The notes under the pieces: generated by a model
What the model was told of the DNA's origin: nothing
What the model saw: only the letters and a program-made list of their open reading frames with translations
Databases searched by the model: none
Shown: one piece after another, positions 1 to 64,000 of the stretch
Layout of the letters: each line of letters starts with the position of its first letter
Numbering within the stretch: position 1 is the stretch's first letter
Position numbers and translations under genes: made by a program
NCBI GenBank assembly: GCA_947584415.1
Contig: CANPWN010000001.1
Location: 13,216 to 77,215 of the forward strand
Length of the DNA stretch: 64,000 nucleotides
Source of the DNA: an uncultured Clostridia bacterium
Lineage (GTDB): Bacteria > Bacillota > Clostridia > Christensenellales > UBA1242
Direction of reading: 5' to 3'

Positions 1-2342
1 ACAATTGCAATTTCCTTTTTCCATGGCTCAGAAACATTGCCACTGTCATCAGTTGCAGAAACAGTGATAACAACTTTTGTCGGCAAACCATTTTCTTTGG
101 TCAAATATTCATCAATTTCAGACAAATCAATCTTGTATTCGCCGTCCTTGAATTCACGCGTTTCATAGTTTTCCTCAGAACCGCTGCTGCTTTTGCCAAC
201 ATAGTAATATTGTGTGATAACATCCATCCTTGTGTCGCTGTCGTCAGTTGCATAAGGAGCATTGAACACAATGACTGAGCCTTTTCTGTAAGAAGTTTTG
301 AGTTGCGTTTCAAAATTAATAACAGGGCCCGCTGTGTCACCTAAGTCACCTGTGACAACAACAACATCATATTTGATTAGTGGTGTGTTTTCATTTTTTG
401 CAGCATCAACAGCTGTGTAATAAACTGAATATGTTATGCCACCAACTGAGCCTGGAAGCATGGTTGTTGATGAAAATTTAACATCAATTTCAGCGTAACC
501 TTCTTCTATAGTTTTGTGAGCAGCACCCTCTTCTGGTGGACGAACAACAATCAAATAGTTGTGTGCTTTGAGCCAACTTTTAAGTTCTGTTTCGTTAGTT
601 CTTTTGTTCTCATCGTCTTTGCCCCAATTTTCAGCATCCATCATCTTTTCAACTGTCTTGTTCTTTGCAACAAAACTGTTTGCATCAAAGTCAAAGATAA
701 GGTTGTAAGCAGCATAATTCTTTGTTGCGTCTTCTTTGTCATCAAGAACAATTTCAACGCCTGAGTTTCTTATGCTTCTTGAAAGCACAACACCCTCTGG
801 AACATTATCCTGTGCATTGATTGCATAGATGATGATGTTCTTTTCTTCTGCTTTTGATTTAAGAAGTGATGAAGCATCTTTGAGTTCTTCTGGTTTTTTA
901 AGCCCTTTGGTTAAGTCGCTTTCTTGATAGTTTTCTTTGTTTGCTGCATCATAAACCACTGGAACTGGTGGCTGAGCATCACGAACATTTTGGATTTCTC
1001 TTTGCAAAGTTTCTTTTTTTCCATAGAAATCAGTTGCGGTGTAAATAATTCTGTAATATCCGTCTGCCCATGGAGTAAATTCTCTGCCAGTGAGTTTTTT
1101 AATGTCATCATATTCACCACTTGCAGTTTGTCTTCTTGCCTCAATTTCATATCTGATTGCAACGCTTTCTTTTGGGTGATTTGCGTCAGCAGAGGAAGCA
1201 GAAATTGAAGGAAGTGTTTGCTTAACATTTGTGTTTGCTGATGATTGCCAAGTTGAATCCAAAGCAAGAGTGTATTTATAATCTTTGTAATAACCGTCAT
1301 CTTGCGCGTTTAAAACAAATGTTTTTGTTGTTGATGTAACGAAAACATCATCACCAACATAATAGGAATATTTAATTGTGTAAGTGCCCTGTCCTGCGAA
1401 TAATTCATCATCTGGGTCAAGATACTTTGATTCAATCATATATCTTGTTTCTGCTTTATCATCAATGGTCACAGTTGTTGAAGCAACAGGAATTGTCTCC
1501 CCGTTTGCACCTGTTGCTGTGATTTTAACATAGAAATCTTTTTCTTTAACAGATGTTTTGTCTTCGTTAAGTGCTATGTTTTCTTTTTTATAATCAATGT
1601 CAATGTCCTTGCCATGCAAAGTTGGAAGAGGAAGATAAACATTTTTGTCAGTTGTAAGAAGTTCTTTGGCCAATTTTGTGTCATAAACTGTTGGCAAAAC
1701 CACAGGGTCATTGCTTTCAAATTCAAAATAAGCACTGTCAATTTTGCTTGTTACAACATATTCAGTTGAAAATGTCTCTTTTTGTTCATCGCCATAAGAA
1801 ATGGTGATTGAATAATTGATGCCGTATTCACCAGCATAGTCCATCTGAAATGTTCCCCACTCAACGGACTTTCCATCTTTAATGTCTTTTGCAACAGTTG
1901 CATCTGCTGTTGTCTTTTTAAGTTTTGCTTCCGCGGCTCCTGCTTCTTCTTCAGGAGCTGAAGTTGCGACTTCAAAAACCTCGCCCGTTGGCTTGTAAGT
2001 TACGGACACTTTTGATGTGATTTCAGTGATTTGCTGACCATTATATTTAACCCCGCTGATTGTGGAAAGATATGTTCCGCTGTAATATGTATCATCCAAG
2101 CCCACAGGAATTTTTGCATCAGAGCCAAAGTATGCCGCTTTGATTGAATACTTTTCACCTTTGTTTGCAGTTGATTTTGCGCCCAAAACTTCTATTGTTT
2201 CAAAGCCTAAGCCGTCACCAACATATTGTGCTGAAGATGTGAAAACATCAGTTGGAAACATGGTCAATGCCAACATCCCAGCAAAAGCAAGCGTTGTAAC
2301 TTTGAAAACTTGAGATTTTTTGATTAGTCTGTTTTTTGTCAT
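1..2342 (-). CDS. Secreted cell-surface protein, 3' end cut by window edge (>780 aa), Ig-like repeat modules
   Basis: The frame is open from the ATG at 2342 to position 1; it is absent from the ORF track because there is no stop in the window. The N-terminus MTKNRLIKKSQVFKVTTLAFAGMLALTMF looks like a signal peptide. Recurrent Y-x-A-x-D-x-x-G/K-N motifs (YTATDFYGK, YTAVDAAKN, SATDDSGN) are typical of bacterial Ig-like/DUF5011-type repeats. Confidence 0.75.
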   Translation of the reverse strand, partial: MTKNRLIKKSQVFKVTTLAFAGMLALTMFPTDVFTSSAQYVGDGLGFETIEVLGAKSTANKGEKYSIKAAYFGSDAKIPVGLDDTYYSGTYLSTISGVKYNGQQITEITSKVSVTYKPTGEVFEVATSAPEEEAGAAEAKLKKTTADATVAKDIKDGKSVEWGTFQMDYAGEYGINYSITISYGDEQKETFSTEYVVTSKIDSAYFEFESNDPVVLPTVYDTKLAKELLTTDKNVYLPLPTLHGKDIDIDYKKENIALNEDKTSVKEKDFYVKITATGANGETIPVASTTVTIDDKAETRYMIESKYLDPDDELFAGQGTYTIKYSYYVGDDVFVTSTTKTFVLNAQDDGYYKDYKYTLALDSTWQSSANTNVKQTLPSISASSADANHPKESVAIRYEIEARRQTASGEYDDIKKLTGREFTPWADGYYRIIYTATDFYGKKETLQREIQNVRDAQPPVPVVYDAANKENYQESDLTKGLKKPEELKDASSLLKSKAEEKNIIIYAINAQDNVPEGVVLSRSIRNSGVEIVLDDKEDATKNYAAYNLIFDFDANSFVAKNKTVEKMMDAENWGKDDENKRTNETELKSWLKAHNYLIVVRPPEEGAAHKTIEEGYAEIDVKFSSTTMLPGSVGGITYSVYYTAVDAAKNENTPLIKYDVVVVTGDLGDTAGPVINFETQLKTSYRKGSVIVFNAPYATDDSDTRMDVITQYYYVGKSSSGSEENYETREFKDGEYKIDLSEIDEYLTKENGLPTKVVITVSATDDSGNVSEPWKKEIAI

Positions 2343-2580
2343 AATGTCCCCTTTAAACTATGCTATATATAATAACAACCTATTTTAATATAATTGCACT
2401 TATTTTGTCAATCATTTTGCTCTCTTTTGTGCTTAAAATATTTTGTGAGATAAAACAAATTATATGTGAGAAGAAGTTTGCGAAAAACCACGAATTTTGT
2501 AACAATTTTGTAGGAAAGATAATAGTATGATAATGTGTAAGCACACAAGCACAAAAGGATAAAATCTATAGGAGGTACAT

Positions 2581-2778
2581 ATGAACTTTTTTGGAGGCTT
2601 TGGTGGCGGCAACGGAGGTTGTGACTGCTGCTCAATCTTAATCCTTCTCATCCTTCTGCAATGCTTAGGCTGTGGCAACAATGGTGGTTGTGGAATTGAC
2701 ATCTGCACATTGCTTTTGATACTTTTGCTCACAGGAAATTGCGGCGGATTTGGTTCAGGTTGCATGAATAAGTGCTAA
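2581..2778 (+). CDS. 65-aa Gly/Cys-rich small hydrophobic protein (YjcZ-like tiny sporulation/membrane protein type)
   Basis: Strong RBS (ataGGAGGtacatATG) and a rho-independent terminator directly downstream. It has 17 Gly, 10 Cys and two Leu/Ile-rich segments (SILILLILL, TLLLILLL). Confidence 0.6.
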   Translation: MNFFGGFGGGNGGCDCCSILILLILLQCLGCGNNGGCGIDICTLLLILLLTGNCGGFGSGCMNKC

Positions 2779-2787
2779 TATAACAGA

Positions 2788-2824
2788 AAAAAACCCAAAA
2801 TTTTAATTATTTTGGGTTTTTTTC
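2788..2824 (+). terminator. Rho-independent terminator after the Gly/Cys peptide gene
   Basis: Stem cccaaaat/attttggg (2794-2816) followed by a T-run. Confidence 0.7.
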
Positions 2825-2873
2825 TTTACATTTTTTGCCATATCGTTTAAAATAAGTTTGTTAAGGAGACCAC

Positions 2874-3272
2874 ATGAGCGAAACAAGCAAAGTTAAAAGA
2901 AAATATGGCATGGATGCAGAACTTGTTTGGAAAGACAGAAAAAGGTATTTTGGTTTACCTTGGTCTTTCACGCGCTATTCCCTTGTAAGAAATGGAGATA
3001 AATGGCTTAAGGTTTTTTCAGACATTGGTCTTCTCTATTCCCTTGTTGAAGAAATCAATGTTTACAGAATAAGGGACATTTCTTTAAGGCAGACATTGTT
3101 TGATAAAATTTTCGGAACTGGAACAATCACCCTTTATTCAAATGATGAGAGGACTCCGGAATTTAGGCTTAGGCATGTTGCTCAGCCATACAAAGTGAGA
3201 GAAATGTTTTCTAACCTTATTGAACAGGAAAGAGAAAACCGTGGCATCAGGGTTTCCGAATTTCAATATTAA
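2874..3272 (+). CDS. PH-domain (bPH_2 / YdbS-YdbT-like) protein
   Basis: RBS aaGGAGaccacATG. The pattern ...IRDISLRQTLFDKIFGTGTITLYSND...L..V..P.KV resembles bacterial PH (membrane-flanked) domains. Confidence 0.55.
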   Translation: MSETSKVKRKYGMDAELVWKDRKRYFGLPWSFTRYSLVRNGDKWLKVFSDIGLLYSLVEEINVYRIRDISLRQTLFDKIFGTGTITLYSNDERTPEFRLRHVAQPYKVREMFSNLIEQERENRGIRVSEFQY

Positions 3273-3301
3273 AACAAAAACTGCCAAATGGCAGTTTTTT
3301 T
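3273..3301. terminator. Bidirectional terminator between the convergent PH-domain gene and rluD
   Basis: Sequence aaaaactgccaaatggcagttttttt: GC stem ctgcc/ggcag flanked by A- and T-runs. Confidence 0.7.
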
Positions 3302-4208
3302 ATTCCTCAAATGGTTTCAAATTTTTGATATAAGTTAAAAAATATGGAGGAAGTTCACTTTCAAACTTCATCTTTTCCCCCGTCCTAGGATGCTCAAACT
3401 CCAAAAAGTATGAGTGCAAAAGTTGACCCTGCAGATTTCTGTCCGCCTTGCCATAAACCTCGTCACCAACAACGCTGTGGCCAATGTATGCGCTATGCAC
3501 TCTTATTTGATGTGTTCTGCCCGTCACAAGCGTGAATTCAACCAAAGTGTGTTTTTCATAACGCTGAACAACTCTGAAAAGTGAAATTGCCTTCTTGCCT
3601 TCACTTGAGACAGCATATTTTTTTCTATCCTTTTTATCTCGTGATAAAAATGTTTCAATTTTGCCTTCATTCTCCCACACAACACCATTTAAAAGTGCCA
3701 AATACTTGCGGCGAACTGACTTTTCCTTTATCATTTCGGCAAGTTTGTTGTGCGCAAAGTCATTTTTTGCAACAAGCATAAGGCCAGATGTGTTTTTGTC
3801 AAGCCGGTGGACAATCCCTGGGCGCAATACCCCGTTGATACCGCTTAAATCACCAATTTTTGATAGCAGCCCATTGACCAATGTGCCATCTTTTGTTGTT
3901 GAACACGGATGAACAACCAGCCCTTGAGGCTTGTCAACGACAATCAAATCTTCATCTTGATATACAATTTTAAATTCAACTTCTTGCGGCTTAACCTCAA
4001 GAGGTTTTGGCGGCTCAAGATTAAGTTCAATCATGTCGCTCTCTTTGACCTTTTCACCACACTTAACTTTTTTGCCATTTAATAATATTTGCCCGTTTTC
4101 TATTGAATTTTGGATAAAAGAACGCGAAAATTCGGCAAATTTACTGCAAACAAACTTGTCAAGCCGCTCATTTTTAAATTCACTGTCAACTTCAATCTTT
4201 CTTTTCAA
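3300..4208 (-). CDS. rluD: 23S rRNA pseudouridine synthase, RluA/RluD family
   Basis: S4-like N-terminus plus the catalytic motif HRLDKNTSGLMLVAKN; 302 aa. Confidence 0.9.
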   Translation of the reverse strand: MKRKIEVDSEFKNERLDKFVCSKFAEFSRSFIQNSIENGQILLNGKKVKCGEKVKESDMIELNLEPPKPLEVKPQEVEFKIVYQDEDLIVVDKPQGLVVHPCSTTKDGTLVNGLLSKIGDLSGINGVLRPGIVHRLDKNTSGLMLVAKNDFAHNKLAEMIKEKSVRRKYLALLNGVVWENEGKIETFLSRDKKDRKKYAVSSEGKKAISLFRVVQRYEKHTLVEFTLVTGRTHQIRVHSAYIGHSVVGDEVYGKADRNLQGQLLHSYFLEFEHPRTGEKMKFESELPPYFLTYIKNLKPFEE

Positions 4209-4728
4209 CTTTTTCCTCTTTCTTCTTTTTGTGATTTTTGACCAGCAAAATTATAACATATATCACAAAAAGCACCGCCCCAATTGTAAGGCAAATGTCC
4301 GCAACATTAAACACTGGAAACGCGTCCCAAAATTCAAAATGAATAAAATCTCTCACAAATCCCTGACCTGAAAGTCTGTCCACCAAATTTCCAACGCAAC
4401 CCGTTAAAACAAGTGCTGATGCTATGTGAAAAAGCGGATTAAAGGACCTTTCAGCAATCAAAAGCCAAATTATTCCCAAAATGAAAACAAAGGCCAATAT
4501 TATCAAAAAAATTCTTTGCCCTGATAAAATTCCACCTGCTGCACCAGGGTTTTCAACAAAAACGAAATCAATAAACCCAGGAAGAAAGGGTTTTCTCTCT
4601 CCAACAGAAAAATTTGTCGCCACAAGATGTTTTGTGACGAGGTCAACAGTCAGCAGAATTGCAAAAACCGGAAGAGTTATGCACAAAACATACAAAAAAT
4701 GTTTTGACAACTTGATTTTTTTATTCAA
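4192..4728 (-). CDS. lspA: Lipoprotein signal peptidase II
   Basis: Motifs NPGAAGG, VGNLVDR and FPVFNVADICLTIG. The likely TTG start at 4728 overlaps the sepF stop (ATTGAATAA) behind GGGGTGG. The ORF track extends the frame to 4782. Confidence 0.85.
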   Translation of the reverse strand: MNKKIKLSKHFLYVLCITLPVFAILLTVDLVTKHLVATNFSVGERKPFLPGFIDFVFVENPGAAGGILSGQRIFLIILAFVFILGIIWLLIAERSFNPLFHIASALVLTGCVGNLVDRLSGQGFVRDFIHFEFWDAFPVFNVADICLTIGAVLFVIYVIILLVKNHKKKKEEKVEKKD

Positions 4729-5089
4729 TTTCCACCCCTTCTGGCAATAAAATGTAAAGTTTGTTTTCTTCAATTGTTGCAATTGAGCCGCTTGTCATTT
4801 TTATTACACCTTCAAAATAGCCTTTTGCGTAGGACTTGTCAGCCGCATATTCGTAGTTTATAAGCACAGGTTCACCACTCTTAAAAATTGAAAGGGCTTT
4901 TTCAAAGTCAACCTTATTTTCAAGATAAACAACCCTCACACCATCAATTTTGTCTGGCTTTTCAATTTTGTCTTTTTTTAAATTAAAAGAAGCCTTTGTT
5001 TCAATTTTTCTATTTTTTTTCTTAACACTATTTTCACTTTGTTCAGATTCAAACCCAAGTGCATTTAAAATTCCACCAAAAAAACTCAT
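4721..5089 (-). CDS. sepF: Cell division protein SepF
   Basis: MSFFGGILNALGF N-terminus and a DUF552-like C-terminal domain. RBS AAGGAG lies 7 nt before the ATG at 5089. Confidence 0.8.
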   Translation of the reverse strand: MSFFGGILNALGFESEQSENSVKKKNRKIETKASFNLKKDKIEKPDKIDGVRVVYLENKVDFEKALSIFKSGEPVLINYEYAADKSYAKGYFEGVIKMTSGSIATIEENKLYILLPEGVEIE

Positions 5090-5223
5090 CCTCTGCTCCT
5101 TATATGGCATATTGTAACATATTCGTCCGCTTTTTCAAAACAAAGACAAATAAAAAAACGACTTGAAAGTCGTTTTAATTGATTAACATCCGCCATATTC
5201 GCAAAAAAATTACATTAACCACG

Positions 5224-5889
5224 CTATTTTGATAAATACCAGTCGCGCTCTTCTTGATTTTCTTTGATATATTTGCGCCTAAATTCTTCTGTAGATTTTT
5301 CAACCGACATTTCAGGGTTAAAATAGTCTTGCAATATTTCAAGATTAAAATTTGTCCCGATCTCTTCTCTTTCCTTCATAAAAAATTGCACTATCAAACG
5401 AAATTGATACGCATCAACATTTTTATTGTCTGAAAACAACAGCGAATCAAACAAACAATTAATTTTATTATAGTTCCATTTTTCAAGCAAAACATCATCA
5501 TTGTTTTCTTGGTTTAAAGGGTCAATTTGAAGTTTTATCCCGCTTATGTCCTTAACAATATAGTTTCCAGGGTCAATAATATACACTTGCCCGTTATAGA
5601 TGACATTTGAAGGATTTATATCACGCAAGCCTATTTTAAATTGATTTAATAATTTTAAATCATCTTGCAAAACTTTCATTTCGTCTAAAACATGCCCCAT
5701 TTTTGTTGGTATGTTTTTTAAATATAAAATGTCTTCAGTATTAAGATGAGGAAGCATATAATCCTCTCGAAACAACTTAACCACTTTGCTATTATATTTA
5801 TATACAATACACTCTGAGCCTTTTTCCGATAACAAGCACAATTTGCTTAAGTCTAAAGGTCTGCCATCAATGTTAAAAAGTTCCTTCAT
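5224..5889 (-). CDS. Minimal protein-kinase-like fold protein (about 221 aa), function unknown
   Basis: LRDINPSNVIY resembles the HRDxKxxN catalytic loop, IIDPGNY resembles DFG, VVKLF resembles VAIK and KGSECIVYKY resembles a G-loop. Start chosen at MKELF (5889); the alternative is 5931. Confidence 0.5.
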   Translation of the reverse strand: MKELFNIDGRPLDLSKLCLLSEKGSECIVYKYNSKVVKLFREDYMLPHLNTEDILYLKNIPTKMGHVLDEMKVLQDDLKLLNQFKIGLRDINPSNVIYNGQVYIIDPGNYIVKDISGIKLQIDPLNQENNDDVLLEKWNYNKINCLFDSLLFSDNKNVDAYQFRLIVQFFMKEREEIGTNFNLEILQDYFNPEMSVEKSTEEFRRKYIKENQEERDWYLSK

Positions 5890-6120
5890 GCTTTTCCTTT
5901 TTTCGCGTTTTAATAATAGCACATCTGTCAATTAAAAGTCAATATCAAAAAAAGAGGCATAATGCCCCCGCTAAAGTTAATTTTAACAACCTGTAATATT
6001 CTTATAAAAAGGCGTATAATACTCGCGAGAACAAATTTAAGCATTACACTCTTGTTTTTTTAATTGAAATTTAATTTAAAAAAATATAAAAAAAGAGCGT
6101 AATGCCCCCCTTGGCAACAA

Positions 6121-6148
6121 AAAAAAGACCCGAAGGTCTTTTTTTTAA
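6121..6148 (-). terminator. Terminator after tuf
   Basis: On the minus strand: aaaaaaaagaccttcgggtctttttt. Stem gacc/ggtc with a T-run. Confidence 0.8.
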
Positions 6149-6153
6149 TTGCA

Positions 6154-7356
6154 TTATTCAACAATCTTTGAAACAACGCCTGAGCCAACAGTTCTGCCAC
6201 CTTCACGGATAGCGAAACGAAGTCCTTCTTCGATAGCAATATCAGTGATAAGTGTGATTGTCATGTTAACATGGTCACCAGGCATAACCATTTCAACGCC
6301 CTTTTCAAGTTCGATTGTTCCAGTAACGTCAGTTGTTCTGAAGTAGAACTGAGGTCTATATCCATTGAAGAATGGAGTATGACGTCCGCCTTCTTCCTTC
6401 TTCAAAACGTAAACCTGAGCAGTAAACTTTGTGTGTGGGTGAATTGAACCTGGCTTGCAAAGAACTTGTCCTCTTTCAATTTCGTTTCTCTGAATTCCAC
6501 GAAGAAGAAGACCAACATTATCTCCGGCTCTTGCTTCATCAAGAAGTTTTCTGAACATTTCAACGCCAGTGATAACTGTTTGTTTCTTAGCGCCCATACC
6601 AACGATTTCAACAGTGTCGTTCATCTTAACAGTTCCACGCTCTACTCTACCAGTTGCAACTGTTCCACGACCAGTGATTGTGAAAACATCTTCAACAGGC
6701 ATCAAGAAAGGCTTGTCAGTGTCACGCTTTGGTTCAGGGATATAAGCATCAACAGCAGCAAGAAGTTCTTTGATGCATGTAACTGATGGGTCATCAATCT
6801 TTCCAGCAGTAACAGCTTCCAAAGCTTTGAGAGCTGAACCTTTGATGATAGGTGTTTTGTCTCCAGGGAAACCATACTCTGTCAAAAGGTCACGAATTTC
6901 CATTTCAACGAGTTCAAGAAGTTCTGGGTCATCAACTTGGTCAGTTTTGTTCATGAACACAACAATGTATGGAACACCAACTTGACGAGCGAGAAGAATA
7001 TGCTCTCTTGTTTGAGGCATAGGTCCGTCTGTTGATGCAACAACAAGGATAGCGCCGTCCATTTGAGCAGCACCAGTAATCATGTTTTTAACATAGTCCG
7101 CGTGTCCCGGGCAGTCAACGTGAGCATAGTGACGAGTGTCAGTTTCATACTCAACGTGAGCAGTGTTAATTGTGATTCCTCTTGCTTTTTCTTCTGGGGC
7201 TTTGTCGATTTCATCATATCTCATAGCCTGTGCTTTGCCGATTGCAGCACTATATGTGCAGATTGCGGCGGTAAGGGTGGTTTTACCATGGTCAACGTGT
7301 CCGATGGTACCGATGTTTACGTGAGGTTTGTTTCTCACAAATGATTCCTTAGCCAT
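6154..7356 (-). CDS. tuf: Elongation factor Tu
   Basis: [18 protein letters not shown] and NKTD motifs; 400 aa. Confidence 0.98.
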
Positions 7357-7436
7357 AATTTAAATTCTCCTTTTTTGTTTTACTTTGCTAGTTTATCATA
7401 CTTTAATAATTTTTCAAAACGATTTAAGCAACTTTT

Positions 7437-9515
7437 TTAATTCTTTTTTGCTCTTTCGCCAACAATCTTTTCGGCGATTGATTTTGGAACTTCCTGATAT
7501 TTGAGAGGTTCCATAACATAGTTGCCTCTTCCCTGTGTTTGAGAACGAAGGTCAGTTGCATATCCGAACATCTCTGCAAGTGGAACTTCTGCATTGACAA
7601 TCTGGATGCCAGCGTTGGTTTCTGTGCCTGTCAGCATTCCACGTCTTGAAGTAAGGTTTCCCATAACTGTGCCAAGATATTCATCTGGAACTTCAACTGA
7701 AACTTTCATGATAGGTTCAAGTAGAACTGGGTCTGCTTTCTTTGCGCCATCTTGGAAAGCCATTGAACCGGCAATCTTGAAGGCCATTTCTGAAGAGTCG
7801 ACTTCGTGATAAGAGCCATCAACAACTGTTGCTCTAAAATCAACCGTTTCATATCCAGCAATAACACCGTTCATCCTTGCCTCAGCAATTCCGTTGTTAA
7901 CAGGTTGGATATATTCCTTTGGAATTGAACCACCAACAGTCTTGTCAACGAATTCGTATCCTGAGCCTGCAGGAAGTGGTTCCATTTCAATTATGCAGTG
8001 GCCGTATTGACCTTTACCACCGCTCTGACGGATGAACTTGCCTTCTGCCCTAACAGGTTTGCGGATTGTTTCTCTGTAAGAAACCTGAGGATTACCAATG
8101 TTAGCCTCAACCTTAAACTCACGAAGAAGTCTATCCACAATGATGTCAAGGTGAAGTTCACCCATGCCAGCAATAAGCGTTTGACCTGTTTCAAGGTTTG
8201 TTGAAACACGGAAAGTTGGGTCTTCACGCATAAGTTTTGCAAGCGCGAGAGCCATTTTTTCTTGCATATCCTTTGTTTTTGGCTCAATAGCAAGTTGAAT
8301 AACAGGCTCTGGGAAGTCCATGCTTTCAAGTTGGATAGGATGTTTTTCATCACAGAGTGTATGCCCTGTGATTGTGTCTTTAAGTCCAACAATAGCAGCA
8401 ATATCACCTGCACCAACTTCGGTAATTTCCTGGCGTTGATTTGCGTGCATCCTGATAAGACGCCCAACACGCTCAGTCTTGCCGGTGATTGAGTTGTAAA
8501 CATAAGAGCCGGCTTTCAAAAGTCCACTGTAAACTCTGAAGAAAGTCAGTCCGCCAACAAATGGGTCAGTCATAATTTTGAAAGCAAGACCTGCAAAAGG
8601 TGCATCCTCACTTGCCTCGCGGCTTTCCTCTTCGCCTGTGTCAGGGTTTGTGCCTTTGATTGGTGGGATGTCAAGTGGAGATGGAAGATAATCAACCATA
8701 GCATCCAAAAGCATCTGAACACCTTTATTTTTATATGATGAGCCACAAAGAACAGGCGTGAAGTGTCTTTCAATAGTTCCCTTTCTTATCCCTGCTTTGA
8801 GTTCATCAATAGTGATTTCATCACCCTCGAAGTATCTTTCAAGCAGTGCGTCATCAATTTCAACAATTTTTTCCACCATTTCTTCACGAAGTTTTTGTGC
8901 TTTTGCTTTATATTCTTCAGGAATTTCGGTGATTTCAATCTCTTTTCCGAGGTCGTCTTTGTAAACTTCAGCCTTCATTGTAAGAAGGTCAATAATTCCG
9001 CTGAAAGTATCAGCCTCGCCAATATTAAGTTGAATTGGGAGCGCTTTTGTTTTCAAGCGTTTTTCAATAGAGTCAACGCAGCCCATAAAGTCGGCAGCAT
9101 CTCTGTCCATTTTGTTGACATAAATGATTGTTGGAACTCTGTATTTTGTTGCTTGACGCCAAACGGTTTCCGTTTGAGGTTGAACTTTATCACGAGCGCT
9201 AAGCACAAGCACTGAGCCGTCCAAAACCTTCAAAGACCTTTCAACTTCAACAGTAAAATCCACGTGTCCCGGGGTGTCAATGATGTTGATTTTGCGGCCT
9301 TTCCAAAAGCAGGTTGTGCAAGCAGAAGTAATGGTGATGCCACGCTCCTGTTCCTGAGCCATCCAGTCCATGGTGGCTTGTCCATCATGAACTTCACCAA
9401 TCTTGTGGTTTTTGCCAGTGTAGAACAAAATTCTTTCAGTTGTTGTGGTTTTGCCTGCGTCAATATGAGCCATGATTCCAACATTTCTGGTCATATGCAA
9501 ATCGGTTGTAGCCAT
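7437..9515 (-). CDS. fusA: Elongation factor G
   Basis: [20 protein letters not shown] and NKMD motifs; 692 aa; str operon context. Confidence 0.98.
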
Positions 9516-9725
9516 TTTTATTTTCTCCTTATTTTATTGTTTGCCTCAAGCAAACTTTTGCAAAGTTTCTTTCGGTTGCCGTCGGGCGAAGCCCTTCTTC
9601 GGCAAAGTTAACTTACGCGATTTTATATTGTCTTTGAGAAATTTTTAAAACCCCCTTCGACAACATTGTTTTTTAATTTTTAAACTTCAATCAGTTGTTT
9701 AATGAAGTTTGAATTAAACATTTTA

Positions 9726-9916
9726 ATCCGGAGTCTCACTTTCACGGAGAAGGGCTTTGCCCGGCGGGAAAGTGAGGCGAACCCTTCTCTCGCAGAAAAA
9801 TGCCCAGCGGGGTTTTTCAAGAGGCGAAAGGGGGCTCGTGGGGTCGGAACGAATTTCAGCGGTTAGGAAAACTTGTTTTCCGTGCCCGCGTTAAGAAATT
9901 CTAGTTCCCCCCACAC
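9726..9916. repeat. GC-rich interspersed structured element, copy A (about 191 nt) in the rpsG-fusA spacer
   Basis: Shares its conserved 5' 56 nt (atccggagtctcactttcacggagaagggct...) and 3' hairpin core (gcggttaggaaa..tttccgtgcccgcg) with 34324-34517. It is locally much more GC-rich than the surrounding AT-rich DNA. On the minus strand it begins 3 nt after the rpsG stop codon. Confidence 0.8.
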
Positions 9917-9919
9917 TTT

Positions 9920-10393
9920 TTACCATCTATAATGTGCAAAGGCTTTGTTTGCTTCTGCCATTCTGTGAAGTTCATCCCTGCGCTTGATTGACGCGCCTGT
10001 TCCATTGTAAGCGTCAATAAGTTCGCCTGCAAGACGAGCGTCCATTGTTCTCTCACCAGTTCTCTTTCTTGCGAAAGTAACAATCCAGCGAATTGCAAGT
10101 GTTTGACGGCGTTCTGGTCTGATTTCCATAGGAACTTGATAGTTTGCACCACCAACACGCCTTGCTTTTGTTTCAAGCATAGGTTTCACATTTTCAAGTG
10201 CCTGATTGAACACATCAATAGGCTCTAATCCTGTTTTTTCCTTAACAATGTCAAATGCACCATAAACTATTCTTTGAGCAAGACCTTTCTTTCCATCAAG
10301 CATAACTTGATTGATAAGTTTGGTTACAGTTTTGCTTTTATAAATAGGGTCAGGAAGGACAGGTTTTTTAACGGCACTATTTCTTCTTGCCAT
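9920..10393 (-). CDS. rpsG: 30S ribosomal protein S7
   Basis: Canonical S7 sequence, 157 aa, str operon. Confidence 0.97.
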
Positions 10394-10448
10394 AATTTCC
10401 TCCTTAAATTCTTTAAATTAACAAAAAAAAGCATAAATCAAAGTAAAA

Positions 10449-10829
10449 TTACTTTGTTTTCTTTGGTCGCTTTGCGCCATATTTGGAACGAGATTGATTT
10501 CTCTTTGCCACGCCGGCTGCATCAAGAGTGCCGCGGATGATGTGATATCTCACACCAGGCAAGTCCTTAACTCTGCCACCCCTAACAAGAACAACGCTGT
10601 GCTCTTGAAGGTTATGCCCAATTCCTGGGATGTAGCAAGTTCCTTCCTGTCCATTTGAAAACTTAACTCTGGCAATTTTACGGAGCGCTGAGTTAGGCTT
10701 TTTAGGTGTTGCAGTTCTCACAGAAAGGCAAACACCTCTTTTTTGTGGACATTCATCAAGAAGAGGGGCTTTTGATTTTTTGTCAAAAGTCTTTCTGCCC
10801 TGACGAACAAGTTGGTTGATTGTAGGCAT
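10449..10829 (-). CDS. rpsL: 30S ribosomal protein S12
   Basis: [12 protein letters not shown]...[10 protein letters not shown], 126 aa. Confidence 0.97.
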
Positions 10830-11098
10830 TTTTTACCTCCTTATTAAGATTTGTCTGAAGGCAAACAAAAATGCCTTTTAATTCTTTTTTAATTAAACAC
10901 GAACAACACAATCACATCAAATATTGTGACTTTGGCAAAAATTTTGCCAAATCAGTGAAAGGGCTTGTCTGCCCCCACTTGTCGTTTGTTTATGCTTCAA
11001 AAAAAGCAGTCTTCGACAACAAGACCTAAATAAAATAACATATAAAAACTCTTTTGTCAAGGAAATTGACAAACTAAAATTTTTGAATCAAAACAAAA

Positions 11099-14000
11099 TT
11101 ACCACGGAGTTTTCGCCTCTGTAAAACCATAAGCTTGCAATCTTGCCAAAATTTCTGCAGGTGTATGCATATTTGGAGTAACCCAACTTTCTATCTTATC
11201 TAATTTTACGATATCTCCAACTATCGCAACTAACGGATGATATGGAAGACCAAGCATAAAATTATCATTATATGCCCATGGCATTGAGTTGCTGTTATTA
11301 AAATCCCAATAGACTTTGCGTGAATTAATAAGGATGGAAATAAAAGTATCTCTATCAGTTGCTCCCACAAGAAATTCACCACCAACATCACCCGGGTCAA
11401 TGCCAAAAAGATAAGTTTCAACAATATCTCCTGTTATACCAGTGTCGCTCGTTGTCGTTGGAAGCAAAGTGTAATAAAATCCGTATGCAAATGAAATCCC
11501 AATGTTTATAGTCGTATTAGCAGTAACCGCTCCAATAAACGCAGAACAACCTTTAATATTTGGAATTGAACTCATCTCATAAATGTCTTGATTCTTTTCA
11601 ATCATAGTGCAACGACCAATGTTAACTTGCCAATTTGTAGCATCAACAATAAAGCCACTTATAAAACCTTCAGTCAAAGCAGAACGTTCACAATAGACAT
11701 TTACTAATGTGATTTGACCATAATACGGAGTTTTTGTAAACACATATCCGCCTATCAATGCACTTGGGGCTTCCCATGTGCTTGTTCCTATACATAAATT
11801 CAAAAAATTAATATTAGAAAGAGTCATTCTGGATGTGGCCCAAATGAAACACGCCATAGGTGCAGCCGTATCAAATTCAGCCACAGTGCCTTGATATGCA
11901 GGAGCATTGTCAATGCAGTTTAAATTGATGATGGAGTGTCCTTGTCCGTCCAATGTGCCACTAAAATATCTGATGGCTCTAAAATCAAATTCTAAAGCAG
12001 TGCAGTCAATGTCATTGTCAAGATAAAATGTCATATCAGAGAAACATTCTGGGCCGTTATAAGAGTAAGAATAATCCGACATTGCTACCAGGCCAGTGTA
12101 ATCAGTGATGTGATACGAGCCGTTAGAGGCTTTTGTTATGCCTGGATAAGAAAGAATTAAATTATCAAACGTTAATGCTTTAACCACCTTACTACTATTA
12201 TCTAGCCTCAAACATGGACGAATACCACAATCCAATGTTTTATTTTTATCACGTAATGCACCATATTCAGTTATTATGCAGGCACGATCATTTACGGAAC
12301 CAAATGAAAGTCCTTCCGAACGAAGCCAATATTCCCCGCCAGCCATCCTAGATGAATTTCGTTCGATTGTGCTAGTTTCTGCTTCACTTGACTGGTCAAC
12401 TTCTCCACCTGTGGCACTATGAGATGCAAGATAATATTTCCCTTCAGGATCGCTCGCTGGACAATATGTGCTGGTCATTTCAGTGTATGACAAAAGCCAA
12501 ACATAATCCTGTGTTTGATAAGTCGTATCATCAAGAAAGTCTCCAGTTGTATTAGTTTTGGAAACAACAAATCCACTATTTAATCCAGCATTCTTATAAA
12601 AAGTATTATTAAGCCAACCTGATATTGAATATTTATCATCTTGCCATGTTACAGAACCCTCACCATCAGAAAAAGGGAATTCTTCTAAAATAGTGTCAGA
12701 TATAACGTCAACTCGCGTTGCTGTTGCAGGGTTCTGTCCATCAATAATCCACCATTTGATTGGTTTTGAATTATATGTGCCAAGTTCTGTGTAATAATAT
12801 ATATGTCCATTTAAGACTTCTGGAGTCCATGTCAATGATGCCTGTTTGACTTCATATTTAAGCGTCAAACATGGACGAATGCCGAGATAAGTTAAATTTC
12901 TTTGATTTAAGGCAGAAAGTCCATATGCAACCCCATTAGACCCCGCAGTATAAATATCGTTTCCTGCCGCTGAACGTAACAGCCAGTTCGTTGTCCCTGT
13001 CCTATAATCAGACTTATATGATGATTCCATAACTGCATAATTGGCAATTGCAAAATCACTCGGAGAGGCCGTTCTGGAGCCAAATTGTGCTAAAGCTGTG
13101 GCTTCATGGTCGTTGTAATATCCTCCAGAACTTCTATGCGAAGATAGATAATATGTTGTATTGCCTTTAGGACTATATTTGTTTAACTCATCATACGACA
13201 TAAGATAAACATAGTCTGATGTGTTTGCTCCACTGCCATCAGAAGTGCTACTTGATGTGTTGTTTTTGACTGTTTCATTCTTTATCACAGATGTCTTGTA
13301 TGACGAAAGCCCAGAGTCTGTAAGAAATGTGCCATTTAACCAAGTGCGAACATTGGAACTACTCCATAAATTATTTGTTCCCGTTGAAAATGGAATATTC
13401 GCCGCAAGTGCAACATCTGAGATTACCCTTATCTCCTTTGTTCCAGAAACTGTGTTTGGATTTGTTCCATCAATTATCCACCATTTGATTGGCTCAACTT
13501 TAAACCATTTCGTTGCACCAGTTGAACCAACAGATGTCCCATTTTTAAAAGTGTAAGATGTGTTATATACCGTTTGACTTCCTGAAACATATTTTTGCCC
13601 AGAAAGGCTATATTCCGTCCATGTTTTGCTACCCACAGTGTATGTTTTTCCCGTTTTGGATGTAGGCGTTGAACCAGAATAATACATTTGAGGATAAGTG
13701 CCAAGTTCGGTGTAATAATATGTATTGCCGTTTAATGTTTCACTTTTCCATGTTATGTTTGATGTTGTTGCCGCCTCACCAACATCTGAGATTGTGGATG
13801 GCTCAGAAATATTGTTTAAAGGAATTGAAATTTGCGGGAAACAAAATAATGACAAAACAAATGCCATGAACAAATATGAAAATGAATGTCTCGTTTTTGA
13901 ATAGATGTTCTTCACATCCATTAGTATAGGTTTTTTTGATATTTTTAGCAAATATTTTTCGACATTTTGTCGAAATTTGCTTTTCTTTTTCTCCTTATTT

Positions 14001-14122
14001 TGTGGACAACTTTTAGTTAAGCAGTAAGGTTGCCCCCCCCCCGGTGACATTTTGTTACAAAAAGTTTTTTCATTTTCATTTTTTCCTTTTTGTGGATAAA
14101 CTTCTGTTATTAGTATAGCCAA
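11099..14122 (-). CDS. Large secreted protein: two DUF6273-like domains plus a C-terminal FxGxLDGQGHxI-type beta-helix domain (start codon ambiguous, see poly-G leader)
   Basis: Maximal ORF is 1007 aa. The signal-peptide-like segment YLFMAFVLSLFCFPQISIP follows the ATG at 13921. Two units of PIKWWIIDG...WLN.TF...WLLRS...GIRPCLTL are present. The C-terminal FSGTLDGQGHSIINL motif is shared with the 32879-34078 protein. Confidence 0.8.
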   Translation of the reverse strand: MAILITEVYPQKGKNENEKTFCNKMSPGGGQPYCLTKSCPQNKEKKKSKFRQNVEKYLLKISKKPILMDVKNIYSKTRHSFSYLFMAFVLSLFCFPQISIPLNNISEPSTISDVGEAATTSNITWKSETLNGNTYYYTELGTYPQMYYSGSTPTSKTGKTYTVGSKTWTEYSLSGQKYVSGSQTVYNTSYTFKNGTSVGSTGATKWFKVEPIKWWIIDGTNPNTVSGTKEIRVISDVALAANIPFSTGTNNLWSSSNVRTWLNGTFLTDSGLSSYKTSVIKNETVKNNTSSSTSDGSGANTSDYVYLMSYDELNKYSPKGNTTYYLSSHRSSGGYYNDHEATALAQFGSRTASPSDFAIANYAVMESSYKSDYRTGTTNWLLRSAAGNDIYTAGSNGVAYGLSALNQRNLTYLGIRPCLTLKYEVKQASLTWTPEVLNGHIYYYTELGTYNSKPIKWWIIDGQNPATATRVDVISDTILEEFPFSDGEGSVTWQDDKYSISGWLNNTFYKNAGLNSGFVVSKTNTTGDFLDDTTYQTQDYVWLLSYTEMTSTYCPASDPEGKYYLASHSATGGEVDQSSEAETSTIERNSSRMAGGEYWLRSEGLSFGSVNDRACIITEYGALRDKNKTLDCGIRPCLRLDNSSKVVKALTFDNLILSYPGITKASNGSYHITDYTGLVAMSDYSYSYNGPECFSDMTFYLDNDIDCTALEFDFRAIRYFSGTLDGQGHSIINLNCIDNAPAYQGTVAEFDTAAPMACFIWATSRMTLSNINFLNLCIGTSTWEAPSALIGGYVFTKTPYYGQITLVNVYCERSALTEGFISGFIVDATNWQVNIGRCTMIEKNQDIYEMSSIPNIKGCSAFIGAVTANTTINIGISFAYGFYYTLLPTTTSDTGITGDIVETYLFGIDPGDVGGEFLVGATDRDTFISILINSRKVYWDFNNSNSMPWAYNDNFMLGLPYHPLVAIVGDIVKLDKIESWVTPNMHTPAEILARLQAYGFTEAKTPW
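14033..14042 (-). repeat. Homopolymeric G10 tract (C10 on plus strand) in the 5' leader/N-terminal region of the 1007-aa gene
   Basis: Counted directly: 14033-14042 are all C. The tract lies 37 nt downstream of the RBS+ATG (14079). Confidence 0.9.
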
Positions 14123-14146
14123 AGTTAGACAAAAAACAAAGCAATT

Positions 14147-16105
14147 TTAATCTTTTTTCAGCATATTTTTGAGTTCTTCCTCGGAAATCATATTTATTCC
14201 AAGCTTCTTGGCCTTGTCAAATTTTGAGCCAGGGTTTTCGCCCAAGAGGATGAAGTCAGTCTTCTGCGACACAGAGCCGGACACTTCGCCGCCGTTTTCA
14301 AGAATAAGGTCGGTCGCTTCATTTCGCGACATTGTTGGCAGCGTTCCAGTTAGGACAAACTTTTTGCCGGCAATAGGCGAAGAGAAATCTCTTTCCTTTG
14401 GGTTGATGATATTAACTCCACGCTCAAGCAGGCGTTTGACTTCCGCTTTATTGTCCTCATCACGAACAAACTCAATGATGTTTTTGGCAATTGTTGGGCC
14501 TATGTCAGGGATAAGTTCAAGTTCTTGAAATTTGCAGTTCATGAAGTTGTCTAAATTTCCATAGCGGTTTGCCAAATCCCTCGCCGTTTTAATTCCCACT
14601 TCGCTTATGCCAAGTGCATAAATAAATCTGAAAAGTTCCCTATTTTTGCTTTTTTCAATGGAAGAATGCAAATTTCCGGACTTTTTTTCCTTAAATTTTT
14701 CAAGTTTAAGAAAATCTTGTGGTGATAGGTTGTAAAGGTCTGAAGGATGATGCACATTTAAATTATTTATGAGCGTGGTAATTGTCTTTTCGCTAAGGCC
14801 GTCAATATTCATGGCATCACGGGTGGCAAAATGCGTCAGTCTGCCCTCAATTTGGTCAAAGCAGTTGTCATGATTTATGCAATAAAGAAGTGGGCCTTTT
14901 TTGACAAGTGGGCATTTGCAACATGGGCAGAATTTTGGCTCTTCAATCTTTTTGGCGTTCTTGCCCTCCTCGGCAAGACCAAGCACCTCAGGGATGACCT
15001 CGTTTGACCTGCGGACAAAGACGCGGCTGCCAATTGAAACGCGTTTGCGCAAGATGTCATCATAGTTGTTAAGTGTTGCCTTTTGCACGGTCGCACCGGC
15101 AAGTTCAACAGGCTCTAAAACTGCGATAGGTGTCACCTTTCCCGTCCTGCCGACCTGCCAAATAACATCCTTCAAAAGAGTTGAAACTTCCTGTGCCTCA
15201 AACTTGAATGCAATTGCCCATTTTGGAAATTTTGTTGTCCAGCCAATATCTTCGCGGTATGCCATTTCATTTATACTTACAACCGCCCCATCAATCAAGA
15301 TGTCCAAATTGTTTTTTCTTGCGTCTATGGAATGAATTTCATTTAAAACCTCATCTTTCGTTGCCACAATTTTGAAATAATCACCAACTTCAAAGCCGTT
15401 TGCAATCAAAAATTCATGCAACTCTTGTTGGCTAGCAAAAGTTTTGCCCTCCGCCTGCAGAACTGCATAGCAGAAGAAGTCAAGCCTGCGTTTTGCCGTT
15501 TCCTTTGGGTCAAGATTTCGAATTGCACCCGCAACGCCATTTCTGGCATTTTTGAGTTTTTCTTCGGCAGTGCGGTTGTAAATTTTGAGCGCGTGATTTG
15601 TCATCATGCCCTCGCCTTCAACAAACAAATGTTTTTTAAATGGAATTTCAAGCGGAACAGAGCGAATTGTTTTGACTTGCTCACTGACATCCTCGCCGAC
15701 ATATCCATTTCCACGCGTTGTGGCTGAAACAAAGTGGCCTTTGTCATACTCAATCACAAGATGAAGTCCGTCAAATTTATATTCCACCGAAAAGGTCATT
15801 TTTGGGTTATAGGATGCCATGTCGCTCATCCATGACTTTAAGTCCTCTTCGTCACGCACTTTATTGAGCGAATAAAGTTTTTTCGGATGTTCCTTTTTCT
15901 GAAATCCTTCCAAAACTTCGCCGCCGACCCTCAATGTTGGCGAAGAAGGAAGAACAACTCCCGTTTCCTTTTCCAAGTCAACAAGTTGATAATAGAGTTT
16001 GTCATATTCGCTGTCCGAAATTGTTGGGCTGTCCAGGTCATAGTAATTATGATTATGCACAAGAATTTCATCAATCAGTTTTTGCATCTGTTCCGTTTTG
16101 TTCAT
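14147..16105 (-). CDS. ligA: NAD-dependent DNA ligase
   Basis: KLYSLNKV adenylation region, Zn-finger CPCCKCPL, HhH and BRCT (KKFVLTGTL); 652 aa. Confidence 0.95.
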   Translation of the reverse strand: MNKTEQMQKLIDEILVHNHNYYDLDSPTISDSEYDKLYYQLVDLEKETGVVLPSSPTLRVGGEVLEGFQKKEHPKKLYSLNKVRDEEDLKSWMSDMASYNPKMTFSVEYKFDGLHLVIEYDKGHFVSATTRGNGYVGEDVSEQVKTIRSVPLEIPFKKHLFVEGEGMMTNHALKIYNRTAEEKLKNARNGVAGAIRNLDPKETAKRRLDFFCYAVLQAEGKTFASQQELHEFLIANGFEVGDYFKIVATKDEVLNEIHSIDARKNNLDILIDGAVVSINEMAYREDIGWTTKFPKWAIAFKFEAQEVSTLLKDVIWQVGRTGKVTPIAVLEPVELAGATVQKATLNNYDDILRKRVSIGSRVFVRRSNEVIPEVLGLAEEGKNAKKIEEPKFCPCCKCPLVKKGPLLYCINHDNCFDQIEGRLTHFATRDAMNIDGLSEKTITTLINNLNVHHPSDLYNLSPQDFLKLEKFKEKKSGNLHSSIEKSKNRELFRFIYALGISEVGIKTARDLANRYGNLDNFMNCKFQELELIPDIGPTIAKNIIEFVRDEDNKAEVKRLLERGVNIINPKERDFSSPIAGKKFVLTGTLPTMSRNEATDLILENGGEVSGSVSQKTDFILLGENPGSKFDKAKKLGINMISEEELKNMLKKD

Positions 16106-18261
16106 TATCCCTCCTCTATTTCAAGCGGCGCTATTTCAAGCATAAGACTTTTTACACCGAAGCCTTCAAAATTTATGTCTGCAACAAGTCCGTCATCTGA
16201 AATTGACTTTATCTGTCCACTTCCAAACTTTGGATGGCTGACTTTCTGCCCAACAGCATAGATTGAAATATCTTTTTTGCCACTTTCCGTCTTCTCTCCC
16301 AGCACGGCGCTTTTATTGAAGGAAAAGCCTGAATAACTCTTGCCCGTGAAGACATTTGTTTCTTCAATCTTTTTCTTTTCAAACTTGTAAAAACCAAGTT
16401 CTTTGCAAAATCTGCTTGGAATTTGATAGGATGTTTTGCCATATAAAAATCTGCGTGAACAGTGAGTTATGAACACCTTTTCCTCCGCCCTGGTCACCGC
16501 AACATACATGAGCCGCCTTTCCTCTTCAAGTTCATCCAAAGTGGTTGCACGGCTGATTGGGAAAATACCCTCTTCTAATCCAACAATAAACACATTTTTA
16601 AATTCAAGACCTTTGACCGCATGCACAGATGCAATTGTCACGCTGCCTTCGTCACCTATTGCGTCAGTGTCAGAAGAAAGGGTTATGCTTCCAAGATAGT
16701 CATTTAGTCCTGCCTCAGGGTTAAGTCTTTCAAATTCCTTAACACCAGCCTCAAACGATGATATGTTCATCAGTTTGTCAAAGCCTTCCTCCGTCTTTTT
16801 GTCATAAGCGTCCCTTATGCCAAATTTGGAGATGACCTCACTGACAAAGTCGCCAAGTGGAAGTTCAAGGGCTTTAAGCCCTTTATAAATTTCAACAAAG
16901 GTTTCAAGTTTATGCTTTAAACTTGGCTCTAAAAAAGCAATGTCCTCTTCAAGCGCTGGCAAAATGGACCTGTCGCCAGCAAAGTCCTTTAATTTTAATA
17001 TTGAACTGTCGCCTATCCCCCTGCGCGGAAAATTGATGACCTTTAAAAACGCAACATCATCACTTGGATTGACAAAGAGCCTAAGATATGCCACAACATT
17101 TTTAATTTCACTACGCTCATAGAACTTAAATCCGCCATATATCTTGTGGGGAATATTATAAGCAAGCAGTGCTTCTTCCAAACTTCGAGAGAGAGCGTTA
17201 AGGCGCATAAGCACAGCAAAGTCACTTGCTTTGTCACCAAGGCGCATAAGACGCTCAATATTGCTTGCTACATATAGGGCTTCATCACGCTCGTCAACAG
17301 CGTTATAGATGACCGGCTCATCACCGCCCTTTTTGTCTGTCCAAAGTTTTTTTGCAAGACGGGAATTGTTGTGGGCAATAAGCAAGTTTGCCTTATCCAA
17401 TATTTTGTCTGTTGAACGGTAGTTCCTCTCCAACTTAAACACAGCAACATTTGGAAAGTCCTTTTTGAAATTGAATATATTTTGAAAATTCGCCCCTCTC
17501 CATGAATAGATGCACTGGTCCTCATCTCCAACGACAAAGATGTTGCCATGCACAGACGCAAGTTGTTTTAAAAGTTCATATTGCACAACATTAGTGTCCT
17601 GAAATTCGTCAACGAGGATATATTCAAAGCGAGTGGCATAGTAGTTTTTGACATCTTCGCATTCGCGGAAGAGTTTGAATGTTTTGATGAGAAGGTCGTC
17701 AAAGTCCAAAGCATTATTTTTCTTAAGCCTGTTTTCATATTCCGCCATCACAAGGACAATTTTTTTTATATCAACCACATCTTTGCACACAAGTTCATAT
17801 TCGCTGAGCGGCATAACAGTGTTCTTCCAATTTGAAAGATGAAATTGAACATTTTTCTTCCACCTATCCTCACTAAGTCCCATTTCGTTTAAAATGTCCT
17901 TGATGACTTTTTCACTGTCGCTTTCATCATATATGGTAAAAGAACGGCTGTATCCAAGCCGGTCAATGTCACTTCGCAAAATTTTTGCACACATTGAATG
18001 AAAAGTTGATATCCAAATTTTGTCGCCATTTTCGCACATGGTTTCAATTCGCTCCGCCATTTCACGAGTCGCTTTGTTTGTGAAAGTTATGGCAAGAATT
18101 GAATAAGGGCTGACGCCCTGCGAAATTAAATAAGCGACCCTGTGAGTGAGAAGTCGTGTTTTGCCGCTCCCCGCCCCAGCGGTCACCAAAATTGCACCAT
18201 TAAGTTGCTTTAATGCCAGTTGCTGTTCAGAATTAAGGCTGTCCAAATTGAAATCTGTCAT
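16105..18261 (-). CDS. pcrA: ATP-dependent DNA helicase PcrA (UvrD/Rep family)
   Basis: AGAGSGKTRLLTHR Walker A, VDEFQDTN, and pcrA-ligA synteny; 718 aa. Confidence 0.93.
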   Translation of the reverse strand: MTDFNLDSLNSEQQLALKQLNGAILVTAGAGSGKTRLLTHRVAYLISQGVSPYSILAITFTNKATREMAERIETMCENGDKIWISTFHSMCAKILRSDIDRLGYSRSFTIYDESDSEKVIKDILNEMGLSEDRWKKNVQFHLSNWKNTVMPLSEYELVCKDVVDIKKIVLVMAEYENRLKKNNALDFDDLLIKTFKLFRECEDVKNYYATRFEYILVDEFQDTNVVQYELLKQLASVHGNIFVVGDEDQCIYSWRGANFQNIFNFKKDFPNVAVFKLERNYRSTDKILDKANLLIAHNNSRLAKKLWTDKKGGDEPVIYNAVDERDEALYVASNIERLMRLGDKASDFAVLMRLNALSRSLEEALLAYNIPHKIYGGFKFYERSEIKNVVAYLRLFVNPSDDVAFLKVINFPRRGIGDSSILKLKDFAGDRSILPALEEDIAFLEPSLKHKLETFVEIYKGLKALELPLGDFVSEVISKFGIRDAYDKKTEEGFDKLMNISSFEAGVKEFERLNPEAGLNDYLGSITLSSDTDAIGDEGSVTIASVHAVKGLEFKNVFIVGLEEGIFPISRATTLDELEEERRLMYVAVTRAEEKVFITHCSRRFLYGKTSYQIPSRFCKELGFYKFEKKKIEETNVFTGKSYSGFSFNKSAVLGEKTESGKKDISIYAVGQKVSHPKFGSGQIKSISDDGLVADINFEGFGVKSLMLEIAPLEIEEG

Positions 18262-18288
18262 ACTGATATATTAGCATATCAGAAAAAA

Positions 18289-18618
18289 TTAGTAAACCAA
18301 CTTTTGCTCAATTTTTCTTTCAAATTTTTCTTTGTAACGATTAAACTTTTCAACTGTGTCCAAAAGATATTTCTCTTTGCTTAAATCATCAAGCGAAGAA
18401 TAATAGTTTAAGTCCATAAGGTCACTCATTGGGCTAAGCGACCCGCTTTCCAAAACTTGCTGCGCTTTCACATTGAAATTTTCATCAAGTTCCGGTGAAA
18501 TGACCTTAAATTTGATGTTAGGACTGGAAACCACCGCTTTGGAAGAAGAAGGATTTTCTCCCTTGTGAATAAGCCTGTTGCGTGCGTTTTGTGCAAGGCG
18601 TTTGAGTTCTTTGTTCAT
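18289..18618 (-). CDS. Hypothetical protein (109 aa)
   Basis: RBS AAGGAG lies 6 nt before the ATG at 18618. No recognisable motif. Confidence 0.5.
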   Translation of the reverse strand: MNKELKRLAQNARNRLIHKGENPSSSKAVVSSPNIKFKVISPELDENFNVKAQQVLESGSLSPMSDLMDLNYYSSLDDLSKEKYLLDTVEKFNRYKEKFERKIEQKLVY

Positions 18619-18741
18619 TATATCTCCTTTTCTCAAAATATGAGGATAGTTCAAGTTTAACGAGATTTTTCTTTATTTCAAAACATCCTGACATCAATCT
18701 TTTGTCGAAGAATTACGAATAAGATTTTTTGTTTGCGAAAT

Positions 18742-18767
18742 AAAAAAGCGTGACTCAAAATCACGCT
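18742..18767 (-). terminator. Terminator after rpsU
   Basis: Stem gcgtga/tcacgc followed by a T-run on the minus strand. Confidence 0.75.
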
Positions 18768-18772
18768 TTGTT

Positions 18773-18955
18773 TTAGCCTCTTTTTCTTGCACGCTTTCTT
18801 GCAGCCTCGCGTTTACGCTTTTTTGCAACGCTTGGCTTATAGTAGGCTTCTTTTCTTTTTATGTCACCTATTATGCCGTCTTTTTGGCACTTTCTCTTAA
18901 ATCTTTTAAGAGCGCTTTCAAGGTTTTCATTTTCGCCAACTTTGACCGTTGTCAA
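18773..18955 (-). CDS. rpsU: 30S ribosomal protein S21
   Basis: ALKRFKRKCQKDGI...KPSVAKKRKREAA; 60 aa. Confidence 0.95.
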   Translation of the reverse strand: MTTVKVGENENLESALKRFKRKCQKDGIIGDIKRKEAYYKPSVAKKRKREAARKRARKRG

Positions 18956-19030
18956 CTTATCTCACCACCTTCTAGGTCTAAATTATGCTTCAATTTTATG
19001 CATTTTGACACAATTTGTCAAGTATTTTTG

Positions 19031-20257
19031 TCAAATTTTCTCGGCAAGCGCCTCATTGCCTGCCATCCCAACAATTTGCGCGTCCACAATTTCGCCCACT
19101 TTTAAAGGCTCATCAAAGTGGCACATGATGTAATTTTCACTGAATCCTTGTGCTTTGCCATCAACATTTTCTTCAATAAGCACCTTGACAAACTTGTTTT
19201 GCGAGATGAAATTTTTGCGCAAGGTTCTATCCAAAATTTGAAGTTCTTTTGAGCGCGCCGCCTTGACAGATGACGGCAAATCCTTCATCCTTGCAGCAAC
19301 TGTGCCGGGACGGGACGAATATGCAAATATGTGCAAGAATGAAAATTCGACCTTGCGAATAAAGTTTTTTGTCTCTTCAAACTCTTCATCACTCTCTCCC
19401 GGAAAGCCGACAATGACGTCCGTGGAAATGGACGGGTTTTTGAAATACTTTCGAATAAGAGTGCAAGTTTCAAAAAACTGCTCGGCAGTGTAGCGCCTGT
19501 TCATGCGTTTAAGCACGCTGTTTGAGCCGCTTTGAAGTGACAGATGAAAATGAGGGCAAAAATTTTTAAGTGACGCAAGTTTTTTTATAAACTCCTCGTC
19601 CGCAATCACCTCTTCCATGGAAGAAAGACGGATGCGCTTATTGAATTTGTCAAGTCTTTCCAAAAGTTCGCTCAGCCCAAGTTTGCCATTTATTTTATAG
19701 TCCGAAAGATTGATGCCTGTCAGCACAATTTCTTTGACATCATCGCCCAAAAGTTCAACCTCGCTGACAATGTCCTCAATATCCCTCGACCTGCTGCGTC
19801 CACGAAGATATGGGATGATACAATATGAGCAGAAGTTGTTGCACCCGTCCTGCACCTTTATGTATGCACGCGTGCGCGACTGAATGGAATAAGCCTGTTT
19901 TTCATATGCTTCTGATATGTCGTCGACTTCAATGCCGCTGCCAAAAAGCGCAATCTTGTTTTTGCCTGCCACACCCTTGACAAGTTCGGCTTTTTCTGAA
20001 AATTGTTTTGGGTCATGCTGCGAAGCGCAGCCGCAAACATATATTTTGGCGTTTGGATTGAGTTTTTTTGCGCGCGCAATCATCTGCCTTGATTTTCGCT
20101 CTGCCTCGTTTGTGACGGCGCAGGTGTTGATGACATAGATGTCCGCCTTCTCCAAGCCGTCCGTGATTTCATATCCCTTTTGTTTAAAAATATTCAAAAG
20201 GCTGTCGCTTTCATATTTGTTGACTTTACAACCCAAAGTAAGCACACTAACTTTCAT
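19031..20257 (-). CDS. mtaB: Radical-SAM methylthiotransferase, MtaB (YqeV)-like
   Basis: CxxxCxxC cluster (CNNFCSYC), an N-terminal UPF0004 domain with Cys residues, and the rsmE-mtaB-rpsU synteny seen in Bacillus. Confidence 0.8.
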   Translation of the reverse strand: MKVSVLTLGCKVNKYESDSLLNIFKQKGYEITDGLEKADIYVINTCAVTNEAERKSRQMIARAKKLNPNAKIYVCGCASQHDPKQFSEKAELVKGVAGKNKIALFGSGIEVDDISEAYEKQAYSIQSRTRAYIKVQDGCNNFCSYCIIPYLRGRSRSRDIEDIVSEVELLGDDVKEIVLTGINLSDYKINGKLGLSELLERLDKFNKRIRLSSMEEVIADEEFIKKLASLKNFCPHFHLSLQSGSNSVLKRMNRRYTAEQFFETCTLIRKYFKNPSISTDVIVGFPGESDEEFEETKNFIRKVEFSFLHIFAYSSRPGTVAARMKDLPSSVKAARSKELQILDRTLRKNFISQNKFVKVLIEENVDGKAQGFSENYIMCHFDEPLKVGEIVDAQIVGMAGNEALAEKI

Positions 20258-20265
20258 TTTTTCTC

Positions 20266-20970
20266 CTAGTTACCTGAAAAAAGCATGGCAATGCCGCAGA
20301 GCAAAATTGCCGCCGTTTCCGCTCTTAAAATTCTATTTCCAAGTGAAATATTTTCAGGCCTACAAGTTGACAAAATCTTTGACTTTTCTTCATCTGAAAA
20401 TCCGCCCTCACAGCCAATCAAAATTCCGATGTCCTTTTTGCCCTTTATGGATGCAAAATCAAATTCTTCGCCCTCGCGCTCATTGGCAAAAAGACGCGTT
20501 TTGCAACTTGAAAAGAGCGTGAGCATTTTTTCAAATGTCACTATTTCAATTTTCATCTTGTCCGCGCGCTCGCACTGTTTGAGTGACGAAAGCATAATTT
20601 TTTCATAACGCGAAATCTTTTCATCTTTGAGTTTCATATTTGAAAATTGGCTTTCAAAAATATATAAATTTTTAATTCCAAGTTCTGTTGCTTTCTGCAC
20701 AACAAGTTCCAAATTTTCTCTTTTTATTGCACTTAAAAATAAAGAAATTGAGTTTTTTGCATTGTTTTTGCATTTTTTTTGCGTTTTTATCATCAAAATT
20801 GCCTTATTTTTTTCTAATTTTAATATTTGAGAATGATATTCATATCCGTCGCCATTTATCAAAATGCACTCGTCACCTTCTTTCAAGCGCAAAACATTTT
20901 TGAGGTGATTTAATTCTTCTCCCTCAATTATTCCTTCTTTATCTTTGGTAACTCCTAAAAATCTTTTCAT
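20266..20970 (-). CDS. rsmE: 16S rRNA (uracil1498-N3)-methyltransferase RsmE
   Basis: C-terminal GCEGGFSDEE...LGNRILRAETAA motif; 234 aa. Confidence 0.88.
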   Translation of the reverse strand: MKRFLGVTKDKEGIIEGEELNHLKNVLRLKEGDECILINGDGYEYHSQILKLEKNKAILMIKTQKKCKNNAKNSISLFLSAIKRENLELVVQKATELGIKNLYIFESQFSNMKLKDEKISRYEKIMLSSLKQCERADKMKIEIVTFEKMLTLFSSCKTRLFANEREGEEFDFASIKGKKDIGILIGCEGGFSDEEKSKILSTCRPENISLGNRILRAETAAILLCGIAMLFSGN

Positions 20971-21012
20971 AGTTTATATTTTACATTAAAAAAAGTGAAA
21001 TGGCAAGCCAAA

Positions 21013-22128
21013 TCACTTTTTTGATAAAAAGTTTTGATATTTTGTGTAAACGCGCGGGTCAATCTTTGCGTCCAATTCTTCAAGCGACTTTTTGAGATTT
21101 TTGTCCAAACTCTTTGGCGGTTCCGCTTTGATTGACACAAGCATGTCACCATAACTTTCTTTGTTTAGAAATTTGACACCCTTGTTTTTAAGCCGCATCA
21201 CAGTTCCGCTTGCGGTAAGTTCTGGAATAGTCAAAATGTAAGGGCCTTTAAGTGTTGGAATTTCAATCTTTGTGCCAAGCAGGGCTTGAGTGAATGGAAT
21301 GTAAAGGTCAAGATAAATGTCATTTCCCTTTCTTGTCAAAATCTTATGTGGGGTCACAGAGATGCGGATGTTCAAATCTCCGCTGACGCCATCACGGATT
21401 GGAGCATTGCCCTCGCCACGAAGCCTGATCGTCTGCCCGTCATCAATGCCTGCAGGAACTTTGACTTTGACCATCTTTGTGATTTTTTTATAGCCCTTTC
21501 CGGAGCAGTCCTCACACTTTTGTTTGATGATTTTTCCGGTCGCATTACATCTTGTGCATCCTGCCTCTCTGATTGTTGTGCCAAACATAGTGTTCTGTTG
21601 AAAACGCACTCTGCCTGTTCCACGGCAGTCAGGACAGGTGGTAAATTCTTTGCCGTTTTTCGCTCCCGTGCCTTTGCAACTCGGACATTTTTCAATCTTT
21701 GAAAAAGAGACATTTTTTTCAACTCCAAAGCACGCCTCTTCAAAAGATAGCGTCATGTTAAGAAGGATGTCCTCACCCTTTTCCATAACCCTTTCTCTTC
21801 CTCCACCACCGAAGGCAGAAAAGATGTCAGAAAAGATGTCGCCAAAGCCACCCGCTCCGCCGCTAAAGAAGTCGCCAAAGCCACCGCTAGCATTGCCACT
21901 GAATTGCGGGCCGTCAGCCGAGCCAAACTGGTCATAGTTTGCCCTCTTTTTGTCATCTCCAAGCACCTCATATGCCTCATTGATGTCTTTAAATTTGTTG
22001 GCCGCCTCTTCGCTCGGGTTGATGTCTGGATGGTATTTTTTTGCAAGACGACGATATGCGGACTTAATTTCGTCCGCACTCGCGCCCTTTTCCACACCCA
22101 AAATTTTGTAATAATCTTTGTTTGCCAT
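21013..22128 (-). CDS. dnaJ: Chaperone DnaJ
   Basis: J-domain with HPD, G/F-rich linker, and four CxxCxGxG zinc motifs. Confidence 0.96.
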
Positions 22129-22143
22129 TATCCCTTAGCCTTT

Positions 22144-22623
22144 TTAAATAATAGAATTTTTTCCGAAATTTTTTATTATCAACTTTTTTAATTCTTCCTT
22201 TTCAATAGGACTATTAGAGTGCGAACCAACACAGTCCCAAATCACATAAGGGCGAATGTTGTGGTCAAAAAGTTGAAACATAATTGCAAGCACACAAGAG
22301 TCATAATCCGTGCCACAAAGATAGCACTCCTTACCTTTTATACCCCCCCCCGCAAAAATTTCATCTGGAAGAGCATAAGAGGTCTTTTCAATCACTTGTG
22401 TATTTTTTGGAAGTGCCACAACAATTTGTTGTTCATCCGCCTCCGTGAACCTGTGCCAATCTAAAAATTTAGCATAAGGACTTTGAGGTGAATTGACAAA
22501 CTTAGTGGCAATAATTTTATCAAATTTACTGTTTTTGAGCAATTTTTCAATATTTTTTTGCAAAAATTCATTATTTTTTGTGATAAATCCTTTTTGCATA
22601 TCAACAACAATAAGTGTTTTCAT
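22144..22623 (-). CDS. Isochorismatase-family cysteine hydrolase
   Basis: IVVDMQKGF (Asp), ATKF (Lys) and GTDYDSCVLA (Cys) match the isochorismatase/nicotinamidase triad pattern. It is inserted between dnaK and dnaJ. Confidence 0.7.
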   Translation of the reverse strand: MKTLIVVDMQKGFITKNNEFLQKNIEKLLKNSKFDKIIATKFVNSPQSPYAKFLDWHRFTEADEQQIVVALPKNTQVIEKTSYALPDEIFAGGGIKGKECYLCGTDYDSCVLAIMFQLFDHNIRPYVIWDCVGSHSNSPIEKEELKKLIIKNFGKNSII

Positions 22624-22626
22624 GAC

Positions 22627-24462
22627 TTACTCGTTGTCTTTCTTGTCATCATCCACAACAACTTCTGGGTCAACACCCTCGCTGGAAGTGTTTGATTGTC
22701 CTGCGTTTGCTTGTGCCTGAGCAGATGCGTTTTGATAAATCTTTGTTGTGATGTCATTTGAAACTTTAACAAGGCTGTCAAGGGCTGCTTTGATTTCATC
22801 AAGGCTCTCGCCTTCAAACACCTTCTTATCTTTTTCAATTTCATCTTCAAGAGTTTTCTTGTCCTCAGCGGAGATTTTGTCGCCGTTTTCCTTCAAGAAC
22901 TTTTCAAGAGTGTAAACCATGTTGTCCGCCTGGTTCTTTGTCTCAACAAGTTCTTTGCGTTTTTTGTCCTCTTCAGCATGAGCCTCCGCCTCTTTGATGG
23001 CATTTTCAATGTCCTCATCTTTGAGGTTTGAAGAAGCGGTGATTGTGATATTTTGCTCTTTGTTTGTGCCAAGGTCCTTTGCAGAAACTTTGACAATGCC
23101 GTTTGCGTCTATATCAAATGTAACTTCAATTTGTGGCACTCCTCTTGGTGCTGGTGGGATGTCTGTGAGTTGGAATCTGCCAAGAGTTTTGTTTTGTGCG
23201 GCAAATTCTCTTTCGCCCTGCAAAACATGAATATCAACACCCGGTTGATTGTCCGCAGCAGTTGAGAAAACTTGTGATTTTCTTGTTGGGATTGTGGTGT
23301 TTCTTTCAATAAGTTTTGTGAACACTCCGCCCAAAGTTTCAATGCCAAGTGAAAGCGGTGTAACATCCAAAAGAAGGACATCTTTAACTTCGCCGCCTAA
23401 AACACCTGCTTGAATTGCTGCACCGACTGCAACACACTCGTCTGGGTTAACACCTTTGTAAGGCTCTTTGCCTGTGTATGCTTTGACAGCGTCATAAACT
23501 GCAGGAATTCTTGTTGAACCACCGACAAGAATAACTTTATTGATGTCGGAAGTTGAAAGTTTTGCATCACTTAATGCACGCTTTGAGCATTCAATTGTCT
23601 CTTTGACAAGGTCCTCAGTGAGAGAGTCAAATTTTGCACGAGTAAGTTCATATTCAAGGTGTTTTGGTCCATTTGCATCTGCTGAAATAAATGGAAGAGA
23701 AATGGTCGTTTTTGGAGTTGCAGAAAGGTCAATCTTTGCCTTTTCAGCCGCCTCTTTAAGCCTTTGCATAGCAAGTTTATCTTTGCTTAAATCTGTGCCA
23801 TTTTCCTTTTTGAATTGTTCAACCAAAAGGTCAATAATTCTGTTGTCGAAGTCATCTCCACCAAGACGAGTGTTTCCGTTTGTTGAAAGCACTTCAAACA
23901 CGCCATCACCTATTTCAAGAATTGAAACATCAAATGTTCCTCCGCCAAGGTCATATACCAAAATCTTTTGATTTTTGTTTTCGCCCTTATCAAGACCATA
24001 CGCAAGAGCAGCGGCAGTTGGTTCGTTGATGATTCTAAGAACTTCAAGACCTGCAATTCTGCCTGCGTCCTTTGTTGCCTGACGCTGAGAGTCATTGAAA
24101 TATGCAGGAACTGTGATAACCGCCTGTGTCACAGGTGAACCAATATAACTTTCCGCATCACTCTTAAGTTTTGAAAGTATCATAGCGGATATTTCTTGTG
24201 GAGAATATTCCTTTCCGCCAAGATGTGCTTTGTAATTTGTGCCCATTTCACGTTTGATGGACATAACTGTGTTGTCTGAGTTGACAACGGCTTGACGCTT
24301 TGCCACTTTTCCGACAAGACGCTCTCCTTCCTTTGTGACAGCCACAACACTTGGGGTTGTTCTGTCTCCTTCTGCGTTTGCAATAACAGTTGGCTTGCCG
24401 CCTTCCATAACCGCCACGCAAGAGTTTGTTGTTCCAAGGTCAATTCCAATAATTTTTGCCAT
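22627..24462 (-). CDS. dnaK: Chaperone DnaK (Hsp70)
   Basis: [14 protein letters not shown] start (24462) with GGAGG upstream; DLGGGTFD motif. Confidence 0.97.
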
Positions 24463-24466
24463 TTTT

Positions 24467-25024
24467 TTAATCCTCCTTTTTATTGACAATGACTTTTGAA
24501 TATCTTATAACTTTGTCTTTATATTTATATCCTGCTTGGTATTCGTCCAAGATGATACCGTCCTCTTTGTCATCAACTTTTGTCAAAGCAATGACATTGT
24601 GAAGGTTGTGGTCATACGGCTGACCGACAGCCTCAATTTTTTCAACTCCAAGTTTTTGAAGTGTTTGAAAAATGTTTGTTTCAATCATCTCCACACCTTC
24701 CAAAACTGTTGGGTCAGTGATTGATTTTTTTGCAATTTTAAAAGTGTCTAAGCAAGGCAAAAACGCCTCAATCACACTGATTTCACCTTCCTGCCGCGCT
24801 CTGGTAAGTTCCAAGTCTGTGCGTTTTCGGAAGTTTTCAAACTCCGCTTGGATACGCTTTGCCATCTCCAAATATTCTGCCTCTTTTGACTGGCAAGCAC
24901 ATTTTTCCGAGCAGTCGCACTCTTCTCCACATTTGCACCCTTCTTCCTGGTTTTCTTCTTGCCCTGGAGAATATTCTTCACACTTTATTTCATCTTCATA
25001 GCCACTATTTTTTTCCTTTTTCAA
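24467..25024 (-). CDS. grpE: Nucleotide exchange factor GrpE with a Cys-rich N-terminal extension
   Basis: [12 protein letters not shown] and a C-terminal GrpE beta domain. The N-terminus carries [15 protein letters not shown]. Confidence 0.92.
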
Positions 25025-25025
25025 G

Positions 25026-26015
25026 TCAATTTCCTCCTTTCATATCCTCAAGCTCATCTGCAAGCAGTTTGAGCGCTGCCGAGACGCCGCTGTAATCCAT
25101 GCGCTGTGGCCCAAGCACCCCAACTGAGAGTTCCACTGAGCCAACTTTGATTGGAAGTTTGACCAGCGACACATCATCCTCATTTTCAGCAACCGAAACA
25201 ACAAGTTCGTCGCTGTTGCCCGTTTCCATAACTTCAATAAGTTCGTCTTCATTGTCAAGCACTGCCATGATGTGTTTTGCTTTTTCAATCTCCCCGCTTT
25301 CCAAAAGTTTGACCGTTCCGCTGCGCTGCACATCCAAAAATTTGCGCTTATTAAATTTCTTTAAGCCTTTGACAAGATAGTCCACTATCTTCTGAAAAGA
25401 CGCAATTTCATCCGTAAGCTTTCCTTCTTCAAATTGCTCGGTCATCTCTTTAAGAGTTTTGCCCACAAAATGTTTTTTAAAAAATCTTGCTGCATCATCA
25501 CACTCACGCTTTGTCGCTGATAGGTTAAGCCTTTCATTTATATATCCTGCTCCAGTGCCAATAAGCACCAAAACTTCTTGGCTTAAAAGCGGAATAATTT
25601 GAAAGTCCTGCAAAACCAAGTTTTCAACTCCGCTTGCCATGACAACTGTCGGATAATTTGTTGCCTGGCCTATTGCTTTGGCAATTTGCGAAATAAGGTC
25701 GGAAAGGCTGTTCGTTTTCTGCTGAATGAGTTTGCGCACTTTTTCGAGGTCCTTGTTTGTCGCCTTCATGCCGGAGAGCATTGTTTCAACATAATATCTG
25801 TAACCCTCCGCCGTTGGAACTCTGCCACCCGAGGTGTGAAGTTGTCTAAGATACCCCATTGCCTCCAAAGTGTTAAGTTCACTCCTTAGCGTTGCCGTTG
25901 AGCAGTCAAGTGACGCCAAGTTTTTAAGCCCTCCACTTGTTATGGGAGAGCATGAAGAGATATAATCTTCAATTGCCACCTGCAAAATCTGTTGTTTTCT
26001 CTCAGACAGACGCAC
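25026..26015 (-). CDS. hrcA: Heat-inducible transcription repressor HrcA
   Basis: GTG start with AAGGAGG RBS; the N-terminal wHTH is typical of HrcA; CIRCE lies upstream. Confidence 0.93.
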   Translation of the reverse strand: MRLSERKQQILQVAIEDYISSCSPITSGGLKNLASLDCSTATLRSELNTLEAMGYLRQLHTSGGRVPTAEGYRYYVETMLSGMKATNKDLEKVRKLIQQKTNSLSDLISQIAKAIGQATNYPTVVMASGVENLVLQDFQIIPLLSQEVLVLIGTGAGYINERLNLSATKRECDDAARFFKKHFVGKTLKEMTEQFEEGKLTDEIASFQKIVDYLVKGLKKFNKRKFLDVQRSGTVKLLESGEIEKAKHIMAVLDNEDELIEVMETGNSDELVVSVAENEDDVSLVKLPIKVGSVELSVGVLGPQRMDYSGVSAALKLLADELEDMKGGN

Positions 26016-26030
26016 TTTGCCTCCTTATTG

Positions 26031-26057
26031 CTAGCACTCTCATTAAAAGACTGCTAG
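26031..26057 (-). promoter_or_regulatory. CIRCE operator (HrcA binding site)
   Basis: Minus strand CTAGCAGTC-N9-GAGTGCTAG versus consensus TTAGCACTC-N9-GAGTGCTAA (3 mismatches). It lies between the -10 and the RBS of hrcA. Confidence 0.85.
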
Positions 26058-26061
26058 CAGT

Positions 26062-26090
26062 ATTATATGCACTTTAAAAAAATAAGTCAA
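26062..26090 (-). promoter_or_regulatory. Sigma-A promoter of the hrcA-grpE-dnaK operon
   Basis: TTGACT-17 nt-TATAAT on the minus strand, immediately upstream of CIRCE. Confidence 0.8.
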
Positions 26091-26190
26091 CAAAAATTGT
26101 CACTTTTTTTGGAATTTTTTGAAATTTTTTGTCCTTGACATATTTGATGACTTATTAATTATTTAATATATTATAAATTATAAACAAAAT

Positions 26191-26216
26191 AAAAGCAGGT
26201 TTTGAGCCTGCTTTTA
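26191..26216 (-). terminator. Terminator downstream of the 70-aa gene
   Basis: Stem agcagg/cctgct followed by a T-run on the minus strand. Confidence 0.6.
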
Positions 26217-26274
26217 AAATATTAAAAACCCTTCGAAAACATATTCGAGTGGTCTTTTTTGCTAAATTTTCCCT

Positions 26275-26487
26275 CTATCTTGGCAAAAGGTCTGGGTTGC
26301 CATCCTGTGGATGAGGAAACTTTGGCTCAACAATCGGAGCATAATTTTCAAGGTCGCATTCAGGATGCGCGCCATCGTTACAGCCTTCATATTTAGGATT
26401 TTTGACCGGCCTTTTCACGTCCTTGCAATCTGCCGCATAGACATCCTTAAAATCAGGGTCAAGTTTTGAGCCTTGTTTGTAATACAT
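26275..26487 (-). CDS. Hypothetical small protein (70 aa)
   Basis: RBS GAGGTG lies 6 nt before the ATG at 26487. Upstream promoter TTGACA-17-TATATA. No recognised motif. Confidence 0.55.
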   Translation of the reverse strand: MYYKQGSKLDPDFKDVYAADCKDVKRPVKNPKYEGCNDGAHPECDLENYAPIVEPKFPHPQDGNPDLLPR

Positions 26488-26542
26488 AATTTCACCTCTC
26501 AAAAATTATATATCACGCAAAAAAGGCTTTGTCAAGAACTTT

Positions 26543-27733
26543 TTAAATTTTTTTTCTTAAAATGTCGCCTTTTTTTAATTTATATGGGCAAGGCACAAAA
26601 AAAGTCATTTCTGCAACATTTGCTTTGTCAATTTTGTTGCCATCCACATCTGTCATATCGGACAAAACAAAAGTCTTGTTATGCACTTCTTTGTTCGGCG
26701 AAAGCACTTCCACTTCATCTCCGTTTTTAAGATAGTTGCGCTGGCTGACCTTAATCACTCCATCTCCGCCCCCTTCAACAACTCCGACAAACTCATGCGT
26801 CTGCACCGGCGAAGAGGACTCGCGAAACTGCCTGTCATTTTCATCAAAATAAAATCCTGTGGTAAAGCGGCGGTGAGAGGTTTTTTCAAGTTCTCTCACA
26901 AACTCACTTCCTGCTTTTTTTGGCAACATGTCAAGTGCCGTGCGATAAGCGTTGACAGTGCAAGCGACATAATAGGCGCTTTTCATCCTGCCCTCAATTT
27001 TAAGTGATTGGACTCCGGCATCTTCGAGCTCTTTAAGATGCTCAATCATGCACAAATCTTTGGAGTTTAAGATGTAAGAGCCATGTTCGTCCTCTTCAAT
27101 CTCCATTTCATCATCACGGCTGACCTCTCGAATTTGATATTTCCACCTGCAAGCCTGCACGCACTCACCACGGTTTGCGCCGCGCCCCGTCAGATAGTCG
27201 CTGATAAGACATCTGCCGGAATAGGACATGCACATTGCCCCATGAACGAAACACTCAATCTCAACTCTGTCCTTTAGTGCGTGAGCAATTTTTGAAATCT
27301 CTTGCAAATTAAGTTCTCTTGCAAGCACAATTCTTTTGACGCCCATATCTGCAAGAAACATAGCTGTTTGAAGATTTGTGACATTTGCTTGTGTGGACAC
27401 ATGAACATTTAAAGAAGGAAAATTTTTGCGCACATAACTTATAATGCCAAGGTCAGAGATGATAAGTCCATCCACATTTGCATCTTGAAGAGCGGAAAGA
27501 TAATCATCAAGTCCGTCAAAATCTTTGTCTTTTGCCAAAATATTGACTGTGACATACACCTTTTTGCCCTTTTTATGTGCAAAAAGGCAGGCTTTTTTAA
27601 TTTCCGGCAAAGTGAAATTGCCAGCAAAAGCCCTCAGGCCAAAATTTTGTCCTGACAAATAAACAGCATCAGCACCAAACAAAAGTGCCGTTTCAAATTT
27701 TTCATAATTCCCTGCGGGTGCAAGAAGTTCCAT
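26543..27733 (-). CDS. Peptidase U32 family protein
   Basis: MELLAPAGN N-terminus and the E.FVHGAMC.SYSGRC.S motif typical of U32 (collagenase-like / RNA hydroxylation) proteins. Confidence 0.85.
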   Translation of the reverse strand: MELLAPAGNYEKFETALLFGADAVYLSGQNFGLRAFAGNFTLPEIKKACLFAHKKGKKVYVTVNILAKDKDFDGLDDYLSALQDANVDGLIISDLGIISYVRKNFPSLNVHVSTQANVTNLQTAMFLADMGVKRIVLARELNLQEISKIAHALKDRVEIECFVHGAMCMSYSGRCLISDYLTGRGANRGECVQACRWKYQIREVSRDDEMEIEEDEHGSYILNSKDLCMIEHLKELEDAGVQSLKIEGRMKSAYYVACTVNAYRTALDMLPKKAGSEFVRELEKTSHRRFTTGFYFDENDRQFRESSSPVQTHEFVGVVEGGGDGVIKVSQRNYLKNGDEVEVLSPNKEVHNKTFVLSDMTDVDGNKIDKANVAEMTFFVPCPYKLKKGDILRKKI

Positions 27734-27741
27734 TTTTCTCC

Positions 27742-28794
27742 TTATAAATCAATGTTAGGTTTTGCAGTGAGGTCAAGCTCAGCAAGTCCCATGCCTTTTC
27801 TTATATAATAATAAGCCGCCGAACCAATCATGGCAGCATTGTCGGTGCAATATTTAAGTTTTGGATAATATGCCTCAAAGCCATTTTCTTTGCACGCTTT
27901 GTCAATCTTATTTTGCAGCATGCTGTTTGCACCAACTCCACCAGCAATAACAATCTTTTTCTGTTTTGTTTCTTTCATTGCCCTTATGGACTTTTCAACA
28001 AGTTCGTCGGTCACACTTTCTTCAAAACTTCTGGCGACATTTTCTTTTGAGAACGCCTCGCCTTTCTGTTCAAATTTGTGCACATAATTGATAACAGCAG
28101 TTTTAATTCCGCTGAAAGAAAAGTTGAGAGTGTTGTGCAACGAGTTTGAAACAGTGAACTTAACAACATTTCTGCCACTTAAAGCAAGTTTGTCAATTTC
28201 AGGCCCGCCCGGATAAGGAAGCCCCAGCACGCGTGCAACTTTGTCAAAAGCCTCTCCCGCTGCGTCATCAACAGTTGAACCAAGCATTTTAAATTTGTTG
28301 TAATCAGTGATTTTTAAAATTGCCGTGTGTCCGCCACTGACCATAAGGCAAATGAAAGGTGGTTCTAAATTTGGATGAGAGATATAGTTTGACGCAATAT
28401 GCCCATGCACATGATTGACCGCAATTAATGGTTTTTTAAGCGCGTAACTAAGTCCTTTTGCAAAGTTAACCCCGACAAGCAGCGCGCCCATGAGTCCAGC
28501 GCCATAAGTAACCGCAATGGCATCAAGTTCCTCAGGCTTAATTTTAGCCTCCTCTATTGCCTCTTCATAGAGGTTTGAAATTGCAAGCAAATGATTTCTG
28601 GAAGCAATCTCTGGCACAACCCCGCCAAAGCGTCTGTGAATTTCAATTTGCGAAGAAACAACATTTGACAAAACTTCCCTGCCATTTTTAACAACGCTTA
28701 TTGCTGTTTCGTCACACGAACTTTCAATGGCAAGAATAGTCAAATCTTTTTTGTTTTTTAATGCTGCAAATTCGCTAGCCATATACTTTTTCAT
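27742..28794 (-). CDS. tsaD: tRNA N6-adenosine threonylcarbamoyltransferase TsaD
   Basis: ILAIESSCDETA, HxxGH (NHVHGHI) and SGGHT motifs. Confidence 0.93.
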   Translation of the reverse strand: MKKYMASEFAALKNKKDLTILAIESSCDETAISVVKNGREVLSNVVSSQIEIHRRFGGVVPEIASRNHLLAISNLYEEAIEEAKIKPEELDAIAVTYGAGLMGALLVGVNFAKGLSYALKKPLIAVNHVHGHIASNYISHPNLEPPFICLMVSGGHTAILKITDYNKFKMLGSTVDDAAGEAFDKVARVLGLPYPGGPEIDKLALSGRNVVKFTVSNSLHNTLNFSFSGIKTAVINYVHKFEQKGEAFSKENVARSFEESVTDELVEKSIRAMKETKQKKIVIAGGVGANSMLQNKIDKACKENGFEAYYPKLKYCTDNAAMIGSAAYYYIRKGMGLAELDLTAKPNIDL

Positions 28795-28802
28795 ATATCC
28801 CC

Positions 28803-29898
28803 CTATATTTTTTGAAGATAATTGTTGATAAATTCTTGAATATCACCGTTCATGACCGCCTGAATATCACTTGTTTCATAACCTGTTCGGTGGTCTTTTA
28901 CAAGAGTGTAAGGGCAAAAAACATAACTTCGAATTTGGCTGCCCCACTCAATTTTTTTGACTTCACCCTTTATTTCTGCCAAGTGTTCCATCTCTTCGCG
29001 TTCCTTCTTTTCCGCCAAACGCGAGATAAGCATTTTCATGGCAACTTCTTTGTTTTGAATTTGTGAGCGCTGCGTCTGACAAGACACAACAATGCCTGTT
29101 GGCAAGTGTGTTATGCGAATTGCCGACTCCGTTTTGTTGATGTGCTGGCCACCAGCACCACTTGAACGGAAGGTGTCAATTTTGAGTTCGTCAGGCTTGA
29201 TTTCAATTTCATCATCCTCTTCAAGTTCCGGCATAACTTCGACTGATGCAAAGGATGTGTGTCTGCGCGAGTTCGCATCAAAAGGCGAAATTCTCACAAG
29301 CCTGTGAATACCCTTTTCCGCCTTTAAATACCCATACGCGTTCTCGCCAGAAACGATGAAGTTGACATTTTTTATCCCCGCCTCATCACCATCCAAAACA
29401 TCCAAAATACTGAGTTTGAAGCCCGCTTTTTCGCTATACATCTGATACATTCTCAAAAGCATCTGCGCCCAGTCCTGCGCCTCAGTTCCGCCTGCGCCGG
29501 CATGAATGTTCATGATCGCGTTGCAGGAGTCATATTTGCCATTCAAAAGCGTGACAATCTTCATCTCTTCCTGCCGCTTTTCAAAACTTAAAAGCTCGGA
29601 TTGAAGCTCCTTGAAAAGCTCGCTGTCCTCGTCCGCCTCGCACAGTTCAATGAGCGCCGCGATGTCGTCCGCCTGCTTTTGCAAGGACTGCACTTCTTCC
29701 AATTTTCTTTCCTTGCTTCTCAGCTTTTTGCCCACTTCGCTCGCCTTTTTTGTGTCAAGATAAAAGTCAGGGCTCAGCTGCGCCTCTTTCAAAGCTTTAA
29801 CTTCGCTTTCAATGTTGGCGACGTCAAAGACACTCCTTTAAAAAACTAAAGTTCTCTTGCAAGGTCTTAAACCTGTTTTTTTCGTTATCAACAACCAT
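28803..29898 (-). CDS. prfB: Peptide chain release factor 2, with programmed +1 frameshift
   Basis: ORF0 runs from the ATG at 29898 for 24 codons to CTT TGA C (29829-29823), preceded by the SD-like AGGAG. The +1 frame continues DVANIESEVKALKEAQLSPDFY into the 329-aa ORF carrying SPF and GGQ (SGAGGQHINK). Confidence 0.93.
29823..29840 (-). promoter_or_regulatory. RF2 autoregulatory +1 frameshift site
   Basis: aaAGGAGtgtCTTTGAC: an internal SD, a 3-nt spacer, and the CUU UGA C slippery/stop context. Confidence 0.9.
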
Positions 29899-29919
29899 AT
29901 TTTCCTCTTTAACGCAAAG

Positions 29920-29948
29920 AGTATAACAAAAACGGAAACATTTGTCAA
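29920..29948 (-). promoter_or_regulatory. Sigma-A promoter of prfB
   Basis: TTGACA-17 nt-TATACT on the minus strand. Confidence 0.65.
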
Positions 29949-29963
29949 AAGAATAAAGTTTAA

Positions 29964-29991
29964 TAAAAAAACAAGGCTTTAAGAACCTTGC
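29964..29991 (-). terminator. Terminator of the hexapeptide-protein/sORF transcript
   Basis: Stem caagg/ccttg overlaps the sORF stop codon and is followed by T7 on the minus strand. Confidence 0.7.
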
Positions 29992-30095
29992 TTTTTGTTA
30001 GTTTTCTTTTTCTTAGTGTCAAACAATTCGTTGAACAAATCTTTATTTTCAGCATATTCTTTATCAAGTAAGTCCATAAGTTTTTGGATATCCAT
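29979..30095 (-). CDS. 38-aa sORF downstream of the hexapeptide-repeat protein
   Basis: GGAGGcgaaatATG begins 12 nt after the upstream stop. Peptide: MDIQKLMDLLDKEYAENKDLFNELFDTKKKKTNKKQGS. The terminator overlaps its stop. It falls below the ORF-track size cutoff. Confidence 0.55.
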   Translation of the reverse strand: MDIQKLMDLLDKEYAENKDLFNELFDTKKKKTNKKQGS

Positions 30096-30107
30096 ATTTC
30101 GCCTCCA

Positions 30108-32738
30108 TTACTTACCCAAATTTTCCAATGCAGCATCAACCTCGTCAATAATCTCTTCATTATTCATAAGGCTTGAGATATAGCCCAGTGCATCAGCGGG
30201 AATGTCATCAGTAAGTTTTTGTTGCATCTCTTCTGTGATAGCTTGTTTCACAGTTGCACTTGAGCATTTAGCAACCAGCCTAAAAGTTTTGAACAACTCT
30301 TCTACACTCTCAATATCAACATTATCACCGTCAGCATATTTATCAATATCTTGTGCCAATTTCACAACTCTTGCTGCGTAAGATTTCATATTTCTAACGG
30401 TTGGGCGCTTGTCTTCAGGCAACCTGCCAAACAACTTTTGTGACGCTTTGTCAAATGTTTTGCGATACATAATCACATCCATGTAATCTTCGAATATTAC
30501 TTTATCATCTTCACCTAACAAAGATGTCCCGAGCATTGTAAGTCCAGCAAGTGTGAGCATGTCCTGTGCGCCAAGTTGTTGCATATCATCTTCCAAGGTC
30601 TTTTCGCTTTCAAGGGCTTTAAGACCTCTTTCTCTATCAGTCTTATACCAAACGCTTTCTTGCTCATTAGAAATCTCTTCCGCTTCTTCTTCTGGCTGTT
30701 CTGCCTCTACTTCAGCATTTTCTTCCTCAGCCTTTTCTTCCTCAGCCTTTTCTTCCTCTTTTGCAACATAACCTGTTACAGTGCCTGTGTCAACTTTCCC
30801 GTCAACTATTGCTTGTCCACAAACATTGGCATCACCACAAACTTCTGCGCCTTTGTTTATTTTGGCATTTCCATAAACTTCTGCATTGCCATAAACAACA
30901 CAGCCATTCAATTCTGCTTTGCCATACACTTCTGCACCATCAGACACAACCGAATTGATAACTTTTGCGGCTCCATAAATTTCAGCATCATTAAGAATCA
31001 AACTTTTTTCAACTCTTGCTGCTCCATAAACTTCAGCATCACCTTCTACTATTGAATTCTTAATGCTTGCAACACCATAAATCTCGCCACCATAAATTAA
31101 AGATGAATTTACATTTGCAACGCCATATACTTCAGAGCTTATTAAAAATGATTTTTTTATAAGTGCCTTTTCGTAAATATCAGACACTATAATTAAAGAA
31201 TCTTCAATTTTAGTGTCATCGGAAATGTTTGTTTGACCTATCAAATATGAACTTTTGATGTTTGGCGTTCCAAAAATACATGCTTCTTCATCCATCCATG
31301 ACTCTCCGTCATCTTGCCAATCACCTAGTGCATTTAATTCAACAAAACCGCCAAGTGTTCCTTCTTTAATTTCACAATCGAATTCGCCTTTGTCCATATC
31401 TTCAACAAATTCTTCCATGTCTTTCTTAAAATCTTCATCGTCAATTTCAGACATACCCGAATTCAAAGCCTTTTTCGCAAGTTTCTTTGCAACATCAGTC
31501 GATTTAGCCAAAGAGATGTCTTTCAAAGCGACAATTTGGTTCAGAGTGTATGTGTTACCATTTGCATCTTCAAAATCTTTTGTTATATTTGTTACGCCCC
31601 AACCATTAAGAGTTTTGAGAATTTCATATTCTTCTCCATCTTCTTCTACTTCTTCCTCTACTTCTTCGTCAGGTTGCGCTTCTTTTTGTTTATTGGCAAA
31701 TTCAACTTCAAGTTGTTCTCTAAGTTCCGCCTCAATCTTTTCCCTAAGTTCAGCTTCAACTTTTGCCCTTGTTTTGGCTTCAACCTCGGCAGTTGTCTCC
31801 GCTTTAACTTTGGCAGTGATTTCTTTTTCTACTTTTGCGGTGATTTGAGGTTTAAGTTTGGCTATAAGTTCAGCTTGAACATCATTAAGCAGCGCTGCTT
31901 TACGCTCTTGATATTCTTTTTCATATCTATTTGCTTTGATAACTGATGGCTCGCCTTGTTTTGGTTCAACAACTTGTCCCATCCCAACATTGAAGTCCAC
32001 TTTGGCATATCCACCAATTTCGGCATCACCGTCAATTCTTGCATTGCCAAAGACTTCTGCATTGCCAGAAACACGCGCACCTTTGTTTAAAATAACTCTG
32101 CCACCAGGGAAAACTTCTTCCCCACCGCAAACAGCAGCATCTTCATAAATTTTGACATTTCCTCCGACTTTGGCTGCGCCATACACTCTTGCATTGTCAG
32201 TAACTTCAGCAGAGCCATCAACGCTGGCGCCGCCAAAAACTTCACTATCTCCATGAACATACGCGTTCCCACTTACTTTTGCATTGCCGTATACCTTCGC
32301 GTTGTCAGTTATCAAACCACTATAAATTTGGGCTTTGCCATACACTTTTGCATCGCCATTGATAACGCTTCCTGAATAAGCATATGCTTCACCATACATT
32401 TCTGCGTTACCGCTGATAACGCTTCCTGAGCAAGCATGCGCTTCGCCATATAGTTCTGCGTTACCGCAAATCATTGCATCACTATTAACAACTGCTTTAT
32501 CATACACTTTTGCAGTGTCTCCAATCCACCCTTCTAATGGATAGAACCTTCTTTCTTGATAATTGTAATATCCACCCAAAGTCCCTTCTGTTGCAATAAT
32601 TTTGCCATCTTTATCTGTGATATCTTTGATAGCAACAACACGGTTTAGCACAATATCCTTTCCATTGCGCGTAATGGTTAGGGTTATGTCTGTTACGCCA
32701 AAACAAGTTTTTTCATCTATAATTTTGTATTCGTCCAT
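30108..32738 (-). CDS. 876-aa cytosolic protein with two tandem [small beta domain + left-handed beta-helix hexapeptide repeat] modules, a charged coiled coil, acidic linkers and a helical C-terminal domain
   Basis: Start set at MDEYKII (AGGAGGggaaaATG at 32738); the 908-aa track ORF runs through its own promoter. Strict 6-residue periodicity is visible (YGNAKV SGNAYV HGDSEV FGGASV DGSAEV TDNARV YGAAKV ...). There is no signal peptide. The module heads LNRVVAIKDI..EGTLGGY and LNQIVALKDI..EGTLGGF are duplicated. Confidence 0.8.
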   Translation of the reverse strand: MDEYKIIDEKTCFGVTDITLTITRNGKDIVLNRVVAIKDITDKDGKIIATEGTLGGYYNYQERRFYPLEGWIGDTAKVYDKAVVNSDAMICGNAELYGEAHACSGSVISGNAEMYGEAYAYSGSVINGDAKVYGKAQIYSGLITDNAKVYGNAKVSGNAYVHGDSEVFGGASVDGSAEVTDNARVYGAAKVGGNVKIYEDAAVCGGEEVFPGGRVILNKGARVSGNAEVFGNARIDGDAEIGGYAKVDFNVGMGQVVEPKQGEPSVIKANRYEKEYQERKAALLNDVQAELIAKLKPQITAKVEKEITAKVKAETTAEVEAKTRAKVEAELREKIEAELREQLEVEFANKQKEAQPDEEVEEEVEEDGEEYEILKTLNGWGVTNITKDFEDANGNTYTLNQIVALKDISLAKSTDVAKKLAKKALNSGMSEIDDEDFKKDMEEFVEDMDKGEFDCEIKEGTLGGFVELNALGDWQDDGESWMDEEACIFGTPNIKSSYLIGQTNISDDTKIEDSLIIVSDIYEKALIKKSFLISSEVYGVANVNSSLIYGGEIYGVASIKNSIVEGDAEVYGAARVEKSLILNDAEIYGAAKVINSVVSDGAEVYGKAELNGCVVYGNAEVYGNAKINKGAEVCGDANVCGQAIVDGKVDTGTVTGYVAKEEEKAEEEKAEEENAEVEAEQPEEEAEEISNEQESVWYKTDRERGLKALESEKTLEDDMQQLGAQDMLTLAGLTMLGTSLLGEDDKVIFEDYMDVIMYRKTFDKASQKLFGRLPEDKRPTVRNMKSYAARVVKLAQDIDKYADGDNVDIESVEELFKTFRLVAKCSSATVKQAITEEMQQKLTDDIPADALGYISSLMNNEEIIDEVDAALENLGK
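30718..30758 (-). repeat. 15-nt tandem repeat (2.7 copies) encoding EEKAEEEKAEEE
   Basis: The unit ttttcttcctcagcc is repeated exactly at 30718-30732 and 30733-47, then partially. Confidence 0.8.
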
Positions 32739-32771
32739 TTTCCCCTCCTGTATGAACTTTTTTACGAGATT

Positions 32772-32800
32772 ATTATAAACCCTGTCGTCGTCAATGTCAA
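32772..32800 (-). promoter_or_regulatory. Perfect consensus sigma-A promoter of the hexapeptide-repeat protein gene
   Basis: TTGACA-17 nt-TATAAT on the minus strand. Confidence 0.75.
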
Positions 32801-32848
32801 TACCCAATTTTTCAGGAAAAACGGATAAAAACACGCTTTCCCAGACAA

Positions 32849-32874
32849 CAAAAAAACGGTATAACCGTTTTTTA
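32849..32874 (-). terminator. Terminator after the 399-aa beta-helix protein gene
   Basis: Stem acggt/accgt followed by a T-run on the minus strand, directly after the stop at 32879. Confidence 0.7.
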
Positions 32875-32878
32875 TATC

Positions 32879-34078
32879 TTAATTAACTTGTCCTGCCCAA
32901 TAAAAGTGCCTAAGATGTGGCTGTCCGTCTGCCCCTGTAAACCATTTGGATGGAGTGAAACTGGATTCGATGGCCTCGCCATTGACATAGACACCTTGAT
33001 AATTACACCAATAATAGCTTGGAAAATATTCACCACCTTCAAAAAAAAGCCCTCCATAAGCCAGACAGTTGAATGCACAATCATAAAAAGTAATGTTATA
33101 ATCATGTGTATAACTGAAAAGACAATAGCTACTCCCATTACCCTTATTTATGTAAAATTCACATCCTGTACACGTAAAACTGGAGAATGCGGCAACCTCT
33201 AACAACTGACATAACCACAAATAATTTACATCAATTAAAACATTATTCAAAATGACATCTGCAAACCCCTCGCCGTCATATGTATCAATAATTAAACACA
33301 TACCATCCGCTATAATTACTGAGTCTGTCATGTAGATCTCAGAACGACCATAATTATCTGTATAAGTGGTTCCTACCAAGGTATCACAAATCGCTTCACG
33401 ATTAATAAAATTTAAATCACTTATAATCAATTTGCCATGCAAATTTGCACAAAGATTGCCGCATTCTTTAATTTTTATATGTGAAATGCGGCACATATCA
33501 AATGCGGAACATATGAGAGGAGCACTTATTCCTTCAATAGTAATATTTTGTAAAGTAAAATCACGCACAGAGTCGAACAAGTAATAGCCATCATATGTAA
33601 TAGTATGCCCTTGCCCATCAAAAATACCTTTTATATATTCTGAACTGATAAGTGTTGGTTCGTAGCCAGTCAAATCAAGGTTATCGTCAAGAAGATATTT
33701 ATAATCACTATAAAAAGTCACTTCAGGATTAGCAAGAGCCTCTTGCAAAAAAAGATAGCCATCAATTGAGTTTATGTGAATACTTACACATGATGAAATA
33801 TAAGTCTCATCATATCCTTTCCAAATTCCACTTCCATCATCCTCATAATAAGGCACCATATCTTCAAATTCTGTATATTCATCCGTTACAGCAGTGGCTT
33901 CAGTCGGCAAAGCGGTGACATCAGTGGTTGGAAGAGCATTCAACGGAAGGCAAAGAAGAGCAAAAATAAAAGCCAAGGCGGTTGAAAAAATTATTTTCAA
34001 AAGCCCCGGCTGTTTTGAAAAATGTGGATAATTTTTAGTTAGGCAGTAAGGCTGCCCCCCCCCCCCGGTGGGTAACAA
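32879..34078 (-). CDS. Secreted beta-helix protein (FDGQGHTI motif family); start ambiguous, see poly-G leader
   Basis: The track ORF starts at a TTG. The hydrophobic signal-like segment is KIIFSTALAFIFALLCLPLNA. GIFDGQGHTITYDG plus Cys/aromatic-rich beta-helix-like repeats, ending ..GQPHLRHFYWAGQVN. Confidence 0.75.
   Translation of the reverse strand: MLPTGGGGQPYCLTKNYPHFSKQPGLLKIIFSTALAFIFALLCLPLNALPTTDVTALPTEATAVTDEYTEFEDMVPYYEDDGSGIWKGYDETYISSCVSIHINSIDGYLFLQEALANPEVTFYSDYKYLLDDNLDLTGYEPTLISSEYIKGIFDGQGHTITYDGYYLFDSVRDFTLQNITIEGISAPLICSAFDMCRISHIKIKECGNLCANLHGKLIISDLNFINREAICDTLVGTTYTDNYGRSEIYMTDSVIIADGMCLIIDTYDGEGFADVILNNVLIDVNYLWLCQLLEVAAFSSFTCTGCEFYINKGNGSSYCLFSYTHDYNITFYDCAFNCLAYGGLFFEGGEYFPSYYWCNYQGVYVNGEAIESSFTPSKWFTGADGQPHLRHFYWAGQVN
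34055..34066 (-). repeat. Homopolymeric G12 tract (C12 on plus strand) in the 5' leader of the 399-aa gene
   Basis: Counted directly: 34055-34066 are all C. The tract lies 22 nt downstream of GAGGAaaaaATG (ATG at 34088). Confidence 0.9.
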
Positions 34079-34170
34079 AATGTTTCATTTTTTCCTCGCT
34101 TGTATTTTGTCTATGTGGATAACTTACAAAGGTATTATAACCGAAAATTAGCGAATAACCAAACAAAATA

Positions 34171-34203
34171 ACAAAAAATCCCAAAAATGTTGACATTTTT
34201 GGG
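34171..34203 (-). terminator. Terminator ending the 222-aa gene / GC-element transcript
   Basis: Minus strand cccaaaaatg-tcaa-catttttggg followed by attttttgttatttt. Confidence 0.6.
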
Positions 34204-34318
34204 AAAACGAGCAGTGTTGCCCGTTTTTTTGTTGCACCCGACAAGTTTTTTACTTGGAGACCAATTTTATGGGGGAAGGGCTTTGCCCGACCAAAAATTC
34301 TAGTTGCACCAGCGATTT
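34204..34318. repeat. Two internally deleted copies (C2 34204-34255, C1 34262-34318) of the GC-rich element
   Basis: On the minus strand C2 reads aaaacttgtcgggtgcaacaaaaaaacgggca..ttttccc, matching the copy B 5' hairpin. C1 reads ggtgcaactagaattt..gggcaaagcccttc, joining 5' and 3' motifs of copy A. Confidence 0.65.
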
Positions 34319-34323
34319 TAAGC

Positions 34324-34517
34324 ATCCGGAGTCTCACTTTCACGGAGAAGGGCTCTGTCCGGCGGAAAAGTGAGACGAACACCTCTACCACGTCGCAAGG
34401 CGCAGGTATCAAGTCTTGCAGTGGTGCGAAGGGGGGCCTGTGGGGGGAAACAAAAAAAAGCGGTTAGGAAACAATGTTTCCGTGCCCGCGTTTTCTTTTT
34501 TTGTTGCACCCCACAAG
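34324..34517. repeat. GC-rich interspersed structured element, copy B (about 194 nt)
   Basis: Its 5' 56 nt are about 90 percent identical to 9726-9781, and its 3' hairpin core is shared with copy A. On the minus strand it starts 3 nt after the stop of the 222-aa gene. Confidence 0.8.
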
Positions 34518-34519
34518 TT

Positions 34520-35188
34520 TTAGAACCTCGGTTGATTTATTGGCCCTGTTGCCGTTGGATAGAGCGGCATTTCAAAGAGTCCTGGGCAAGCACTTGATGA
34601 CGGTGCTGCCTGGCATGGTGGGATAACAGGATAACCATAAGATGGCACAAGCACATCAACGAGTGCTGTCACCCTCAAAATTACTTGTAAGCAGCCGGTT
34701 ACAGTGAAGGTGTTTTCAGCCGTGTAAGAGCCAATTTCACTTGAGAACACAGCGCTTGCAGAAATGTTGATTGGAGTGACAGAAGGTTGAGGAACAAAAA
34801 GAATTACGCTTTTTGAAACGGTGATTGTGCTTGTTCCTGTGCCAAGAACGCCGTTTGCATCACGATAAGTCACCACAATTGGGATGGTCACATTTGCACT
34901 CACATTAGCATAGTTTGGGCTGGAGTCAATTCTGTCCACAACAAGGTCAGATATGGTCACTGGACCATTTGTTGCGTTTGCAGCAGAAACATATGTGAGT
35001 GGCAAGGCTGGAGAAGCCGGAGTTAAATCAGTGACTGCAAGCACAATGCCAGTTTCGGTGCTTTGTGACACGCAGGCGTCAAAAACCTTGGTTGTTTCAA
35101 TCAAGATTTTTTCACAAATCCCATTGAGCGGGTTGCCCATAATAGGCCCTGGACGATTAGGATTTGTATTATTGATGTAAAAAGACAT
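34520..35188 (-). CDS. 222-aa beta-rich Thr/Ser/Val/Pro-rich protein, candidate spore-surface/coat component
   Basis: Strong RBS (ataGGAGGtaggaaaATG), no signal peptide, and a Pro-rich Cys-containing tail (PPCQAAPSSSACPGLF). A sigma-K-like promoter lies upstream. Confidence 0.6.
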   Translation of the reverse strand: MSFYINNTNPNRPGPIMGNPLNGICEKILIETTKVFDACVSQSTETGIVLAVTDLTPASPALPLTYVSAANATNGPVTISDLVVDRIDSSPNYANVSANVTIPIVVTYRDANGVLGTGTSTITVSKSVILFVPQPSVTPINISASAVFSSEIGSYTAENTFTVTGCLQVILRVTALVDVLVPSYGYPVIPPCQAAPSSSACPGLFEMPLYPTATGPINQPRF

Positions 35189-35218
35189 TTTCCTACCTCC
35201 TATTTTGTCTATACACTT

Positions 35219-35246
35219 TATAATATGATTGCCTTTTAAAAGGTGT
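35219..35246 (-). promoter_or_regulatory. Sigma-K-like promoter (AC-N17-CATAnnnTA) upstream of the 222-aa gene
   Basis: On the minus strand: aACa-ccttttaaaaggcaat-CATATTATA. It overlaps the alr 3' end and sits about 30 nt upstream of the ATG. Confidence 0.4.
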
Positions 35247-36241
35247 TAATAAAGTTTGGTCTGTCCCCTAAACGAGTTGAAAGCGGTCAAAACCTCATAG
35301 TCAATTCTGCCATAAGCCTTTGCAAAGTCGTCTGCACTTTCAAACATGGTCACCCTGTCGCCGACATTGACTGTTCCTCCCGTTACATCCACAAAGCAGG
35401 TGTCCATGCACAAGTTTCCAACAACCGAATATTTCCTTCCGCAAATTGTCACCTTTGCGTTTTTTGTAAGTTCTCTTGAAAAGCCGTCCGCATAGCCGAC
35501 CCCGACAACCGCCAAAGTTGTGCGGCGTTTGGCCTTAAAAGAGTGATTATAACCTGCGCACTCTCCCTTTTCCAAAGTGCGAACTTGCAGCACTTGGCTT
35601 TCCAAACTCATGACTTTTTTGAGTGACTTGCAACCATAACCATAAAGTCCAAGACCCACTCGCAAAATGTCGCACGGCAACTTTTTTGCATCACTTCCAC
35701 CGAAAGAAATTGGAAAGGCTTTTTCAAGATAAGAACGCGCATCCAAAAATGTTTGATATTCTTCCTGAGTGACTTTTTTATCAGAAAGTGAGGAAAAATG
35801 AGCAGAAAAACCCGCAAAAACATGATTTTTTATTAAATTTTTAAGTTTTTCCATGCTCAGTGAATTTTTGCAGTCAATTCCAAACCTGTTCATACCCGTG
35901 CATAATTTGATAAAACATCTGTTCGTTCGCCCCACTGCTATGGCTTTTTTAACATCATTGAGCGAGGTGGCGGTTAGATAAAATCTTTCTAAAAGATTAA
36001 AGTTATCACACTTACCTAAAATGATGATTTTTTCGTTTGGAAACAAAGAATAAAGCCTTTCTGCCTCACTGACCGAACTTACGCCAAAAAAGTCAACACA
36101 CCCCAAGAGCGTTTTGACAACTTCTTGTGCACCATGGCCATAGGCGTTGGCTTTGACAACAGCGCAAACTTTTGGAGCGTAGCGCTTAAAAAAATTTGCA
36201 TTGTATAAGAGTGCGTCCTGAGAAATCAGTTTCCTATTCAT
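35246..36241 (-). CDS. alr: Alanine racemase
   Basis: PLP-lysine motif AVVKANAYGHG and a C-terminal beta domain; 331 aa (short). Confidence 0.85.
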   Translation of the reverse strand: MNRKLISQDALLYNANFFKRYAPKVCAVVKANAYGHGAQEVVKTLLGCVDFFGVSSVSEAERLYSLFPNEKIIILGKCDNFNLLERFYLTATSLNDVKKAIAVGRTNRCFIKLCTGMNRFGIDCKNSLSMEKLKNLIKNHVFAGFSAHFSSLSDKKVTQEEYQTFLDARSYLEKAFPISFGGSDAKKLPCDILRVGLGLYGYGCKSLKKVMSLESQVLQVRTLEKGECAGYNHSFKAKRRTTLAVVGVGYADGFSRELTKNAKVTICGRKYSVVGNLCMDTCFVDVTGGTVNVGDRVTMFESADDFAKAYGRIDYEVLTAFNSFRGQTKLY

Positions 36242-36273
36242 GCAAATTTTATATTAAAAATTTTTAAATTGTG

Positions 36274-37038
36274 TTACAAACTGTTAAAAGCCTTGTCGAC
36301 CACTTTTTTGACATTGATGTTTCCCTTTTTGCCATTGATATGAAAAAGATATTCAATATTCCCGTTTTTGCCGGTGATTGGAGAGTAATCCAGATGCGAA
36401 ATTGTGATTTTAAAAAATTGAAGATATTCTATGAAGTCATTTAAAAGTTTTTCATGAAGTTTTTTGTCCCTGACAACACCATAATGCTTTTTTGCCTCGG
36501 CAGGCCCACACTCAAATTGTGGTTTAAACAAAATTACGCCTTCAACTCCCGCATATTCCAAAACAATTTTTGGGATGATATGCCTAAGCGAGATAAATGA
36601 TAAATCACTGACAATCATGTCAACATCTTCAAATTTTGGAGCAAGGCGAAAGTCGGTCTTAGAAAGTTCCACCACCCTTGGGTCCTCTTTCAATCTTTGG
36701 GCAAGTTGCCCTTCGCCGACATCAAGCGCATACACTTTTTTTGCGCCGCCTTCGAGTGCAACTTGTGTGAAACCTCCAGTTGACGCGCCAATATCCAGCA
36801 CCACACGCCCTTCAAAATTGAGAGCGAACTTGTCCTTTGCACCAAGCAGTTTATGCGCCCCTCGTGAAACATACTTTGCTTCATCAGAAACGGAAATTTT
36901 GTCCGTGTCACTGACTTTAAACGCACAATCAATTTTTTGCCCGTTGACAAAAACTTGCCCAGCCTTTATTGCAGACTGCGCCTTTTCTCTTGACGGAAAA
37001 TAACCCATAATAACCAAAAATTTGTCAATTCTTTGCAT
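36274..37038 (-). CDS. tlyA: TlyA-family rRNA 2'-O-methyltransferase
   Basis: S4 domain (RIDKFLV..G...SREKAQ..I..G.V.VNG) plus an FtsJ-type SAM fold (LDIGASTGGFT). Confidence 0.88.
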   Translation of the reverse strand: MQRIDKFLVIMGYFPSREKAQSAIKAGQVFVNGQKIDCAFKVSDTDKISVSDEAKYVSRGAHKLLGAKDKFALNFEGRVVLDIGASTGGFTQVALEGGAKKVYALDVGEGQLAQRLKEDPRVVELSKTDFRLAPKFEDVDMIVSDLSFISLRHIIPKIVLEYAGVEGVILFKPQFECGPAEAKKHYGVVRDKKLHEKLLNDFIEYLQFFKITISHLDYSPITGKNGNIEYLFHINGKKGNINVKKVVDKAFNSL

Positions 37039-37072
37039 ATTTTAATCAAAAAAACCGCTTTTAAACGGTTTT

Positions 37073-38707
37073 TTACTCCAAGGATATTAAATAATAGTAA
37101 ATTGGCTGACCGCCATAAGCGACTGTAACTTCGCACTCTGGGAAGGCGGAAGCAAGGGTCTCTTGCAACGCGTTTGCCTCTTCCTCCTTGATATCTTCGC
37201 CATAGAAAAGAGTGATTGTCATGATGTTGTCGTTCATCATTTTTCTCACAAGTTCCTCTGTGGTTTTGGAAACCAACTTGCCCTTTGAAAGTATAGCTTT
37301 GTCGTCAAGGCCGATGATTTCGCCCGTTGTTAAGTCAAAACCATCAACATGAGTGTCACGAACTGCATAAGTCACTGAGCCAGATTTGACATTTTTGATG
37401 GCGTCGTTCATTGCTTCAACATTTTCTTCAACTGTTCCATCTGGGTTAAAAGCAATGGCGGCGGAAATACCTTCTGGCACACTGCGAGTTGAAATCACAA
37501 CAAGATTTTTGTTTGTAAGTTCGCTGGCTTGCTCAGCAGCCAAAATGATGTTTTTATTGTTTGGGAAAACAAAGACTGTTCTTGCTGGCACCTTGTCCGC
37601 AGCCGCAGCAATATCTGCAGCACTTGGGTTCATGGTCTGTCCGCCCATAATGAGTTCGTCAACAGAAAGGTCTTTGAAAATTGCAGAAAGACCATCACCT
37701 GGAGCAACAGCAATCATGCCAAGATTTTTGGTTTCCTCTGCCGCAATAGCCTTTTTCTTAAGTTCACGGTTTTGCTCACGCATGTTGTCAATTTTGACAT
37801 TGATGATTTCGCCGAGTTCCAAAGCATAGCCGAGCGCCCTGTTTGGCTCGTTTGAGTGAACATGAACTTTGACAAGGTTAAGGTCGCCAATGCAGATAAC
37901 GCTGTCGCCAAACTCCATGAGTTTTTCGCGCAACTTGTCAATGTCGGCCTCGGTTGTCTTTTTATGCATATGCACAATCATAAATTCAGTGCAGTAGCCA
38001 AATTGTATGTCCTCAAGATTTGATATGTCCGCAATAACATCATCAACCGTTTGAGGTTGCTTTTCATCATCAAAAACGACATCTAAATTCTCATCACCCA
38101 TCAAAAGTTTGTAAAAACCTGTGAAAATGATGAGGATTCCTCTTCCGCCGGCATCCACAACGCCCGCTTTTTTAAGAACAGGCAGCATTTCTGGGGTCTG
38201 TTTCAAAATTTCTTCGCCTGTGTCAAGCACACGCTTTAAGAAAACTTCAAAATCATCACATTTTTTTGCAACATTGACAGCATTTTCAGCCATAACCCTG
38301 ATGACAGTGAGAATTGTGCCTTCTTTTGGCTTTGTGACTGCTTTGTAAGCAACATTTGCACCCTCTTGCATTGCTTTGGCAAAGGTTTTTGTGTTAATCT
38401 CATTGTATTTTGCGGTCACCGAGCAAAAGCCTTTAAAAATTTGAGAAGTGATAACACCGCTGTTTCCTCTTGCGCCTTTCAAAGCACCCTTTGCAAACGC
38501 AGCACTAAGCTCGTCCACATTTGCACTCAGGCACTTGCCAACTTCGGTCACTGCGGACTTCATTGTCAAAAACATGTTTGTTCCCGTGTCGCCGTCTGGG
38601 ACAGGGAAAACATTGAGAGAGTCAACATATTTTTTATTTTGTTCTAAAAGGCTGGCACCAGCCACAATCATCTTGCGAAAGGTGACGCCGTTGATGGACT
38701 TAATCAT
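37073..38707 (-). CDS. DAK2-domain fusion protein YloV/FakA-like
   Basis: N-terminal DAK2 motif NVFPVPDGDTGTNM; 544 aa; asp23-yloV synteny. Confidence 0.88.
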   Translation of the reverse strand: MIKSINGVTFRKMIVAGASLLEQNKKYVDSLNVFPVPDGDTGTNMFLTMKSAVTEVGKCLSANVDELSAAFAKGALKGARGNSGVITSQIFKGFCSVTAKYNEINTKTFAKAMQEGANVAYKAVTKPKEGTILTVIRVMAENAVNVAKKCDDFEVFLKRVLDTGEEILKQTPEMLPVLKKAGVVDAGGRGILIIFTGFYKLLMGDENLDVVFDDEKQPQTVDDVIADISNLEDIQFGYCTEFMIVHMHKKTTEADIDKLREKLMEFGDSVICIGDLNLVKVHVHSNEPNRALGYALELGEIINVKIDNMREQNRELKKKAIAAEETKNLGMIAVAPGDGLSAIFKDLSVDELIMGGQTMNPSAADIAAAADKVPARTVFVFPNNKNIILAAEQASELTNKNLVVISTRSVPEGISAAIAFNPDGTVEENVEAMNDAIKNVKSGSVTYAVRDTHVDGFDLTTGEIIGLDDKAILSKGKLVSKTTEELVRKMMNDNIMTITLFYGEDIKEEEANALQETLASAFPECEVTVAYGGQPIYYYLISLE

Positions 38708-38715
38708 TTTTTCTC

Positions 38716-39066
38716 CTAAACTCTAACACCAACAACATGAACATTGACCGAGTCAACAATCATGCCTGTGAAATTTTCAACACTATACTTAACAGATTTT
38801 TTGAGTGATTCAGAAACTGCACTGATTGAAACACCATATTTCATAATGCAGTAAACATCAATAAAAATTCGGTTGTCAAGGTGACGAACTTTTATGCCCC
38901 TCGAATAGGACTCTTTGTTGAAAAGTTCCCTTGCACTGTCCTTAAAGGTTTTTGAAACGAGGTCGACAACACCATAGCAGTCAAGCACTGCATAACCTGC
39001 GACCACACGAATAGCGTCGTCGCTGATTGAAATGTTGCCATAATAGTTGTTTGTGTCAACTGTCAA
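38716..39066 (-). CDS. Asp23/Gls24 family envelope stress protein (YloU-like)
   Basis: GNISISDDAIRVVAGYAVLDCYGVV is typical of Asp23 family proteins; 116 aa. Confidence 0.88.
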   Translation of the reverse strand: MTVDTNNYYGNISISDDAIRVVAGYAVLDCYGVVDLVSKTFKDSARELFNKESYSRGIKVRHLDNRIFIDVYCIMKYGVSISAVSESLKKSVKYSVENFTGMIVDSVNVHVVGVRV

Positions 39067-39169
39067 AATAGTTCTCCTTTAAGTAATCATATTTTACAAT
39101 AAAGTGAAAATTTTTTCAAGTAAAATGAATATGCTTATTAAATCTTTGTCAAAAATTTTGTCAAATTGG

Positions 39170-39198
39170 TTGATTTTCGTTTAAGTGTATGATATAAT
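39170..39198 (+). promoter_or_regulatory. Sigma-A promoter of rpmB
   Basis: TTGATT-17 nt-TATAAT with a TG extended -10. Confidence 0.7.
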
Positions 39199-39241
39199 TG
39201 CTTTGCAAAATAATTAAGACTAATGCGTCAGGAGGTGAAAT

Positions 39242-39427
39242 ATGTCAAGAGTTTGTGAAGTTTGCGGAAGAGGAAAGATGTCTGGCAACAAAGTCAGCCA
39301 CGCTGAAAACAAATCAAACAGAACTTTTGAACTTAACTTGCAACAAACAACAATTGAAGTTGATGGAAAACAAAAAAAAGTTAAGGCTTGCACAAAATGT
39401 ATTAAAACCGCAAGAAAAACAAAATAA
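39242..39427 (+). CDS. rpmB: 50S ribosomal protein L28
   Basis: MSRVCEVCGRGKMSGNKVSHA.NK..R.F..NLQ; 61 aa. Confidence 0.95.
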   Translation: MSRVCEVCGRGKMSGNKVSHAENKSNRTFELNLQQTTIEVDGKQKKVKACTKCIKTARKTK

Positions 39428-39440
39428 CAAAGGATAATAA

Positions 39441-39469
39441 AAAAGGCTTCTTTTCGAAGCCTTTTTTTT
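39441..39469. terminator. Bidirectional terminator between rpmB and the SpoVM-like sORF
   Basis: aaaaggcttc-tttt-cgaagcctttttttt. Confidence 0.8.
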
Positions 39470-39472
39470 GCA

Positions 39473-39571
39473 TCAGTCATCCTTTTTGATAAAAGGTTTT
39501 AAAAATGGTCGCAGCCATTTTGGGGCTTTGATGCAAATGATTTTAATTTTGCTTTCTTCTTCCTGTTTCAT
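39473..39571 (-). CDS. spoVM: SpoVM-like small sporulation peptide (32 aa; start uncertain)
   Basis: In MKQEEESKIKIICIKAPKWLRPFLKPFIKKDD, the core IKAPKWL..F...F.KKD matches B. subtilis SpoVM (TIKLPKFLGGIVRAMLGSFRKD, recalled from memory). It is convergent with rpmB as in Bacillus. No clear SD sequence. Confidence 0.55.
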   Translation of the reverse strand: MKQEEESKIKIICIKAPKWLRPFLKPFIKKDD

Positions 39572-39612
39572 GCTCATTTTATATGTGAGAAAATTAAGAA
39601 ATGTGACACATA

Positions 39613-39641
39613 TTGACAATAAGTCAATTTAGTGTTAAAAT
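39613..39641 (+). promoter_or_regulatory. Sigma-A promoter giving a probable leaderless mRNA
   Basis: TTGACA-17 nt-TAAAAT. The ATG at 39649 starts 7 nt after the -10 with no SD. The TTG start in the ORF track is the -35 hexamer itself. Confidence 0.6.
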
Positions 39642-39648
39642 TAGTGTT

Positions 39649-40602
39649 ATGGAACAAATAAAGGACTTGATTGAACACAAATTTAACAATAATAAGGCAC
39701 GAATCATTGGTTTTATTATGGCTCCGCCAACCAATGAAACTTGCATAACCGTCAACGGAACAACTTATTATTACTTTTTTGTTGACAGTTTTTATAATCA
39801 GCGGAAGTATAACCCCATGCTTGTTTGGACAGATGCAAGAGGTAAAGCAAAATTTTTTGACAGTGGAATTTACAAGAAAGACAGCCTTGTCATCATCCAT
39901 GGGGCATTGCGTTCACACCTGGAAGTATCTCCGAAAAACGAAGAACTTCTTGACAGCACTCTGTTTATCAATCTTGAACAAATGCACTTTTACACATTTA
40001 GCCGACAAGTTTTTAAAAACAACAACATTGGCATGGTCATTGGCCAGTTGCAAGGATACAAATTCCGAGAACTCAATGGCAAATATTATTTGGACACAAT
40101 TTTGAAAGTTGAGCATGAAACATTTTCTTCTTACCTCAAAATTTCAACAACCGACAAAGCAATGCTTCAACTTATGGAAACGAATGTTGGCGACATAGTG
40201 GCAATCAGATATTATCTGACCTCCCACATCAACAAACAGCAAATGCCCATCATGTTTGCAAACGCAACTTACATAAATGACCATCCGGAAACCTTTATGG
40301 ATGAATCAACACAGAATTTGGACTACTTCCCTCCCAAAAAACCAAAACCAAATTTTGATGACGAACAATTGCTCAGAAAATGGGTGGAAAAACAAGAAAA
40401 AATGGACAACTTTTTAAAAAAATACTTCCCAGACAGATATGACGAATTGTGCCATCTGGCTATCCTGCCAATTCCACCATTTGCAACAAACAACCTTGTG
40501 CCAAACACCACCACTGACAACACACCACTTCAACATGACATCACATCAACTCTACCTGAGAATACATCAATTTCAACTGAGGATAAAATAATTTCAACTT
40601 AG
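39649..40602 (+). CDS. Hypothetical protein (317 aa) with a C-terminal heptad tandem repeat interrupted by TAG
   Basis: Long ORF with its own promoter and terminator. No recognisable catalytic motif. Confidence 0.65.
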   Translation: MEQIKDLIEHKFNNNKARIIGFIMAPPTNETCITVNGTTYYYFFVDSFYNQRKYNPMLVWTDARGKAKFFDSGIYKKDSLVIIHGALRSHLEVSPKNEELLDSTLFINLEQMHFYTFSRQVFKNNNIGMVIGQLQGYKFRELNGKYYLDTILKVEHETFSSYLKISTTDKAMLQLMETNVGDIVAIRYYLTSHINKQQMPIMFANATYINDHPETFMDESTQNLDYFPPKKPKPNFDDEQLLRKWVEKQEKMDNFLKKYFPDRYDELCHLAILPIPPFATNNLVPNTTTDNTPLQHDITSTLPENTSISTEDKIIST

Positions 40603-40632
40603 GATACAATAATTTCACCTGAGAATTTTAAC
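40549..40632 (+). repeat. Four imperfect 21-nt tandem repeats spanning the stop codon
   Basis: Units a(c/t)t(c/t)(t/c)a(a/c)ct(g/t)ag(a/g)a.... The TAG at 40600-40602 occupies the position of GAG in the other three units. Confidence 0.8.
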
Positions 40633-40654
40633 CCTCAAACCACAACAACGAAAT

Positions 40655-40684
40655 AAAAAAAGAAGGCTTTCGCCTTCTTTTTTA
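40655..40684. terminator. Bidirectional terminator
   Basis: aaaaaaagaaggctttcgccttctttttt between convergent genes. Confidence 0.8.
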
Positions 40685-42610
40685 TTTAACGACTGGTGGA
40701 TTATTATTAGCAGAATCTTCTGACTCTGATTTTTCAAATTCATCCAAACCAAAGATTCTTCTTAAGCTTTCCTCTCTTGCTGCTTCTTCTTTTTCCATGT
40801 TTTGTAAAAGAGTATTTCTCTTTGCATCTTGTTTTTCTTGCCATTTTTTTCTAAGGGAACCAAATGGGCCATGAAATTTCTTTTCATTTTTTGGTTCATT
40901 ATGATTCTCTGAATCGATTGGCGAAACAAACTCATCTTCACCTTCAGTCTCTGGAAGTTTTTCGATACTTGGTGTTTTTGTATGTTCTGAATATTCTTTT
41001 TGTATGTCTAAAAATTTCTGCTCTTTCTCATCTCGCTCTTGGTCGTATCTTTCTTTATCCTTCTTTAATTGTTTAGGAGCAAGTGCCTTATCAATCTGTT
41101 TTTCCGGTTTAGTCAAGAGTTTGAATTGTTCTAGTTGCTCCTGCCCAGCTGAATATGCCACCTCACGCGAACCTTCCACTCTTTCACCTTTATCATTATA
41201 GCCACCATCATACTTAAGTTTAGCGATTTTGCATCTTTCATCAGCATCTTTGTAAGCATTTGATGCCTTGTTTATTTTTTCTTCTTCTTGTTTCTTTTCT
41301 TTCGTTAATTTTTCTACGTCTTGTTTCTTGCCATTTTTTGCCTTAATGATCTCGCTATACCTACCAAACACTAAATCAATGTACTTTTCGCCGTCAGGTT
41401 TTTCTTTAGTTTTAGTTCCTGAAATTACCTCATCACCTTTTCCTTCCAATACTCTTTCGCAAGCAGTTTTTAAAGCTGCTTTTCTTTCTTTTGACAAGCT
41501 TGAAGATTCATCTTGAAGGGTTTTTAATGATTTTTCTGCTTCTGAAAAAAAATTTTTGACAATGTCATTAGGTATTTTTTCAAGCCCCCCTGTATCCTCT
41601 TTTGATTCCTTTGGTGGGAAATTTTTGTAATATTTTAATAAATTTTCCATAAAGGAAGTAATCTCTCCAACATTTACATCAATCGCGTTATTCTCTTTTT
41701 CTGCCGCTTCAATTGCTTGTTCTAACCTAGTAACTCTTTCTTTTGCTGCACTATAGTTATTTTGTGCCGTTTCTCTTTCCTTTGATACATCAGCTAGTGC
41801 TTTCTTATCCTGTTCTGCCACATTTTTAGCGTCTGCACCTCTCTTTAAGATTCCAATCACTCTTTCGCCAAAAGTTTTCTGTTCTTCTTTTCTATCTTCT
41901 TGTTCCTTAAATCCCTGAATCTTAAACTCAATTATTGGTGTCTCTTTCCCTGTAGTAGGGTCTTTGCGTGTGCCAACTTTTCCTTTTTGTAACGTAACTT
42001 TGCAAAGAGCCTTTGCTTCAACTTCTGTCAAGCTTTTGCCATCTTTACCAAACACAAAATCAACATAGTCTTTGTAAGTTGGTTCTTTATCTTTCGTTGC
42101 AATTGAGTCAACACTAACAAGTTCCATACATAATTGAACGGATTCTTCACCTTCATACGCTGTTTTACATTGTGCTTGGTTCACCCAAACATATTCTTTT
42201 CCGCCAAACTTAATAATTGTAGCAGGTTTACCCTTTCCTGCCCCTGCATTCCTTTTTTCTGCTGCTCTTACATAATCTGCATAAGGGCTATAAATAGGAT
42301 AAATTGTAACTCTTCCACCAAACTGATAGCCTAGTTTGTCAGATTTGTTTTCGAAAGCGAGAGCTTGTCCATCCTCATCAATGTAAAAACAGTCAAATCC
42401 TTTTCCAAATTCGCTTCCACCTTGCGAGCCAATAACAACTTCAAGAGTTTTTGACCCACTTGACTTTGCATAAGTTGGAGCTATTTTTTTCACTTTGCGC
42501 ATAGCTAAATAAGTTGTTGGCAAAACATAGCCCTCAAGGCTCCATTTACCTTCAATACCTTCTCCATCATTAATGCTAGTGTAATAATTTTCTTTTTTTA
42601 TTTCTGCCAT
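40682..42610 (-). CDS. 642-aa cytosolic protein: permuted DUF6273-like N-domain plus a long Lys/Glu-rich coiled-coil tail (paralog of 49358-50311)
   Basis: RBS AAGGAGG. No signal peptide. GGRVTIYPIYSP and KFGGKEYVWVNQAQC align with GLRVALHPIYNP and TVGGIQYLWLNKNEC in the paralog. Confidence 0.75.
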   Translation of the reverse strand: MAEIKKENYYTSINDGEGIEGKWSLEGYVLPTTYLAMRKVKKIAPTYAKSSGSKTLEVVIGSQGGSEFGKGFDCFYIDEDGQALAFENKSDKLGYQFGGRVTIYPIYSPYADYVRAAEKRNAGAGKGKPATIIKFGGKEYVWVNQAQCKTAYEGEESVQLCMELVSVDSIATKDKEPTYKDYVDFVFGKDGKSLTEVEAKALCKVTLQKGKVGTRKDPTTGKETPIIEFKIQGFKEQEDRKEEQKTFGERVIGILKRGADAKNVAEQDKKALADVSKERETAQNNYSAAKERVTRLEQAIEAAEKENNAIDVNVGEITSFMENLLKYYKNFPPKESKEDTGGLEKIPNDIVKNFFSEAEKSLKTLQDESSSLSKERKAALKTACERVLEGKGDEVISGTKTKEKPDGEKYIDLVFGRYSEIIKAKNGKKQDVEKLTKEKKQEEEKINKASNAYKDADERCKIAKLKYDGGYNDKGERVEGSREVAYSAGQEQLEQFKLLTKPEKQIDKALAPKQLKKDKERYDQERDEKEQKFLDIQKEYSEHTKTPSIEKLPETEGEDEFVSPIDSENHNEPKNEKKFHGPFGSLRKKWQEKQDAKRNTLLQNMEKEEAAREESLRRIFGLDEFEKSESEDSANNNPPVVK

Positions 42611-42650
42611 AACACACCTCCTTAAATGGCATTTCTTTTTTTACATGGCT

Positions 42651-42679
42651 ATTATACAACACTTTTGCCGACTTGTCAA
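42651..42679 (-). promoter_or_regulatory. Perfect consensus sigma-A promoter of the 642-aa gene
   Basis: TTGACA-17 nt-TATAAT on the minus strand. Confidence 0.75.
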
Positions 42680-42706
42680 TACCTTTTTTTAAAATAGTTT
42701 GATATG

Positions 42707-42731
42707 AAAAAACCCAGCGTTTGCTGGGTTA
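42707..42731 (-). terminator. Terminator after spoIVA
   Basis: Stem cccagc/gctggg followed by a T-run on the minus strand. Confidence 0.8.
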
Positions 42732-42749
42732 TATTATTATTAGTAATCT

Positions 42750-44228
42750 TTATAACAATATACATATTATTCCGCCTTTGCCTTCGTTGACAATGCGGCC
42801 TAAGGTTTTGCGCATCTTCTTTTGGACATCCTGTGGCATCATGATGATTTTTGAACTGAAATTGTCACCAATAATTGAAGACAGGCTTCTGCCAAACACA
42901 TTGGTTTGCCACAAGGCATCAGGGTTTTGCTCTGCCAAGGTTGAAAGTTGTTCGGCAAGTTCGCGGCTTTGCTGCTCTGAGCCAACTAATGGGGTTACAT
43001 CAGTTGTCACATCCACCCTCAAAATGTGCAAACTTGGAGCGGTGGCATGCAACTTAACGCCGTAACGCGAGCCTTGTTTGAACACTTCAGGCCCGTCAAG
43101 TTCAAACTCTTCTTGTCGTGGGGTGACAATGCCATAGCCAGTTTCTTTAACCTCATCAAGTGCTGTTTTAAGTTTGTCATATTCCTGCTTTGCCTCAGCG
43201 AGTTGCTTGATGAATTTCATAAGTTGATAGTCATCTTCAATTTGATAGCCGCACTGCTTTGACAAAACTTTATAGAACAAGCCTTCCTTTGGCACAACAT
43301 CCAACCTGACTGTTCCGTCACCCATTGAGATATTTGAGAAGGTGATTGGCTCAAAAAATTGACTTTCTGTGAAAACAAGCCTGTTTTTGTCAACATCGCT
43401 GAGTTTTGACATGTTTTGGCCAAATTCGTTGACAGATGTTGCCACTTCCTGAATAATTTCATCATCAAAATCGAGCGCCTGAAGATAGCGAGGAAGGTCA
43501 ATTTTGATTGATGAGATTGGAAATTCGAACAAAAGTTTTTCAAAAATCTTGTCAATATCTCCTTCCTTAAGTTCCATCGCACTTATTGGGATGACTGGAG
43601 AGGAATATTTTGTTTCAAGTGAGGAAGCCAATTTTTTTGTTTCAGCCGAGTTTGGAGTTTTGCTGTTCAAAACAATAACAAATGGTTTGCCACTTGCTTT
43701 CATCTCCGAAACAACCCTTTCCTCCGCCTGAACATAGTTGACACGCGGGATGTCAGTGATTGAGCCATCTGTGGTGACAACAACACCAACTGTGGAGTGC
43801 TCCTGCATAACCTTTTTTGTGCCAAGTTCGGCGGCTTCACTGAACGGCATATCTTCGTCTGACCACGGCGTTTTTACCTTTCGTGGCATATCGTTTTCAA
43901 TGTGTCCCATTGCCCCTTCAACAAGATAGCCCACACAATCAATAAGTCTGACTTTAAGTTCAACATTGTCGGCAACCGAAATTTTGACCGCCTCGTTTGG
44001 AACAAACTTTGGCTGGGTTGTCATGATTGTTTTGCCATCCGCTGATTGAGGAAGTTCGTCAATCGCTCTTTCTTTTGGATATTTGCCCGAAATGTTTGGA
44101 AGCACAAGTTTTTTCATAAACTCAGTGATAAAGGTTGATTTTCCAACTCTAACGGGGCCAACAACGCCAACATAAATTTCACCGTTAGTGCGGGTTTTTA
44201 TGTCGTCGTAAATTTCGTATTTTTCCAT
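42750..44228 (-). CDS. spoIVA: Stage IV sporulation protein A (spore coat basement-layer ATPase)
   Basis: MEKYEIYDDIKTRTNGEIYVGVVGPVRVGKSTFI Walker A N-terminus, typical of SpoIVA. GGAGG RBS before the ATG at 44228. Confidence 0.93.
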   Translation of the reverse strand: MEKYEIYDDIKTRTNGEIYVGVVGPVRVGKSTFITEFMKKLVLPNISGKYPKERAIDELPQSADGKTIMTTQPKFVPNEAVKISVADNVELKVRLIDCVGYLVEGAMGHIENDMPRKVKTPWSDEDMPFSEAAELGTKKVMQEHSTVGVVVTTDGSITDIPRVNYVQAEERVVSEMKASGKPFVIVLNSKTPNSAETKKLASSLETKYSSPVIPISAMELKEGDIDKIFEKLLFEFPISSIKIDLPRYLQALDFDDEIIQEVATSVNEFGQNMSKLSDVDKNRLVFTESQFFEPITFSNISMGDGTVRLDVVPKEGLFYKVLSKQCGYQIEDDYQLMKFIKQLAEAKQEYDKLKTALDEVKETGYGIVTPRQEEFELDGPEVFKQGSRYGVKLHATAPSLHILRVDVTTDVTPLVGSEQQSRELAEQLSTLAEQNPDALWQTNVFGRSLSSIIGDNFSSKIIMMPQDVQKKMRKTLGRIVNEGKGGIICILL

Positions 44229-44297
44229 AATGACCTCCATAGTTAAAATAAACTTATGCTATGAATCAGTCATTTATTCTATAAAAGAAAGAACAGA

Positions 44298-45044
44298 TTA
44301 CTCTGTTCTCTCTTCTTTGTTTTGTTCGGTGTTATCATCAACAACAATCTCTTTTTCGGGACTTTCCGCAACCTTTTCAACTTTTTGTTTCTTTTTGAAG
44401 AGGTTGTTAAGTTTATCCCTGAAACCTGTGTGATTTTCTGTCCCTTTCATAAGTCGAACAATGTTTGTTCTGTTCATGATAAAACAAAGTGCCAGCATGA
44501 TTAAAACAATGATAATAACAACCCACCACAATCTCGGCGTCAGCACGCACAACCTTACCAGCCACGCGACTGAGCAAACGCTGATGAACACAAAAGAGCC
44601 AATCACTCCATAGTCAACGCAATAGACAACCGCCACATAAACCAAGCACATTACAAGCGCCACATACCAAAGCGGGCTGAATAAGAAAACAGCAATTTCA
44701 CACGCAATTCCTTTGCCACCTTTAAATTTGTAAAACACTGGAAAATCATTTCCAAGCACAATTGCAAGCCCAGCGGTGAAATATGCCACTTCAAACAACC
44801 CCTGCGGAGCAAACAAGTAGCCACAAATGAGCGTTGGGATGGCAACTTTGACCGCTTCAAGCAAAAAGGTCAGCATGGCTATCCAAATGCCATAGTTGCG
44901 AAGCATGTTTGTAAAACCTGGGTTGCCACTGCCCTTTGTTGTGATATCCTCATGCTTAATAAATCTTGCAACAATGCGCGAAAAATTTATGTTGCCAATA
45001 AAGTAACAAACAACAATTATAAGGCTAAACCAAAGCCAGTTCAT
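44298..45044 (-). CDS. plsY: Glycerol-3-phosphate acyltransferase PlsY (with about 50-aa charged C-terminal extension)
   Basis: GSGNPGFTN motif, multiple TM segments, der-plsY synteny. Confidence 0.88.
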   Translation of the reverse strand: MNWLWFSLIIVVCYFIGNINFSRIVARFIKHEDITTKGSGNPGFTNMLRNYGIWIAMLTFLLEAVKVAIPTLICGYLFAPQGLFEVAYFTAGLAIVLGNDFPVFYKFKGGKGIACEIAVFLFSPLWYVALVMCLVYVAVVYCVDYGVIGSFVFISVCSVAWLVRLCVLTPRLWWVVIIIVLIMLALCFIMNRTNIVRLMKGTENHTGFRDKLNNLFKKKQKVEKVAESPEKEIVVDDNTEQNKEERTE

Positions 45045-46351
45045 TTATCCTCCTTTGATTTAACAACAAACTTTAAAGGTGTGCCAGAAAAATCGACTTT
45101 TTCTCTGAACCTATTTTCAAGATATCGCAAATAGGAAAAATTTATGAGTTTGTCATCATTTGTGAAAAGCACAAAGGTTGGTGGAAGAGTTGAAGCCTGG
45201 GTTATATATTTAATTTTTGCCTTCCTGCCGCCCTTTGAAGGTGGTTCAAAATTAACAAGCGCGTCAGAGAGCATTTCATTTAATAGCCCCGTTTTTATCC
45301 TTTTTGAGCCATTTTCATACGCCCTTAAAACATTTGGCATAAGGTCGCCAAGTCTTGTGCCTTTGAGTGCCGAAACAAAAACGGGAAGATAGTAATCCAT
45401 AAACGCCAAATCTTTGTTTAACTTTGCAACAAGTTCCTCTCTGTCCCCTTCAAACATGTCCATTTTGTTTAGGGCAACCACACTCGGCTTGCCTGCTTCA
45501 TGCACATATCCGGCAATTCTAACATCTTGCTCTGTAAGGCGCGTTGTTGCATCAACAACAATAACAACAACATCCGCTTTCTCAATTGCTCGCATTGTCC
45601 TTAAAACCGAGTAGCCTTCAACCGACTGCTGCTCAACACCTCGGCTTCTTCTAAGCCCCGCGGTGTCAACAAGATAATATTTTTTCTTATTGTATCTAAA
45701 AGGCACCATAACGCTGTCACGCGTTGTGCCTTCTTTGTCGCTTACAACAACTCTTTTTTCGCCCAATAATCTGTTTATTATGCTGCTTTTGCCAACATTT
45801 GGCCTTCCGACAATTGCTATCTTTAATGTTTCATCCTCATTTTCGTTTTCATCTTGAGGTGGAAAATGTGCTTTTATTTCATCCAGCACATCACCTATTC
45901 CTTTTGATTGCTCACACGAAAGCGGCAATGGTGTGCCAAGCCCAAGTGCATAAAATTCAAAGGTGTCATTGATGTCAAATCTGTCCAGTTTGTTGACAAC
46001 AAGCACAACTGGGGTTTCCTTTTTTCTCAATTTTTTGGCAAGCATTTCATCTGCAAGTGTAACGCCGCTTTTCCCATCAACAAGCATGACAATAACATCC
46101 GCCATCTCCATGGCTATGTCCGCTTGAAGAGCAATTTCCTTTTGAAAAACATCCTCGCTTTTTGGGTCAAGTCCTCCTGTGTCAATCAGCGTGAACTCCC
46201 TGCCTGCCCACTCAGCGTCAGCATAAATTCTGTCTCTGGTCACGCCAGGGACATCATCAACTATGCTTATTCTTTCACCGCATATTTTGTTGAAAAAAGT
46301 GCTTTTGCCAACATTTGGCCTTCCAACGACTGCGACAATAGGTTTTGCCAT
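45041..46351 (-). CDS. der: Ribosome-associated GTPase Der/EngA
   Basis: Two G domains (GRPNVGKST twice) plus a KH-like C-terminus. Confidence 0.95.
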   Translation of the reverse strand: MAKPIVAVVGRPNVGKSTFFNKICGERISIVDDVPGVTRDRIYADAEWAGREFTLIDTGGLDPKSEDVFQKEIALQADIAMEMADVIVMLVDGKSGVTLADEMLAKKLRKKETPVVLVVNKLDRFDINDTFEFYALGLGTPLPLSCEQSKGIGDVLDEIKAHFPPQDENENEDETLKIAIVGRPNVGKSSIINRLLGEKRVVVSDKEGTTRDSVMVPFRYNKKKYYLVDTAGLRRSRGVEQQSVEGYSVLRTMRAIEKADVVVIVVDATTRLTEQDVRIAGYVHEAGKPSVVALNKMDMFEGDREELVAKLNKDLAFMDYYLPVFVSALKGTRLGDLMPNVLRAYENGSKRIKTGLLNEMLSDALVNFEPPSKGGRKAKIKYITQASTLPPTFVLFTNDDKLINFSYLRYLENRFREKVDFSGTPLKFVVKSKEDK

Positions 46352-46392
46352 AGGAATATAATAACATATTCCCTTTTTAAAAGCAAATTATT

Positions 46393-48462
46393 TTACTTAC
46401 AACCATCACATCCTTTGCATGTGTGATGTTTTTTTATCACGCCTATCAATTTGAAAACTGACAACATGATTATAACAAAACAAATCAAAACTCCCAATGT
46501 TGCAAGCCACCCCCAGCGATTCACAGCACCAAAGAAATTAAACACAAACAGCGCCGTCAAATATGCAACAACAAACTGAATAATAATGCCAATAATGGTC
46601 CACTTTTTCCCCACCTCTTTGCTTAGCACCGCAATTGAGGATATGCACGGGCAATATAAAAGCGAAAAGACAAGAAAACTGAGTGCGGAGGCGGAGGAAG
46701 GAAAATAAACCATGCTGCTCGGGTTTTTTATTGACATACCAACCCCGCCATCACTTAAAAGATTGTTAAACATTGCAATGGATGAAATAATAACCTCCTT
46801 TGCAATAACGCCAGCAACAAGTGCTGCCGCCGCACCAAAACTTCCAAACCCAAGCGGCACAAAGATAGGCGAAAGAATTTTTCCAAAACTTTCAAGCATG
46901 CTCATCTTTCCACTTTCAACCACATACGAGAAATCAAATGAAAAATTTGACAATATCCACACAATAATGTTCATGGTCATTATCAGCGATCCCACCCTAA
47001 TCAAAAACTGCTTGATATTGTCCCAAAGAACTTTCCCCGTTCTTTTTAGCCCCCCAAACCTGTATGGCGGAAACTCCAAAATGAAAGATTGGTCTTTGCT
47101 TTTTAAAACCGTCTTTTCCATGATATAACTTTGAATAAGCGCTATGATAAGTCCAAGCAAATACAAAAACATGATGACAAAAATGTTATTCGCCCCAAAA
47201 AACGCACCGCCAATAACTGCATAAATTGGCAATTTCGCACTGCAACTCATATAAGGCGTGACAAGTGCAGTTTTGATTTTCGAATTTTTATCCTCCATGT
47301 TTCTGGCGGTTAAAATTGCTGTTGTTGAGCAGCCAAACCCCATCAAAAGAGTGTAAATGCTCTTGCCCGACAACCCCATTTTGCCAAATATGTCCTCGCT
47401 GGCAAACGCCACACGGCTCAAGTATCCGCTGTCTTCCAAAATTGAAAGAAAAAGAAATAAAAGTGCAACTTGCGGCAAAAATGACAAAACTGTGTTTGCG
47501 CCACCAATTATTGCCTCACAAAAAAGATGTGTCACCCACGAACTCTCACCAAACAGCGTCAAACAAATTGATTGGGTCCAGCGGCCAAGTGATATGTCCA
47601 AAAGATAAGAAAGTCCGTCTGAAAGCCATTTTCCAAACAGGAAAAATGTTAGATAAAATATAGCGCCAAGCATCAGCAAAAATATGGGAAGAGCAAGAAA
47701 GCGGTTTAAAATTATCTTGTCAAACTTGCTCTTGCCATACACACGCCCTGAAGTTGAAAAGCACTCTTTTTTCAAAAAATCAATGTAATCATATCTTGCA
47801 TTTGCAACTTTTTGAATTGTGTCAAAGGTGTTTTTGTCGGTTTTTAAGCCCTGTTTCGCAAGAATATGCTCGTCACCTTCCAAAATTTTAATAGCGGTGA
47901 ACACATCCTTATTTTCACTGAGCGAAGTGACATAACTTGCAGGGACAGAGGGCGAATAATCCGACAAAATAAGTTTTTTAAGTTTATCAAGTCCATATCC
48001 CTTTCCAGCGTTTATTTCAACAACTGGAATTTTGAGTAACTCTTGCAGTTTGTGATAATCAACTTTGTTTAATGGGCGTTTATCCATGCAATTGACCGCC
48101 AAAATGACATCAGCGCCCGCCTCCATAAGTCCAAGAGTGAGCGAAAGATTGCGGCCAAGATTATTAAGGTCGCAAATGTTGATTATTTTTGTTTTAGGAT
48201 GAGAGAGAATGTAGTCAATTGCGACCTGCTCTTCAAAACTTAGCGCCGACATGGAATAAATGCCCGGTAAATCAACAAGGCTCATTTTTTTGCCAAGACA
48301 ATCAAAAGTTTTTGCTTTTTCTTCAACCGTCACACCATGCCAATTTCCAACATGCTCATTTGCACCTGTGAGCATATTAAAAAGAGTTGTCTTGCCTGTG
48401 TTTGGATTGCCAACAAGCAAAACTTGAGGAAGAGAAAATAGACAAGCGGCTGCCTCTTTCAT
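46393..48462 (-). CDS. feoB: Ferrous iron transporter FeoB
   Basis: N-terminal G domain GNPNTGKTTLFN plus a polytopic membrane domain, and a Cys-rich C-terminus HHTCKGCDGCK. Confidence 0.93.
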   Translation of the reverse strand: MKEAAACLFSLPQVLLVGNPNTGKTTLFNMLTGANEHVGNWHGVTVEEKAKTFDCLGKKMSLVDLPGIYSMSALSFEEQVAIDYILSHPKTKIINICDLNNLGRNLSLTLGLMEAGADVILAVNCMDKRPLNKVDYHKLQELLKIPVVEINAGKGYGLDKLKKLILSDYSPSVPASYVTSLSENKDVFTAIKILEGDEHILAKQGLKTDKNTFDTIQKVANARYDYIDFLKKECFSTSGRVYGKSKFDKIILNRFLALPIFLLMLGAIFYLTFFLFGKWLSDGLSYLLDISLGRWTQSICLTLFGESSWVTHLFCEAIIGGANTVLSFLPQVALLFLFLSILEDSGYLSRVAFASEDIFGKMGLSGKSIYTLLMGFGCSTTAILTARNMEDKNSKIKTALVTPYMSCSAKLPIYAVIGGAFFGANNIFVIMFLYLLGLIIALIQSYIMEKTVLKSKDQSFILEFPPYRFGGLKRTGKVLWDNIKQFLIRVGSLIMTMNIIVWILSNFSFDFSYVVESGKMSMLESFGKILSPIFVPLGFGSFGAAAALVAGVIAKEVIISSIAMFNNLLSDGGVGMSIKNPSSMVYFPSSASALSFLVFSLLYCPCISSIAVLSKEVGKKWTIIGIIIQFVVAYLTALFVFNFFGAVNRWGWLATLGVLICFVIIMLSVFKLIGVIKKHHTCKGCDGCK

Positions 48463-48686
48463 GAGATTAAAACTCCCGCTGCCACAGAGGACTGCAAAGA
48501 TAAAAGATAACCTCTCACCTCAATCAAAAGCGCTTTTTTTAATAACGAGCAATTCAAAAGGCGCACTTGTTGTCCTTTTGTGAGTCCCAAGTCGTTTAAG
48601 CGTCTCAAAATTTTTAAAGGTAAAAAAGTTTCGTAGCCACAGATTTTGTAAGTTTTGCCTTTTTTTGCTTGCGACAAATTTTGCAT
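48459..48686 (-). CDS. feoA: FeoA family protein
   Basis: 75 aa with an SH3-like pattern (L..LGL..G..V), overlapping the feoB start. Confidence 0.85.
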   Translation of the reverse strand: MQNLSQAKKGKTYKICGYETFLPLKILRRLNDLGLTKGQQVRLLNCSLLKKALLIEVRGYLLSLQSSVAAGVLIS

Positions 48687-48778
48687 AGATTATTTTATTT
48701 AGTAAGTTCGCATTTTAAAACCTAAAAACATTTGTTTTTTTAATCAATATATGGTATAGTTGTTTTAAGGAGATTACT

Positions 48779-49222
48779 ATGAAATGTATTTATTGTGGAT
48801 GTGAAGAGTCAAAAGTTTTGGACTCAAGAAGCACAGATGAAACAAATTCAATTCGCCGCCGCCGTGAGTGTTTGGGTTGTGGCAAAAGATTCACCACCTA
48901 CGAGACAATTGAAATGACGCCAATTTTGGTCATAAAATCTGACGGCAGCCGCCAAGCGTTTGACATAAACAAAATCAAAAATGGCATGATAAAAGCCTGT
49001 GAAAAGCGTCCAGTAAGTCTTGAACAAATTGACTTAGTTGCAACGGATATTGAAAAGACGCTGCAAAACAATTTCCTCCAAGAAGTGCCATCTTCAAAAC
49101 TTGGTGAAATGGTCATGGAGGCACTCAAAAAACTCGACGAAGTCGCATATGTCCGCTTTGCATCTGTCTATCGTCAATTTAAGGACATCGACTCCTTCAA
49201 AAAACTTTTGCAAGAACTATGA
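48779..49222 (+). CDS. nrdR: Transcriptional repressor NrdR
   Basis: [15 protein letters not shown]...[16 protein letters not shown] zinc ribbon plus an ATP-cone. Confidence 0.95.
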
Positions 49223-49223
49223 A

Positions 49224-49250
49224 AAAAAACTGCCAAACGGCAGTTTTTTG
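49224..49250. terminator. Bidirectional terminator
   Basis: aaaaaaactgccaaacggcagtttttt. Nearly identical to the terminator at 3276-3300. Confidence 0.8.
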
Positions 49251-49361
49251 TTAAATATTTTTTAATTTACGCTTTCTTTCAATTTCTTTAAAATCATTGT
49301 AAGCAATTTCAATTTGGATGTTTGCAAGTTCTGTAAACTGTTCTTTATTTTTTGCTTTCAT
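49251..49361 (-). CDS. 36-aa sORF translationally coupled (ATGA) to the 317-aa gene
   Basis: Its ATG (49361-49359) overlaps the TGA stop (49360-49358) of the upstream gene. Peptide: MKAKNKEQFTELANIQIEIAYNDFKEIERKRKLKNI. It ends at the terminator. Confidence 0.5.
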   Translation of the reverse strand: MKAKNKEQFTELANIQIEIAYNDFKEIERKRKLKNI

Positions 49362-50311
49362 TTCTCGTCACCGCCAAAGTTTAAGGCATCAATGGTGGCA
49401 TTTGCTGCGTCATAGGCATCTTTTGTTCCTTCTGCATGTCTTTGCAAATAAGCTTTATGCTCTGCTTCCAAATCTTGAGTGAATTTTTGAATTTCTTCAG
49501 CACTTCCATCTGATTGTTTAATTTCATCCAAAATTGCTTTAAGTGCTTGTTTCCCCTCTTCCGGAGTTAACTTACCAGCCTCAATTTGCTGATAAACTTC
49601 TTTGGCTGAACTTGGTCTTTCTTTTTTAACTTCCAACGAAGTCCAATTTTCATAATTATCTTCTTTTGAAAGCAACCCTTCTTGAAGAAGAGCAAGTTCT
49701 TCTTCATCACAATGCTCAAGCGCAACAGCTTCGCATTGCTCTTGCAAATCTGTTGCTTCTGCATAATCATTAGGTTTGTCTTCTCTTCCGAATGGAACTG
49801 AGCAAGCCACTATTTCAGTACTTATCAAATCCATTGTTTTTTCATTGCCGTTTTCGCATTCATTTTTGTTAAGCCAAAGATATTGTATTCCGCCCACTGT
49901 GACAACTGTGCCTGTGGATGTCTTTCTTTCAGTTTTTGAATTTTTATCGTTCCCAATTTGTGCCGTTCTTGTTTGGGATTTTTCCGTCTTCACAATTTTG
50001 GATTGTGGATTATAGATTGGGTGCAAAGCGACACGCAATCCAGCATCATCGGCTTCACTAACGTCACAGTACAAACTTCCATCATCGAGAATAGAGCGCA
50101 CTGCGTTAGACGAGTCCGGCATCGCGGACGTTGTAAAGCAGTAACCGGTGCCATATGTTTTATTGTAAAATCCCGCTCCTTCTTGTAATGCTCTATCTGA
50201 CAATGGAGCAGACTTGAAAGCATCCAAGCCCTTTTCTTCCATCCTTTTATATTGACCAACTGTTATTGGATGTGCATAACATATCACTCCATCTTTTGTT
50301 ACTCTTGCCAT
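49358..50311 (-). CDS. 317-aa cytosolic protein with a permuted DUF6273-like N-domain and an acidic helical tail (paralog of 40682-42610)
   Basis: RBS GGGAGG. No signal peptide. Shares motifs with the 642-aa protein. Confidence 0.75.
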   Translation of the reverse strand: MARVTKDGVICYAHPITVGQYKRMEEKGLDAFKSAPLSDRALQEGAGFYNKTYGTGYCFTTSAMPDSSNAVRSILDDGSLYCDVSEADDAGLRVALHPIYNPQSKIVKTEKSQTRTAQIGNDKNSKTERKTSTGTVVTVGGIQYLWLNKNECENGNEKTMDLISTEIVACSVPFGREDKPNDYAEATDLQEQCEAVALEHCDEEELALLQEGLLSKEDNYENWTSLEVKKERPSSAKEVYQQIEAGKLTPEEGKQALKAILDEIKQSDGSAEEIQKFTQDLEAEHKAYLQRHAEGTKDAYDAANATIDALNFGGDEK

Positions 50312-50344
50312 AATCTTTCCTCCCTTGGCTTATTTTACATGAAT

Positions 50345-50373
50345 ATTATAACATATTTCCCGTTTTTTGTCAA
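50345..50373 (-). promoter_or_regulatory. Perfect consensus sigma-A promoter of the 317-aa gene
   Basis: TTGACA-17 nt-TATAAT on the minus strand. Confidence 0.75.
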
Positions 50374-50440
50374 TACTAACATTTAATATCTTGAAAATCA
50401 CAATTAAGCGTTTATGTTGAGGAAAAGAATGGCAATTTTT

Positions 50441-50731
50441 TTAATTTTTTACATTTGAGTTTGAGAGGATATATGGGTTGCCGGTTGGCTGGCCACCATA
50501 AATTTGCACAAGAATTGTGTCCTCGCCCACTTTGACAATTTGATTGAGCGGAATAAAAAATTCGGCACCGCTTTTAAAAACATTCCAAAAACTTTTTTCT
50601 CCTGGCACTATAATTCCAGTCACACAACCTGTGGCAAGATTAAAAGCCACATCAATGATGTGCCCCAATCTTTTCCCATCAACAATGTTGACAACCTCTT
50701 TGCACCTTAACTCTAAAAACGAAGTTTCCAT
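50441..50731 (-). CDS. YlmC/YmxH-family sporulation protein (PRC-barrel)
   Basis: ELRCKEVVNIVDGKRLGHIIDVAFNLATGCVTGIIVPG is typical of the YlmC/YmxH family. It lies downstream of sigG as in other Firmicutes. Confidence 0.85.
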   Translation of the reverse strand: METSFLELRCKEVVNIVDGKRLGHIIDVAFNLATGCVTGIIVPGEKSFWNVFKSGAEFFIPLNQIVKVGEDTILVQIYGGQPTGNPYILSNSNVKN

Positions 50732-50788
50732 TTGTTGTAAAGTTATGAAAGTGCACCTTTTCTTATGACAAAATTCGACTTTGTTTTT

Positions 50789-51562
50789 TTATTCCATCTT
50801 TTCTTTGATGAATTTTAAAGCGTTTTTTTCAAGGCGACTTACTTGTGCCTGTGAAATGCCAACCTCCTCGCTGACCTCCATTTGTGTTTTGCCGACATAA
50901 TATCTCAAAAGAAGAATCTGTCTTTCACGCGGCGAAAGTTTTTTTATTGCGTCCTTTATGGCAATCTTTTCATACAAACTTTCATCACTGTCCTTAAGGT
51001 CTGTGATTTGGTCTTTTAGTTCAATGGTGTCACTTCCGTCAGAATAAATTGGCTCTGAGAGTGAAACCGTCTCGCTAATGGCGTCAAGTGCAAAATTGAT
51101 TGTTTTGGCTGGCAAGTTCAAATATTTTGCAATATCTTCAACTGTTGGCTCACAGGGTTGAACTTTGCTTAGTTCTTCTTTTGCTTGCAAAGACTTGTAA
51201 GCAATGTCACGAAGCGACCTTGAAACACGCACTGAATTGTTGTCCCTCAAAAACCTTCTTATTTCGCCGACAATCATTGGAACTGCATAAGTTGAAAAGC
51301 GAACATTTAAACTTTCATCAAAATTGTCAATCGCTTTCATAAGCCCCACGCAACCAACTTGAAACATGTCATCCGCTTTGTCACTTCTCCCACCAAAGCG
51401 TTGAACAACACTTAAAACAAGCCTGAGATTTGCAACCACAAAAGCCTCTCTTGCCATCTCATCACCACTCTTAACTTTTTTCATGAGCGCCATGATATCA
51501 TCATTACTTAATTTTGGCAGGCTTGAAGTGTTAACTCCAGCAATCACAACCTTATTTGCCAT
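50789..51562 (-). CDS. sigG: Sporulation sigma factor SigG
   Basis: The NKVVIAGVNTSSLPKL N-terminus is typical of SigG. Regions 2-4 are conserved. sigE-sigG synteny. Confidence 0.9.
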   Translation of the reverse strand: MANKVVIAGVNTSSLPKLSNDDIMALMKKVKSGDEMAREAFVVANLRLVLSVVQRFGGRSDKADDMFQVGCVGLMKAIDNFDESLNVRFSTYAVPMIVGEIRRFLRDNNSVRVSRSLRDIAYKSLQAKEELSKVQPCEPTVEDIAKYLNLPAKTINFALDAISETVSLSEPIYSDGSDTIELKDQITDLKDSDESLYEKIAIKDAIKKLSPRERQILLLRYYVGKTQMEVSEEVGISQAQVSRLEKNALKFIKEKME

Positions 51563-51581
51563 ATCCCCTCCTATGACATAT

Positions 51582-51611
51582 TACTTTCCCCTTTCGGGCA
51601 AGTTTTTATGC
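51582..51611 (-). promoter_or_regulatory. Sigma-F-type forespore promoter upstream of sigG
   Basis: Minus strand GCATA-15 nt-GGGGAAAGTA versus my recollection of the SigF consensus GYATA-N15-GGnnAnAnTA. Confidence 0.5.
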
Positions 51612-51628
51612 TTTTGAGGTGTTTTTTG

Positions 51629-51656
51629 ACAAAAAAAGTGGTTTTTTGCCACTTTT
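51629..51656 (-). terminator. Terminator after sigE
   Basis: Stem agtgg/ccact with a T-run on the minus strand. Confidence 0.65.
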
Positions 51657-52382
51657 TTACAATATTTTTGCCAATTCTTTTTTCATCTTGCCTAAAATCT
51701 TTTTTTCAATTCGCGAGATGTAACTTTGGCTTATGCCCAATCTGTCGGCAACCTCCTTTTGCGTCAATTCCTCTTCACCTTCAAGACCGAAACGCAAAAT
51801 CATAATCTCTTGCTCTCGCTTTTCAAGTCTGTTTAAAATCTGCCAAATGGCATCACGCTCAGCAGAGTGTTCAAGCCCACTGCTAAGTTCATCTGCATCA
51901 GTTGCAATAATGTCTGCAAGCACAAGTTCGTTGCCCTCGCCATCATCACAGAGTGGCTTTTCCAAACTAACTTCACTTTTAAGGCGCGACATTTTTCTCA
52001 GTTGCATCAAAAGTTCATTTTCAATGCATCTTGTCGCATAAGTTGCAAGTTTGATGTTTTTGTCACCTTTAAAGGTTTTGACGGCTTTGATAAGCCCAAC
52101 TGAGCCAATGGAAATCAAATCTTCAAAATCAATGCCAGTGCTTTCAAACTTTTTTGCAATGTAAACGACAAGCCTAAGATTGTGCTCAATAAGTTTTTCA
52201 CGGGCAAACTCGCTGCCATTTGCGGCCTCACAGACAAGCATCCTTTCTTCTTCCGGGTCAAGAGGAAGAGGAAGTGCATCATTGCCACAGATATAACAGA
52301 CAATGCCATCTGCGCTGAAAAGTTCTTTCTTTGAAAATATCTTCCAAATAAGGCTTTTGATATAAAACAAAATTCTGCTCAT
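51657..52382 (-). CDS. sigE: Sporulation sigma factor SigE (pro-sigma-E)
   Basis: Pro-sequence MSRILFYIKSLIWKIF.. then YICGNDALPLPLDPEEE. GAGGTG RBS before the ATG at 52382. Confidence 0.9.
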   Translation of the reverse strand: MSRILFYIKSLIWKIFSKKELFSADGIVCYICGNDALPLPLDPEEERMLVCEAANGSEFAREKLIEHNLRLVVYIAKKFESTGIDFEDLISIGSVGLIKAVKTFKGDKNIKLATYATRCIENELLMQLRKMSRLKSEVSLEKPLCDDGEGNELVLADIIATDADELSSGLEHSAERDAIWQILNRLEKREQEIMILRFGLEGEEELTQKEVADRLGISQSYISRIEKKILGKMKKELAKIL

Positions 52383-52392
52383 GACAACACCT

Positions 52393-53199
52393 CTATGCAA
52401 GTTCGCCATGAATAAGAACGCCCGAATTTAACGCTTTGGAAAAATCAGCCATGCTCAGTCCCAACAACTGCTTGCTGTATGTCCTTGGTCTGCCCTTTTC
52501 TGTGATGGTCATCCTGTCCGCCTGAAAAACAATCATCCTGCCTTTTGAAACAGCCGAACCAACATTTATCAAATGTCCGCATGGAAGTTCTTTGATTTTT
52601 TCTTTTTTAAGCAAATAATAAAGGCAGTCTTCCCCCGTCACCTTTTCAAAAACTTCCTTTGAAATAAGCACAATAGGAGAAGAAGTTATTGGGTCATAAA
52701 GCATGTTGGCACTGTCAATATAGCCAATTTCTTCTGTCACTCTGCCTTTGCACTCAATTTGAACAGAACATGTGAAATTGTTAAGTGCCCGCTTTTTGTT
52801 CAAATGCTTTAAAAAAGCCTTTATCAGCATGAAAACAACAAAACTTATTATGCAGATAATAAATTCACTGAGCGGGCCAAACCATGACCTTATCATGTAA
52901 TTTGCACCGCCAAACACAAAAGTCAAAAACAAAAAGCCAAAAGCGTGAAAACAAAACTGCTTAAAACTGTTGATTGGAAAAGAAATGCAAACCATGATAA
53001 TTCCCGTCAAAATCGTGGCAAGAATATGAACATAGAGTGGGAAAAAGAACAAAGGAAACAAAAGCGACATGATAGCACCAAAGATGCTGCTGAAAAGACA
53101 AAACTTTGGCTTTATTTTAAACAGACTTCCTGTGCAAGAAAAAATGAGATAATTGATAATAAGGTTTTCAAAAAAGACATATTCAATAACAATTTCCAT
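52393..53199 (-). CDS. spoIIGA: Sigma-E processing peptidase SpoIIGA
   Basis: Polytopic N-terminal domain, a C-terminal aspartic protease region (DSANMLYDPITSSPV-like) and synteny with sigE. Confidence 0.88.
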   Translation of the reverse strand: MEIVIEYVFFENLIINYLIFSCTGSLFKIKPKFCLFSSIFGAIMSLLFPLFFFPLYVHILATILTGIIMVCISFPINSFKQFCFHAFGFLFLTFVFGGANYMIRSWFGPLSEFIICIISFVVFMLIKAFLKHLNKKRALNNFTCSVQIECKGRVTEEIGYIDSANMLYDPITSSPIVLISKEVFEKVTGEDCLYYLLKKEKIKELPCGHLINVGSAVSKGRMIVFQADRMTITEKGRPRTYSKQLLGLSMADFSKALNSGVLIHGELA

Positions 53200-53292
53200 A
53201 TTTACCTCTTGAGGCAATTTTAAAACTTTTTAAACTTGTTCTCAGAGTAAAATTTTGCCTAATGTTGTTATTAAATCACTTTTTTTGACAAT

Positions 53293-53320
53293 AAAAAACC
53301 TCACTTGGAAGTGAGGGTTT
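53293..53320 (-). terminator. Terminator after ftsZ
   Basis: Stem cctcac/gtgagg with a T-run on the minus strand. Confidence 0.7.
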
Positions 53321-53328
53321 TAGATTTT

Positions 53329-54498
53329 TTATTTTTTCTTGCTTCTAAGTTGTCTTAGCCATGCAGGAATTGATGTGTCAACCCCTAACCAAGAGGTGTC
53401 ATTTTCTTCCTTTCTTACATTTACATCAGGCTTTTGCTGTTCTTGTGGCTGTGCTTTGAGTGATGCAAGTCCACGAACCTGCTCTTTTTCAGCAAAGTCT
53501 GGGTTAAAATCACGCGCCTCATTTGCTTCTGGCTGTTTTTGTGCCGCTTTTTCAGCCTCTGTTGGGAAACCTGTTGCAATGAGTGTCACTTCAATTTCAT
53601 CATGCATATCCTCGTCAAAACTTGTTCCGAAAATAAGCAAGCAGTCTGGGTCAACAACTTCATGTATCAAAGTTGAAACTTCATTAAGGTCATCTTGTGT
53701 CAAATCAGAGCCGCCCTTCACATTGAGCAAGAGTGCTTTCGCGCCCTCAATTGTTGTTTCAATAAGTGGGCTGGCAACAGCCTGTTTAACAGACTCAAGA
53801 GCCTTGTTTTCACCTTTGCCATGACCAATGCCCATATGTGCAAGTCCTTTGTTTTGCATAACTGTTTTCACATCAGCAAAGTCAAGGTTGATAACGCCTG
53901 GTTTTGTAATCAAGTCTGAAATTCCTTGTATGCCTTGACGAAGAACATCATCAGCATATCTAAATGCTTCCAAAATTGGAGTTTTCTTTGGAACAATTTG
54001 GAAAAGCCTTTCATTTGGAATAATGACCATTGTGTCAACATATTTTTTAAGTTCGTTAATGCCTTTTTCAGCATTGTCTGCTCTAACCCTGCTTTCAAAA
54101 GCAAAAGGTTTTGTCACAACTGCAATTGTCAATATGCCCATCTCTTTTGCAATTTGAGCAACAACAGGTGCTGCACCTGTTCCTGTTCCTCCGCCCATGC
54201 CTGCTGTGATGAACACAAGATGTGAGCCTTGAAGCATCTCTGTGATGGATGCTTTGCTCTCTTCAGCGGATTTTTGTCCAACTTCAGGTATTCCGCCTGC
54301 ACCAAGTCCGCCAGTCAATCTTTCACCAATTTGAAGTCTGACAGGTGCTTTGCTTATGACAAGCGCTTGTTTGTCAGTGTTGACTGCCACAAATTCAGCA
54401 GAGTCAACGCCAGCCTCAATCATCCTGTTAACAGCGTTGTTTCCGCCGCCGCCAACTCCGACAACTTTGATTTTTGCAATTGAAGTGTTGTTTTCCAT
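53329..54498 (-). CDS. ftsZ: Cell division protein FtsZ
   Basis: [10 protein letters not shown] tubulin signature; 389 aa. Confidence 0.97.
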
Positions 54499-54570
54499 AG
54501 AAATCTCCTTAATTTATTTTGATTATATCTGTTTTTTGTCAATTATGCAAGCAATTTAGCGTTCTTTTGG

Positions 54571-55686
54571 CTAATTTTTAAGTGCATATTCGCTTATGGC
54601 ATATATAACTCCGTCCTCAGGCTTGTCCTTCCCTGGAAGAGATGATTTACCATAAACAATGTTTCTTGACAGGCATTTTGAAAGAAAATCTTTGCCTCCT
54701 TTTATTTTTGTTGCCCCCGCCCCAGTCAAGTAAACCGGAACATAATTTGAAAGCGTCAGGCCTTGCATAATCAAGCATTGATTTATTGCAGTGGCTATTG
54801 TTTCAAGCCTGTAAGACACAACTTTGTTGGCATCTTCTTCTGGGATGCGTTCAATTTTTCCTTCCTTTGTGAGAAGGTCATAATAATCAAGTGGTCCTGG
54901 TTCAACAGATATGACAACCTGCCTTTTTAATTTTTCAGCATCTTCAAAGTCAAGGTCAAAGGCTTCGCAAAGGTCATTTGTGATGTGCCCGCCGCCCAAC
55001 GAAAAGGACATCATTGCCAAAATCCCATCATTTTTCAAATATGTCACGCTTGTTGACAAATGCCCTATATCAATCAAAACCGCACCCTCTTTGCGCTCTT
55101 CCTCTGGAATTAAGACTTGTGCCTGACACAAGGTTTCACTGAAATATTCAACACAGCCAAATCCAAGGTCGGCACAAATTTTGTTTAACTTTTCAATCAA
55201 ACTCTTGTCACAAAGGATAACCGAAAATTCTCCAAACAGGTTTCTTCCCTTTTTTCCAACTGGGTCGCCCAAATCATTGTCATCAACCAAATATCTTATT
55301 GCCGTGGCACTGACAATTTCGCTTTCGTCAGCCTTGGCTTTAACAATTGCCGCATAACGCAAATCTTCAATGTTTTTCTCTGAAACCTTTGCAGCACCAT
55401 CAATGTCAACTGACACCGAAACATTGACAACCTTTGTCATTTCGGCAGGAAGGGCTATGTAAAGTTTTTTGTCATACTTTTTCTTCTTGTAATCAATCTG
55501 TTTTAATAGTTCATACATGCTTGAGCCAAGTCTTTTAGGCTCAACAAATTCACTTTGAAAATATCCATCATATTCCACTTGCGCAAGTTCTTTGACAAAC
55601 AAAGTGTTGTTAACCCCATTTTGAGCGACAATCACTCTCAGTTTTGAAGAACCAATCTCTAAACATACAACTTGTTTTTTGAACAT
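54571..55686 (-). CDS. ftsA: Cell division protein FtsA
   Basis: Actin-like ATPase fold motifs (LEIGSSKLRV, IDIGHLST). Lies upstream of ftsZ. GAAGGTGG RBS before the ATG at 55686. Confidence 0.9.
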   Translation of the reverse strand: MFKKQVVCLEIGSSKLRVIVAQNGVNNTLFVKELAQVEYDGYFQSEFVEPKRLGSSMYELLKQIDYKKKKYDKKLYIALPAEMTKVVNVSVSVDIDGAAKVSEKNIEDLRYAAIVKAKADESEIVSATAIRYLVDDNDLGDPVGKKGRNLFGEFSVILCDKSLIEKLNKICADLGFGCVEYFSETLCQAQVLIPEEERKEGAVLIDIGHLSTSVTYLKNDGILAMMSFSLGGGHITNDLCEAFDLDFEDAEKLKRQVVISVEPGPLDYYDLLTKEGKIERIPEEDANKVVSYRLETIATAINQCLIMQGLTLSNYVPVYLTGAGATKIKGGKDFLSKCLSRNIVYGKSSLPGKDKPEDGVIYAISEYALKN

Positions 55687-55773
55687 CTTCCACCTTCTCT
55701 TCAATTTTACAAAATTTAGATTTTTTTGTCAAATAAAATTTTATAATTATTAAAATTTTTGCATAAGAATTCA

Positions 55774-56622
55774 TCAACCCTCGGGCGGGTTTATCCTTTC
55801 TCCATTATATACCAAGTAATAAAAACTATCTTTTTGTGTGAACTCGGCGCCTAAATAATTTTCAATATGAATTTCGCTGCCCACAATTTGCTCGTCACTA
55901 AGCATATCTTTAAGTTCTGGCAAAATCTCTTCGACGGCGAAAAATTTTGCAAGTTTGTATTCAAGACCATATGAGAAATTGTGCAGATAAACCTCTCTGC
56001 CTGAATTTAAGGTCAGTTTTAAGCCTAATTCTTTATCATGATAAACAACATTTTCGCTTTGAAAATAACTTATCTGTTTAACAAGACTAAGTCCATCTGA
56101 AAGGTTTTTGCCATTTAATAACAGTGCGTTGTAAAACTCTGACAAGCCCGGCAAATTCAAAAACTCTCCTTCCTGTTTTTCCAATTCATTTTCAGGCAAG
56201 TCGACATCAACAAAAATTGGGCTTGTCCTTGACGGAGAAAAGTCCGCTCGTTTTTCAAGAATTTTTTGATTTGCGTCAATAAAAAGATATGCTTCGCCAC
56301 TTTTAATGGCGTAAAGTGCAACGCGCTCTTTTAGATGGATGGTCAATTTGGATGGAAAATGCGTTTCAATGTTGATTACTTCAAGATATGGAAACGCTTT
56401 TTCAATATTATTTGCAAAGTCGTTTTTCTTTAAAAAGAAAATGTTTTTGCCTTTTTTGATGTTGGACTTTTCAATTATCTGTTGTGCGTCATATTCTCGG
56501 CTGACTGAAGAGCGAAAATCAACTTCCACCGTTTGAACTGTGAACAGCGTGAAACACAAGGTCACAATTGTGACCACTACAATTACAAGTGCGCAAATGA
56601 GAATTATCCACTTTTTCTTCAA
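55774..56622 (-). CDS. divIB: Cell division protein DivIB/FtsQ (POTRA)
   Basis: Single N-terminal TM segment plus a POTRA-like region, with synteny upstream of ftsA. Confidence 0.8.
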   Translation of the reverse strand: MKKKWIILICALVIVVVTIVTLCFTLFTVQTVEVDFRSSVSREYDAQQIIEKSNIKKGKNIFFLKKNDFANNIEKAFPYLEVINIETHFPSKLTIHLKERVALYAIKSGEAYLFIDANQKILEKRADFSPSRTSPIFVDVDLPENELEKQEGEFLNLPGLSEFYNALLLNGKNLSDGLSLVKQISYFQSENVVYHDKELGLKLTLNSGREVYLHNFSYGLEYKLAKFFAVEEILPELKDMLSDEQIVGSEIHIENYLGAEFTQKDSFYYLVYNGERINPPEG

Positions 56623-57875
56623 TCTTCAATCCTTCTTATGTCTGCCCCTAAACCAGAAAGTTCTTCTTCAATTCTGTGATAACCTCGGTCAATGTGTTTG
56701 ACGCCGGAAACTATGGTGTAGCCTTCCGCGACCAAACCCGCCAAGACAAGTGAAGCCGTGCCCCTCAGTTCAAGACCAGTCACAGGTGCGCCATACAAAT
56801 GTTTAACCCCATGAACAACGCTCACACGGTCTTTCACATGAATATCTGCACCCATTTTGATAAGTTCTGGCACATGCTTAAATCTTGATTCAAACACATT
56901 TTCAACAATCATACTGCTGCCTTCACAAATTGTTGCAAGAGCCATAAGTTGTGCTTGCAAGTCGGTTGGCACGCCAGGGTAAACCGCTGTTTCAATTTTG
57001 CCAAACGCCTTTGGTTTGCCATCACTTATCACTCTAATTTTATCATTTTTGTGACTAATCAGGCAAGCAGTTTTATCCAATTTGTCAACTATTGCCTGAA
57101 GATAATGAAAATTGACGCCCTTAATCAGCACATCTCCGCCGCACATGGCAGTTGCAATAAGATAAGTTCCCGCAATAATTCTGTCTTTTATGGGTGAAAA
57201 TTCACAACCGTGCAGTTTTTTAACGCCATTTATAACAATTTCGCTCGTTCCTGCACCTCTGACATCTGCGCCCATCTTGTTTAAGAAGTTTTGCAAATCA
57301 ACAATTTCTGGCTCTTGAGCCGCATTAAGAATTTTTGTCTGGCCGGAAGTTAAAACGCTTGCCATCATAAGGCTTTCTGTTGCTCCAACACTTGGAAATT
57401 CCAAAAGTAAAGAGGCACTTGTCATGTTTTTTGCATCACACAAAATAAAGCCGTGCTTCTCTTCAACCTTCACACCAAGTCGCCTAAACCCCGAAAGATG
57501 AATATCTATGGGTCTTGCACCAATTTCACATCCGCCGGGATAGGCAACTTTTGCTTTTTTAAATCTTCCTAACAATGCCCCAAGCATAAAAATAGACGAG
57601 CGAACTTGCCCAGCAAGTGCACTTTCAATGGAATATTCAGACAAGGATGAAGCGTCAATAACAAGGTTATCATTATTTTTTTCAATCTTTGCGCCAAGTG
57701 ATTTTAATATCTCACACATATTTTCAGTGTCAGTGTAACAGGGATAGTTATGTAAAATTATTTTTTCTTCGCAGAGCACCGATGCGGCCAATATTGGCAA
57801 ATAGGAATTTTTGGCTGCAGAGATTTCAATCTCACCGTTTAAACGCTTTCCGCCATGTAATAAAAGTTTACTCAT
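56619..57875 (-). CDS. murA: UDP-N-acetylglucosamine 1-carboxyvinyltransferase
   Basis: Active-site region GGCEIGARPID and EPSP-synthase-like fold motifs; 418 aa. Confidence 0.93.
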   Translation of the reverse strand: MSKLLLHGGKRLNGEIEISAAKNSYLPILAASVLCEEKIILHNYPCYTDTENMCEILKSLGAKIEKNNDNLVIDASSLSEYSIESALAGQVRSSIFMLGALLGRFKKAKVAYPGGCEIGARPIDIHLSGFRRLGVKVEEKHGFILCDAKNMTSASLLLEFPSVGATESLMMASVLTSGQTKILNAAQEPEIVDLQNFLNKMGADVRGAGTSEIVINGVKKLHGCEFSPIKDRIIAGTYLIATAMCGGDVLIKGVNFHYLQAIVDKLDKTACLISHKNDKIRVISDGKPKAFGKIETAVYPGVPTDLQAQLMALATICEGSSMIVENVFESRFKHVPELIKMGADIHVKDRVSVVHGVKHLYGAPVTGLELRGTASLVLAGLVAEGYTIVSGVKHIDRGYHRIEEELSGLGADIRRIED

Positions 57876-57960
57876 TTATTTCCTCTTTAGCGAAATGAAT
57901 TATCTTCACACCTTCATTGTATGAAACTAATTTTGCCCGTGCCACTTTCATCTGCGGGTA

Positions 57961-57989
57961 TTGACATTGAGGCCAAGATATGCTAATAT
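57961..57989 (+). promoter_or_regulatory. Sigma-A promoter of the plus-strand membrane protein gene
   Basis: TTGACA-17 nt-TAATAT. Confidence 0.65.
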
Positions 57990-58012
57990 ATTGTGGATAC
58001 AAAGGAGTGAAT

Positions 58013-58519
58013 ATGAAGGACTTTTTTGAAAAATTTAAACACGATGTGCTTGAATTTAGAAAATCATTTAACAAAAAACATGGCATTATGTTTGGCATAG
58101 GCCTGACAACAACACTTTTTGCTATCACTGCGGGTGTTATGTTTGGTGTTTTCAGCCCAGATGCAATAATGTCTGAGATTTTGTGTTACACTCTTGGTGG
58201 AATAACCGGCACAACAGCCACTCTTGTTGCTGCAAATGGTATTTCGGGATCAAAAAAACTCAAAGAACTTTCAACTGCTGACAAAGACAACATGGTCAAA
58301 CTGATTAACAAATACAGTGAAGATGAAAACAAAAATGTCAGAGATTTTGCAAAAGTTCTCTTTGAAGAGCATCGTTCAAACGAAGTTGCTGAAATAGTAA
58401 ATCTCAACCCTTTTGAAGATTTGGTAAGCCAACCTAAAATTCCAACTGAGGCCTTCAAAAAACCTGTTGAAGAAGCGCTTGATGATGCAAAAAATTCACC
58501 TGTTGATTTTGATATTTAA
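58013..58519 (+). CDS. Hypothetical membrane protein (168 aa) inserted antisense in the dcw cluster
   Basis: RBS aAAGGAGtgaatATG. Two predicted TM segments (IMFGIGLTTTLFAITAGVMFGVF, ILCYTLGGITGTTATLVAA). Confidence 0.65.
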   Translation: MKDFFEKFKHDVLEFRKSFNKKHGIMFGIGLTTTLFAITAGVMFGVFSPDAIMSEILCYTLGGITGTTATLVAANGISGSKKLKELSTADKDNMVKLINKYSEDENKNVRDFAKVLFEEHRSNEVAEIVNLNPFEDLVSQPKIPTEAFKKPVEEALDDAKNSPVDFDI

Positions 58520-59628
58520 TCTGCTGCAAAAGCAGATTTTTTTTTGCTCAAACGCAAGATATTCAAGCAAATTCCTATCCCTGCCATGAACATCATCACA
58601 CTTGTTCCTCCGCTTGAAATGAACGGCAGTGGCAACCCTGTTGGCGGAATTGAACCAGTGACAACGGCAATGTTTAAAATTGTTTGAATTGCAATGATAA
58701 ACGCAATTCCGCTTGCAAGCAATGTTCCAAACCTGTCCGGAGCATTTAACGCAATTTTGACAAGCAGCATGATAAGTGCAAGAAAAACCGCCATGAGCAA
58801 TAGGCAACCCACAAGGCCAAATTCTTCGCCAATCACAGAAAAGATGAAATCGCTTTCTGCAAAAGGAAGAAAAAGATATTTTTGTCGCGAGTTGAAAAGC
58901 CCCACCCCAAACCATCCTCCTGAGCCAAGCGAATACAAAGACTGAATAAGTTGGAACCCTTCGCCCTGGGGTGATGCCCAAGGGTTGATGAAGGCAAAAA
59001 GGCGTTTGAGCCGGTAAGGTTCAGCAGCAATAAGCGCCGGCACAGACAGTGCCGCAGGCACAGAGAGCATGATGGCGTGCTTTTTGCTTATGCCACCAAC
59101 AATAAGCATGAAAAGAGTGATAAACCCAAGACACATTGTCACCGACATAGAAGGCTCTAAAATGACAAGCAAACATATCACACCCGCAACGCCAAGCGGA
59201 ATTAAGAGCGACCTAAAAGATTTGATTTTGTCATGATTGTCGCTTAAATATGCTGCCAAAAAAATGACAAGTGCAAATTTGGCTACCTCCGAAGGCTGAA
59301 GAGAAATTCCTAAAAGAGAAACCCACCTTTTTGCACCATAACTTTCTGTTCCTATCCCTGGAATAAAAACCAGCACAAGCAAAACAAGGGTTATTATGAC
59401 AAAAAGCCACTTGTATTTTTTCAACTTATGATAGTCAAAAAATGATAACCCTATCATCAGTGCAAGTCCAATCACTATGCCAAAAATTTGCTTGTATAGA
59501 AAAAAATACTCATTTCCGTAATGATAAGCCGCGGAATAACAACTTGCAGAATAAACCATCATGCAACCAAAGGCGGTCAGGCATGTGACAATGATAACAA
59601 TAAAGATGTAGTTGGTTTTAACCCTCAC
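58516..59628 (-). CDS. ftsW: SEDS-family peptidoglycan glycosyltransferase FtsW/SpoVE
   Basis: Polytopic, with GLPLPFISSGGTS near the C-terminus. Synteny after murD. Confidence 0.9.
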   Translation of the reverse strand: MRVKTNYIFIVIIVTCLTAFGCMMVYSASCYSAAYHYGNEYFFLYKQIFGIVIGLALMIGLSFFDYHKLKKYKWLFVIITLVLLVLVFIPGIGTESYGAKRWVSLLGISLQPSEVAKFALVIFLAAYLSDNHDKIKSFRSLLIPLGVAGVICLLVILEPSMSVTMCLGFITLFMLIVGGISKKHAIMLSVPAALSVPALIAAEPYRLKRLFAFINPWASPQGEGFQLIQSLYSLGSGGWFGVGLFNSRQKYLFLPFAESDFIFSVIGEEFGLVGCLLLMAVFLALIMLLVKIALNAPDRFGTLLASGIAFIIAIQTILNIAVVTGSIPPTGLPLPFISSGGTSVMMFMAGIGICLNILRLSKKKSAFAAD

Positions 59629-60913
59629 CTTTGACTAACTCCTTAAAAATTTGCCCGCGCACTGCATAGGAAGAAAACTCATCAAAACTTGTGCATGCTG
59701 GAGAAAGAAGAACTATATCTCCACTTCGTGAAGTCTTTTTTGCAAACAATGTCGCCTCTTTTAATGTTGCAAAAGCAGAGGACTTATAACCATTATCTCG
59801 CGCTGCGTTGTGAATAATTTGATTTGCCTGCCCAAAGCACACACATCTTTTAATGTTCGGCCTGTTTGCAAAAAATGAAGCAAAGTCCAAATCCTTGTTT
59901 TGACCGCCAAGCAAAAGAATTATGCTGTCAGAGTTTAAACTTTCAAGTGCCATTTGTGTGCAGGCTATGTTTGTTGACTTGGAGTCATCAATATATTTGA
60001 CGCCATTTATTTGGGCAAAAAATTCAAGCCTGTGTGGAGGAGGCGTAAAATTTAAAACAGCGTTTCTTATAGTTTTTGGCTTAATCTTGCACTTGCACGC
60101 AATAAGAACAGCCGCCATAACATTGGACATGTTTTTTTCGCCAATAAGAGGAACTTCGCTTGCCGGCATAATTCTTGTTTTGCCATAGTAAATACAGCCA
60201 TTTTTTAAAAAAACGCCTTTTTTTAATGGTTTTTGTGAAAAAAACTCCACTTTTTTTGGTAATTTTAAACTTTTTGCTTCTTCGTCATCAAAATTGACGA
60301 CTGCAATATCCTTGTGATGAAAATTTTGAAAAATCTTTTCTTTGACCCTTTTATATTGTTCAAAACTGCCGTGCCTATCAATATGGTCGGGCTTTATGTT
60401 TAACAGACACGCTATGCTTGGAGAAAACAATTTGCTTGTTTCCAACTGAAAATTTGAAGTTTCACAGACAACAAAACTTTCCTTATCCGTTTTAAGTGCA
60501 ATTGATGAAATTGGAAGTCCAATGTTCCCGCAAACAAAGTTTTTCTTTCCCGCCGCATCAAAAATCTTCCCAAGCAAACTGCAAACTGTTGTTTTGCCAT
60601 TTGTTCCCGTCACAGCAATAAGTTTTCCCAAACAAAAAATGCTGCCAAGGTCAATCTCGCTGATTATTGGTGTTCGTCTTGCCATAAATTCACTGAGGAT
60701 AATATTGCCCATGACCTTTACGCCTGGACTGACAACAACCATATCAAATTTATGCATGAGCGGTTCTTCCACAAAACAAAACATGCTATGGAACTTTTTG
60801 TCATCATCATAAACACTGACACATGCACCAAAGGTGTGAAGTAATCTGCACGCACTTACACCACTTCCACCAAGGCCATAAACAAGAACATGTTTGCCTT
60901 TAAGTTTTTTCAT
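59618..60913 (-). CDS. murD: UDP-N-acetylmuramoylalanine--D-glutamate ligase
   Basis: GTNGKTT P-loop, Rossmann-like N-terminus (GLGGSGVS) and dcw synteny. Confidence 0.92.
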   Translation of the reverse strand: MKKLKGKHVLVYGLGGSGVSACRLLHTFGACVSVYDDDKKFHSMFCFVEEPLMHKFDMVVVSPGVKVMGNIILSEFMARRTPIISEIDLGSIFCLGKLIAVTGTNGKTTVCSLLGKIFDAAGKKNFVCGNIGLPISSIALKTDKESFVVCETSNFQLETSKLFSPSIACLLNIKPDHIDRHGSFEQYKRVKEKIFQNFHHKDIAVVNFDDEEAKSLKLPKKVEFFSQKPLKKGVFLKNGCIYYGKTRIMPASEVPLIGEKNMSNVMAAVLIACKCKIKPKTIRNAVLNFTPPPHRLEFFAQINGVKYIDDSKSTNIACTQMALESLNSDSIILLLGGQNKDLDFASFFANRPNIKRCVCFGQANQIIHNAARDNGYKSSAFATLKEATLFAKKTSRSGDIVLLSPACTSFDEFSSYAVRGQIFKELVKGEG

Positions 60914-60922
60914 TTCTCACCT

Positions 60923-61888
60923 TTAAAACGCTATTTCCAAGCAAAGACAAACCGCACTTAACAGGCCTGTCACAATTAAATATACTGTGACAATACGATT
61001 TTCATGCACCCCCTTTTTTTCAAAATGATGATGAAGAGGGGCCATCAAAAACACCCTTTTCTTAGTCCTTTTGTAGTGAGCCACCTGGATGATGTCACTA
61101 AGCGAGGATAAAACAAACATTAACCCCATGATAGGGATAAGAAGTGCCCGCTGTGAAAACAGAGCCAGCGATGCAATATATCCCCCCAGTGCCAACGAGC
61201 CTGTGTCACCCATGAAAATTTTTGCAGGAAAAGTGTTGACCGACAAAAATGCAATAAGCCCGCCGCACACAGCGAAAGCAGAAAGCGCAAGCATTTGCAT
61301 CTCACCGCCATCAATAAGGGCAACAATGCTGCCAAAAAACAAAAGATAAACAAGGCTTGTCCCACCTGCAAGTCCATCCAAACCATCCGTTAAGTTGACA
61401 GAGTTTGTCACCGCCAAATAAACAAGCACGCTGAACGGCACAATTCCAAACCCCAGCGGAATTGACAGACCAAAAAGATACAAATTTGCACCCACTTTGT
61501 AATAAATCAAGAAGCCAATTATGATTGCAATAGCAGCCTGTCCAAGCAACTTTTGATAAGGCTTTAAGCCCTCATTTTGCCTGAAATGGACTTTGATAAA
61601 GTCGTCCAAAAAACCCAATAGGCCAAAAGCCACCATAACAAGAATTGCCATCCATGCCAAAAAAGAATTCTCCCACAAAAAGAGCGAACAACCAAGAATT
61701 GCGGCAAGAATAAATATAACTCCACCCATTGTTGGCGTGCCGGCTTTTGATGAGTGGCTTTCAACATAATGTAAAATTGTTTGCTCTGCTTTAAGTTTGC
61801 GACAAAGACGGATAATTGGCATAAGCAAAGCCAGTCCAATCACACAGGACACAGATGCAATCACAACGCATTTTAAAGCAAAACTCAC
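60923..61888 (-). CDS. mraY: Phospho-N-acetylmuramoyl-pentapeptide transferase
   Basis: LDDFIK, NLTDGLDGLA and HHHFE motifs. Confidence 0.95.
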   Translation of the reverse strand: MSFALKCVVIASVSCVIGLALLMPIIRLCRKLKAEQTILHYVESHSSKAGTPTMGGVIFILAAILGCSLFLWENSFLAWMAILVMVAFGLLGFLDDFIKVHFRQNEGLKPYQKLLGQAAIAIIIGFLIYYKVGANLYLFGLSIPLGFGIVPFSVLVYLAVTNSVNLTDGLDGLAGGTSLVYLLFFGSIVALIDGGEMQMLALSAFAVCGGLIAFLSVNTFPAKIFMGDTGSLALGGYIASLALFSQRALLIPIMGLMFVLSSLSDIIQVAHYKRTKKRVFLMAPLHHHFEKKGVHENRIVTVYLIVTGLLSAVCLCLEIAF

Positions 61889-63354
61889 TTTTTGCCTCCA
61901 ATCACTTTTATTTTTCCCCTAAAATAATTGTATATTTCATCAAAATCATTATATTCCACTTTTTTGTCCCCAAAATCTTGATATTTCTCTCCTCCTTTGC
62001 CGGCAATAATGATTATGTCCCCTTCCTTTGATATGTCCAAAATAAGTTTGACTGCTTTTGCGCGGTCAGGCTCTATCAAATAGTTTTGCTTTTTTGCCCC
62101 CGAACTTATTTCTTCGATTATTTGAAGAGGGTCTTCAAAGCGCGGGTTGTCGCTTGTCAAAACAACAACATCTGAAAGATTTGATGCTATTTTGCCCATT
62201 ATTGGTCTTTTTTTTCTATCCCTGTCACCACCGCAACCAAAGAGCGTCAAAATTCTGTTTTCTCCAAGTTGTTTTGCCGCCAAAATGACCTTTTCAAGCC
62301 CATCTGGTGTGTGTGCAAAATCAACAACAATTGTCTTTCCTCCAAGTTTGATTATGTTAAAACGCCCTTCAATTTGTGGCGCGTTTTTAAGTCCTTCACA
62401 AATCTCTTTTTCATCTATTTTTATAAGGTGGCAAACGCATATTGCGGCAAGCGTGTTAAGAACATTATATTGCCCAATAAGTGGCGTTTGAACTTCAAAA
62501 AGTTCATCAAAGCAATTGCAAAAAAACTGAGTTCCTTCAAACGAGGAAAAAACATTGACCGCAAACACATCACTTGGGCAGTCAAGTGCATAGGTTACCA
62601 CATCAACATTTGTTCTTTGACAAAAAGTTTGCATGTCTATTGTGTCTGAGCAAACTACCGCGCGTTTTGTGTTTTCAAATAGCATGTATTTTGCGTTTGC
62701 ATATTCCTCCATAGAGCCAAAAAAGTCAAGATGGTCCTCAGTTATATTTGACAGCACGCCAATTTCAAACTTTATGCCATCCAATTTATGCAAAAATAGT
62801 GCATGCGCCGACACCTCCATAACAACATATTCAACACCCTTTTTGACCATTTTATCAAAAATAGCGTGCAATTCGTCTGGGTCAGGAGTTGTGAAAAATG
62901 TTTCGACGAAATCATCATCAATCTTGTATCCCAGCGTTCCAATAAGCCCAACCTTTTTCCCTGCTGATTTAATAATGTCATAAACAAGATTTGAAATTGT
63001 GGTTTTCCCGTTTGTGCCTGTAACACCAATGATTTTAAGTTTGTCGCAACAACCATGATGCAAATTTTTGTTCATAATTGCAAACGCACTACGCAAATTT
63101 TTGACAACAAAACAATTTTGAAAGGGATATTCCCTGTTGCATAAAACAAACTTTGCACCTTTCTCAAATGCTTGTTCAATTTTCATGTGTGCTTTGTCAT
63201 CATCTTTCAAAAGCAAAAACACATCACCGCTTTTGACTTTGCGGCTGTCAGCGACAACATTTTTGATGTTAATATCCAAAATATCATCGCTTAAATCAAT
63301 ATCTAAATTTTTGATTATATTTTTAAATTTCAATTTCTTCTCCCAAGCAAACAT
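61885..63354 (-). CDS. murE: UDP-N-acetylmuramoyl-L-alanyl-D-glutamate--2,6-diaminopimelate ligase
   Basis: GVTGTNGKTT, TTPD, EVSAHAL and a DNPR motif (meso-DAP type). Confidence 0.88.
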   Translation of the reverse strand: MFAWEKKLKFKNIIKNLDIDLSDDILDINIKNVVADSRKVKSGDVFLLLKDDDKAHMKIEQAFEKGAKFVLCNREYPFQNCFVVKNLRSAFAIMNKNLHHGCCDKLKIIGVTGTNGKTTISNLVYDIIKSAGKKVGLIGTLGYKIDDDFVETFFTTPDPDELHAIFDKMVKKGVEYVVMEVSAHALFLHKLDGIKFEIGVLSNITEDHLDFFGSMEEYANAKYMLFENTKRAVVCSDTIDMQTFCQRTNVDVVTYALDCPSDVFAVNVFSSFEGTQFFCNCFDELFEVQTPLIGQYNVLNTLAAICVCHLIKIDEKEICEGLKNAPQIEGRFNIIKLGGKTIVVDFAHTPDGLEKVILAAKQLGENRILTLFGCGGDRDRKKRPIMGKIASNLSDVVVLTSDNPRFEDPLQIIEEISSGAKKQNYLIEPDRAKAVKLILDISKEGDIIIIAGKGGEKYQDFGDKKVEYNDFDEIYNYFRGKIKVIGGKK

Positions 63355-63435
63355 TGTATATCATTATTAAAACAAAAAGTTTGCATTTGACAAAAAACCA
63401 CCCATTTTGACAAAGTTTGTATGATGCATAATAAA

Positions 63436-64000
63436 TTATTTTTTTGCATATTTATTCATATTTGAATTTGCAAAAAGATTTAATGCTTTGGAAGGGTGAA
63501 AGAAGGTTTGGTCATTTTGGCGGGCAAATCTCTCCTTTGCCTCCTCAATCATTTCAATGACAATTTCCTTCATGCTTGAAAAGAGATAAAACGCCAAAGA
63601 GCCGGGAATTGTGTTGACCTCGTTGACCATAAGATTTGCATTTTCATCCATCAGAAAATCAACCCTCACAACTCCGTCACAGCCAAGAGCCAGACAAGTC
63701 TTTTCAGTGAGAAGTTTAACTTTGTTTGCCACGCGCTTTTCAACATCAAAACTCGAGATAGGTTTGTCATTTAGATATTTTTCATCAAAATCAAAAAGGC
63801 CTTTACTTTTCACTTCGCACACTTTGCTAACAGTGCAGTTGCCATTTGAAATCATGCACGCGCAATTAAATTCACGCCTTTTTGTTAAAAAATGCTCCAA
63901 AATCACTTTTTTATCATAAAATTTTGCAATTTCAACCGCATATTTAAGTTCTTCCATGTTTTCACATTTTTTAATTCCAATGCTGCTGCCACAACGAGAT
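63436..64000 (-). CDS. ddl: D-alanine--D-alanine ligase, 5' end outside the window
   Basis: The frame stays open upstream of the M at 63957 through to 64000 (..GSSIGIKKCEN..). NEVNTIPGSL motif is present. Confidence 0.85.
   Translation of the reverse strand, partial: SRCGSSIGIKKCENMEELKYAVEIAKFYDKKVILEHFLTKRREFNCACMISNGNCTVSKVCEVKSKGLFDFDEKYLNDKPISSFDVEKRVANKVKLLTEKTCLALGCDGVVRVDFLMDENANLMVNEVNTIPGSLAFYLFSSMKEIVIEMIEEAKERFARQNDQTFFHPSKALNLFANSNMNKYAKK

Follow-up and report, generated by a model that had tools for sequence, protein, structure and literature searches.

Why are rpsG and fusA separated by 404 bp in the 64-kb stretch of DNA analyzed here (the window)? The first-pass annotation had pointed out that this junction is usually short, and this holds for most close relatives, in which the spacer measures 23-88 bp. 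The window itself is core chromosome and contains the str operon, the dnaK operon, the dcw cluster and sporulation sigma factor genes. Around the unit that occupies the spacer (copy A, Table 1) the GC content is 0.50 (positions 9700-9999) versus 0.35-0.38 (9500-9799). Copy A is a member of a previously undescribed family of modular, non-coding, structured elements of ~190-330 nt. Our preferred and still tentative explanation is that it is a non-autonomous mobile structured element, which the operon reads through passively.

Table 1. Features of the str operon and of the two element copies, in window coordinates
Feature	Position	Strand	Basis
tuf	6154-7356	-	ORF coordinates
fusA	7437-9515	-	ORF coordinates
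rpsG-fusA spacer, 404 bp	9516-9919		ORF coordinates; comparison with relatives
Solo H1-type hairpin TTGCCG-AAGAAGGGCTTCGCCCGA-CGGCAA in the fusA 5' leader	9577-9605	-	Motif match 9583-9597; orientation opposite to copy A
Promoter-like site TTTAAA-N18-TAAAAT toward fusA	9620-9649	-	Consensus scan; pattern match only
Promoter-like site TCGACA-N18-TAAACT upstream of H1; candidate + strand RNA start	9657-9686	+	Consensus scan; pattern match only
Copy A (H1-H2-purine tract-H3)	9726-9921	+ (best-folding strand)	Alignment with copy B; covariance model match; folding z = -4.4
H1 hairpin CTCACTTTC...GAAAGTGAG, with invariant apex GAAGGGCTTTGCCCG at 9749-9763	9735-9776	+	Motif count; stem covariation
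H2 hairpin GAAAAAUGCCC-AGC-GGGGUUUUUC	9795-9818	+	Read from sequence
Purine-rich, Shine-Dalgarno-like unpaired tract GAAAGGGGG	9826-9834	+	Unpaired columns 3-10, alignment A4
H3 long imperfect hairpin GTGGGG..GGAAC..GAATTTC-core-GAAATTC..GTTCC..CCCCAC	9838-9914	+	Minimum-free-energy folds; covariation
H3 invariant core AGCGGUUAGG-stem-loop-CCGUGCCCGCGUU	9853-9898	+	Core model R2 match, 58 bits
T5 run 3' of H3; overlaps the rpsG stop codon complement (9920-9922)	9917-9922	+	Read from sequence; repeat family D14
rpsG	9920-10393	-	ORF coordinates
rpsL	10449-10829	-	ORF coordinates
Decayed tandem remnants adjoining copy B	34179-34322	+	Sequence; motif match; repeat family D6; terminator scan
Remnant: H2-like hairpin, reads as a - strand terminator	34179-34204		
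Remnant: 3' half of H3	34211-34252		
Remnant: solo H1, apex 34275-34289	34256-34301		
Remnant: additional H3-foot-like piece	34303-34322		
Copy B, directly adjoining the ORF 34520-35188 stop codon	34324-34521	+	Alignment; R1 match 34426-34521; R2 core 34454-34498

A family of modular structured elements

The GC-rich structured element in the spacer does have the near-twin that had been noted. This copy B is co-oriented with copy A on the + strand, and the two share a mean column identity of 82% in the alignment. The foot of H3 lies 5 nt from the TAA codon of rpsG in the one case and of ORF 34520-35188 in the other, both genes being encoded on the - strand, and a T tract follows H3 on its 3' side (T5 in copy A, T4 in copy B). 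Covariance model R1 scores copy A with 79 bits (9825-9921) and copy B with 78 bits, values that are partly circular because the model alignment contained both window copies. The H1 apex motif GAAGGGCUUUGCCCG occurs four times in the window, versus 0.14 occurrences expected. The solo H1 of the fusA leader and the H1 of copy A form an inverted repeat, and spurious matches to miRNA models span 9579-9767.

Since exact-protein look-ups of RpsG and ORF222 from the window returned no record, relatives were reached through homologues with 84-95% identity. The covariance models R1 and R2 recovered 20 copies. The true members revealed by exact-pattern scans are limited to MAGs of uncultured Clostridia and to metagenome contigs of low GC content; as far as seen, the family is confined to an uncultured, gut-type, low-GC Clostridia lineage near Candidatus Caccovivens. 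Eleven matches from a pattern scan of viral contigs were dismissed as chance, because they lie in higher-GC DNA and lack the flanking helix, as were matches in high-GC metagenomes and in Caldilineaceae (L005), which lie within coding sequence and show no apical complementarity. The element is sparse: two core-bearing copies occur in the window, none in ~295 kb of relatives' DNA outside the rpsG-fusA site, and the whole-genome exact-pattern scan gave 1-2 matches per MAG. Its parts also occur in other arrangements, namely as solo H1 and solo H3, as three 245-bp tandem units at locus L013, and within direct repeats that contain the 3' part of tRNA-Glu at L023 and L006. The equivalent of H2, AAAAAUG...CAUUUUU, is found at L002, L007b and L013, and the family consensus of the purine tract is GRAAGRGG.

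The long imperfect hairpin and the conserved apex described earlier are both present, and the lower stem indeed differs between the two copies while staying complementary (GAATTTC/GAAATTC in copy A versus an A-run/T-run in copy B). Further copies and covariation had been proposed as tests of the element. Copies do exist in related genomes, and across 16 sequences both sides change at 14 of the 22 pairs of H3 with 94% of the cells pairing, a level of covariation that none of 500 shuffles reached; in slid controls, 40-53% of the cells pair. The H3 core comprises 17 columns that are invariant in the 16 sequences (AGCNGUUAG...CGUGYCNGCGU). Within this core 100% of the cells pair and every change is compensatory, the helix GCGG/CCGC being replaced by GCCG/CGGC and by GCUG/CAGC among homologues. 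In copy A the core holds an internal loop, UUA opposite GUGY, flanked by two short helices. Many copies carry (G/U)UAG just 5' of the core helix, and AAC...GTT is conserved at the same position of the H3 stem in all copies.

The other end of the element had been drawn as an H-type pseudoknot. One of its two helices is real: CTCACTTTC/GAAAGTGAG is the outer stem that flanks the H1 apex, and it covaries in 10 homologous modules. The second helix, CCGG/CCGG, is missing in every homologue outside the window and was abandoned. The same applies to a GAGAAGGG/CCCUUCUC pairing in the minimum-free-energy fold of the copy A + strand, which is conserved neither in copy B nor elsewhere. By eye, the family consensus at the H1 apex and the core loop accommodates neither a K-turn nor an 11-nt receptor.

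The element could not be assigned to any known RNA family, in agreement with the first reading. Rfam 15 gave no matches over the window at the gathering threshold, and over 12 copy-carrying loci only tRNAs and a 16S rRNA; relaxing the threshold to E<=10 or E<=1 added chance-level miRNA and sRNA models that score far below threshold. Searching copy A by blastn against phage and plasmid collections returned no match, and a literature search on core sequences and descriptive terms nothing relevant. The core resembles a tRNA D-arm ("GCGGUUAGG"), but ARAGORN detects no tRNA or tmRNA in the window and, at the other loci, only the neighboring genuine tRNAs. A small protein or leader peptide can be eliminated because the frame is not conserved across copies: the lengths of the apical stem-loop differ by non-multiples of 3, and type 1 copies contain no start codons. 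We also rejected a fusA riboswitch or ribosomal protein leader, as copies adjoin unrelated genes and most close relatives have fusA leaders without the element.

The folded strand and a possible RNA gene

Copy A folds better than shuffled sequences on either strand (z = -4.4 for the + strand, z = -4.3 for the - strand). The first-pass annotation had drawn the hairpin on the - strand, an assignment that we revise. Folding energy is lower for the + strand in each of the 13 copies compared, and in the + reading G-U counts exceed A-C counts by 19 to 4. After allowing for shared ancestry these counts shrink to ~12 versus 5 independent events and are suggestive only. The unpaired tracts of the + strand are A/G-rich. 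As moderate, not decisive, evidence, this favors the + strand, antisense to the str operon, as the strand under structural selection.

The same observations would suit an independent sRNA gene on the + strand, convergent with rpsG, whose product would act in trans through the invariant core. We consider this explanation possible, if rather unlikely. Transcription would start from a promoter upstream of H1, H1 would serve as a 5' protective hairpin and the purine-rich, Shine-Dalgarno-like tract as a ribosome-binding, protein-binding or stabilizing site, and H3 with its U run would form an intrinsic terminator that stops transcription just before the rpsG stop codon; paralogues would have been gained and lost over time. 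Consistent with such a gene, runs of at least four T follow H3 in ~7 of 13 copies, and promoter-like sites precede H1 in the window (9657-9686) and in every unit of L013, where the similar sequence TTGACT-N17-TAAACT is found. TAnAAT-like A/T-rich boxes also precede H1, in a constant position, at L002 (TATAAT), at L004 (TAAAAT) and at other loci, and the versions at L022 and L023 are bounded by clean terminators.

However, most copies have poor or wrongly spaced -35 elements, and H3 was not called by a terminator scan, which covers loops of 3-8 nt only. The copy at L032/L034 is intact, yet a + strand promoter would not fit there; directly upstream of H1 is an E+ terminator. At L009 transcription from the element would run head-on into a near-consensus rRNA promoter. 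Convergent transcription within an essential, highly expressed operon should also be costly, and in close relatives the copy is dispensable and decaying.

Placement behind gene ends and the case for mobility

The foot of H3 lies 1-6 nt from the end of a convergent gene, be it a stop codon or the 3' end of a tRNA, and the arrangement is always tail-to-tail. The genes that end there are rpsG (window, L032/L034, L013), ORF222, ychF (L007b, L006b), a PBP gene (L019), a gene encoding 412 aa (L008), tRNA-Ala (L004/L001) and tRNA-Glu (L007a); at the last of these loci the strand of the element is flipped relative to the neighbors and the tail-to-tail rule is still kept. The H3 domains of L004 and L007a are 90% identical, yet one adjoins tRNA-Ala and the other tRNA-Glu. 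At L002 the H3 foot overlaps the end of the ORF, and at L009 the element is situated in a 16S rRNA leader behind a TTGACA-N18-TAAAAT promoter.

Orthologous sites without the element occur in close relatives. The rpsG-fusA spacer measures 23 bp in L038-40, 66 bp in L029-31 and 72 bp in L041-43, in each case with no element traces, and 87-88 bp in L033 and L035-37, where an H2 remnant is all that is present; L032/L034 have a spacer of 239 bp with an intact copy. The copy B site lacks the element in relatives L044-L047, and relatives whose flanking protein is 91% or 84% identical carry a simple intrinsic terminator in its place. At the rpsG site, loss in the relatives instead of gain in the window lineage is conceivable. 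The junctions between element and gene are A/T-rich (TAAAAA, TAAAAC, TAAAAT, TAAATAT, TAGA, or CCA followed by AAAAA), and among the junctions compared no single motif fits all copies. Copies A and B have TAAAA at both ends, which may be a target duplication or part of the element. Neither terminal inverted repeats nor an unambiguous target-site duplication could be defined, the latter because the spacers at filled and empty sites are too diverged.

A position 1-6 nt past stop codons and tRNA ends is also where REP-type stabilizers begin. In line with the first reading, copy A could act in cis, as a - strand structure within the str mRNA that forms or stabilizes the rpsL-rpsG 3' end, or serves as a processing or regulatory site, and uncouples the levels of ribosomal proteins and EF-G. 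At other loci the corresponding product would be an RNA derived from a 3'UTR or tRNA trailer, with an exposed CU-rich, anti-Shine-Dalgarno-like tract; the complement of the purine tract, CCUCUUCC / UCACCUCCU, does resemble the Shine-Dalgarno-pairing seeds of Firmicutes sRNAs. At nearly all loci the flanking genes run in the same direction as the - orientation, which folds well too. In the copy B block, at L004 and at L007a, the element is followed by a - strand terminator. The str mRNA very probably reads through copy A, since L032/L034 leave no room for a separate fusA promoter. A function could still reside in the - strand RNA because this orientation is the one certainly transcribed at L032/L034 and in the 16S leader of L009. 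As a general account of the family, however, we judge a cis-acting element improbable. The neighboring genes are unrelated and therefore suggest no common regulatory logic, most close relatives have a str operon without the element and in some it is decaying, the G-U/A-C counts and folding energies favor the other strand, and a 17-base invariant core exceeds the needs of a stabilizing hairpin. L007a and L006a are, moreover, co-oriented with the upstream gene in the + sense.

Strand-specific folding, a position flush with ORF 3' ends or overlapping them, and the AAC...GTT kept at one position of the H3 stem in all copies are also features expected of a DNA site that folds as a single strand, be it for attC-like recombination, as a single-strand-origin-like structure or as the hairpin of an HUH enzyme. 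At L006 a solo H3 closes a segment of two genes that L007, syntenic in other respects, does not have, and this would suit such a site. On the other hand, no integron integrase, cassette array, Rep or relaxase gene was found near any copy, attC sites usually have the opposite orientation to the adjacent ORF, the inner part is the most conserved one, unlike in attC, and the copies occupy core loci (str operon, rRNA leader, tRNA trailers). We regard this as a very improbable explanation.

The mobile-element explanation, which we prefer, would have the element land immediately downstream of gene ends in a fixed orientation, with the H3 end tail-to-tail against the tRNA 3' end or stop codon. To spread, it would need an intermediate that folds in a strand-specific way, whether as RNA or as single-stranded DNA of the window + strand, and that a trans-acting factor would recognize through the invariant H3 core (AGCNGUUAG / CGUGYCNGCGU). 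In the str operon the element would represent an insertion between rpsG and fusA, the complement of which is read through in the mRNA. This complement carries no terminator-like U tract, so that effects on rpsG or fusA expression would be by-products; possible examples are a 3' hairpin behind rpsG, an additional promoter for fusA and, in the fusA leader, an H1 hairpin. From these data we infer that mobility produced the distribution, that the + strand is the active one, that a recognizing factor exists and that the read-through is passive. No Y1 transposase, TnpB, reverse transcriptase or integrase was found near any copy, and neither a RAYT nor any other transposase, reverse transcriptase or integrase among the proteins scanned (20 window ORFs, those without Pfam-annotated synteny in relatives, and 10 ORFs beside other copies). 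The low copy number also speaks against mobility, as does the age of copies that share a genome: with H3 domains only 69% identical, copies A and B do not look like the products of a recent burst.

A bolder and improbable proposal is that the family is a new class of non-autonomous elements that home to the 3' ends of transcription units, directly behind stop codons and tRNA 3' ends and in a single tail-to-tail orientation, by way of a strand-specific folded intermediate with an invariant recognition core. Such elements might spread by SINE-like retroposition of a terminator-ended RNA, the 3' U run of which would anneal to the A run after a stop codon, or through an HUH or recombinase enzyme, so far not linked to the family, that ties insertion to the termination of transcription. 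Repeated insertion at one site would explain why intact copies lie beside the gene and decayed ones farther away.

If the element is mobile, it follows a targeting rule beyond those of known bacterial small repeats (flush with gene ends and in fixed orientation, even in the str operon and a 16S leader), and it points to the existence of a recognizing enzyme. If it is an sRNA or a cis element, it represents a new structured RNA class with a 17-base invariant core suited to biochemical work. Either way, it accounts for the atypical gap in one of the most conserved operons, and it cautions annotators that long core-operon spacers in uncultured Clostridia may be insertions and not regulatory leaders.

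Comparison with known systems

The first-pass annotation had likened the element to REP/BIME or PATE sequences. This likeness stands insofar as the element is insertion-like, repeated, structured and non-coding; it does not extend to the unit of ~190 nt, the low copy number or the unlike end hairpins. With REP/BIME/REPIN sequences it shares an extragenic position just after stop codons, a GC content above that of the surroundings, hairpin formation, transcription within operon mRNAs and compensatory changes that preserve structure. REPs, which are mobilized by RAYT, a Y1 HUH transposase, measure 20-40 nt and are present in tens to hundreds of copies per genome, often clustered with alternating orientation. 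In contrast, the present element has three modules over ~190-330 nt, is low-copy, is invariably placed tail-to-tail to the end of a gene and contains an asymmetric, invariant internal loop that REPs lack, and no RAYT was seen. It therefore fails the defining features of REP/BIME, namely unit size and copy number.

PATEs derived from IS200/IS605, and the TnpB omega-RNA-bearing ends, are likewise non-autonomous, strand-specific and devoid of coding capacity, with hairpins near both ends; they insert in a specific orientation beside a short target. The end hairpins, whose resemblance to each other is a defining feature of PATEs, are unalike in the present element, however (H1 apex GGGCUUUGCCC versus H3 core GCGGUUAGG...CCGUGCCCGC), and no parent IS, TnpA, TnpB or defined tetra- or pentanucleotide target was found. 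The two opposite orientations within 3 kb at L007 argue against a replication-strand rule.

Integron attC sites also occupy the very 3' end of ORFs, sometimes over the stop codon; one strand folds, structure is conserved above stem sequence, and AAC/GTT occurs in the stem. H3 has the AAC and GTT of the attC boxes RYYYAAC/GTTRRRY, with a mismatched purine/pyrimidine pattern on the flanks. It differs from attC in the lack of intI and a cassette array, in its core housekeeping sites, in the reversed orientation to the ORF, and in an inner, apical part that is the most conserved, where that of attC is the most variable.

Pneumococcal BOX, RUP and SPRITE and bcr1 of Bacillus cereus are modular repeats that occur in dozens to hundreds of nearly identical copies and are not strictly placed at the ends of genes. 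Modularity with solo modules, an AT-rich Firmicutes host, a predicted stable RNA and co-transcription with neighbors are features in common, whereas sequence similarity is absent (Rfam and BLAST negative). Finally, sRNAs derived from 3'UTRs or tRNA trailers (3'ETS) share with the - orientation the succession of a gene or tRNA, a structured region with an exposed CU-rich tract, and a terminator. Such sRNAs are locus-specific; here, a single sequence family is found after numerous unrelated genes, and the antisense strand is the one that folds better.

Two copies of the element in the window

The GC content of the spacer between rpsG and fusA is 0.50 in the rpsG-proximal half and 0.35–0.38 elsewhere. 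The GC-rich half (copy A) aligns with copy B in the same orientation and with 82% column identity, in a mosaic of 90% over the first 63 nt (repeat family D7) and only 69% in the long-hairpin domains. Both copies end 5 nt from the stop codon of a minus-strand gene (rpsG or ORF222), and copy A folds more strongly than shuffled sequence on either strand (z = −4.4 and −4.3). The first-pass annotation therefore described the sequence correctly. The window spacer additionally gained about 200 bp of AT-rich DNA, which includes an H1 hairpin of the element family in the fusA leader and back-to-back promoter-like sites. These sites, which are pattern matches only, suggest that fusA may have gained its own promoter in this version.

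Features of the window and of related loci (L numbers: copies or compared sites in other genomes or metagenome contigs)
Feature	Sequence	Position	Strand	Remark
tuf	window	6154–7356	−	ORF call
fusA	window	7437–9515	−	ORF call
rpsG–fusA spacer	window	9516–9919		404 bp
Solo H1	window	9577–9605	opposite to copy A	fusA leader
Promoter-like site	window	9649–9620	−	pattern match
Promoter-like site	window	9657–9686	+	pattern match
Copy A	window	9726–9921	+	
rpsG	window	9920–10393	−	ORF call
rpsL	window	10449–10829	−	ORF call
Surface-protein gene	window	11099–14122		
42-nt leader	window	14001–14042	− (sense)	
TTATCCACA	window	14091–14099		DnaA-box-like
Release factor 2 homologue	window	28803–29792		TTG start in ORF list
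908-aa ORF	window	30108–32834		
Surface-protein gene	window	32879–34078		
TTATCCACA	window	34023–34031		DnaA-box-like
42-nt leader	window	34023–34064	− (sense)	
TTATCCACA	window	34114–34122		DnaA-box-like
Copy B	window	34324–34521	+	
Solo H1 and half H3	window			adjoining copy B
ORF222	window	34520–35188	−	
Direct repeats	L006	1–330		flanking structured segments
Two-gene segment	L006	504–1577		ends in solo H3
Site lacking this segment	L007	3200–3515		otherwise syntenic
Variant units	L013	480–1040		three, about 245 bp each
Direct repeats	L023	925–1420	E+-oriented	flanking structured segments
GGGGAUAAUCCCC hairpin	L032	10640–10700	gene strand	

Other features of the window were recorded alongside. 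Across its whole length, 50 of the 54 ORFs of at least 100 aa lie on the minus strand, an extreme bias that fits one replichore of a Firmicutes-type chromosome. Two large surface-protein genes have a common 42-nt leader with a G10 tract, flanked by exact copies of TTATCCACA; in relatives, (GGCT)n or (GAGC)n repeats separate the −35 and −10 promoter elements of the same gene, and expression of these genes looks phase-variable. The 908-aa ORF contains many diverged internal repeats of 18, 54 and 75 nt (families D1 and D3) and encodes a repetitive "GNAxVYGxA"-type protein. The N-terminal segment normally present is missing from the release factor 2 homologue, which probably reflects a programmed +1 frameshift, as is typical of prfB.

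Members and structure of the family

When one genome per species was scanned for the apical motif, eight matches came up, seven in MAGs of uncultured Clostridia and one by chance. A relaxed pattern matched 20 times in metagenomes; true members are the five on low-GC contigs, the others being chance matches in high-GC DNA. Covariance models of the long hairpin (R1) and of its core (R2) found second copies in L006 and L007, variants in L013 and copies in the rpsG–fusA spacer of two close relatives, which brings the total to 20 copies in about 400 kb.

Read on the plus strand of the window, antisense to the str operon (E+; complement, E−), the element consists of hairpin H1, with a nearly invariant apex GAAGGGCUUUGCCCG and a flanking stem that varies among copies; H2, a hairpin of the type AAAAAUG...CAUUUUU with an extra hairpin alongside in some copies; an unpaired purine tract, GRAAGRGG; and H3, a long imperfect hairpin. 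At its centre H3 reads AGCNGUUAG-[variable stem-loop]-CGUGYCNGCGU, where 17 columns do not vary across 16 sequences. Single modules are also found on their own: an H1 on the opposite strand in the fusA leader, an H1 and half an H3 beside copy B, and an H3 in L006.

In these 16 copies, 94% of H3 cells hold standard pairs, and both sides have changed in 14 of 22 pairs. None of 500 shuffles matched these values, and slid partners pair in only 40–53%. Within the core all cells pair and all changes are compensatory: GCGG/CCGC becomes GCCG/CGGC in L006b and L007b and GCUG/CAGC in L013, and the apical stems occur in five different versions. Judged from sequence, the structure of the element is under selection. 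The pseudoknot proposed in the first-pass annotation is not supported: other members lack its CCGG pair, and the CTCACTTTC/GAAAGTGAG arm simply forms the outer stem of H1. Differences in loop length that are not multiples of three exclude a coding role.

Placement behind gene ends

Wherever the neighbour is known, E+ points its H3 end at the 3′ end of a convergent gene. The two are 1–6 nt apart at rpsG (three lineages), ORF222, ychF, a class A PBP gene, a 412-aa gene, tRNA-Ala and tRNA-Glu; the ORF in L002 extends into the element and ends at the conserved UUAA, whereas L022 and L023 have a bidirectional terminator between element and gene end. Since two copies in L007, 2.6 kb apart and in opposite orientations, both obey this rule, it is tied to the local gene end and not to replication direction. 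The H3 hairpins of L004 and L007a are 90% identical and stand in different contexts (tRNA-Ala and tRNA-Glu, respectively).

Three tandem units lie next to copy B. Each starts, in gene sense, with TAAAA and a similar H3 foot, and all but the one closest to the stop codon are no longer intact. In L013 an intact copy against rpsG is followed by three variant units, each with a TTGACT-N17-TAAACT promoter-like site and an element variant that contains an additional inserted hairpin and compensatory core changes (AGCUGUUAGC...GCGUGUCAGCG). No fusA follows rpsG on this contig. In L023 and L006, short non-coding structured segments are flanked by direct repeats containing the 3′ part of tRNA-Glu, and in L023 also a terminator; these look like scars of integration at tRNA-Glu. 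Further conserved non-coding modules are duplicated in L006, among them a hairpin-rich piece of 66 nt, CCGCTTTCACGCCGGGGCGG...GTTCGATTCC, common to L007; its two-gene segment (prephenate dehydratase and a 125-aa ORF) sits between comFC and these shared modules.

Relatives found through RpsG homologues of 91–95% identity contain filled and empty versions of the str site. The spacer holds no element at 23 bp (L038–40), 66 bp (L029–31) or 72 bp (L041–43), a recognisable H2 remnant only at 87–88 bp (L033, L035–37), and an intact copy at 239 bp (L032, L034), as in the window. L033 and L032 encode identical RpsG proteins, yet the former retains only the remnant. At the copy B site, relatives with 91% and 84% identical ORF222 have no element; an ordinary intrinsic terminator directly follows the stop codon. 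About 295 kb of relatives' DNA contained no copy apart from the rpsG–fusA site, so the family is low-copy, unlike REP. By this comparison the element behaves like an insertion. In the relatives with the 239-bp spacer (located in L032), a small GGGGAUAAUCCCC hairpin after an A8 run lies directly upstream of the fusA Shine–Dalgarno sequence; its opposite strand reads as a terminator facing the element.

Strand, interpretation and relation to known repeats

Read as E+, the H3 helices contain 19 G–U and 4 A–C cells, to which H2 adds two G–U pairs and H1 of copy B one A–C. Corrected for shared ancestry, by our own reading, roughly 12 independent G–U events stand against 5 A–C events. E+ folds more stably than its complement in 13 of 13 copies tested (by 0.6–9.4 kcal/mol), and the conserved unpaired tracts are A/G-rich in E+. 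These data point to E+, short of proof, whereas the first-pass annotation had assumed the sense of the host transcript. In L032 and L034, H1 and the fusA start codon are only about 75 bp apart, and transcription must therefore read through from rpsG to reach fusA; in L009 a TTGACA-N18-TAAAAT promoter (11 of 12 consensus positions) precedes the element, and the 5′ end of 16S rRNA follows it. Both arrangements are evidence that E− is transcribed. The strand with apparent structural selection is thus the antisense of the host transcript. A plus-strand sRNA gene, which would agree with the strand evidence, the U runs and the promoter-like boxes, is hard to square with L032 and L009, and we consider it rather unlikely. 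We give still less credence to the cis-acting mRNA element proposed earlier: it agrees with where the element lies and with E− being certainly transcribed but is at odds with the unrelated contexts, the dispensability and the strand evidence.

Our best explanation, which we hold tentatively, is a non-autonomous element that would be copied to just behind gene ends by way of a folded E+ intermediate recognised through its core; in the str operon it would be passively read through. We favour mobility because of the filled/empty polymorphism, the strict orientation, the decayed tandem remnants, the varied contexts of similar copies and the recognition-like invariant core. Its weak points are the lack of defined ends and target duplications, the low copy number, the age and divergence of copies within one genome, and the lack of a mobilising gene: no transposase, reverse transcriptase, integrase, RAYT or TnpB occurs among 20 window ORFs and 10 ORFs beside other copies. 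A folded single-stranded DNA site such as attC shares position and strand specificity with the element, but the missing integrase and array and the reversed conservation pattern make this highly improbable.

Searches of Rfam, phages, plasmids and the literature gave no match. The host lineage is an uncultured, sporulating, low-GC member of the Clostridia, with Candidatus Caccovivens as the sole named source of homologues. By position, REP/REPIN, PATE and attC come nearest to the element, but each has at least one defining feature that the element lacks. We class it as a new family of a known kind, the small structured intergenic repeats; its most unusual aspect is the rule of homing to gene ends.

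Follow-up and report, generated by a model that had tools for sequence, protein, structure and literature searches.

Why should two genes for secreted lectin-like proteins in an uncultured Clostridia bacterium (a Firmicute) open with one common short leader whose start codon does not read into the gene? In the 64-kb stretch of DNA analyzed here (the window), the ATG linked to a Shine-Dalgarno (SD) sequence was out of frame with the long open reading frame (ORF) at both loci, with a G10 homopolymer in between at locus 1 and a G12 homopolymer at locus 2. From the sequence, we consider it probable that both loci are translational slipped-strand phase switches, i.e., contingency loci. A poly-G frame switch is of an ordinary, already known kind; the host group is one of little-studied bacteria.

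Two genes behind a common leader

The features of the two loci, all on the minus strand, are as follows.

Locus 1
14112..14117, minus strand: -10-like hexamer TATACT, lying within CTATACTAAT, a putative promoter element read from the sequence
14091..14099, minus strand: box 1, TTATCCACA, an exact DnaA-box consensus, in the 5′ UTR between the -10 hexamer and the SD
14077..14088, minus strand: SD AAGGA (14088-14084) and leader ATG (14079-14077)
14033..14042, minus strand: G10 homopolymer, the proposed slippage site (sequence, shuffles, and frame simulation)
14032-14001, minus strand: CAACCTTACTGCTTAACTAAAAGTTGTCCACA, directly after the G10 in the sequence
14013..14019, minus strand: TAACTAA, with a TAA in both OFF frames (14019-14017 and 14015-14013), a motif kept in locus 2
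14001..14009, minus strand: box 2, TTGTCCACA, one mismatch to TTATCCACA, encoding (S)CPQ in the ON frame
13922..14000, minus strand: extra in-frame segment of 79 nt, found in locus 1 only, from box 2 to the signal peptide
11099..13921, minus strand: gene body, 940 aa as annotated from ATG 13921, 100% identical to database protein P0001

Locus 2
34134..34139, minus strand: -10 hexamer TATAAT, with TTGGTT 17 nt upstream, a putative promoter placed by alignment
34114..34122, minus strand: box 1, TTATCCACA, in the 5′ UTR
34086..34096, minus strand: SD AGGA (34096-34093) and ATG (34088-34086)
34055..34066, minus strand: G12 homopolymer
34035..34041, minus strand: TAACTAA, with a TAA in both OFF frames
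34023..34031, minus strand: box 2, TTATCCACA, encoding YPH in the ON frame
32879..34000, minus strand: gene body, an ORF in frame from TTG 34000, with signal peptide KIIFSTALAFIFALLCLPLNA

Every element that an earlier note on this DNA had listed for the locus 1 leader was present on the minus strand where it had been placed, as was the second copy of the leader at 34 kb with its different tract length (G12 at 34066-34055, ATG at 34088). The TATACT of locus 1, 25 nt past the stop codon of ligA, aligns with the TATAAT of locus 2. The tracts start 37 nt (locus 1) and 22 nt (locus 2) downstream of the A of their respective ATGs; the first number is that of the note, but the count includes the ATG itself. 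The first TAA of locus 1 had been put 15 nt after the tract; it occupies 14019-14017 and therefore starts 14 nt past the final G. Read in the ON frame, the bases of the locus 1 TAACTAA form part of L-T-K codons. The extra segment of locus 1, which amounts to about 44 more codons than in the paralogues, contains an AAGGAG, a hairpin (13975-13957), and a second CTATACTAAT.

The ORF bodies are otherwise intact, with 940 codons at locus 1 and 374 at locus 2, and the signal peptides together with a DUF6273 match (E = 2.6e-24) mark the products as secreted or surface proteins. The signal peptide of locus 1 (13921-13826, MDVKNIYSKTRHSFSYLFMAFVLSLFCFPQIS) is complete and normal-looking when read from ATG 13921, and the body carries two DUF6273 domains and a C-terminal domain conserved across the family. 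Locus 2 has the family C-terminal domain with its DGQGH motif, and a terminator-like hairpin follows its stop codon. Family homologues bear GLUG, Flg_new, and LRR_5 domains; PDB sequence searches returned no relatives. The fold of DUF6273 is C-type-lectin-like (PMC10743442).

Tract length and reading frame across the family

For both loci, simulation of tract lengths from n = 7 to 15 brought the SD-linked ATG into the reading frame of the ORF only at n = 8, 11, or 14, which is the rule (n = 2 mod 3) that the earlier note had given, and the OFF lengths yielded peptides of 14-23 aa ending at TAA codons past the tract. At both loci a homopolymer long enough (about 8 or more) to be hypermutable separates the start codon from the ORF body, its length sets the frame in the simulation, and the other frames end early, all hallmarks of phase variation. 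With the tracts as assembled (G10, G12), the SD-linked frame stops 4-5 codons after the tract, and for that start the description "currently OFF" is right. In AT-rich DNA, a stop within 5 codons in each OFF frame is not significant on its own (rough estimate, p about 0.2).

G tracts of at least 9 are far above chance expectation in the window, which held 10 overlapping G8 matches, in three tracts, versus a mean of 0.41 in shuffles, none of which reached 10. Two of the three tracts sit in the common leader and the third (G9, 22343-22351) is in an unrelated gene. Alignment of the two loci showed 90% identity over a 42-nt stretch spanning the tract (repeat family D9), with four nucleotide differences downstream of it, two of which leave the amino acid unchanged when read in the ORF frame (CAA/CAG and TTA/CTA). 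The leader cassette can be written as the DNA pattern TTATCCACA-N(3-25)-AGGAAAAAATG...CACC-G(n)-CARCCTTACTGC.

In a protein library of 1.84 billion representatives, four proteins (P0002, P0003, P0007, and P0008) carried the leader in frame and fused to a signal peptide. These begin M(K/Q)HFVTHRGGGQPYCLTK[NS]YPHF, continue into the signal peptide, and were called from the start equivalent to the SD-linked ATG, which supports the earlier claims that translation truly begins at this ATG and that a tract of n = 11 joins it to the ORF. Their HRGGGQ corresponds to 11 G's, provided that every glycine codon is GGG, and locus 2, when simulated in its ON form, agrees with P0007 over residues 1-32. Leader and signal peptide are 70-79% identical among the paralogues and the bodies 27-43%, and this cassette heads at least six diverged paralogues, with tract lengths of n = 10, n = 12, and, for the four in-frame copies, a deduced n = 11 (a single assembly for both loci). 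The four ON paralogues probably belong to the same genome as loci 1 and 2.

Searches of GTDB species representatives, JGI metagenomes, and IMG/VR did not recover the leader. The exact leader pattern CARCCTTACTGCYTAACTAAAA had no match in the genome, metagenome, or viral contig collections, and scans of all three with degenerate peptide patterns (alignment A4) gave chance pattern matches only. Exact-protein look-ups of LigA, S7, P0001-P0003, P0007, and P0008 matched no contigs, and the word-indexed search with the leader-only alignment (A3) gave no match.

Among more distant relatives, GGG occurred in the first 60 residues of 32 of 121 homologues (26%) versus 3.6% of other 60-residue windows, and metagenome DNA yielded orthologues with different tract lengths. 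In one pair, a G10 contig was ON (L001) and a G9 contig OFF (L002); in a second set, G9 was ON (L003) and G11 OFF (L004 and L005). The flanks in both sets were 94-97% identical, and the tract was the sole indel of the coding stretch. A third group had G9 DNA that was OFF (L006 and L007), and homologous proteins (P0091, P0059, and P0100) that read through the tract in frame; here the DNA read is the out-of-frame G9 only and the ON state is deduced from the proteins. L004/L005 and L006/L007 each gave the same tract length from two independent assemblies. Tract length sets the frame in three more distant family groups (in the third, with the ON state taken from proteins), and this recurrence in independent assemblies supports the slipped-strand switch that the earlier note had proposed.

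These results suggest the following mechanism. A sigma-70-type promoter would give an mRNA in which a short conserved leader, MK(MKKL/H)FVT(KC)HR-Gly(n)-QPYCLTK, begins at the SD-linked ATG and is continuous with the signal peptide of a secreted protein with C-type-lectin-like domains. The glycine codons of the leader would be the G homopolymer, which may gain or lose G's by slipped-strand mispairing during replication. With n = 11 (or 8 or 14) the ATG would be in frame and the full pre-protein made; at the assembled lengths, n = 10 for locus 1 and n = 12 for locus 2, translation would end at one of the two TAA codons, 4-5 codons past the tract, leaving the body untranslated from the efficient start. 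Slippage presumably occurs at a useful rate in this host, and the OFF states are presumably truly silent. One cassette heads at least six paralogues, and therefore each could switch independently, which may generate combinatorial variation of the cell surface.

Alternative readings

An assembly artefact is unlikely. On this account both tracts are really G11 and both genes plainly in frame, and the assembled G10 and G12 are homopolymer errors of the sort that MAG consensus sequences from long reads or low coverage typically contain. Each tract is exactly one base off an ON length, and a miscall would look alike; all four other database paralogues are in frame, and the source, with contigs of 25-142 kb, is apparently a draft assembly. 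The account nevertheless needs errors in opposite directions at two loci with four other tracts called correctly, and out-of-frame lengths recur identically across independent assemblies of more distant members (G11 in L004/L005, G9 in L006/L007). A G11 here would in any case remain hypermutable, so that the switch would survive and only "currently OFF" would fall.

It is quite doubtful that the cassette does something beyond switching the frame, as a portable regulatory module with operator repeats or through a leader peptide (HRGGGQPYCLTKNYPHF) that is a new sorting signal. The order of the module would be promoter, TTATCCACA, SD-ATG, leader, Gn, double stop, and TTATCCACA, and the direct TTATCCACA repeats may be candidate operator sites for DnaA or another DNA-binding protein. 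Exact TTATCCACA sites number three in the 64 kb, all in the two leaders, and in the alignment of locus 1 with locus 2, box 1 is an island of conservation in a 5′ UTR with unconserved flanks. If true, this would place physiological or replication-linked control atop a stochastic switch.

We give little credence to a leader that is merely an upstream ORF or regulatory region, with the proteins starting at ATG 13921 or TTG 34000 at any tract length. The G tract would then at most weakly modulate expression. The depositor's annotation does begin locus 1 at ATG 13921 (P0001, 940 aa), which yields a canonical signal peptide. An obvious SD is absent from about a quarter to a third of window genes, and the signal peptide read from ATG 13921 is complete; tract-independent expression is therefore conceivable. 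In most window genes, however, a similar SD precedes the start codon by 5-10 nt, and neither ATG 13921, as the earlier note had observed, nor TTG 34000, the in-frame downstream start of locus 2, has one (the sequence upstream of ATG 13921 is aaaaaaacctatacta). The 79-nt extra segment upstream of 13921 holds promoter-like and SD-like motifs, but its promoter-like -10 ends 2 nt before ATG 13921, too close to serve that start. Four paralogues, moreover, read the leader in frame into the signal peptide, with amino acids conserved through and beyond the tract, and the two synonymous differences among the four past the tract also speak against a downstream start.

Decay, with loci 1 and 2 as pseudogenes of a paralogous family that carry a frameshift and do not switch reversibly, would fit the out-of-frame SD-linked starts at both loci but is very improbable: the 940 and 374 codons hold no further disruption, the sole lesion falls within a hypermutable homopolymer, and the pattern recurs in more distant family members.

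Four further candidates were not retained. Transcriptional phase variation through a promoter spacer does not fit a tract that lies at least 70 nt downstream of the -10-like hexamer and also past the SD and ATG. Programmed recoding, with ribosomal frameshifting or transcriptional slippage as the usual way of expression, would call for homologues that keep the start out of frame; it was set aside, with four of six paralogues in frame and distant members showing both states. A riboswitch-like or attenuator reading was dropped: predicted RNA folds gave no structure common to both leaders (locus 2 z-score, 0.09), and Rfam gave no gathering-score match in the window and only sub-threshold matches in 13850-14200, with no family for the leader. 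A diversity-generating retroelement (DGR) was considered, since DUF6273 is often targeted by DGRs; repeat D7, the sole internal one, is a duplication of the two DUF6273 modules, with differences that are not adenine-specific.

Known switches and implications for the lineage

Reversible inactivation by a homopolymeric tract at the 5′ end of a gene is well established, including in the Firmicute surface-protein gene inlA (PMC2831843), where in Listeria monocytogenes a frameshift in a 5′ poly(A) leads to a very short peptide and reverts at high frequency (Orsi et al. 2010, PMC2831843). The present loci resemble inlA in lying in a Firmicute, in a gene for a secreted or surface protein, with the homopolymer a few codons past the start and a frameshift that leads to a very short peptide. 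They differ from it in having poly(G) rather than poly(A), an unrelated protein family, and a set of paralogues with a common leader cassette instead of a single gene.

Homopolymer phase variation is textbook knowledge for Neisseria, Haemophilus, Campylobacter, Helicobacter, and mycoplasmas. In Neisseria, the poly-G tract of pilC and the CTCTT repeats in the signal-peptide coding region of opa act as translational ON/OFF switches, and opa is a multigene family with a common 5′ leader in which each copy switches independently. As in pilC and opa, the repeat here comes after the start codon and before the mature protein, and as in opa a multigene family has a common 5′ leader; those genes, in contrast, belong to a Gram-negative proteobacterium and encode outer-membrane proteins, the opa repeat is a pentamer, and no relationship in sequence is known. 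Poly-G/C contingency genes with lengths that vary between and within strains also occur in Campylobacter jejuni and Helicobacter pylori; these low-GC genomes likewise have G tracts of 8-13 inside surface-structure genes, but mostly scattered in unrelated coding regions and with no known common leader cassette. In Treponema pallidum tpr and Neisseria porA and opc, promoter poly-G tracts act on transcription, via the promoter or spacer. Poly-G lies upstream of surface-protein gene bodies there as it does here, but the present tract follows the ATG and comes about 70 nt past the -10, which means that the reading frame would be affected instead.

Our literature search found no account of homopolymer phase variation in uncultured gut-type Clostridia-like Firmicutes, and no description of this protein family or its switch. 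If the preferred reading of a slipped-strand switch is right, this lineage has a secreted lectin-like protein family with one common switch cassette. G tracts within or directly ahead of the signal peptide also turn up in many of the family's distant relatives. Such genes are given wrong starts or broken up by gene callers, as with P0001, which was called from an SD-less ATG, and P0121 and P0123, which were called in the wrong upstream frame, and comparisons of MAGs will misread phase states as differences in gene content.

Leader anatomy and reading frame

Every leader element listed in the earlier note for the surface-protein gene with a G10 tract (locus 1) was present on the minus strand at the position it gave; the 37 nt ahead of the tract are counted from the A of the ATG at 14079, inclusive. 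The second leader reported at 34 kb (locus 2) was also recovered, with a tract of different length (G12); by alignment, the two loci agree at 90% of positions over a 42-nt block that spans the tract (repeat family D9).

Features of the two leaders and the adjoining genes
14147-16105, minus: NAD-dependent DNA ligase gene (ligA), ending at 14147, upstream of the locus 1 leader
14117-14112, minus: TATACT, locus 1
14099-14091, minus: TTATCCACA, locus 1
14088-14084, minus: AAGGA preceding the ATG at 14079-14077, locus 1
14042-14033, minus: G10 tract, locus 1
14032-14001, minus: post-tract stretch CAACCTTACTGCTTAACTAAAAGTTGTCCACA, locus 1
13922-14000, minus: in-frame segment specific to locus 1, absent from locus 2 and from four in-frame paralogues
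11099-14122, minus: long open reading frame (ORF) of locus 1, its first ATG at 13921
34066-34055, minus: G12 tract of the locus 2 leader copy, with its ATG at 34088

Tract lengths (n) of 7-15 were simulated at both loci, reading from the ATG linked to a Shine-Dalgarno sequence (SD). This ATG led into the long ORF (ON) only at n = 8, 11 or 14, at loci 1 and 2 alike, in agreement with the previously proposed rule of n = 2 mod 3. As assembled here, both loci have their SD-linked start out of frame (OFF), yielding MKMKKLFVTKCHRGGGNLTA and a stop at the native G10 of locus 1, and MKHFVTHRGGGAALLPN and a stop at the native G12 of locus 2. The TAA expected at n = 10 exists, but it begins 14 nt past the tract (14019-14017), not 15. 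A conserved post-tract (T/C)TAACTAA supplies one TAA per OFF frame, 4-5 codons past the tract, and its bases read as L-T-K codons in the ON frame; a stop in each OFF frame fits a switch, yet is statistically unremarkable in AT-rich DNA.

Overlapping G8 matches numbered 10 in the window, in three tracts, well above chance expectation (shuffle mean, 0.41; no shuffle as high as 10). The third tract (G9, 22343-22351, minus) lies in the middle of an unrelated isochorismatase-family ORF (22144-22623) between dnaK and dnaJ. It is in frame at present (..EIFAGGGIKGKE..), and could be a further contingency site or merely a Gly-Gly-Gly run.

Start codon and in-frame paralogues

A clear SD (AGGAG or GGAGG) precedes the start by 5-10 nt in most of the window's genes, and for both leader ATGs an AGGA lies at a distance of five bases upstream. 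Neither the in-frame TTG at 34000 nor the ATG at 13921 has one; the latter, already described as lacking an SD, is preceded by aaaaaaacctatacta. The decisive evidence in favour of the SD-linked ATG as the real start came from protein databases. The simulated ON protein, used as a query, returned the window's own protein (P0001, 940 aa, its start called at ATG 13921) and two paralogue-like proteins, P0002 and P0003, whose N-termini (MKKLFVTKYHRGGGQPYCLTKNYPHFQKQPGLLKIFFSSALAFVLSMFCFPNIS... and MQHFVTHRGGGQPYCLTKSYPHF..., respectively) are the predicted in-frame leader. Filter-free phmmer with the post-tract leader against 1.84 billion representatives added P0007 and P0008, which the same leader heads, and no further true matches. 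Over residues 1-32, P0007 is identical to locus 2 as simulated in the ON state. The HRGGGQ of these ON paralogues would correspond to 11 G, provided every glycine codon is GGG.

The four ON paralogues and the window's LigA, EF-G, and S7 are all singleton 90% clusters of NCBI origin, and the lineage is therefore represented by essentially one genome in collections. Most probably, the four ON genes lie elsewhere in this assembly, on other contigs. No copy of the leader was found in GTDB representatives, JGI metagenomes, or IMG/VR. Gene order in the window (pcrA-ligA, hrcA-grpE-dnaK-dnaJ, yloV, murD; hrcA and grpE named by reading translations, not by family search) fits a Firmicute.

Leader and signal peptide are 70-79% identical among paralogues, and the bodies only 27-43%; the former behave as a conserved cassette heading diverged genes. 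In the locus 1 protein the signal peptide is followed by two DUF6273 domains (E = 2.6e-24), which have a C-type-lectin-like fold and are often a variable ligand-binding module (PMC10743442). A C-terminal domain of ~330 aa with a DGQGH motif is common to all six paralogues. PDB sequence searches found no relatives, and no NCBIfam families matched. GLUG, Flg_new, and LRR_5 domains occur in more distant homologues, which, where named, come from Clostridia or Clostridiales MAGs.

DnaA-box repeats and other elements

All three exact window copies of the DnaA-box consensus TTATCCACA lie inside the two leaders (14091-14099, 34114-34122, and 34023-34031, minus), and the second box of locus 1 is a one-mismatch copy (TTGTCCACA, 14001-14009, minus). 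In each leader the boxes form direct repeats, 90-91 nt apart, that enclose the SD, the ATG, and the tract, and they could be operator sites. Box 1 lies in the 5' UTR and stands out there as conserved, the rest of that UTR being unconserved; box 2 codes for YPH, or CPQ in locus 1. The reading frame from box 2 to the signal peptide is ~44 codons longer in locus 1 than in the other paralogues. The segment specific to locus 1 (13922-14000) contains an AAGGAG that lacks a start codon at SD spacing, a hairpin of 8 bp (13975-13957), and a repeat of the 10-mer CTATACTAAT, whose other copy forms the upstream -10 region (14118-14109).

Separately, a ~200-nt element is repeated on the minus strand (9715-9925 and 34310-34525, 75-90% identical; partial third piece, 34247-34289). 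It begins straight after a stop codon, behind rpsG in an unusually long rpsG-fusA spacer (404 nt) and behind ORF 34520-35188. RNAalifold predicted 54 pairs, 10 of which stay paired where both sides have changed, and Rfam had no matching family; the element is a candidate for an undescribed structured RNA or a repeat element.

Tract variation across the family and its interpretation

GGG occurs in the first 60 residues of 32 of the 121 retrieved family members (26%), versus 3.6% of other 60-residue windows. The sequences around it fall into about nine contexts, and several N-termini are one DNA read in shifted frames; MPYSVIRPDNCGGG of P0121, for example, is the +2 frame of VCLTVLSALIIAGGG in P0104. 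DNA was read for three groups of more distant members (metagenome loci L001-L007). In the first, L001 (G10) has its SD-ATG in frame and L002 (G9) out of frame, the tract being the sole indel between sequences 94% identical. In the second, L003 (G9) is in frame, and L004 and L005 (G11), from two independent assemblies, are out of frame; at 97% identity, the tract is the sole indel in the coding stretch. In the third, L006 and L007 (two assemblies, G9) are out of frame, with a stop 4 codons past the tract, and the homologous proteins P0091, P0059, and P0100 read MRRKFAGGGIFDKLK... in frame, from which the ON length would be G10. Thus, in this family the length of a 5' G tract sets the frame repeatedly.

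For about one-quarter of the homologous surface proteins, which come from Clostridia-type MAGs, the signal-peptide coding region contains a G tract or is directly preceded by one. Gene callers treat such genes inconsistently, choosing upstream starts in the wrong frame or Met codons further downstream, which inflates apparent protein diversity. In the orthologous genes of L003 and L004, a conserved, GC-rich 5' UTR of ~110 nt between TATAAT and SD (L003, 1400-1500; L004, 1350-1460) may be a structured leader.

Among the alternatives, it is possible that the G10 and G12 lengths are homopolymer miscalls, because both tracts are one base off an ON length. Tract-independent expression of locus 1 from ATG 13921 is conceivable, since a complete signal peptide is encoded from there. 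Programmed recoding is unlikely because the majority of paralogues are in frame. Conserved RNA structure in the leaders was not supported, and transcriptional (promoter-spacer) control is ruled out by the tract's position.

The reading with the best support is slipped-strand mispairing of the classical kind, at a homopolymer in the 5' part of the coding region. Its closest precedents include the poly-G tract of Neisseria pilC, the common repeat-bearing leader of the Neisseria opa family, and the poly-G contingency genes of Campylobacter and Helicobacter. Listeria inlA, with a 5' poly(A) tract, also belongs with them (PMC2831843). We found no paper on a switch in this host group, this protein family, or a TTATCCACA-flanked cassette; the host group, the protein family, and the common cassette with its flanking repeats are what is new here. 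By slipped-strand mispairing, changes in G count would turn translation of the secreted lectin-like protein ON or OFF, and every paralogue would switch independently of the others.

What the first reader, a model, noticed from the sequence alone, without database searches (positions are those of the whole stretch)
30108..32738. 876-aa cytosolic protein made of two tandem small-domain + hexapeptide beta-helix modules, behind a perfect consensus promoter
Each module begins with a roughly 60-aa head (Y.I....G.T.IT....G....LN.VVA.KDI....EGTLGG). This is followed by 25-30 turns of strict 6-residue repeats (xAxVYG / NAKVSG type), the periodicity of a left-handed beta-helix.

Module 1 is followed by a charged alanine/lysine/glutamate repeat (ITAKVEKEITAKVKAETTAEVEAKTRAKVEAELREKIEAELRE). 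Module 2 is followed by an acidic EEKAEE repeat (a 15-nt DNA tandem repeat) and a roughly 150-aa helical domain.

From memory, the head+LbH architecture resembles the E. coli YdcK family (..IQALxDF..GDLGGW.. then hexapeptides), whose function is unknown. A duplicated fusion with coiled coil and no recognisable acyltransferase partner is unusual. Expression signals are maximal (TTGACA-17-TATAAT, AGGAGG). It may be a structural or filament-forming protein rather than an enzyme.
Basis: partly seen in the sequence, partly recalled or inferred. Interest (0 to 1): 0.6.

Follow-up and report, generated by a model that had tools for sequence, protein, structure and literature searches.

The report
Double YdcK-like beta-helix protein, acquired
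This is a real 876-residue, very acidic, probably non-enzymatic protein built from two YdcK-type capped beta-helix modules; the module family is common in phages and conjugative elements and has no known function, and the gene lies in a strain-specific 4.6-kb insertion.

Summary
There is an 876-aa ORF at 30108-32738 on the minus strand. It has two head + hexapeptide-repeat modules that are 31% identical. A charged 8-residue-repeat helix separates them. An EEKAE repeat encoded by a 15-nt tandem repeat follows module 2. The promoter is a 12/12 TTGACA-17-TATAAT match with an AGGAGG ribosome-binding site.

The YdcK guess was right. NCBIfam YdcK_fam gives E=3.6e-25, and a family profile hits the YdcK structure 2f9c at E=4.9e-38. 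All other structure hits are left-handed beta-helix proteins, none a bactofilin. The protein is nevertheless far below the family cut-offs, so it is a divergent relative.

An enzyme is unlikely. No characterised acyltransferase model comes near its cut-off, there are only two non-conserved His residues, and module 2 has none.

New points:
- The module family belongs mainly to mobile elements: phrog_5070 and phrog_7964, at least 574 IMG/VR stretches, phage early regions, and conjugative-element loci with polyvalent proteins.
- Multi-module relatives recur there, so duplication is not unusual.
- The gene, a coupled 38-aa ORF and a 399-aa gene form a roughly 4.6-kb insertion absent from the five closest genomes.
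- The C-terminal 187 residues have no homologue among 1.84 billion representative proteins.

Function remains inferred: a binding or scaffold rod of mobile-element origin.

The parts
32772..32800 (-). Sigma-70-type promoter TTGACA-17-TATAAT (12/12 match)
   Evidence: It is the only perfect match in 29800-34700. This is a consensus match only; activity is not shown.
32744..32749 (-). Ribosome-binding site AGGAGG, 5 nt upstream of the ATG
30108..32738 (-). 876-aa ORF, including the stop codon at 30108-30110
   Evidence: An identical protein is P0001 in NCBI and ENA.
32559..32738 (-). Head 1 (residues 1-60): beta-hairpin cap ending in EGTLGGY
   Evidence: It is homologous to the YdcK N-terminus.
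31983..32522 (-). Solenoid 1 (residues 73-252): about 30 hexapeptides, about 10 turns with an 18-residue period. It contains a 54-nt tandem duplication at 32360-32467.
31677..31937 (-). Charged helical linker (residues 268-354): 8-residue repeat ITAKVEKE, encoded by a 24-nt DNA repeat at 31701-31769
31632..31676 (-). Acidic run (residues 355-369, EEVEEEVEEDGEE)
31338..31631 (-). Head 2 (residues 370-467), with a helical insertion of about 45 aa before EGTLGGF
30774..31289 (-). Solenoid 2 (residues 484-655), with the 17-residue YdcK-type period and no His residue
30654..30764 (-). Acidic EEKAE repeat linker (residues 659-695), including the 15-nt tandem repeat at 30712-30758
30111..30653 (-). 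Orphan C-terminal domain (residues 696-876), predicted helical at low confidence
29979..30095 (-). Downstream 38-aa ORF (MDIQKLMDLLDKEYAENKDLFNELFDTKKKKTNKKQGS). Its GGAGG at 30102-30106 lies 2 nt after the stop of the 876-aa gene. It is probably co-transcribed and translationally coupled.
   Evidence: No homologue was found. That it encodes a protein is inferred.
29965..29990 (-). Weak hairpin (CAAGG/CCTTG with a 9-nt loop that contains the stop of the 38-aa ORF) followed by a T7 run. This is the likely terminator of the two-gene unit.
   Evidence: read directly. The scan did not call it because the loop exceeds 8 nt.
29973..34540 (.). Strain-specific insertion of about 4.57 kb between the conserved 222-aa gene and prfB. 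It contains a 440-bp non-coding stretch, the 399-aa gene, the 876-aa gene and the 38-aa ORF.

Best explanation
The gene encodes a soluble, very acidic (net charge -77), non-catalytic rod-like protein. It has two YdcK-type modules, each an N-terminal beta-hairpin 'head' capping a left-handed beta-helix of about 10 turns. A charged alpha-helix of about 85 residues separates the modules. An acidic linker and a helical C-terminal domain with no detectable relatives follow module 2.

The module belongs to a large uncharacterised family whose members are mainly accessory proteins of phages and conjugative elements. In phages they are small, single-module proteins in early regions, often in tandem arrays. 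In conjugative elements they are stand-alone multi-module proteins or parts of ArdC-N, MPTase and ART 'polyvalent' proteins.

This copy reached the chromosome by horizontal transfer, as part of an insertion of about 4.6 kb between a conserved 222-aa gene and prfB. It is expressed from its own consensus promoter together with a coupled 38-aa ORF.

The most likely mode of action is stoichiometric binding or scaffolding of another macromolecule through the heads and the flat solenoid faces, as an element-host conflict or accessory protein. Catalysis is unlikely.

Shown: the fold family, the absence of acyltransferase and carbonic-anhydrase hallmarks, the mobile-element provenance of relatives, the insertion, and the orphan C-terminus. 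Inferred: binding rather than catalysis, the conflict role, co-expression with the 38-aa ORF, and the unknown target.
For: **Fold and family**
- NCBIfam YdcK_fam scores E=3.6e-25.
- The query matches PDB 2f9c (YdcK) at E=2.8e-8, with the alignment starting at the head motif.
- The family profile A2 matches 2f9c at E=4.9e-38. Every other hit is a left-handed beta-helix protein (LpxA, LpxD, gamma-carbonic anhydrase).
- The AlphaFold2 solenoid core has block-mean pLDDT of 86-95 over most of residues 110-200, with a strand every 6 residues.

**Non-enzyme**
- Enzyme models score 10-47 bits against cut-offs of 160-470.
- The protein has only 2 His residues (H101, H162), and module 2 has none.
- No His column is conserved in A1 or A2.

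**Mobile-element provenance of relatives**
- phrog_5070 scores 6e-63 and phrog_7964 scores 2e-59.
- 57 phage records match.
- At least 574 IMG/VR stretches match, with a median member length of 227 aa.
- In phages the gene lies in early operons next to switch, recombination and replication genes.
- In Sfi19 it lies 1.3 kb downstream of AcrIIA6.
- 21 of 144 downstream neighbours are paralogues, and one is Tad2-like.
- The contexts of all seven large relatives examined look like mobile elements. They include ArdC-N, MPTase-PolyVal and ART-PolyVal neighbours and one fusion.

**Insertion**
- Five genomes with prfB 78-84% identical have p222 directly next to prfB.
- L011 carries a different gene at the same site.

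**Orphan C-terminus**
- The C-terminal domain matches only itself among 1.84 billion representative proteins.
Against: - No experiment or characterised homologue exists. E. coli and Salmonella YdcK themselves have no assigned function, and my literature searches found none.
- Foldseek comparisons of the models were not significant (E>=0.016). Handedness therefore rests on sequence homology to YdcK and other left-handed beta-helix structures.
- The insertion carries no integrase, transposase or flanking repeats that show how it arrived.
- GC content is not anomalous.
- High acidity is not a family trait. The median pI of relatives is 5.4, and many are basic.
- PADLOC gave nothing relevant, and no anti-defence library was available to search.
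Confidence: 0.55

Rival explanations
1. It is a bactofilin-like or otherwise self-assembling structural protein. The solenoids stack or the helical parts bundle, giving cytoplasmic filaments.
For: - There is a weak Pfam Bactofilin match, E=1.8e-4.
- Some relatives exceed the bactofilin threshold: phiRM10 gp34 at 40.4 bits and P0005 at 40.5 bits.
- Some relatives are named 'polymer-forming cytoskeletal protein' in RefSeq.
- A perfect promoter and ribosome-binding site suggest an abundant protein.
Against: - The query scores 22.1 bits against the bactofilin cut-off of 27.9.
- The family profile hits YdcK at 4.9e-38 and otherwise only left-handed beta-helix enzymes. No bactofilin structure is hit at E<=0.01.
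- Each solenoid carries an N-terminal cap domain, which would hinder head-to-head stacking (inference).
- The linker lacks heptad periodicity.
- The mobile-element distribution does not fit a housekeeping cytoskeleton.
Confidence: 0.15
2. It is host-side cargo of a variable hot spot, acting as a component or sensor of an anti-phage or anti-plasmid defence rather than as an offensive mobile-element protein.
For: - The site between p222 and prfB is variable, with different cargo in L011.
- Relatives are fused to a dynamin-like GTPase, ClpP or a protein kinase (P0013, P0014, P0074). These fusions resemble sensor-effector architectures.
- The promoter looks constitutive.
Against: - PADLOC gives only a spurious match of the helical linker to a type I specificity subunit.
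- No effector domain is present in the protein or in the insertion.
- The closest contexts are on the mobile-element side: phage early regions and conjugative-element polyvalent loci.
Confidence: 0.15
3. It is a hexapeptide-repeat acyl- or acetyltransferase, or a gamma-carbonic-anhydrase-like enzyme.
For: - Pfam Hexapep_GlmU passes its threshold on residues 559-627 (36.7 against 23.3 bits).
- There are weak hits to GlgC, man-1-P guanylyltransferase, LpxA and LpxD models.
- Databases often name relatives as acyltransferases.
Against: - All enzyme models are 5- to 20-fold below their cut-offs.
- The hits cover only the repeat scaffold.
- Module 2, which carries the Hexapep_GlmU hit, has no His residue. 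The two His of module 1 are not conserved.
- No partner domain and no biosynthetic neighbours are present.
Confidence: 0.05
4. It is a decaying, functionless remnant of a mobile-element gene.
For: - It is a singleton. No relative exceeds 44% identity over more than 27% of its length.
- The C-terminus is an orphan.
- It contains low-complexity acidic repeats.
Against: - It is an intact 2.6-kb ORF in a 40% GC genome with perfect expression signals.
- Both heads keep the conserved family motifs.
Confidence: 0.05

Closest known systems
YdcK of E. coli and Salmonella (NCBIfam NF040481 YdcK_fam; PDB 2f9c and 2pig; Pfam PF18836 B_solenoid_ydck)
   Same: It shares the N-terminal head motif (…A..D…G..GG[WYF]) followed by a beta-solenoid with 17/18-residue coils. 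The homology is significant. YdcK also has no known function.
   Different: YdcK is a single 326-aa module. This protein has two modules plus a charged helix, acidic repeats and an orphan C-terminal domain. It scores 88.6 bits against the 350-bit family cut-off, and 12.8 against 30 for PF18836.
Phage families phrog_5070 and phrog_7964 (for example Streptococcus phage Sfi19 orf229 and Ruminococcus phage phiRM10 gp34)
   Same: These are the best profile matches (6e-63 and 2e-59) and include the head. They have the same head + solenoid plan.
   Different: Phage members are small, with a median of 227 aa. They have a single module, are encoded in early operons and often occur in tandem arrays. They pass the PF18836 threshold, which the query does not.
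Multi-module YdcK-like proteins, and polyvalent proteins of Firmicutes conjugative elements (P0002, P0005, P0098; the ArdC-N/MPTase-PolyVal protein of locus L004; polyvalent-protein concept from PMC5512222)
   Same: They have two or three head + solenoid modules in one polypeptide, separated by helical or other domains, and are of similar size (629-943 aa). They are the closest full-length relatives.
   Different: They are only 22-33% identical. They sit beside ArdC-N, MPTase, ART, topoisomerase, recombinase and cell-wall hydrolase genes. The query has housekeeping neighbours. Their inter-module and C-terminal domains (for example DUF6674) are unrelated to those of the query. The polyvalent-protein paper does not mention this module.
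Bactofilins (Pfam PF04519)
   Same: They have a beta-helix with roughly 18-residue windings and similar hexapeptide-like sequence patterns. There is a weak cross-match.
   Different: The match is below threshold. Bactofilins are short right-handed helices with disordered tails (established knowledge). The profile of this family matches only left-handed beta-helix structures.
Left-handed beta-helix acyltransferases (LpxA, LpxD, GlmU C-terminal domain) and gamma-carbonic anhydrases
   Same: They share the fold superfamily and the hexapeptide periodicity.
   Different: The catalytic His residues and the zinc-binding His triad are absent. All family scores are far below cut-off.

Membership tests
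YdcK family (NCBIfam NF040481, equivalog) | Whole-protein score at or above the curated cut-off of 350 bits | tested here: not met
   88.6 bits, E=3.6e-25. It is homologous but not an equivalog.
YdcK family (NCBIfam NF040481, equivalog) | N-terminal head motif followed directly by the solenoid, alignable to the YdcK structure | tested here: met
   Query residues 456-632 align to 2f9c residues 37-221, starting at the G..GG[WF] motif. Profile A2 covers 2f9c residues 22-295 at E=4.9e-38.
Pfam PF18836 B_solenoid_ydck | Score at or above the gathering threshold of 30 bits | tested here: not met
   12.8 bits. Phage and conjugative-element relatives score 44-137 bits.
Left-handed beta-helix (trimeric LpxA-like) fold | Beta-solenoid with three hexapeptide faces per turn | tested here: met
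   The periodicity is 6/18 in module 1 and 17 in module 2. AlphaFold2 places a strand every 6 residues, with core pLDDT of 86-95 over most of residues 110-200. Pfam Hexapep_GlmU is above threshold.
Left-handed beta-helix (trimeric LpxA-like) fold | Left-handed coiling | tested here: inconclusive
   Model coordinates cannot be inspected. Foldseek matches were not significant, with YdcK the top PDB hit for the module-1 model at E=0.1. Handedness is inferred from sequence homology to left-handed beta-helix structures only.
Hexapeptide acyltransferases and gamma-carbonic anhydrases | Catalytic His (general base) or a three-His zinc site, and a family score at cut-off | tested here: not met
   There are only 2 His residues, none in module 2 and none conserved. 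Scores are 10-47 bits against cut-offs of 160-470.
Hexapeptide acyltransferases and gamma-carbonic anhydrases | Trimeric assembly with active sites at subunit interfaces | not testable with these tools
   No multimer prediction was available.
Bactofilin (PF04519) | Score at or above the gathering threshold of 27.9 bits | tested here: not met
   22.1 bits.
Bactofilin (PF04519) | Polymerisation into filaments | not testable with these tools
   This needs electron microscopy or in-vivo imaging.
Polyvalent proteins of phages and conjugative elements (Iyer et al. 2017, PMC5512222) | Several unrelated effector domains (for example ArdC-N, MPTase, ART, methylase) in one polypeptide, encoded on a mobile element | tested here: not met
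   The query has no such domains and no mobile-element neighbours. Only its relatives lie in or next to such proteins.
PHROG phrog_5070 / phrog_7964 | Significant profile match | tested here: met
   6.2e-63 and 2e-59. PHROGs has no curated cut-offs, and the function of both families is unknown.

The most novel reading that the evidence does not exclude
The YdcK-type head + left-handed beta-helix is a widespread, still uncharacterised 'conflict module' of phages and conjugative elements. It could be a protein-binding inhibitor or decoy delivered or expressed early to neutralise a host system.

On this reading, the protein here is a chromosomally captured, constitutively expressed bivalent version. 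Its two binding rods are held about 13 nm apart by a single alpha-helix spacer. It also carries a lineage-unique C-terminal domain and a partner micro-protein.
Probability: 0.2. Interest if true: 0.7.

Novelty: new variant of a known kind. Interest (0 to 1): 0.4.

Why it matters
The protein itself is a singleton of unknown function. It does point to a very common but unstudied module: YdcK-like head + beta-helix proteins, seen in at least 574 viral contig stretches, two PHROG families and many conjugative-element loci.

The module's positions are typical of anti-defence and host-takeover genes. It lies in early phage operons, next to AcrIIA6 in Sfi19, beside a Tad2-like gene in one viral contig, and inside ArdC-N/MPTase polyvalent proteins.

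If the module proves to be a binding inhibitor or decoy, this would assign a role to E. coli YdcK and to thousands of 'hypothetical' or mis-named genes, which are currently annotated as 'acyltransferase', 'glycerol kinase' or 'polymer-forming cytoskeletal protein'. The practical point for annotation is that these proteins should not be called acyltransferases or bactofilins.

Tried and rejected
1. **Foldseek** of the full-length and module-1 AlphaFold2 models against PDB and BFVD gave no significant match (best E=0.016-0.1, TM<=0.3). Structural confirmation of the fold class and its handedness therefore failed.
2. **The C-terminal 187-aa domain** was searched by word index, Pfam at E<=10, PHROGs (one weak hit, E=0.004), phmmer against 1.84 billion representatives (self only) and tblastn against 174 fetched loci. 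It has no relatives.
3. **The DNA-mimic or anti-restriction idea**, based on net charge -77, was rejected as a family property. Relatives range from pI 4.1 to 9.9.
4. **The canonical coiled-coil reading of the linker** was rejected, because hydrophobic power peaks at period 4.0 rather than 3.5.
5. **PADLOC** returned only a spurious match of the linker to a type I specificity subunit.
6. **Mobility signatures around the gene** were sought. There are no tRNA genes, no Rfam hits, no GC anomaly, no integrase or transposase in the neighbours and no flanking direct repeats at the insertion ends.
7. **The 399-aa neighbour against the 1285-aa protein at the same site in L011** is not significant (E=0.32).
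8. **Literature searches** on YdcK, PF18836, DUF6674 and left-handed beta-helix anti-defence proteins found no functional study. The polyvalent-protein paper does not mention the module.
9. **A tight link to single-strand annealing proteins**, suggested by four phages, was only weakly borne out in IMG/VR. ERF or RecT appeared in 6 of 144 downstream neighbours.
10. **The first IMG/VR scan** with alignment A2 failed because it had no conserved stretch. A head-only alignment, A3, worked.
11. **The 38-aa ORF query was in the wrong frame.** It was repeated correctly.
Full report
**1. What is there**

The minus strand of the window carries an ORF from 32738 (ATG) to 30108 that encodes 876 residues. 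Upstream lies TTGACA-17-TATAAT at 32800-32772, the only 12/12 promoter-like site in 29800-34700. AGGAGG sits 5 nt before the ATG. The terminator of the preceding 399-aa gene is at 32873-32851, so the gene has its own transcription start.

Two nucleotides after the stop codon there is a GGAGG. Twelve nucleotides after the stop, a 38-codon ORF begins (29979-30095). It is followed by a weak hairpin and a T7 run. The ENA gene calls of an identical contig include the same small ORF. That contig is 100% identical over 3,376 bp, so it is not independent evidence.

**2. Anatomy**

- Residues 1-60 and 370-467 are the 'heads'. Residues 73-252 and 484-655 are hexapeptide-type repeats.
- The two modules align at 31% identity (E=1e-25). 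They share head peculiarities (LN[RQ][VI]VA[IL]KDI, EGTLGG) that differ from the family consensus. This argues for an old internal duplication.
- Head 2 carries a helical insertion of about 45 residues.
- Module 1 is strictly 6/18-periodic. Module 2 has the 17-residue period of the YdcK repeat.
- A 54-nt tandem duplication (32360-32467, 87% matches) equals one 18-residue turn. This shows that the repeat array still expands.
- Residues 268-354 are predicted as one long helix (block-mean pLDDT 64-82 over 271-350). The segment has an 8-residue repeat, is 44% charged, and has 18 opposite-charge pairs at i/i+4 against 1 at i/i+3. Its hydrophobic period is 4.0. It therefore looks like a charged single alpha-helix or a non-canonical coil, not a heptad coiled coil.
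- Acidic runs follow at 355-369 and 659-695. The second is encoded by a 15-nt tandem repeat.
- The last 180 or so residues are predicted helical at low confidence.
- The whole protein has pI 4.4 and net charge -77. It has no hydrophobic segment compatible with secretion or membrane insertion.

**3. Family**

- NCBIfam YdcK_fam matches at E=3.6e-25, but with 88.6 bits against a cut-off of 350.
- The solved YdcK structure 2f9c matches at E=2.8e-8, starting at the head motif.
- A profile of the query plus 29 relatives matches 2f9c at E=4.9e-38 over residues 22-295. Otherwise it matches only left-handed beta-helix proteins (LpxA, LpxD, gamma-carbonic anhydrases) and no bactofilin.
- Pfam gives Hexapep_GlmU above threshold. 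Bactofilin (22.1 against 27.9 bits) and B_solenoid_ydck (12.8 against 30 bits) are below threshold.
- AlphaFold2 predicts beta-solenoids with a two-residue strand every six residues. In the module-1 model, block-mean pLDDT is 86-95 over most of residues 110-200 and pTM is 0.67.
- Foldseek comparisons were not significant. YdcK was the top PDB hit for the module-1 model at E=0.1 and ranked second (E=0.062) for the full-length model. Handedness is therefore inferred from sequence homology.

**4. Not an enzyme, as far as sequence can tell**

All enzyme models score 10-47 bits against cut-offs of 160-470. The protein has two His residues (H101, H162). Neither sits in a conserved column, and module 2 has none. 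Left-handed beta-helix acyltransferases use a catalytic His, and gamma-carbonic anhydrases use a three-His zinc site (established knowledge).

**5. Where the family lives**

*Phages and viral contigs*
- The strongest profile matches are two phage families of unknown function, phrog_5070 (6e-63) and phrog_7964 (2e-59).
- tblastn finds the module in 57 phage and 15 plasmid records.
- In Sfi19, phiRM10, Javan174 and phiST1 it lies in the early operon. It sits after the cro and antirepressor genes and just before Rad52, RecT, ERF, Gam or replication genes.
- In Sfi19 the gene lies 1.3 kb downstream of orf183, which is AcrIIA6 (E=2.6e-107 to PDB 6eyy).
Viral members are small, with a median of 227 aa.
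- Of 144 downstream neighbours, 21 are paralogues (tandem arrays), 6 are ERF or RecT, and 1 is Tad2-like. Most have no family.

*Large relatives*
- The large relatives closest to the query all sit in contexts that look like mobile elements.
- P0002, P0005 and P0098 are in conjugative elements beside ArdC-N, MPTase-PolyVal and ART-PolyVal proteins, topoisomerase, recombinases and cell-wall hydrolases.
- P0004, P0034 and P0018 are in phage-like contigs, two of them next to a Pnkp-type RNA-repair enzyme. P0032 is next to a ParM-like gene and type I methylase genes.
- In locus L004, at least 8 modules occur within 10 kb, including inside the 1,693-aa ArdC-N/MPTase protein and the ART protein.
- At least 12 of 107 relatives have two or three modules. 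The duplicated plan is therefore a recurrent theme rather than an oddity.

**6. Genomic setting of this copy**

- The neighbours are housekeeping genes: fakA, an FtsJ/S4-domain methyltransferase gene, alr, prfB (with its canonical CTT TGA C frameshift site), tsaD, a U32 peptidase gene and hrcA.
- In the five most similar genomes available (prfB 78-84% identical), the order is fakA, the FtsJ-type methyltransferase gene, alr, p222, prfB, tsaD, U32. About 50 bp of unaligned sequence lies between p222 and the prfB leader.
- In the window, 4,569 bp are intercalated at 29973-34540. They contain a 440-bp non-coding stretch, the 399-aa gene, the 876-aa gene and the 38-aa ORF.
- A sixth genome (L011) has a different 1,285-aa secreted protein at the same place, so the site is a variable hot spot.
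- No integrase, tRNA, flanking repeat or GC anomaly marks the insertion.
- The full-length architecture is a singleton. The next best protein is 33-44% identical over at most 27% of the length. The C-terminal domain has no relative among 1.84 billion representative proteins.

**7. Interpretation**

The shown facts fit a horizontally acquired, non-catalytic, elongated protein built from two YdcK-type capped solenoids. By analogy with its relatives' settings, it most probably acts by binding another macromolecule, as an accessory or 'conflict' protein. Those settings are early phage genes, anti-defence neighbourhoods, polyvalent proteins, tandem arrays and high divergence. That step is inference, and no target can be named.

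The filament (bactofilin-like), host-defence and enzyme readings remain possible with decreasing likelihood. Nothing supports a spore connection.

**8. Novelty and score**

The family is known but uncharacterised: YdcK, PF18836 and the two PHROG families. This protein is a divergent variant with a unique combination of two modules, a charged helix, an orphan C-terminal domain and a coupled micro-ORF. It is worth noting mainly as an entry point to a very common unstudied mobile-element module. As a single locus it is moderately interesting (0.4).

Noticed in passing
window 29979-30095 (-): This is a 38-aa ORF (acidic amphipathic N-terminal half, Lys-rich tail). Its own GGAGG lies 2 nt after the stop of the 876-aa gene, so it is probably translationally coupled. 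No homologue was found in Pfam, PHROGs or any fetched locus.
   Followed up: partly
window 29973-34540; compare L008, L009, L010, L012, L030 and L011: The interval between the 222-aa gene and prfB is a variable hot spot. It is empty in five related genomes and holds a 1,285-aa secreted repeat protein in L011. Here it holds the 399-aa + 876-aa + 38-aa set. No mobility gene or flanking repeat is present.
   Followed up: yes
window 32879-34078 (-): This 399-aa ORF has a hydrophobic N-terminal stretch that looks like a signal peptide, and no Pfam or PHROG family. It shares only a short 'DLDL...GQGHTI' motif with the L011 surface protein (E=0.32).
   Followed up: partly
window 34079-34519: This 440-bp non-coding stretch is relatively GC-rich. 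It has a 26-nt direct repeat (34224-34249 and 34496-34521, 96% identical) and a 20-nt inverted repeat (34439-34458 and 34496-34515). It has no Rfam match, and its meaning is unknown.
   Followed up: no
window 34520-35188 (-): This 222-aa protein is conserved at 71-86% identity next to or near prfB in related Clostridia genomes. It matches no Pfam or PHROG family.
   Followed up: partly
window 32360-32467: A 54-nt tandem duplication (87% matches) equals exactly one 18-residue solenoid turn. It is evidence of recent repeat expansion inside module 1.
   Followed up: partly
window 29823-29829 (-), prfB leader: prfB carries the canonical programmed +1 frameshift site (AGGAG ... CTT TGA C). An 11/12 promoter-like site (TTGACA-17-TATACT, with TG) lies at 29948-29920, just after the insertion.
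   Followed up: partly
L002 (Streptococcus phage Sfi19) 2024-2575: Sfi19 orf183 is AcrIIA6 (E=2.6e-107 to PDB 6eyy). It lies 1.3 kb upstream of the YdcK-like orf229 in the same gene string.
   Followed up: yes
L004 (ENA ERZ28574957 scaffold_115) 1275-11617: This conjugative-element region holds at least 8 YdcK-type head + solenoid modules spread over five consecutive genes. They include a 1,693-aa ArdC-N/MPTase-PolyVal protein and an ART-PolyVal protein.
   Followed up: partly
L094 (S. salivarius linear plasmid pIKMIN-B502) 2800-6964: This is an array of four paralogous genes annotated 'polymer-forming cytoskeletal protein'. At least one of them (locus 3569-4561) is the YdcK-like match to the query (H31), so the annotation is probably wrong for that gene; the other three were not compared. 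L005 and L091 show similar tandem arrays.
   Followed up: no
L088 and L090 (phage-like contigs): YdcK-like genes lie next to or near a 738-aa AAA_33 + metallophosphatase + T4 RNA-ligase (Pnkp-like) RNA-repair gene: adjacent in L090, two small ORFs away in L088. Such enzymes are phage counter-measures to anticodon nucleases.
   Followed up: no

Follow-up and report, generated by a model that had tools for sequence, protein, structure and literature searches.

How is a 399-aa protein made when the ATG ahead of its gene, equipped with a normal Shine-Dalgarno (SD) sequence, does not share its reading frame? The question was raised by a locus (locus 2) on the minus strand of the window, the whole 64,000-nt stretch of DNA that was analyzed, where a run of 12 G separates this ATG from the main part of a long ORF (32879..34078). 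The first-pass annotation had described, in this order, TATAAT, TTATCCACA, a GAGG-ATG start at 34088, G12 (34066-34055) and CAGCCTTACTGCCTAACTAAAAATTATCCACA, and reading of the minus strand bore out this layout in every detail (Table 1). Nineteen bases lie between the ATG and the tract, and the pre-tract length is 22 nt with the ATG included. A terminator-like hairpin closes the upstream unit, and locus 2 therefore seems to be transcribed separately. Its promoter was read from sequence and alignment as a consensus match only, under the threshold of the promoter scan, with a weak -35 element (TTGGTT) and with box 1 just downstream of the -10 element; TATAAT presumably serves as the promoter.

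Table 1. Features of the two cassettes of the window, and N-termini of four homologous proteins from other contigs
Feature	Position	Strand	Remarks
Terminator-like hairpin and T-run	34179..34204	-	Upstream of locus 2
Putative promoter, locus 2	34134..34162	-	-35-like TTGGTT 34162-34157, 17-nt spacer, perfect -10 TATAAT 34139-34134
Box 1 TTATCCACA, locus 2	34114..34122	-	Located in the 5' UTR; matches the DnaA-box consensus exactly
SD and start codon, locus 2	34086..34097	-	GAGG 34097-34094, 5 nt, ATG 34088-34086; duplex energy -6.9 kcal/mol
G12 homopolymer (putative switch)	34055..34066	-	In frame at 8, 11 and 14 G; out of frame at 12
TAACTAA, locus 2	34035..34041	-	Overlapping stops, both OFF frames; ON frame reads (L)TK; conserved at locus 1 (14019-14013)
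Predicted OFF product at G12	34035..34088	-	17-aa peptide MKHFVTHRGGGAALLPN and stop
Post-tract sequence CAGCCTTACTGCCTAACTAAAAATTATCCACA	ends 34023	-	Read from the sequence
Box 2 TTATCCACA, locus 2	34023..34031	-	In the ON frame encodes YPH, part of conserved NYPHF
Predicted RNA hairpin, then UUUUAUUUUU	33971..34011	-	-21.3 kcal/mol, z -5.0
Body after tract, locus 2	32879..34054	-	Leader peptide QPYCLTKNYPHFSKQPGLL, signal peptide KIIFSTALAFIFALLCLPLNA, predicted all-beta secreted protein with FDGQGH; stop codon 32879-32881
Terminator-like hairpin	32851..32873	-	Directly 3' of the locus 2 stop codon
Locus 1 cassette	14001..14117	-	TATACT 14117-14112; TTATCCACA 14099-14091; AGGA 14087-14084; ATG 14079
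Locus 1 cassette, continued		-	G10 14042-14033; TAACTAA 14019-14013; TTGTCCACA 14009-14001
Locus 1 body	11099..14032	-	Large protein, two DUF6273-matching stretches, FDGQGH-type C-terminal region
P0007 N-terminus			MKHFVTHRGGGQPYCLTKNYPHFSKQPGLLKIFFSSALAFVLSLFCFP...
P0005 N-terminus			MQHFVTHRGGGQPYCLTKSYPHF...
P0009 N-terminus			MQHFVTHRGGGQPYSLTKSYPHF...
P0006 N-terminus			MKKLFVTKYHRGGGQPYCLTKNYPHF...

The second copy of the cassette that had been announced for the window is real (locus 1), and in the alignment its TATACT occupies the position homologous to TATAAT of locus 2. The identity of about 80% previously given for the two leaders varies with the treatment of gaps: over the module that runs from the -10 element up to the second TTATCCACA, 79 of 93 ungapped columns agree (85%), or 79 of 117 with gaps counted (67.5%), and the 32-nt block 3' of the tract is identical at 28 positions (87.5%). 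The 19-mer following the tract has exactly two copies in the window, where chance would give 0.04. The coding bodies of the two loci align at background level (~49%). As stated earlier, the two proteins have the FDGQGHxI motif in common, within a region of ~38 aa (15/38 identical, E=2e-5); their signal peptides are also weakly similar. Locus 1 further contains, at 14020-13960, a diverged tandem duplicate of its own pre-tract segment (60 nt after the tract vs 67 nt before; alignment score 42, best of 500 shuffles 34).

The three copies of TTATCCACA in the window all lie within the two cassettes, and box 2 of locus 1 is a copy with one mismatch. A replication origin or DnaA-box cluster was considered and rejected: each cassette holds just two boxes, the GC skew is negative window-wide (flat), box 2 is coding, and the flanking genes are ligA, the alanine racemase gene and similar. 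A leader RNA structure common to both loci was also rejected as the two folds differ, and so was a known cis-regulatory RNA, Rfam giving 0 matches at gathering score and only chance-level matches at relaxed E-values.

We then looked at the reading frames. At the native tract lengths, the ATG frame of both loci stops in the conserved TAACTAA shortly after the tract, as had been proposed for locus 2, and the pre-tract lengths (22 nt at locus 2, 37 nt at locus 1) are both 1 mod 3. Both loci were rebuilt in silico with n=7..15 G, and full-length products appeared at n=8, 11 and 14 only. Locus 2 gave 402 aa at n=11, 401 at n=8 and 403 at n=14, otherwise 14-18 aa (15-17 aa at n=10, 12 and 13), and locus 1 gave 993 aa at n=11, 992 at n=8 and 994 at n=14, otherwise 19-23 aa. 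In silico, a change of one unit in the tract thus toggles between full-length (ON) and truncated (OFF) products by the same rule at both loci, ON lengths of locus 1 being G8, G11 and G14 and its OFF product at G10 being MKMKKLFVTKCHRGGGNLTA followed by a stop. The prediction that n=11 or 14 would fuse the ATG to the long ORF holds in this simulation and agrees with fused proteins found elsewhere (see below). With G12 and G10 as native tracts, both genes are OFF and each is one G from the same ON length, a point that the first-pass annotation had overlooked. Between the tract and the signal peptide, the ON frame is free of stops for 18 codons at locus 2 and for 55 at locus 1, while the other two frames hold 1-4 stops; the 55-codon stretch stays open in merely 0.6% of shuffles. 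The ON-state N-terminus before the hydrophobic core would count 30 residues (locus 2) or ~68 (locus 1), which is long for a signal peptide.

Could translation start inside the ORF instead? As noted before, only TTG codons precede the signal-like segment in frame (34078, 34000 and 33976), and none of the three has a properly spaced SD. SD sequences were scored by duplex energy; nearly all genes of the window have an AGGAGG-like SD, with a median of -7.6 kcal/mol. The leader ATG of locus 1 scores -6.2 kcal/mol and, like that of locus 2, has normal spacing and an energy typical of window genes. Scores of internal starts range from 0 to -5.0 with wrong spacing: TTG 34000 reaches -5.0, but with a weak GGGG just 3 nt from the start codon, and both TTG 33976, where the public gene call (P0001) begins, and ATG 13921 of locus 1 score 0. 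At G10, the body of locus 1 is also in frame with an ATG at 14050 that lacks an SD; considering this codon and TTG 34000 with its GGGG, the OFF state may be leaky. The hairpin at 33971..34011 buries TTG 34000 and TTG 33976, the sole internal TTG start candidates of locus 2, and may reinforce the OFF state.

When 1.84 billion representative proteins were searched exhaustively with HMMER, four proteins on other contigs (P0005, P0006, P0007 and P0009) turned out to carry the complete fused leader at their N-terminus. They begin M[KQ]HFVTHRGGGQPYCLTK[NS]YPHF... or MKKLFVTKYHRGGGQPYCLTK..., continuing with a signal peptide and a related body, and all four are single-member clusters from NCBI contigs. 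RGGG is present in 4/4 of the fused leaders; C followed by G11 encodes RGGG, and read back from this peptide alone the four genes would hold G11. Word-indexed searches with the ON-state protein and the leader profile missed these homologues, which exhaustive HMMER alone recovered, and found just P0001 (the locus 2 gene itself) and P0002. The latter is 38% identical to P0001, with the same first 18 residues as called; both were called from an SD-less TTG, and P0002 is probably an OFF allele as well. As four proteins elsewhere begin with the fused leader, the leader ATG can be taken as a real start and the genes of the window as frame-shifted OFF. On sequence grounds, ATG 34088 is thus the true start codon of the locus 2 gene, and the two genes of the window are read as OFF alleles.

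The cassette, which comprises promoter, box, SD-ATG, tract, double stop, leader peptide and signal peptide, heads at least seven paralogous genes. Leader and signal peptide (first 48-68 residues) are 67-79% identical among them vs 25-45% for the bodies, whose domain make-up differs, in agreement with the earlier proposal that the switch module has been conserved while the bodies diverged. Moreover, P0007 joins a locus-2-type leader to a locus-1-type signal peptide, a mosaic that fits recombination or gene conversion of the cassette. Other look-ups added little: exact-protein queries with P0001, P0002, P0006, P0007 and the 222-aa and 874-aa neighbours returned no record, the alanine racemase query gave a contig of 2.3 kb (L005) that ends short of the leader, CCTTACTGCNTAACTAAAA had 4 chance matches in the genome contig collection, none with a G tract, CARCCTTACTGCNTAACTAAAA had 0 matches in the metagenome contig collection and the 19-mer 0 in the viral contig collection, and a protein-guided metagenome scan found no relatives.

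Two other explanations were weighed. The short ORF could be an upstream ORF with a regulatory role, or a leader peptide, in which case the protein would be made from TTG 34000 or 33976 and the tract would lie in the 5' untranslated leader. The public call at TTG 33976, the resemblance of MKIIFSTALAF... (from TTG 34000) to a normal signal peptide and the hairpin with U-run after the short ORF speak for it; considering that four homologues read from the leader ATG through the tract, that the internal TTGs are without a usable SD, that the ON frame has no stop and its peptide is conserved and that Rfam gives no match, we regard it as very improbable. Decay of both genes into pseudogenes, broken at a fragile homopolymer, would account for 2/2 window copies being out of frame and for the rearranged leader of locus 1; it is scarcely credible given that ~1.2 kb and 2.9 kb downstream are open with no second lesion, and that the cassette is conserved including its double stop.

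We also asked whether the tract is a feature of the DNA or of the protein. The window has just three G/C runs of at least 8, each of which reads as G on the minus strand: G10 (14042-14033), G9 (22351-22343) and G12 (34066-34055). From base frequencies, we estimate that ~0.01 runs of G of at least 10 are expected in 64 kb of such composition. GGG is the rarest glycine codon of the window (13.6%; p=0.0025 for a GGG triple), and the remaining Gly-Gly-Gly triplets use mixed codons. Therefore, the run is kept at the DNA level, and the protein does not need it. A homopolymer switch in a promoter spacer, of the type of Mycoplasma vlp, Bordetella fim, Neisseria porA/opc or Treponema tpr, was rejected, as the tract lies downstream of SD and ATG and no sigma-70-like hexamer pair surrounds it.

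Results from related families showed how such tracts behave elsewhere. A profile from seven family members retrieved 105 proteins, and GGG was counted in a set of 106 in all, made of the four fused proteins and the newly retrieved relatives. GGG falls within the first 60 residues in 31 of the 106 vs 3.8% of other 60-residue windows (p=5e-19), and it does so in several unrelated leader contexts, from which TTATCCACA is absent outside the family of the window. One family member is labelled 'Clostridia bacterium' in the database. DNA was obtained for two of the contexts. In GCA_947625515.1, seven paralogues share AAAAAGGAGA..ATG, five codons and then G9, with two of the seven cassettes ON at G9 and five OFF, these needing G10. 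One locus of this genome has G9 (OFF) in NCBI bin L008 vs G10 (ON) in the independent ENA contig L009, where tract length is less reliable as the contig ends 6 nt past the tract. At a syntenic locus that follows Fe-ADH and GIY-YIG genes, L012 has G9 and is ON, encoding 1141 aa from an SD-equipped ATG, and L013 and L014, from two other samples, have G11 and are OFF, with the gene called from an SD-less, out-of-frame ATG. Assembled sequences of these relatives' loci thus display tract-length polymorphism with predicted ON and OFF alleles.

These alleles help in weighing two further explanations. The first is a homopolymer miscall: both loci would in truth have G11 and intact genes, and the G10 and G12 read here would have arisen by error during sequencing or assembly of a metagenome bin of low coverage. 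Every sequencing platform is prone to errors in long G runs, each tract differs from the ON length by exactly one G, and the sole other contig found of the host organism has ~2.8x coverage. Against this, all other long ORFs of the 64 kb are intact, including those with A8 or T8 runs and the isochorismatase gene with its in-frame G9 (22343-22351), so the assembly looks sound; two independent samples (L013 and L014, in related families) agree on the OFF length G11; and even if miscalled, the tract would remain a mutable switch. We consider a miscall unlikely. The second is recoding, in which RNA polymerase slippage or ribosomal frameshifting would restore the frame in some messages and give low constant expression rather than ON/OFF states. 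A shift of one suffices at both loci, and long homopolymers are known to cause transcriptional slippage, as in Thermus dnaX, Shigella mxiE and the poly-A tracts of endosymbionts. Slippage is, however, best documented on A/T runs, fused in-frame alleles exist, and related loci found both in and out of frame are the pattern expected from variation in DNA; recoding, which can coexist with switching at the DNA level, appears improbable as the explanation.

We therefore favor, at a probability of roughly 0.78, a contingency locus: the G tract, placed within the first codons of a gene for a surface or secreted protein, would act as a phase-variation switch of translation that works by slipped-strand mispairing. 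Besides the one-unit toggle described above, such loci have a long homopolymer or short repeat in the 5' coding region, mostly of surface-related genes, and here G12 lies 19 nt past the ATG of a gene for a signal-peptide protein. A further feature is the existence of in-frame and out-of-frame alleles in nature, and four fused proteins were found vs two OFF loci, next to G9 vs G11 and G9 vs G10 at one locus each in related families. According to the proposed mechanism, the gene of locus 2 would be driven by its own promoter-like TATAAT and by a normal SD-ATG 22 nt before the tract. At n=11 (or 8, 14), the ATG frame would read MKHFVTHRGGGQPYCLTKNYPHF..., then the signal peptide and the beta-helix body, and protein would be made. 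Slipped-strand mispairing during replication would add or remove one G; at n=10 or 12, ribosomes would stop in TAACTAA, 13-19 nt past the tract, releasing a peptide of 15-17 aa (20-22 aa at locus 1). The body would then be left with SD-less TTG codons only, at locus 2 inside a strong hairpin, and the OFF state would yield little or no protein. Each paralogue would switch independently. The tract at 34055-34066 probably varies within populations, and switching is presumably reversible and frequent.

Regarding the products, the locus 1 protein matches DUF6273 (Pfam PF19789) above gathering score with 86 bits, and P0007, P0071 and P0020 also match PF19789 above gathering score, while the 399-aa protein of locus 2 has no Pfam match. 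An AlphaFold2 model of its 365-aa core is all-beta at modest to low confidence (pLDDT 61). The top Foldseek matches are all weak (E >=0.05), and all but a few are right-handed beta-helices, including pectate lyases, tailspikes and IgA1 protease; this model suggests that the protein is likely, though unproven, a right-handed beta-helix. A prophage tail fibre was rejected, as neither protein has a PHROG match and the neighbouring genes are housekeeping (ligA, the alanine racemase gene and similar). SpoIVA is encoded in the window, and the host is therefore an endospore-forming Bacillota, which suits the Gram-positive host guessed at first.

A wider picture can be drawn more tentatively. DUF6273/beta-helix proteins of uncultured endospore-forming Clostridia could form a superfamily with 5' poly-G switches in at least five leader contexts (HRGGGQPYCLTK, ILCGGGCFLALF, KFAGGGIFDK, PQGGGRLNS and GGGISLLLNL), together giving a combinatorial phase-variable coat of the Opa/Vlp kind, to which the family of the window would add two DnaA-box-like 9-mers and a translation-sensitive terminator-like hairpin. 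This is possible, and we hold it with less than even confidence. In that family, one 9-mer coincides with the predicted start of the transcript and the other lies within the leader, and the hairpin would end transcription in the OFF state.

Several known systems resemble the cassette. The opa genes of Neisseria are a paralogous family of surface proteins with a conserved 5' leader, in which CTCTT repeats lie in the signal-peptide coding region; repeat number sets the frame of a constitutively used ATG relative to the mature protein, and the copies switch independently. The G-tract cassette is alike in being a gene family with a slippery repeat in a conserved 5' leader and ON/OFF states set by frame, but the opa repeat is a pentamer inside the hydrophobic core, its products are Gram-negative outer-membrane proteins, and there is no sequence relationship. 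In Mycoplasma hyorhinis, the vlp genes have a strongly conserved 5' region and signal peptide ahead of variable bodies; they share this arrangement with the cassette but switch transcriptionally, as their poly-A tract lies in the spacer of the promoter. Contingency loci built on homopolymers are textbook examples in Neisseria, Haemophilus, Campylobacter and Helicobacter, and phase variation in Gram-positive gut anaerobes is mainly known from invertible DNA switches.

Closer in the type of repeat, Campylobacter jejuni has G8-G13 coding tracts in a low-GC genome, with frame-shift ON/OFF and standing population variation (PMC3025981, PMC8224891). Its poly-G loci differ in being mostly glycosyltransferase, capsule and flagellar-modification genes of a Gram-negative epsilonproteobacterium, with no common 5' cassette. 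Gardnerella nanH3, a Gram-positive gene for a cell-wall protein, has poly-C of 8-14 near its 5' end beside the signal peptide, and full length is reached at C9 or C12 only, with peptides of 37-44 aa otherwise (doi 10.1101/2020.09.16.300947). In nanH3, the tract follows the signal peptide, whereas in the cassettes of the window it precedes it, and nanH3 is a single gene of an actinobacterium with no family-wide cassette. In Helicobacter pylori, sabA and hop outer-membrane protein genes switch frame by a CT repeat in the 5' coding region (PMC2715451); these are dinucleotide repeats, whereas the cassette has a homopolymer, G12, that lies outside the promoter spacer. In function, the switch would resemble the opa, Campylobacter poly-G, Helicobacter outer-membrane protein and nanH3 loci, and its mechanism as such is not new. 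In our literature search, neither the gene family of the cassette nor poly-G switches on DUF6273 proteins from Clostridia were found described; where DUF6273 is mentioned, it is chiefly as a receptor-binding domain of phages and as a target of diversity-generating retroelements.

In conclusion, a spore-forming Clostridia lineage known only from metagenomes would possess a multigene family of secreted beta-helix/DUF6273 proteins, each behind the same poly-G cassette, with relatives that have ON and OFF alleles between samples. Automatic annotation truncates such genes: P0001 and P0002 have been called at a TTG that lacks an SD, and further members at ATGs that are out of frame. Metagenomic reads could directly measure the switching of the surface coat in these uncultured commensals.

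Poly-G tracts were also found at the 5' ends of genes in other Clostridia, where the ON/OFF state differs between paralogues and the length of the tract differs between samples. Another Clostridia assembled genome, GCA_947625515.1, carries seven paralogues behind a different cassette, MKRKFAGGGIFDK; 2 of the 7 are ON (leader ATG in frame with the long ORF) and the other 5 are OFF. At one of the loci with this cassette, the tract is G9 in the GCA_947625515.1 bin versus G10 in an independent sample. A second case is a syntenic orthologous DUF6273 gene on contigs L012, L013 and L014, whose G tract lies within the membrane-anchor coding region, VILCGGGCFLALF. Results showed G9 (ON) in one sample and G11 (OFF) in two others, and the OFF alleles lead gene callers to spurious N-termini such as MRGNRSLGNIMRGGGC.

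We also considered the relatives P0005-P0114 at the protein level. Exactly GGG was present within the first 60 residues in 31 of 106 relatives, and at least five mutually unrelated leader contexts contain this N-terminal GGG. Among the relatives, several near-identical genes have N-termini that are called differently between assemblies. A word-indexed protein search missed homologues with 32 N-terminal residues identical to the query, while an exhaustive HMMER search recovered these leader-sharing homologues.

Within the window, a third G run (G9) lies in an isochorismatase-domain gene, where it is in frame and codes for AGGGI. This run serves as an internal control on homopolymer calling in the window, and it may itself be another mutable site.

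The two cassettes of the window, locus 1 (G10, ahead of the DUF6273 protein gene) and locus 2 (G12, ahead of the beta-helix protein gene), share a DnaA-box 9-mer, TTATCCACA. All three perfect copies in the window, as well as the one-mismatch copy, fall inside these cassettes, within which the 9-mers form direct repeats spaced by 90-91 nt. An origin signature was sought across the window and none was seen, and the 9-mer was not found in the other poly-G leader families. At locus 1 (13960-14109), the pre-tract segment, with its -10-like element, box and SD-like AAGGAG, is repeated in tandem and in diverged form after the tract. This duplication makes the leader about 19 codons longer than in all other family members.

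Features of the window and of related contigs
Feature	Position	Strand	Remark
DnaA-box 9-mer, three perfect copies and one with one mismatch	34114-34122, 34023-34031, 14091-14099, 14001-14009		
G9 run	22343-22351	minus	inside ORF 22144-22623
Hairpin, -21.3 kcal/mol, then U-run	33971-34011		within signal-peptide coding sequence, locus 2
Gene for 908-aa protein	30108-32834	minus	directly downstream of locus 2
GC-rich repeat, ~200 nt	34312-34520 and 9716-9922	minus	core 90% identical between copies
GC-rich repeat, partial third copy	34247-34289		
G tracts, MKRKFAGGGIFDK cassettes	L006 8265-8273, 10018-10026; L008 3929, 5646, 7367; L010 2537, 3929; L009 5162-5171		
G tracts, syntenic DUF6273 orthologue	L012 3073-3081; L013 3035-3045; L014 129-139		

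On its upstream side, the locus 2 cassette adjoins one copy of a GC-rich repeat, closed by a terminator-like hairpin (34204-34179). The other full copy lies between ORFs 9920-10393 and 7437-9515. Comparing the two copies, RNAalifold predicted 54 pairs, of which 10 show compensatory changes, and the repeat had no match in Rfam. We regard it as a candidate for either a structured RNA or a structured repeat element. The 908-aa protein encoded downstream of locus 2 has long hexapeptide or bactofilin-like repeats and, in its middle, an acidic coiled coil, and strongly matches PHROG families of unknown function. Finally, the strong hairpin in the signal-peptide region of locus 2 spans both internal TTG codons and might, when the gene is OFF, work as a translation-sensitive terminator.
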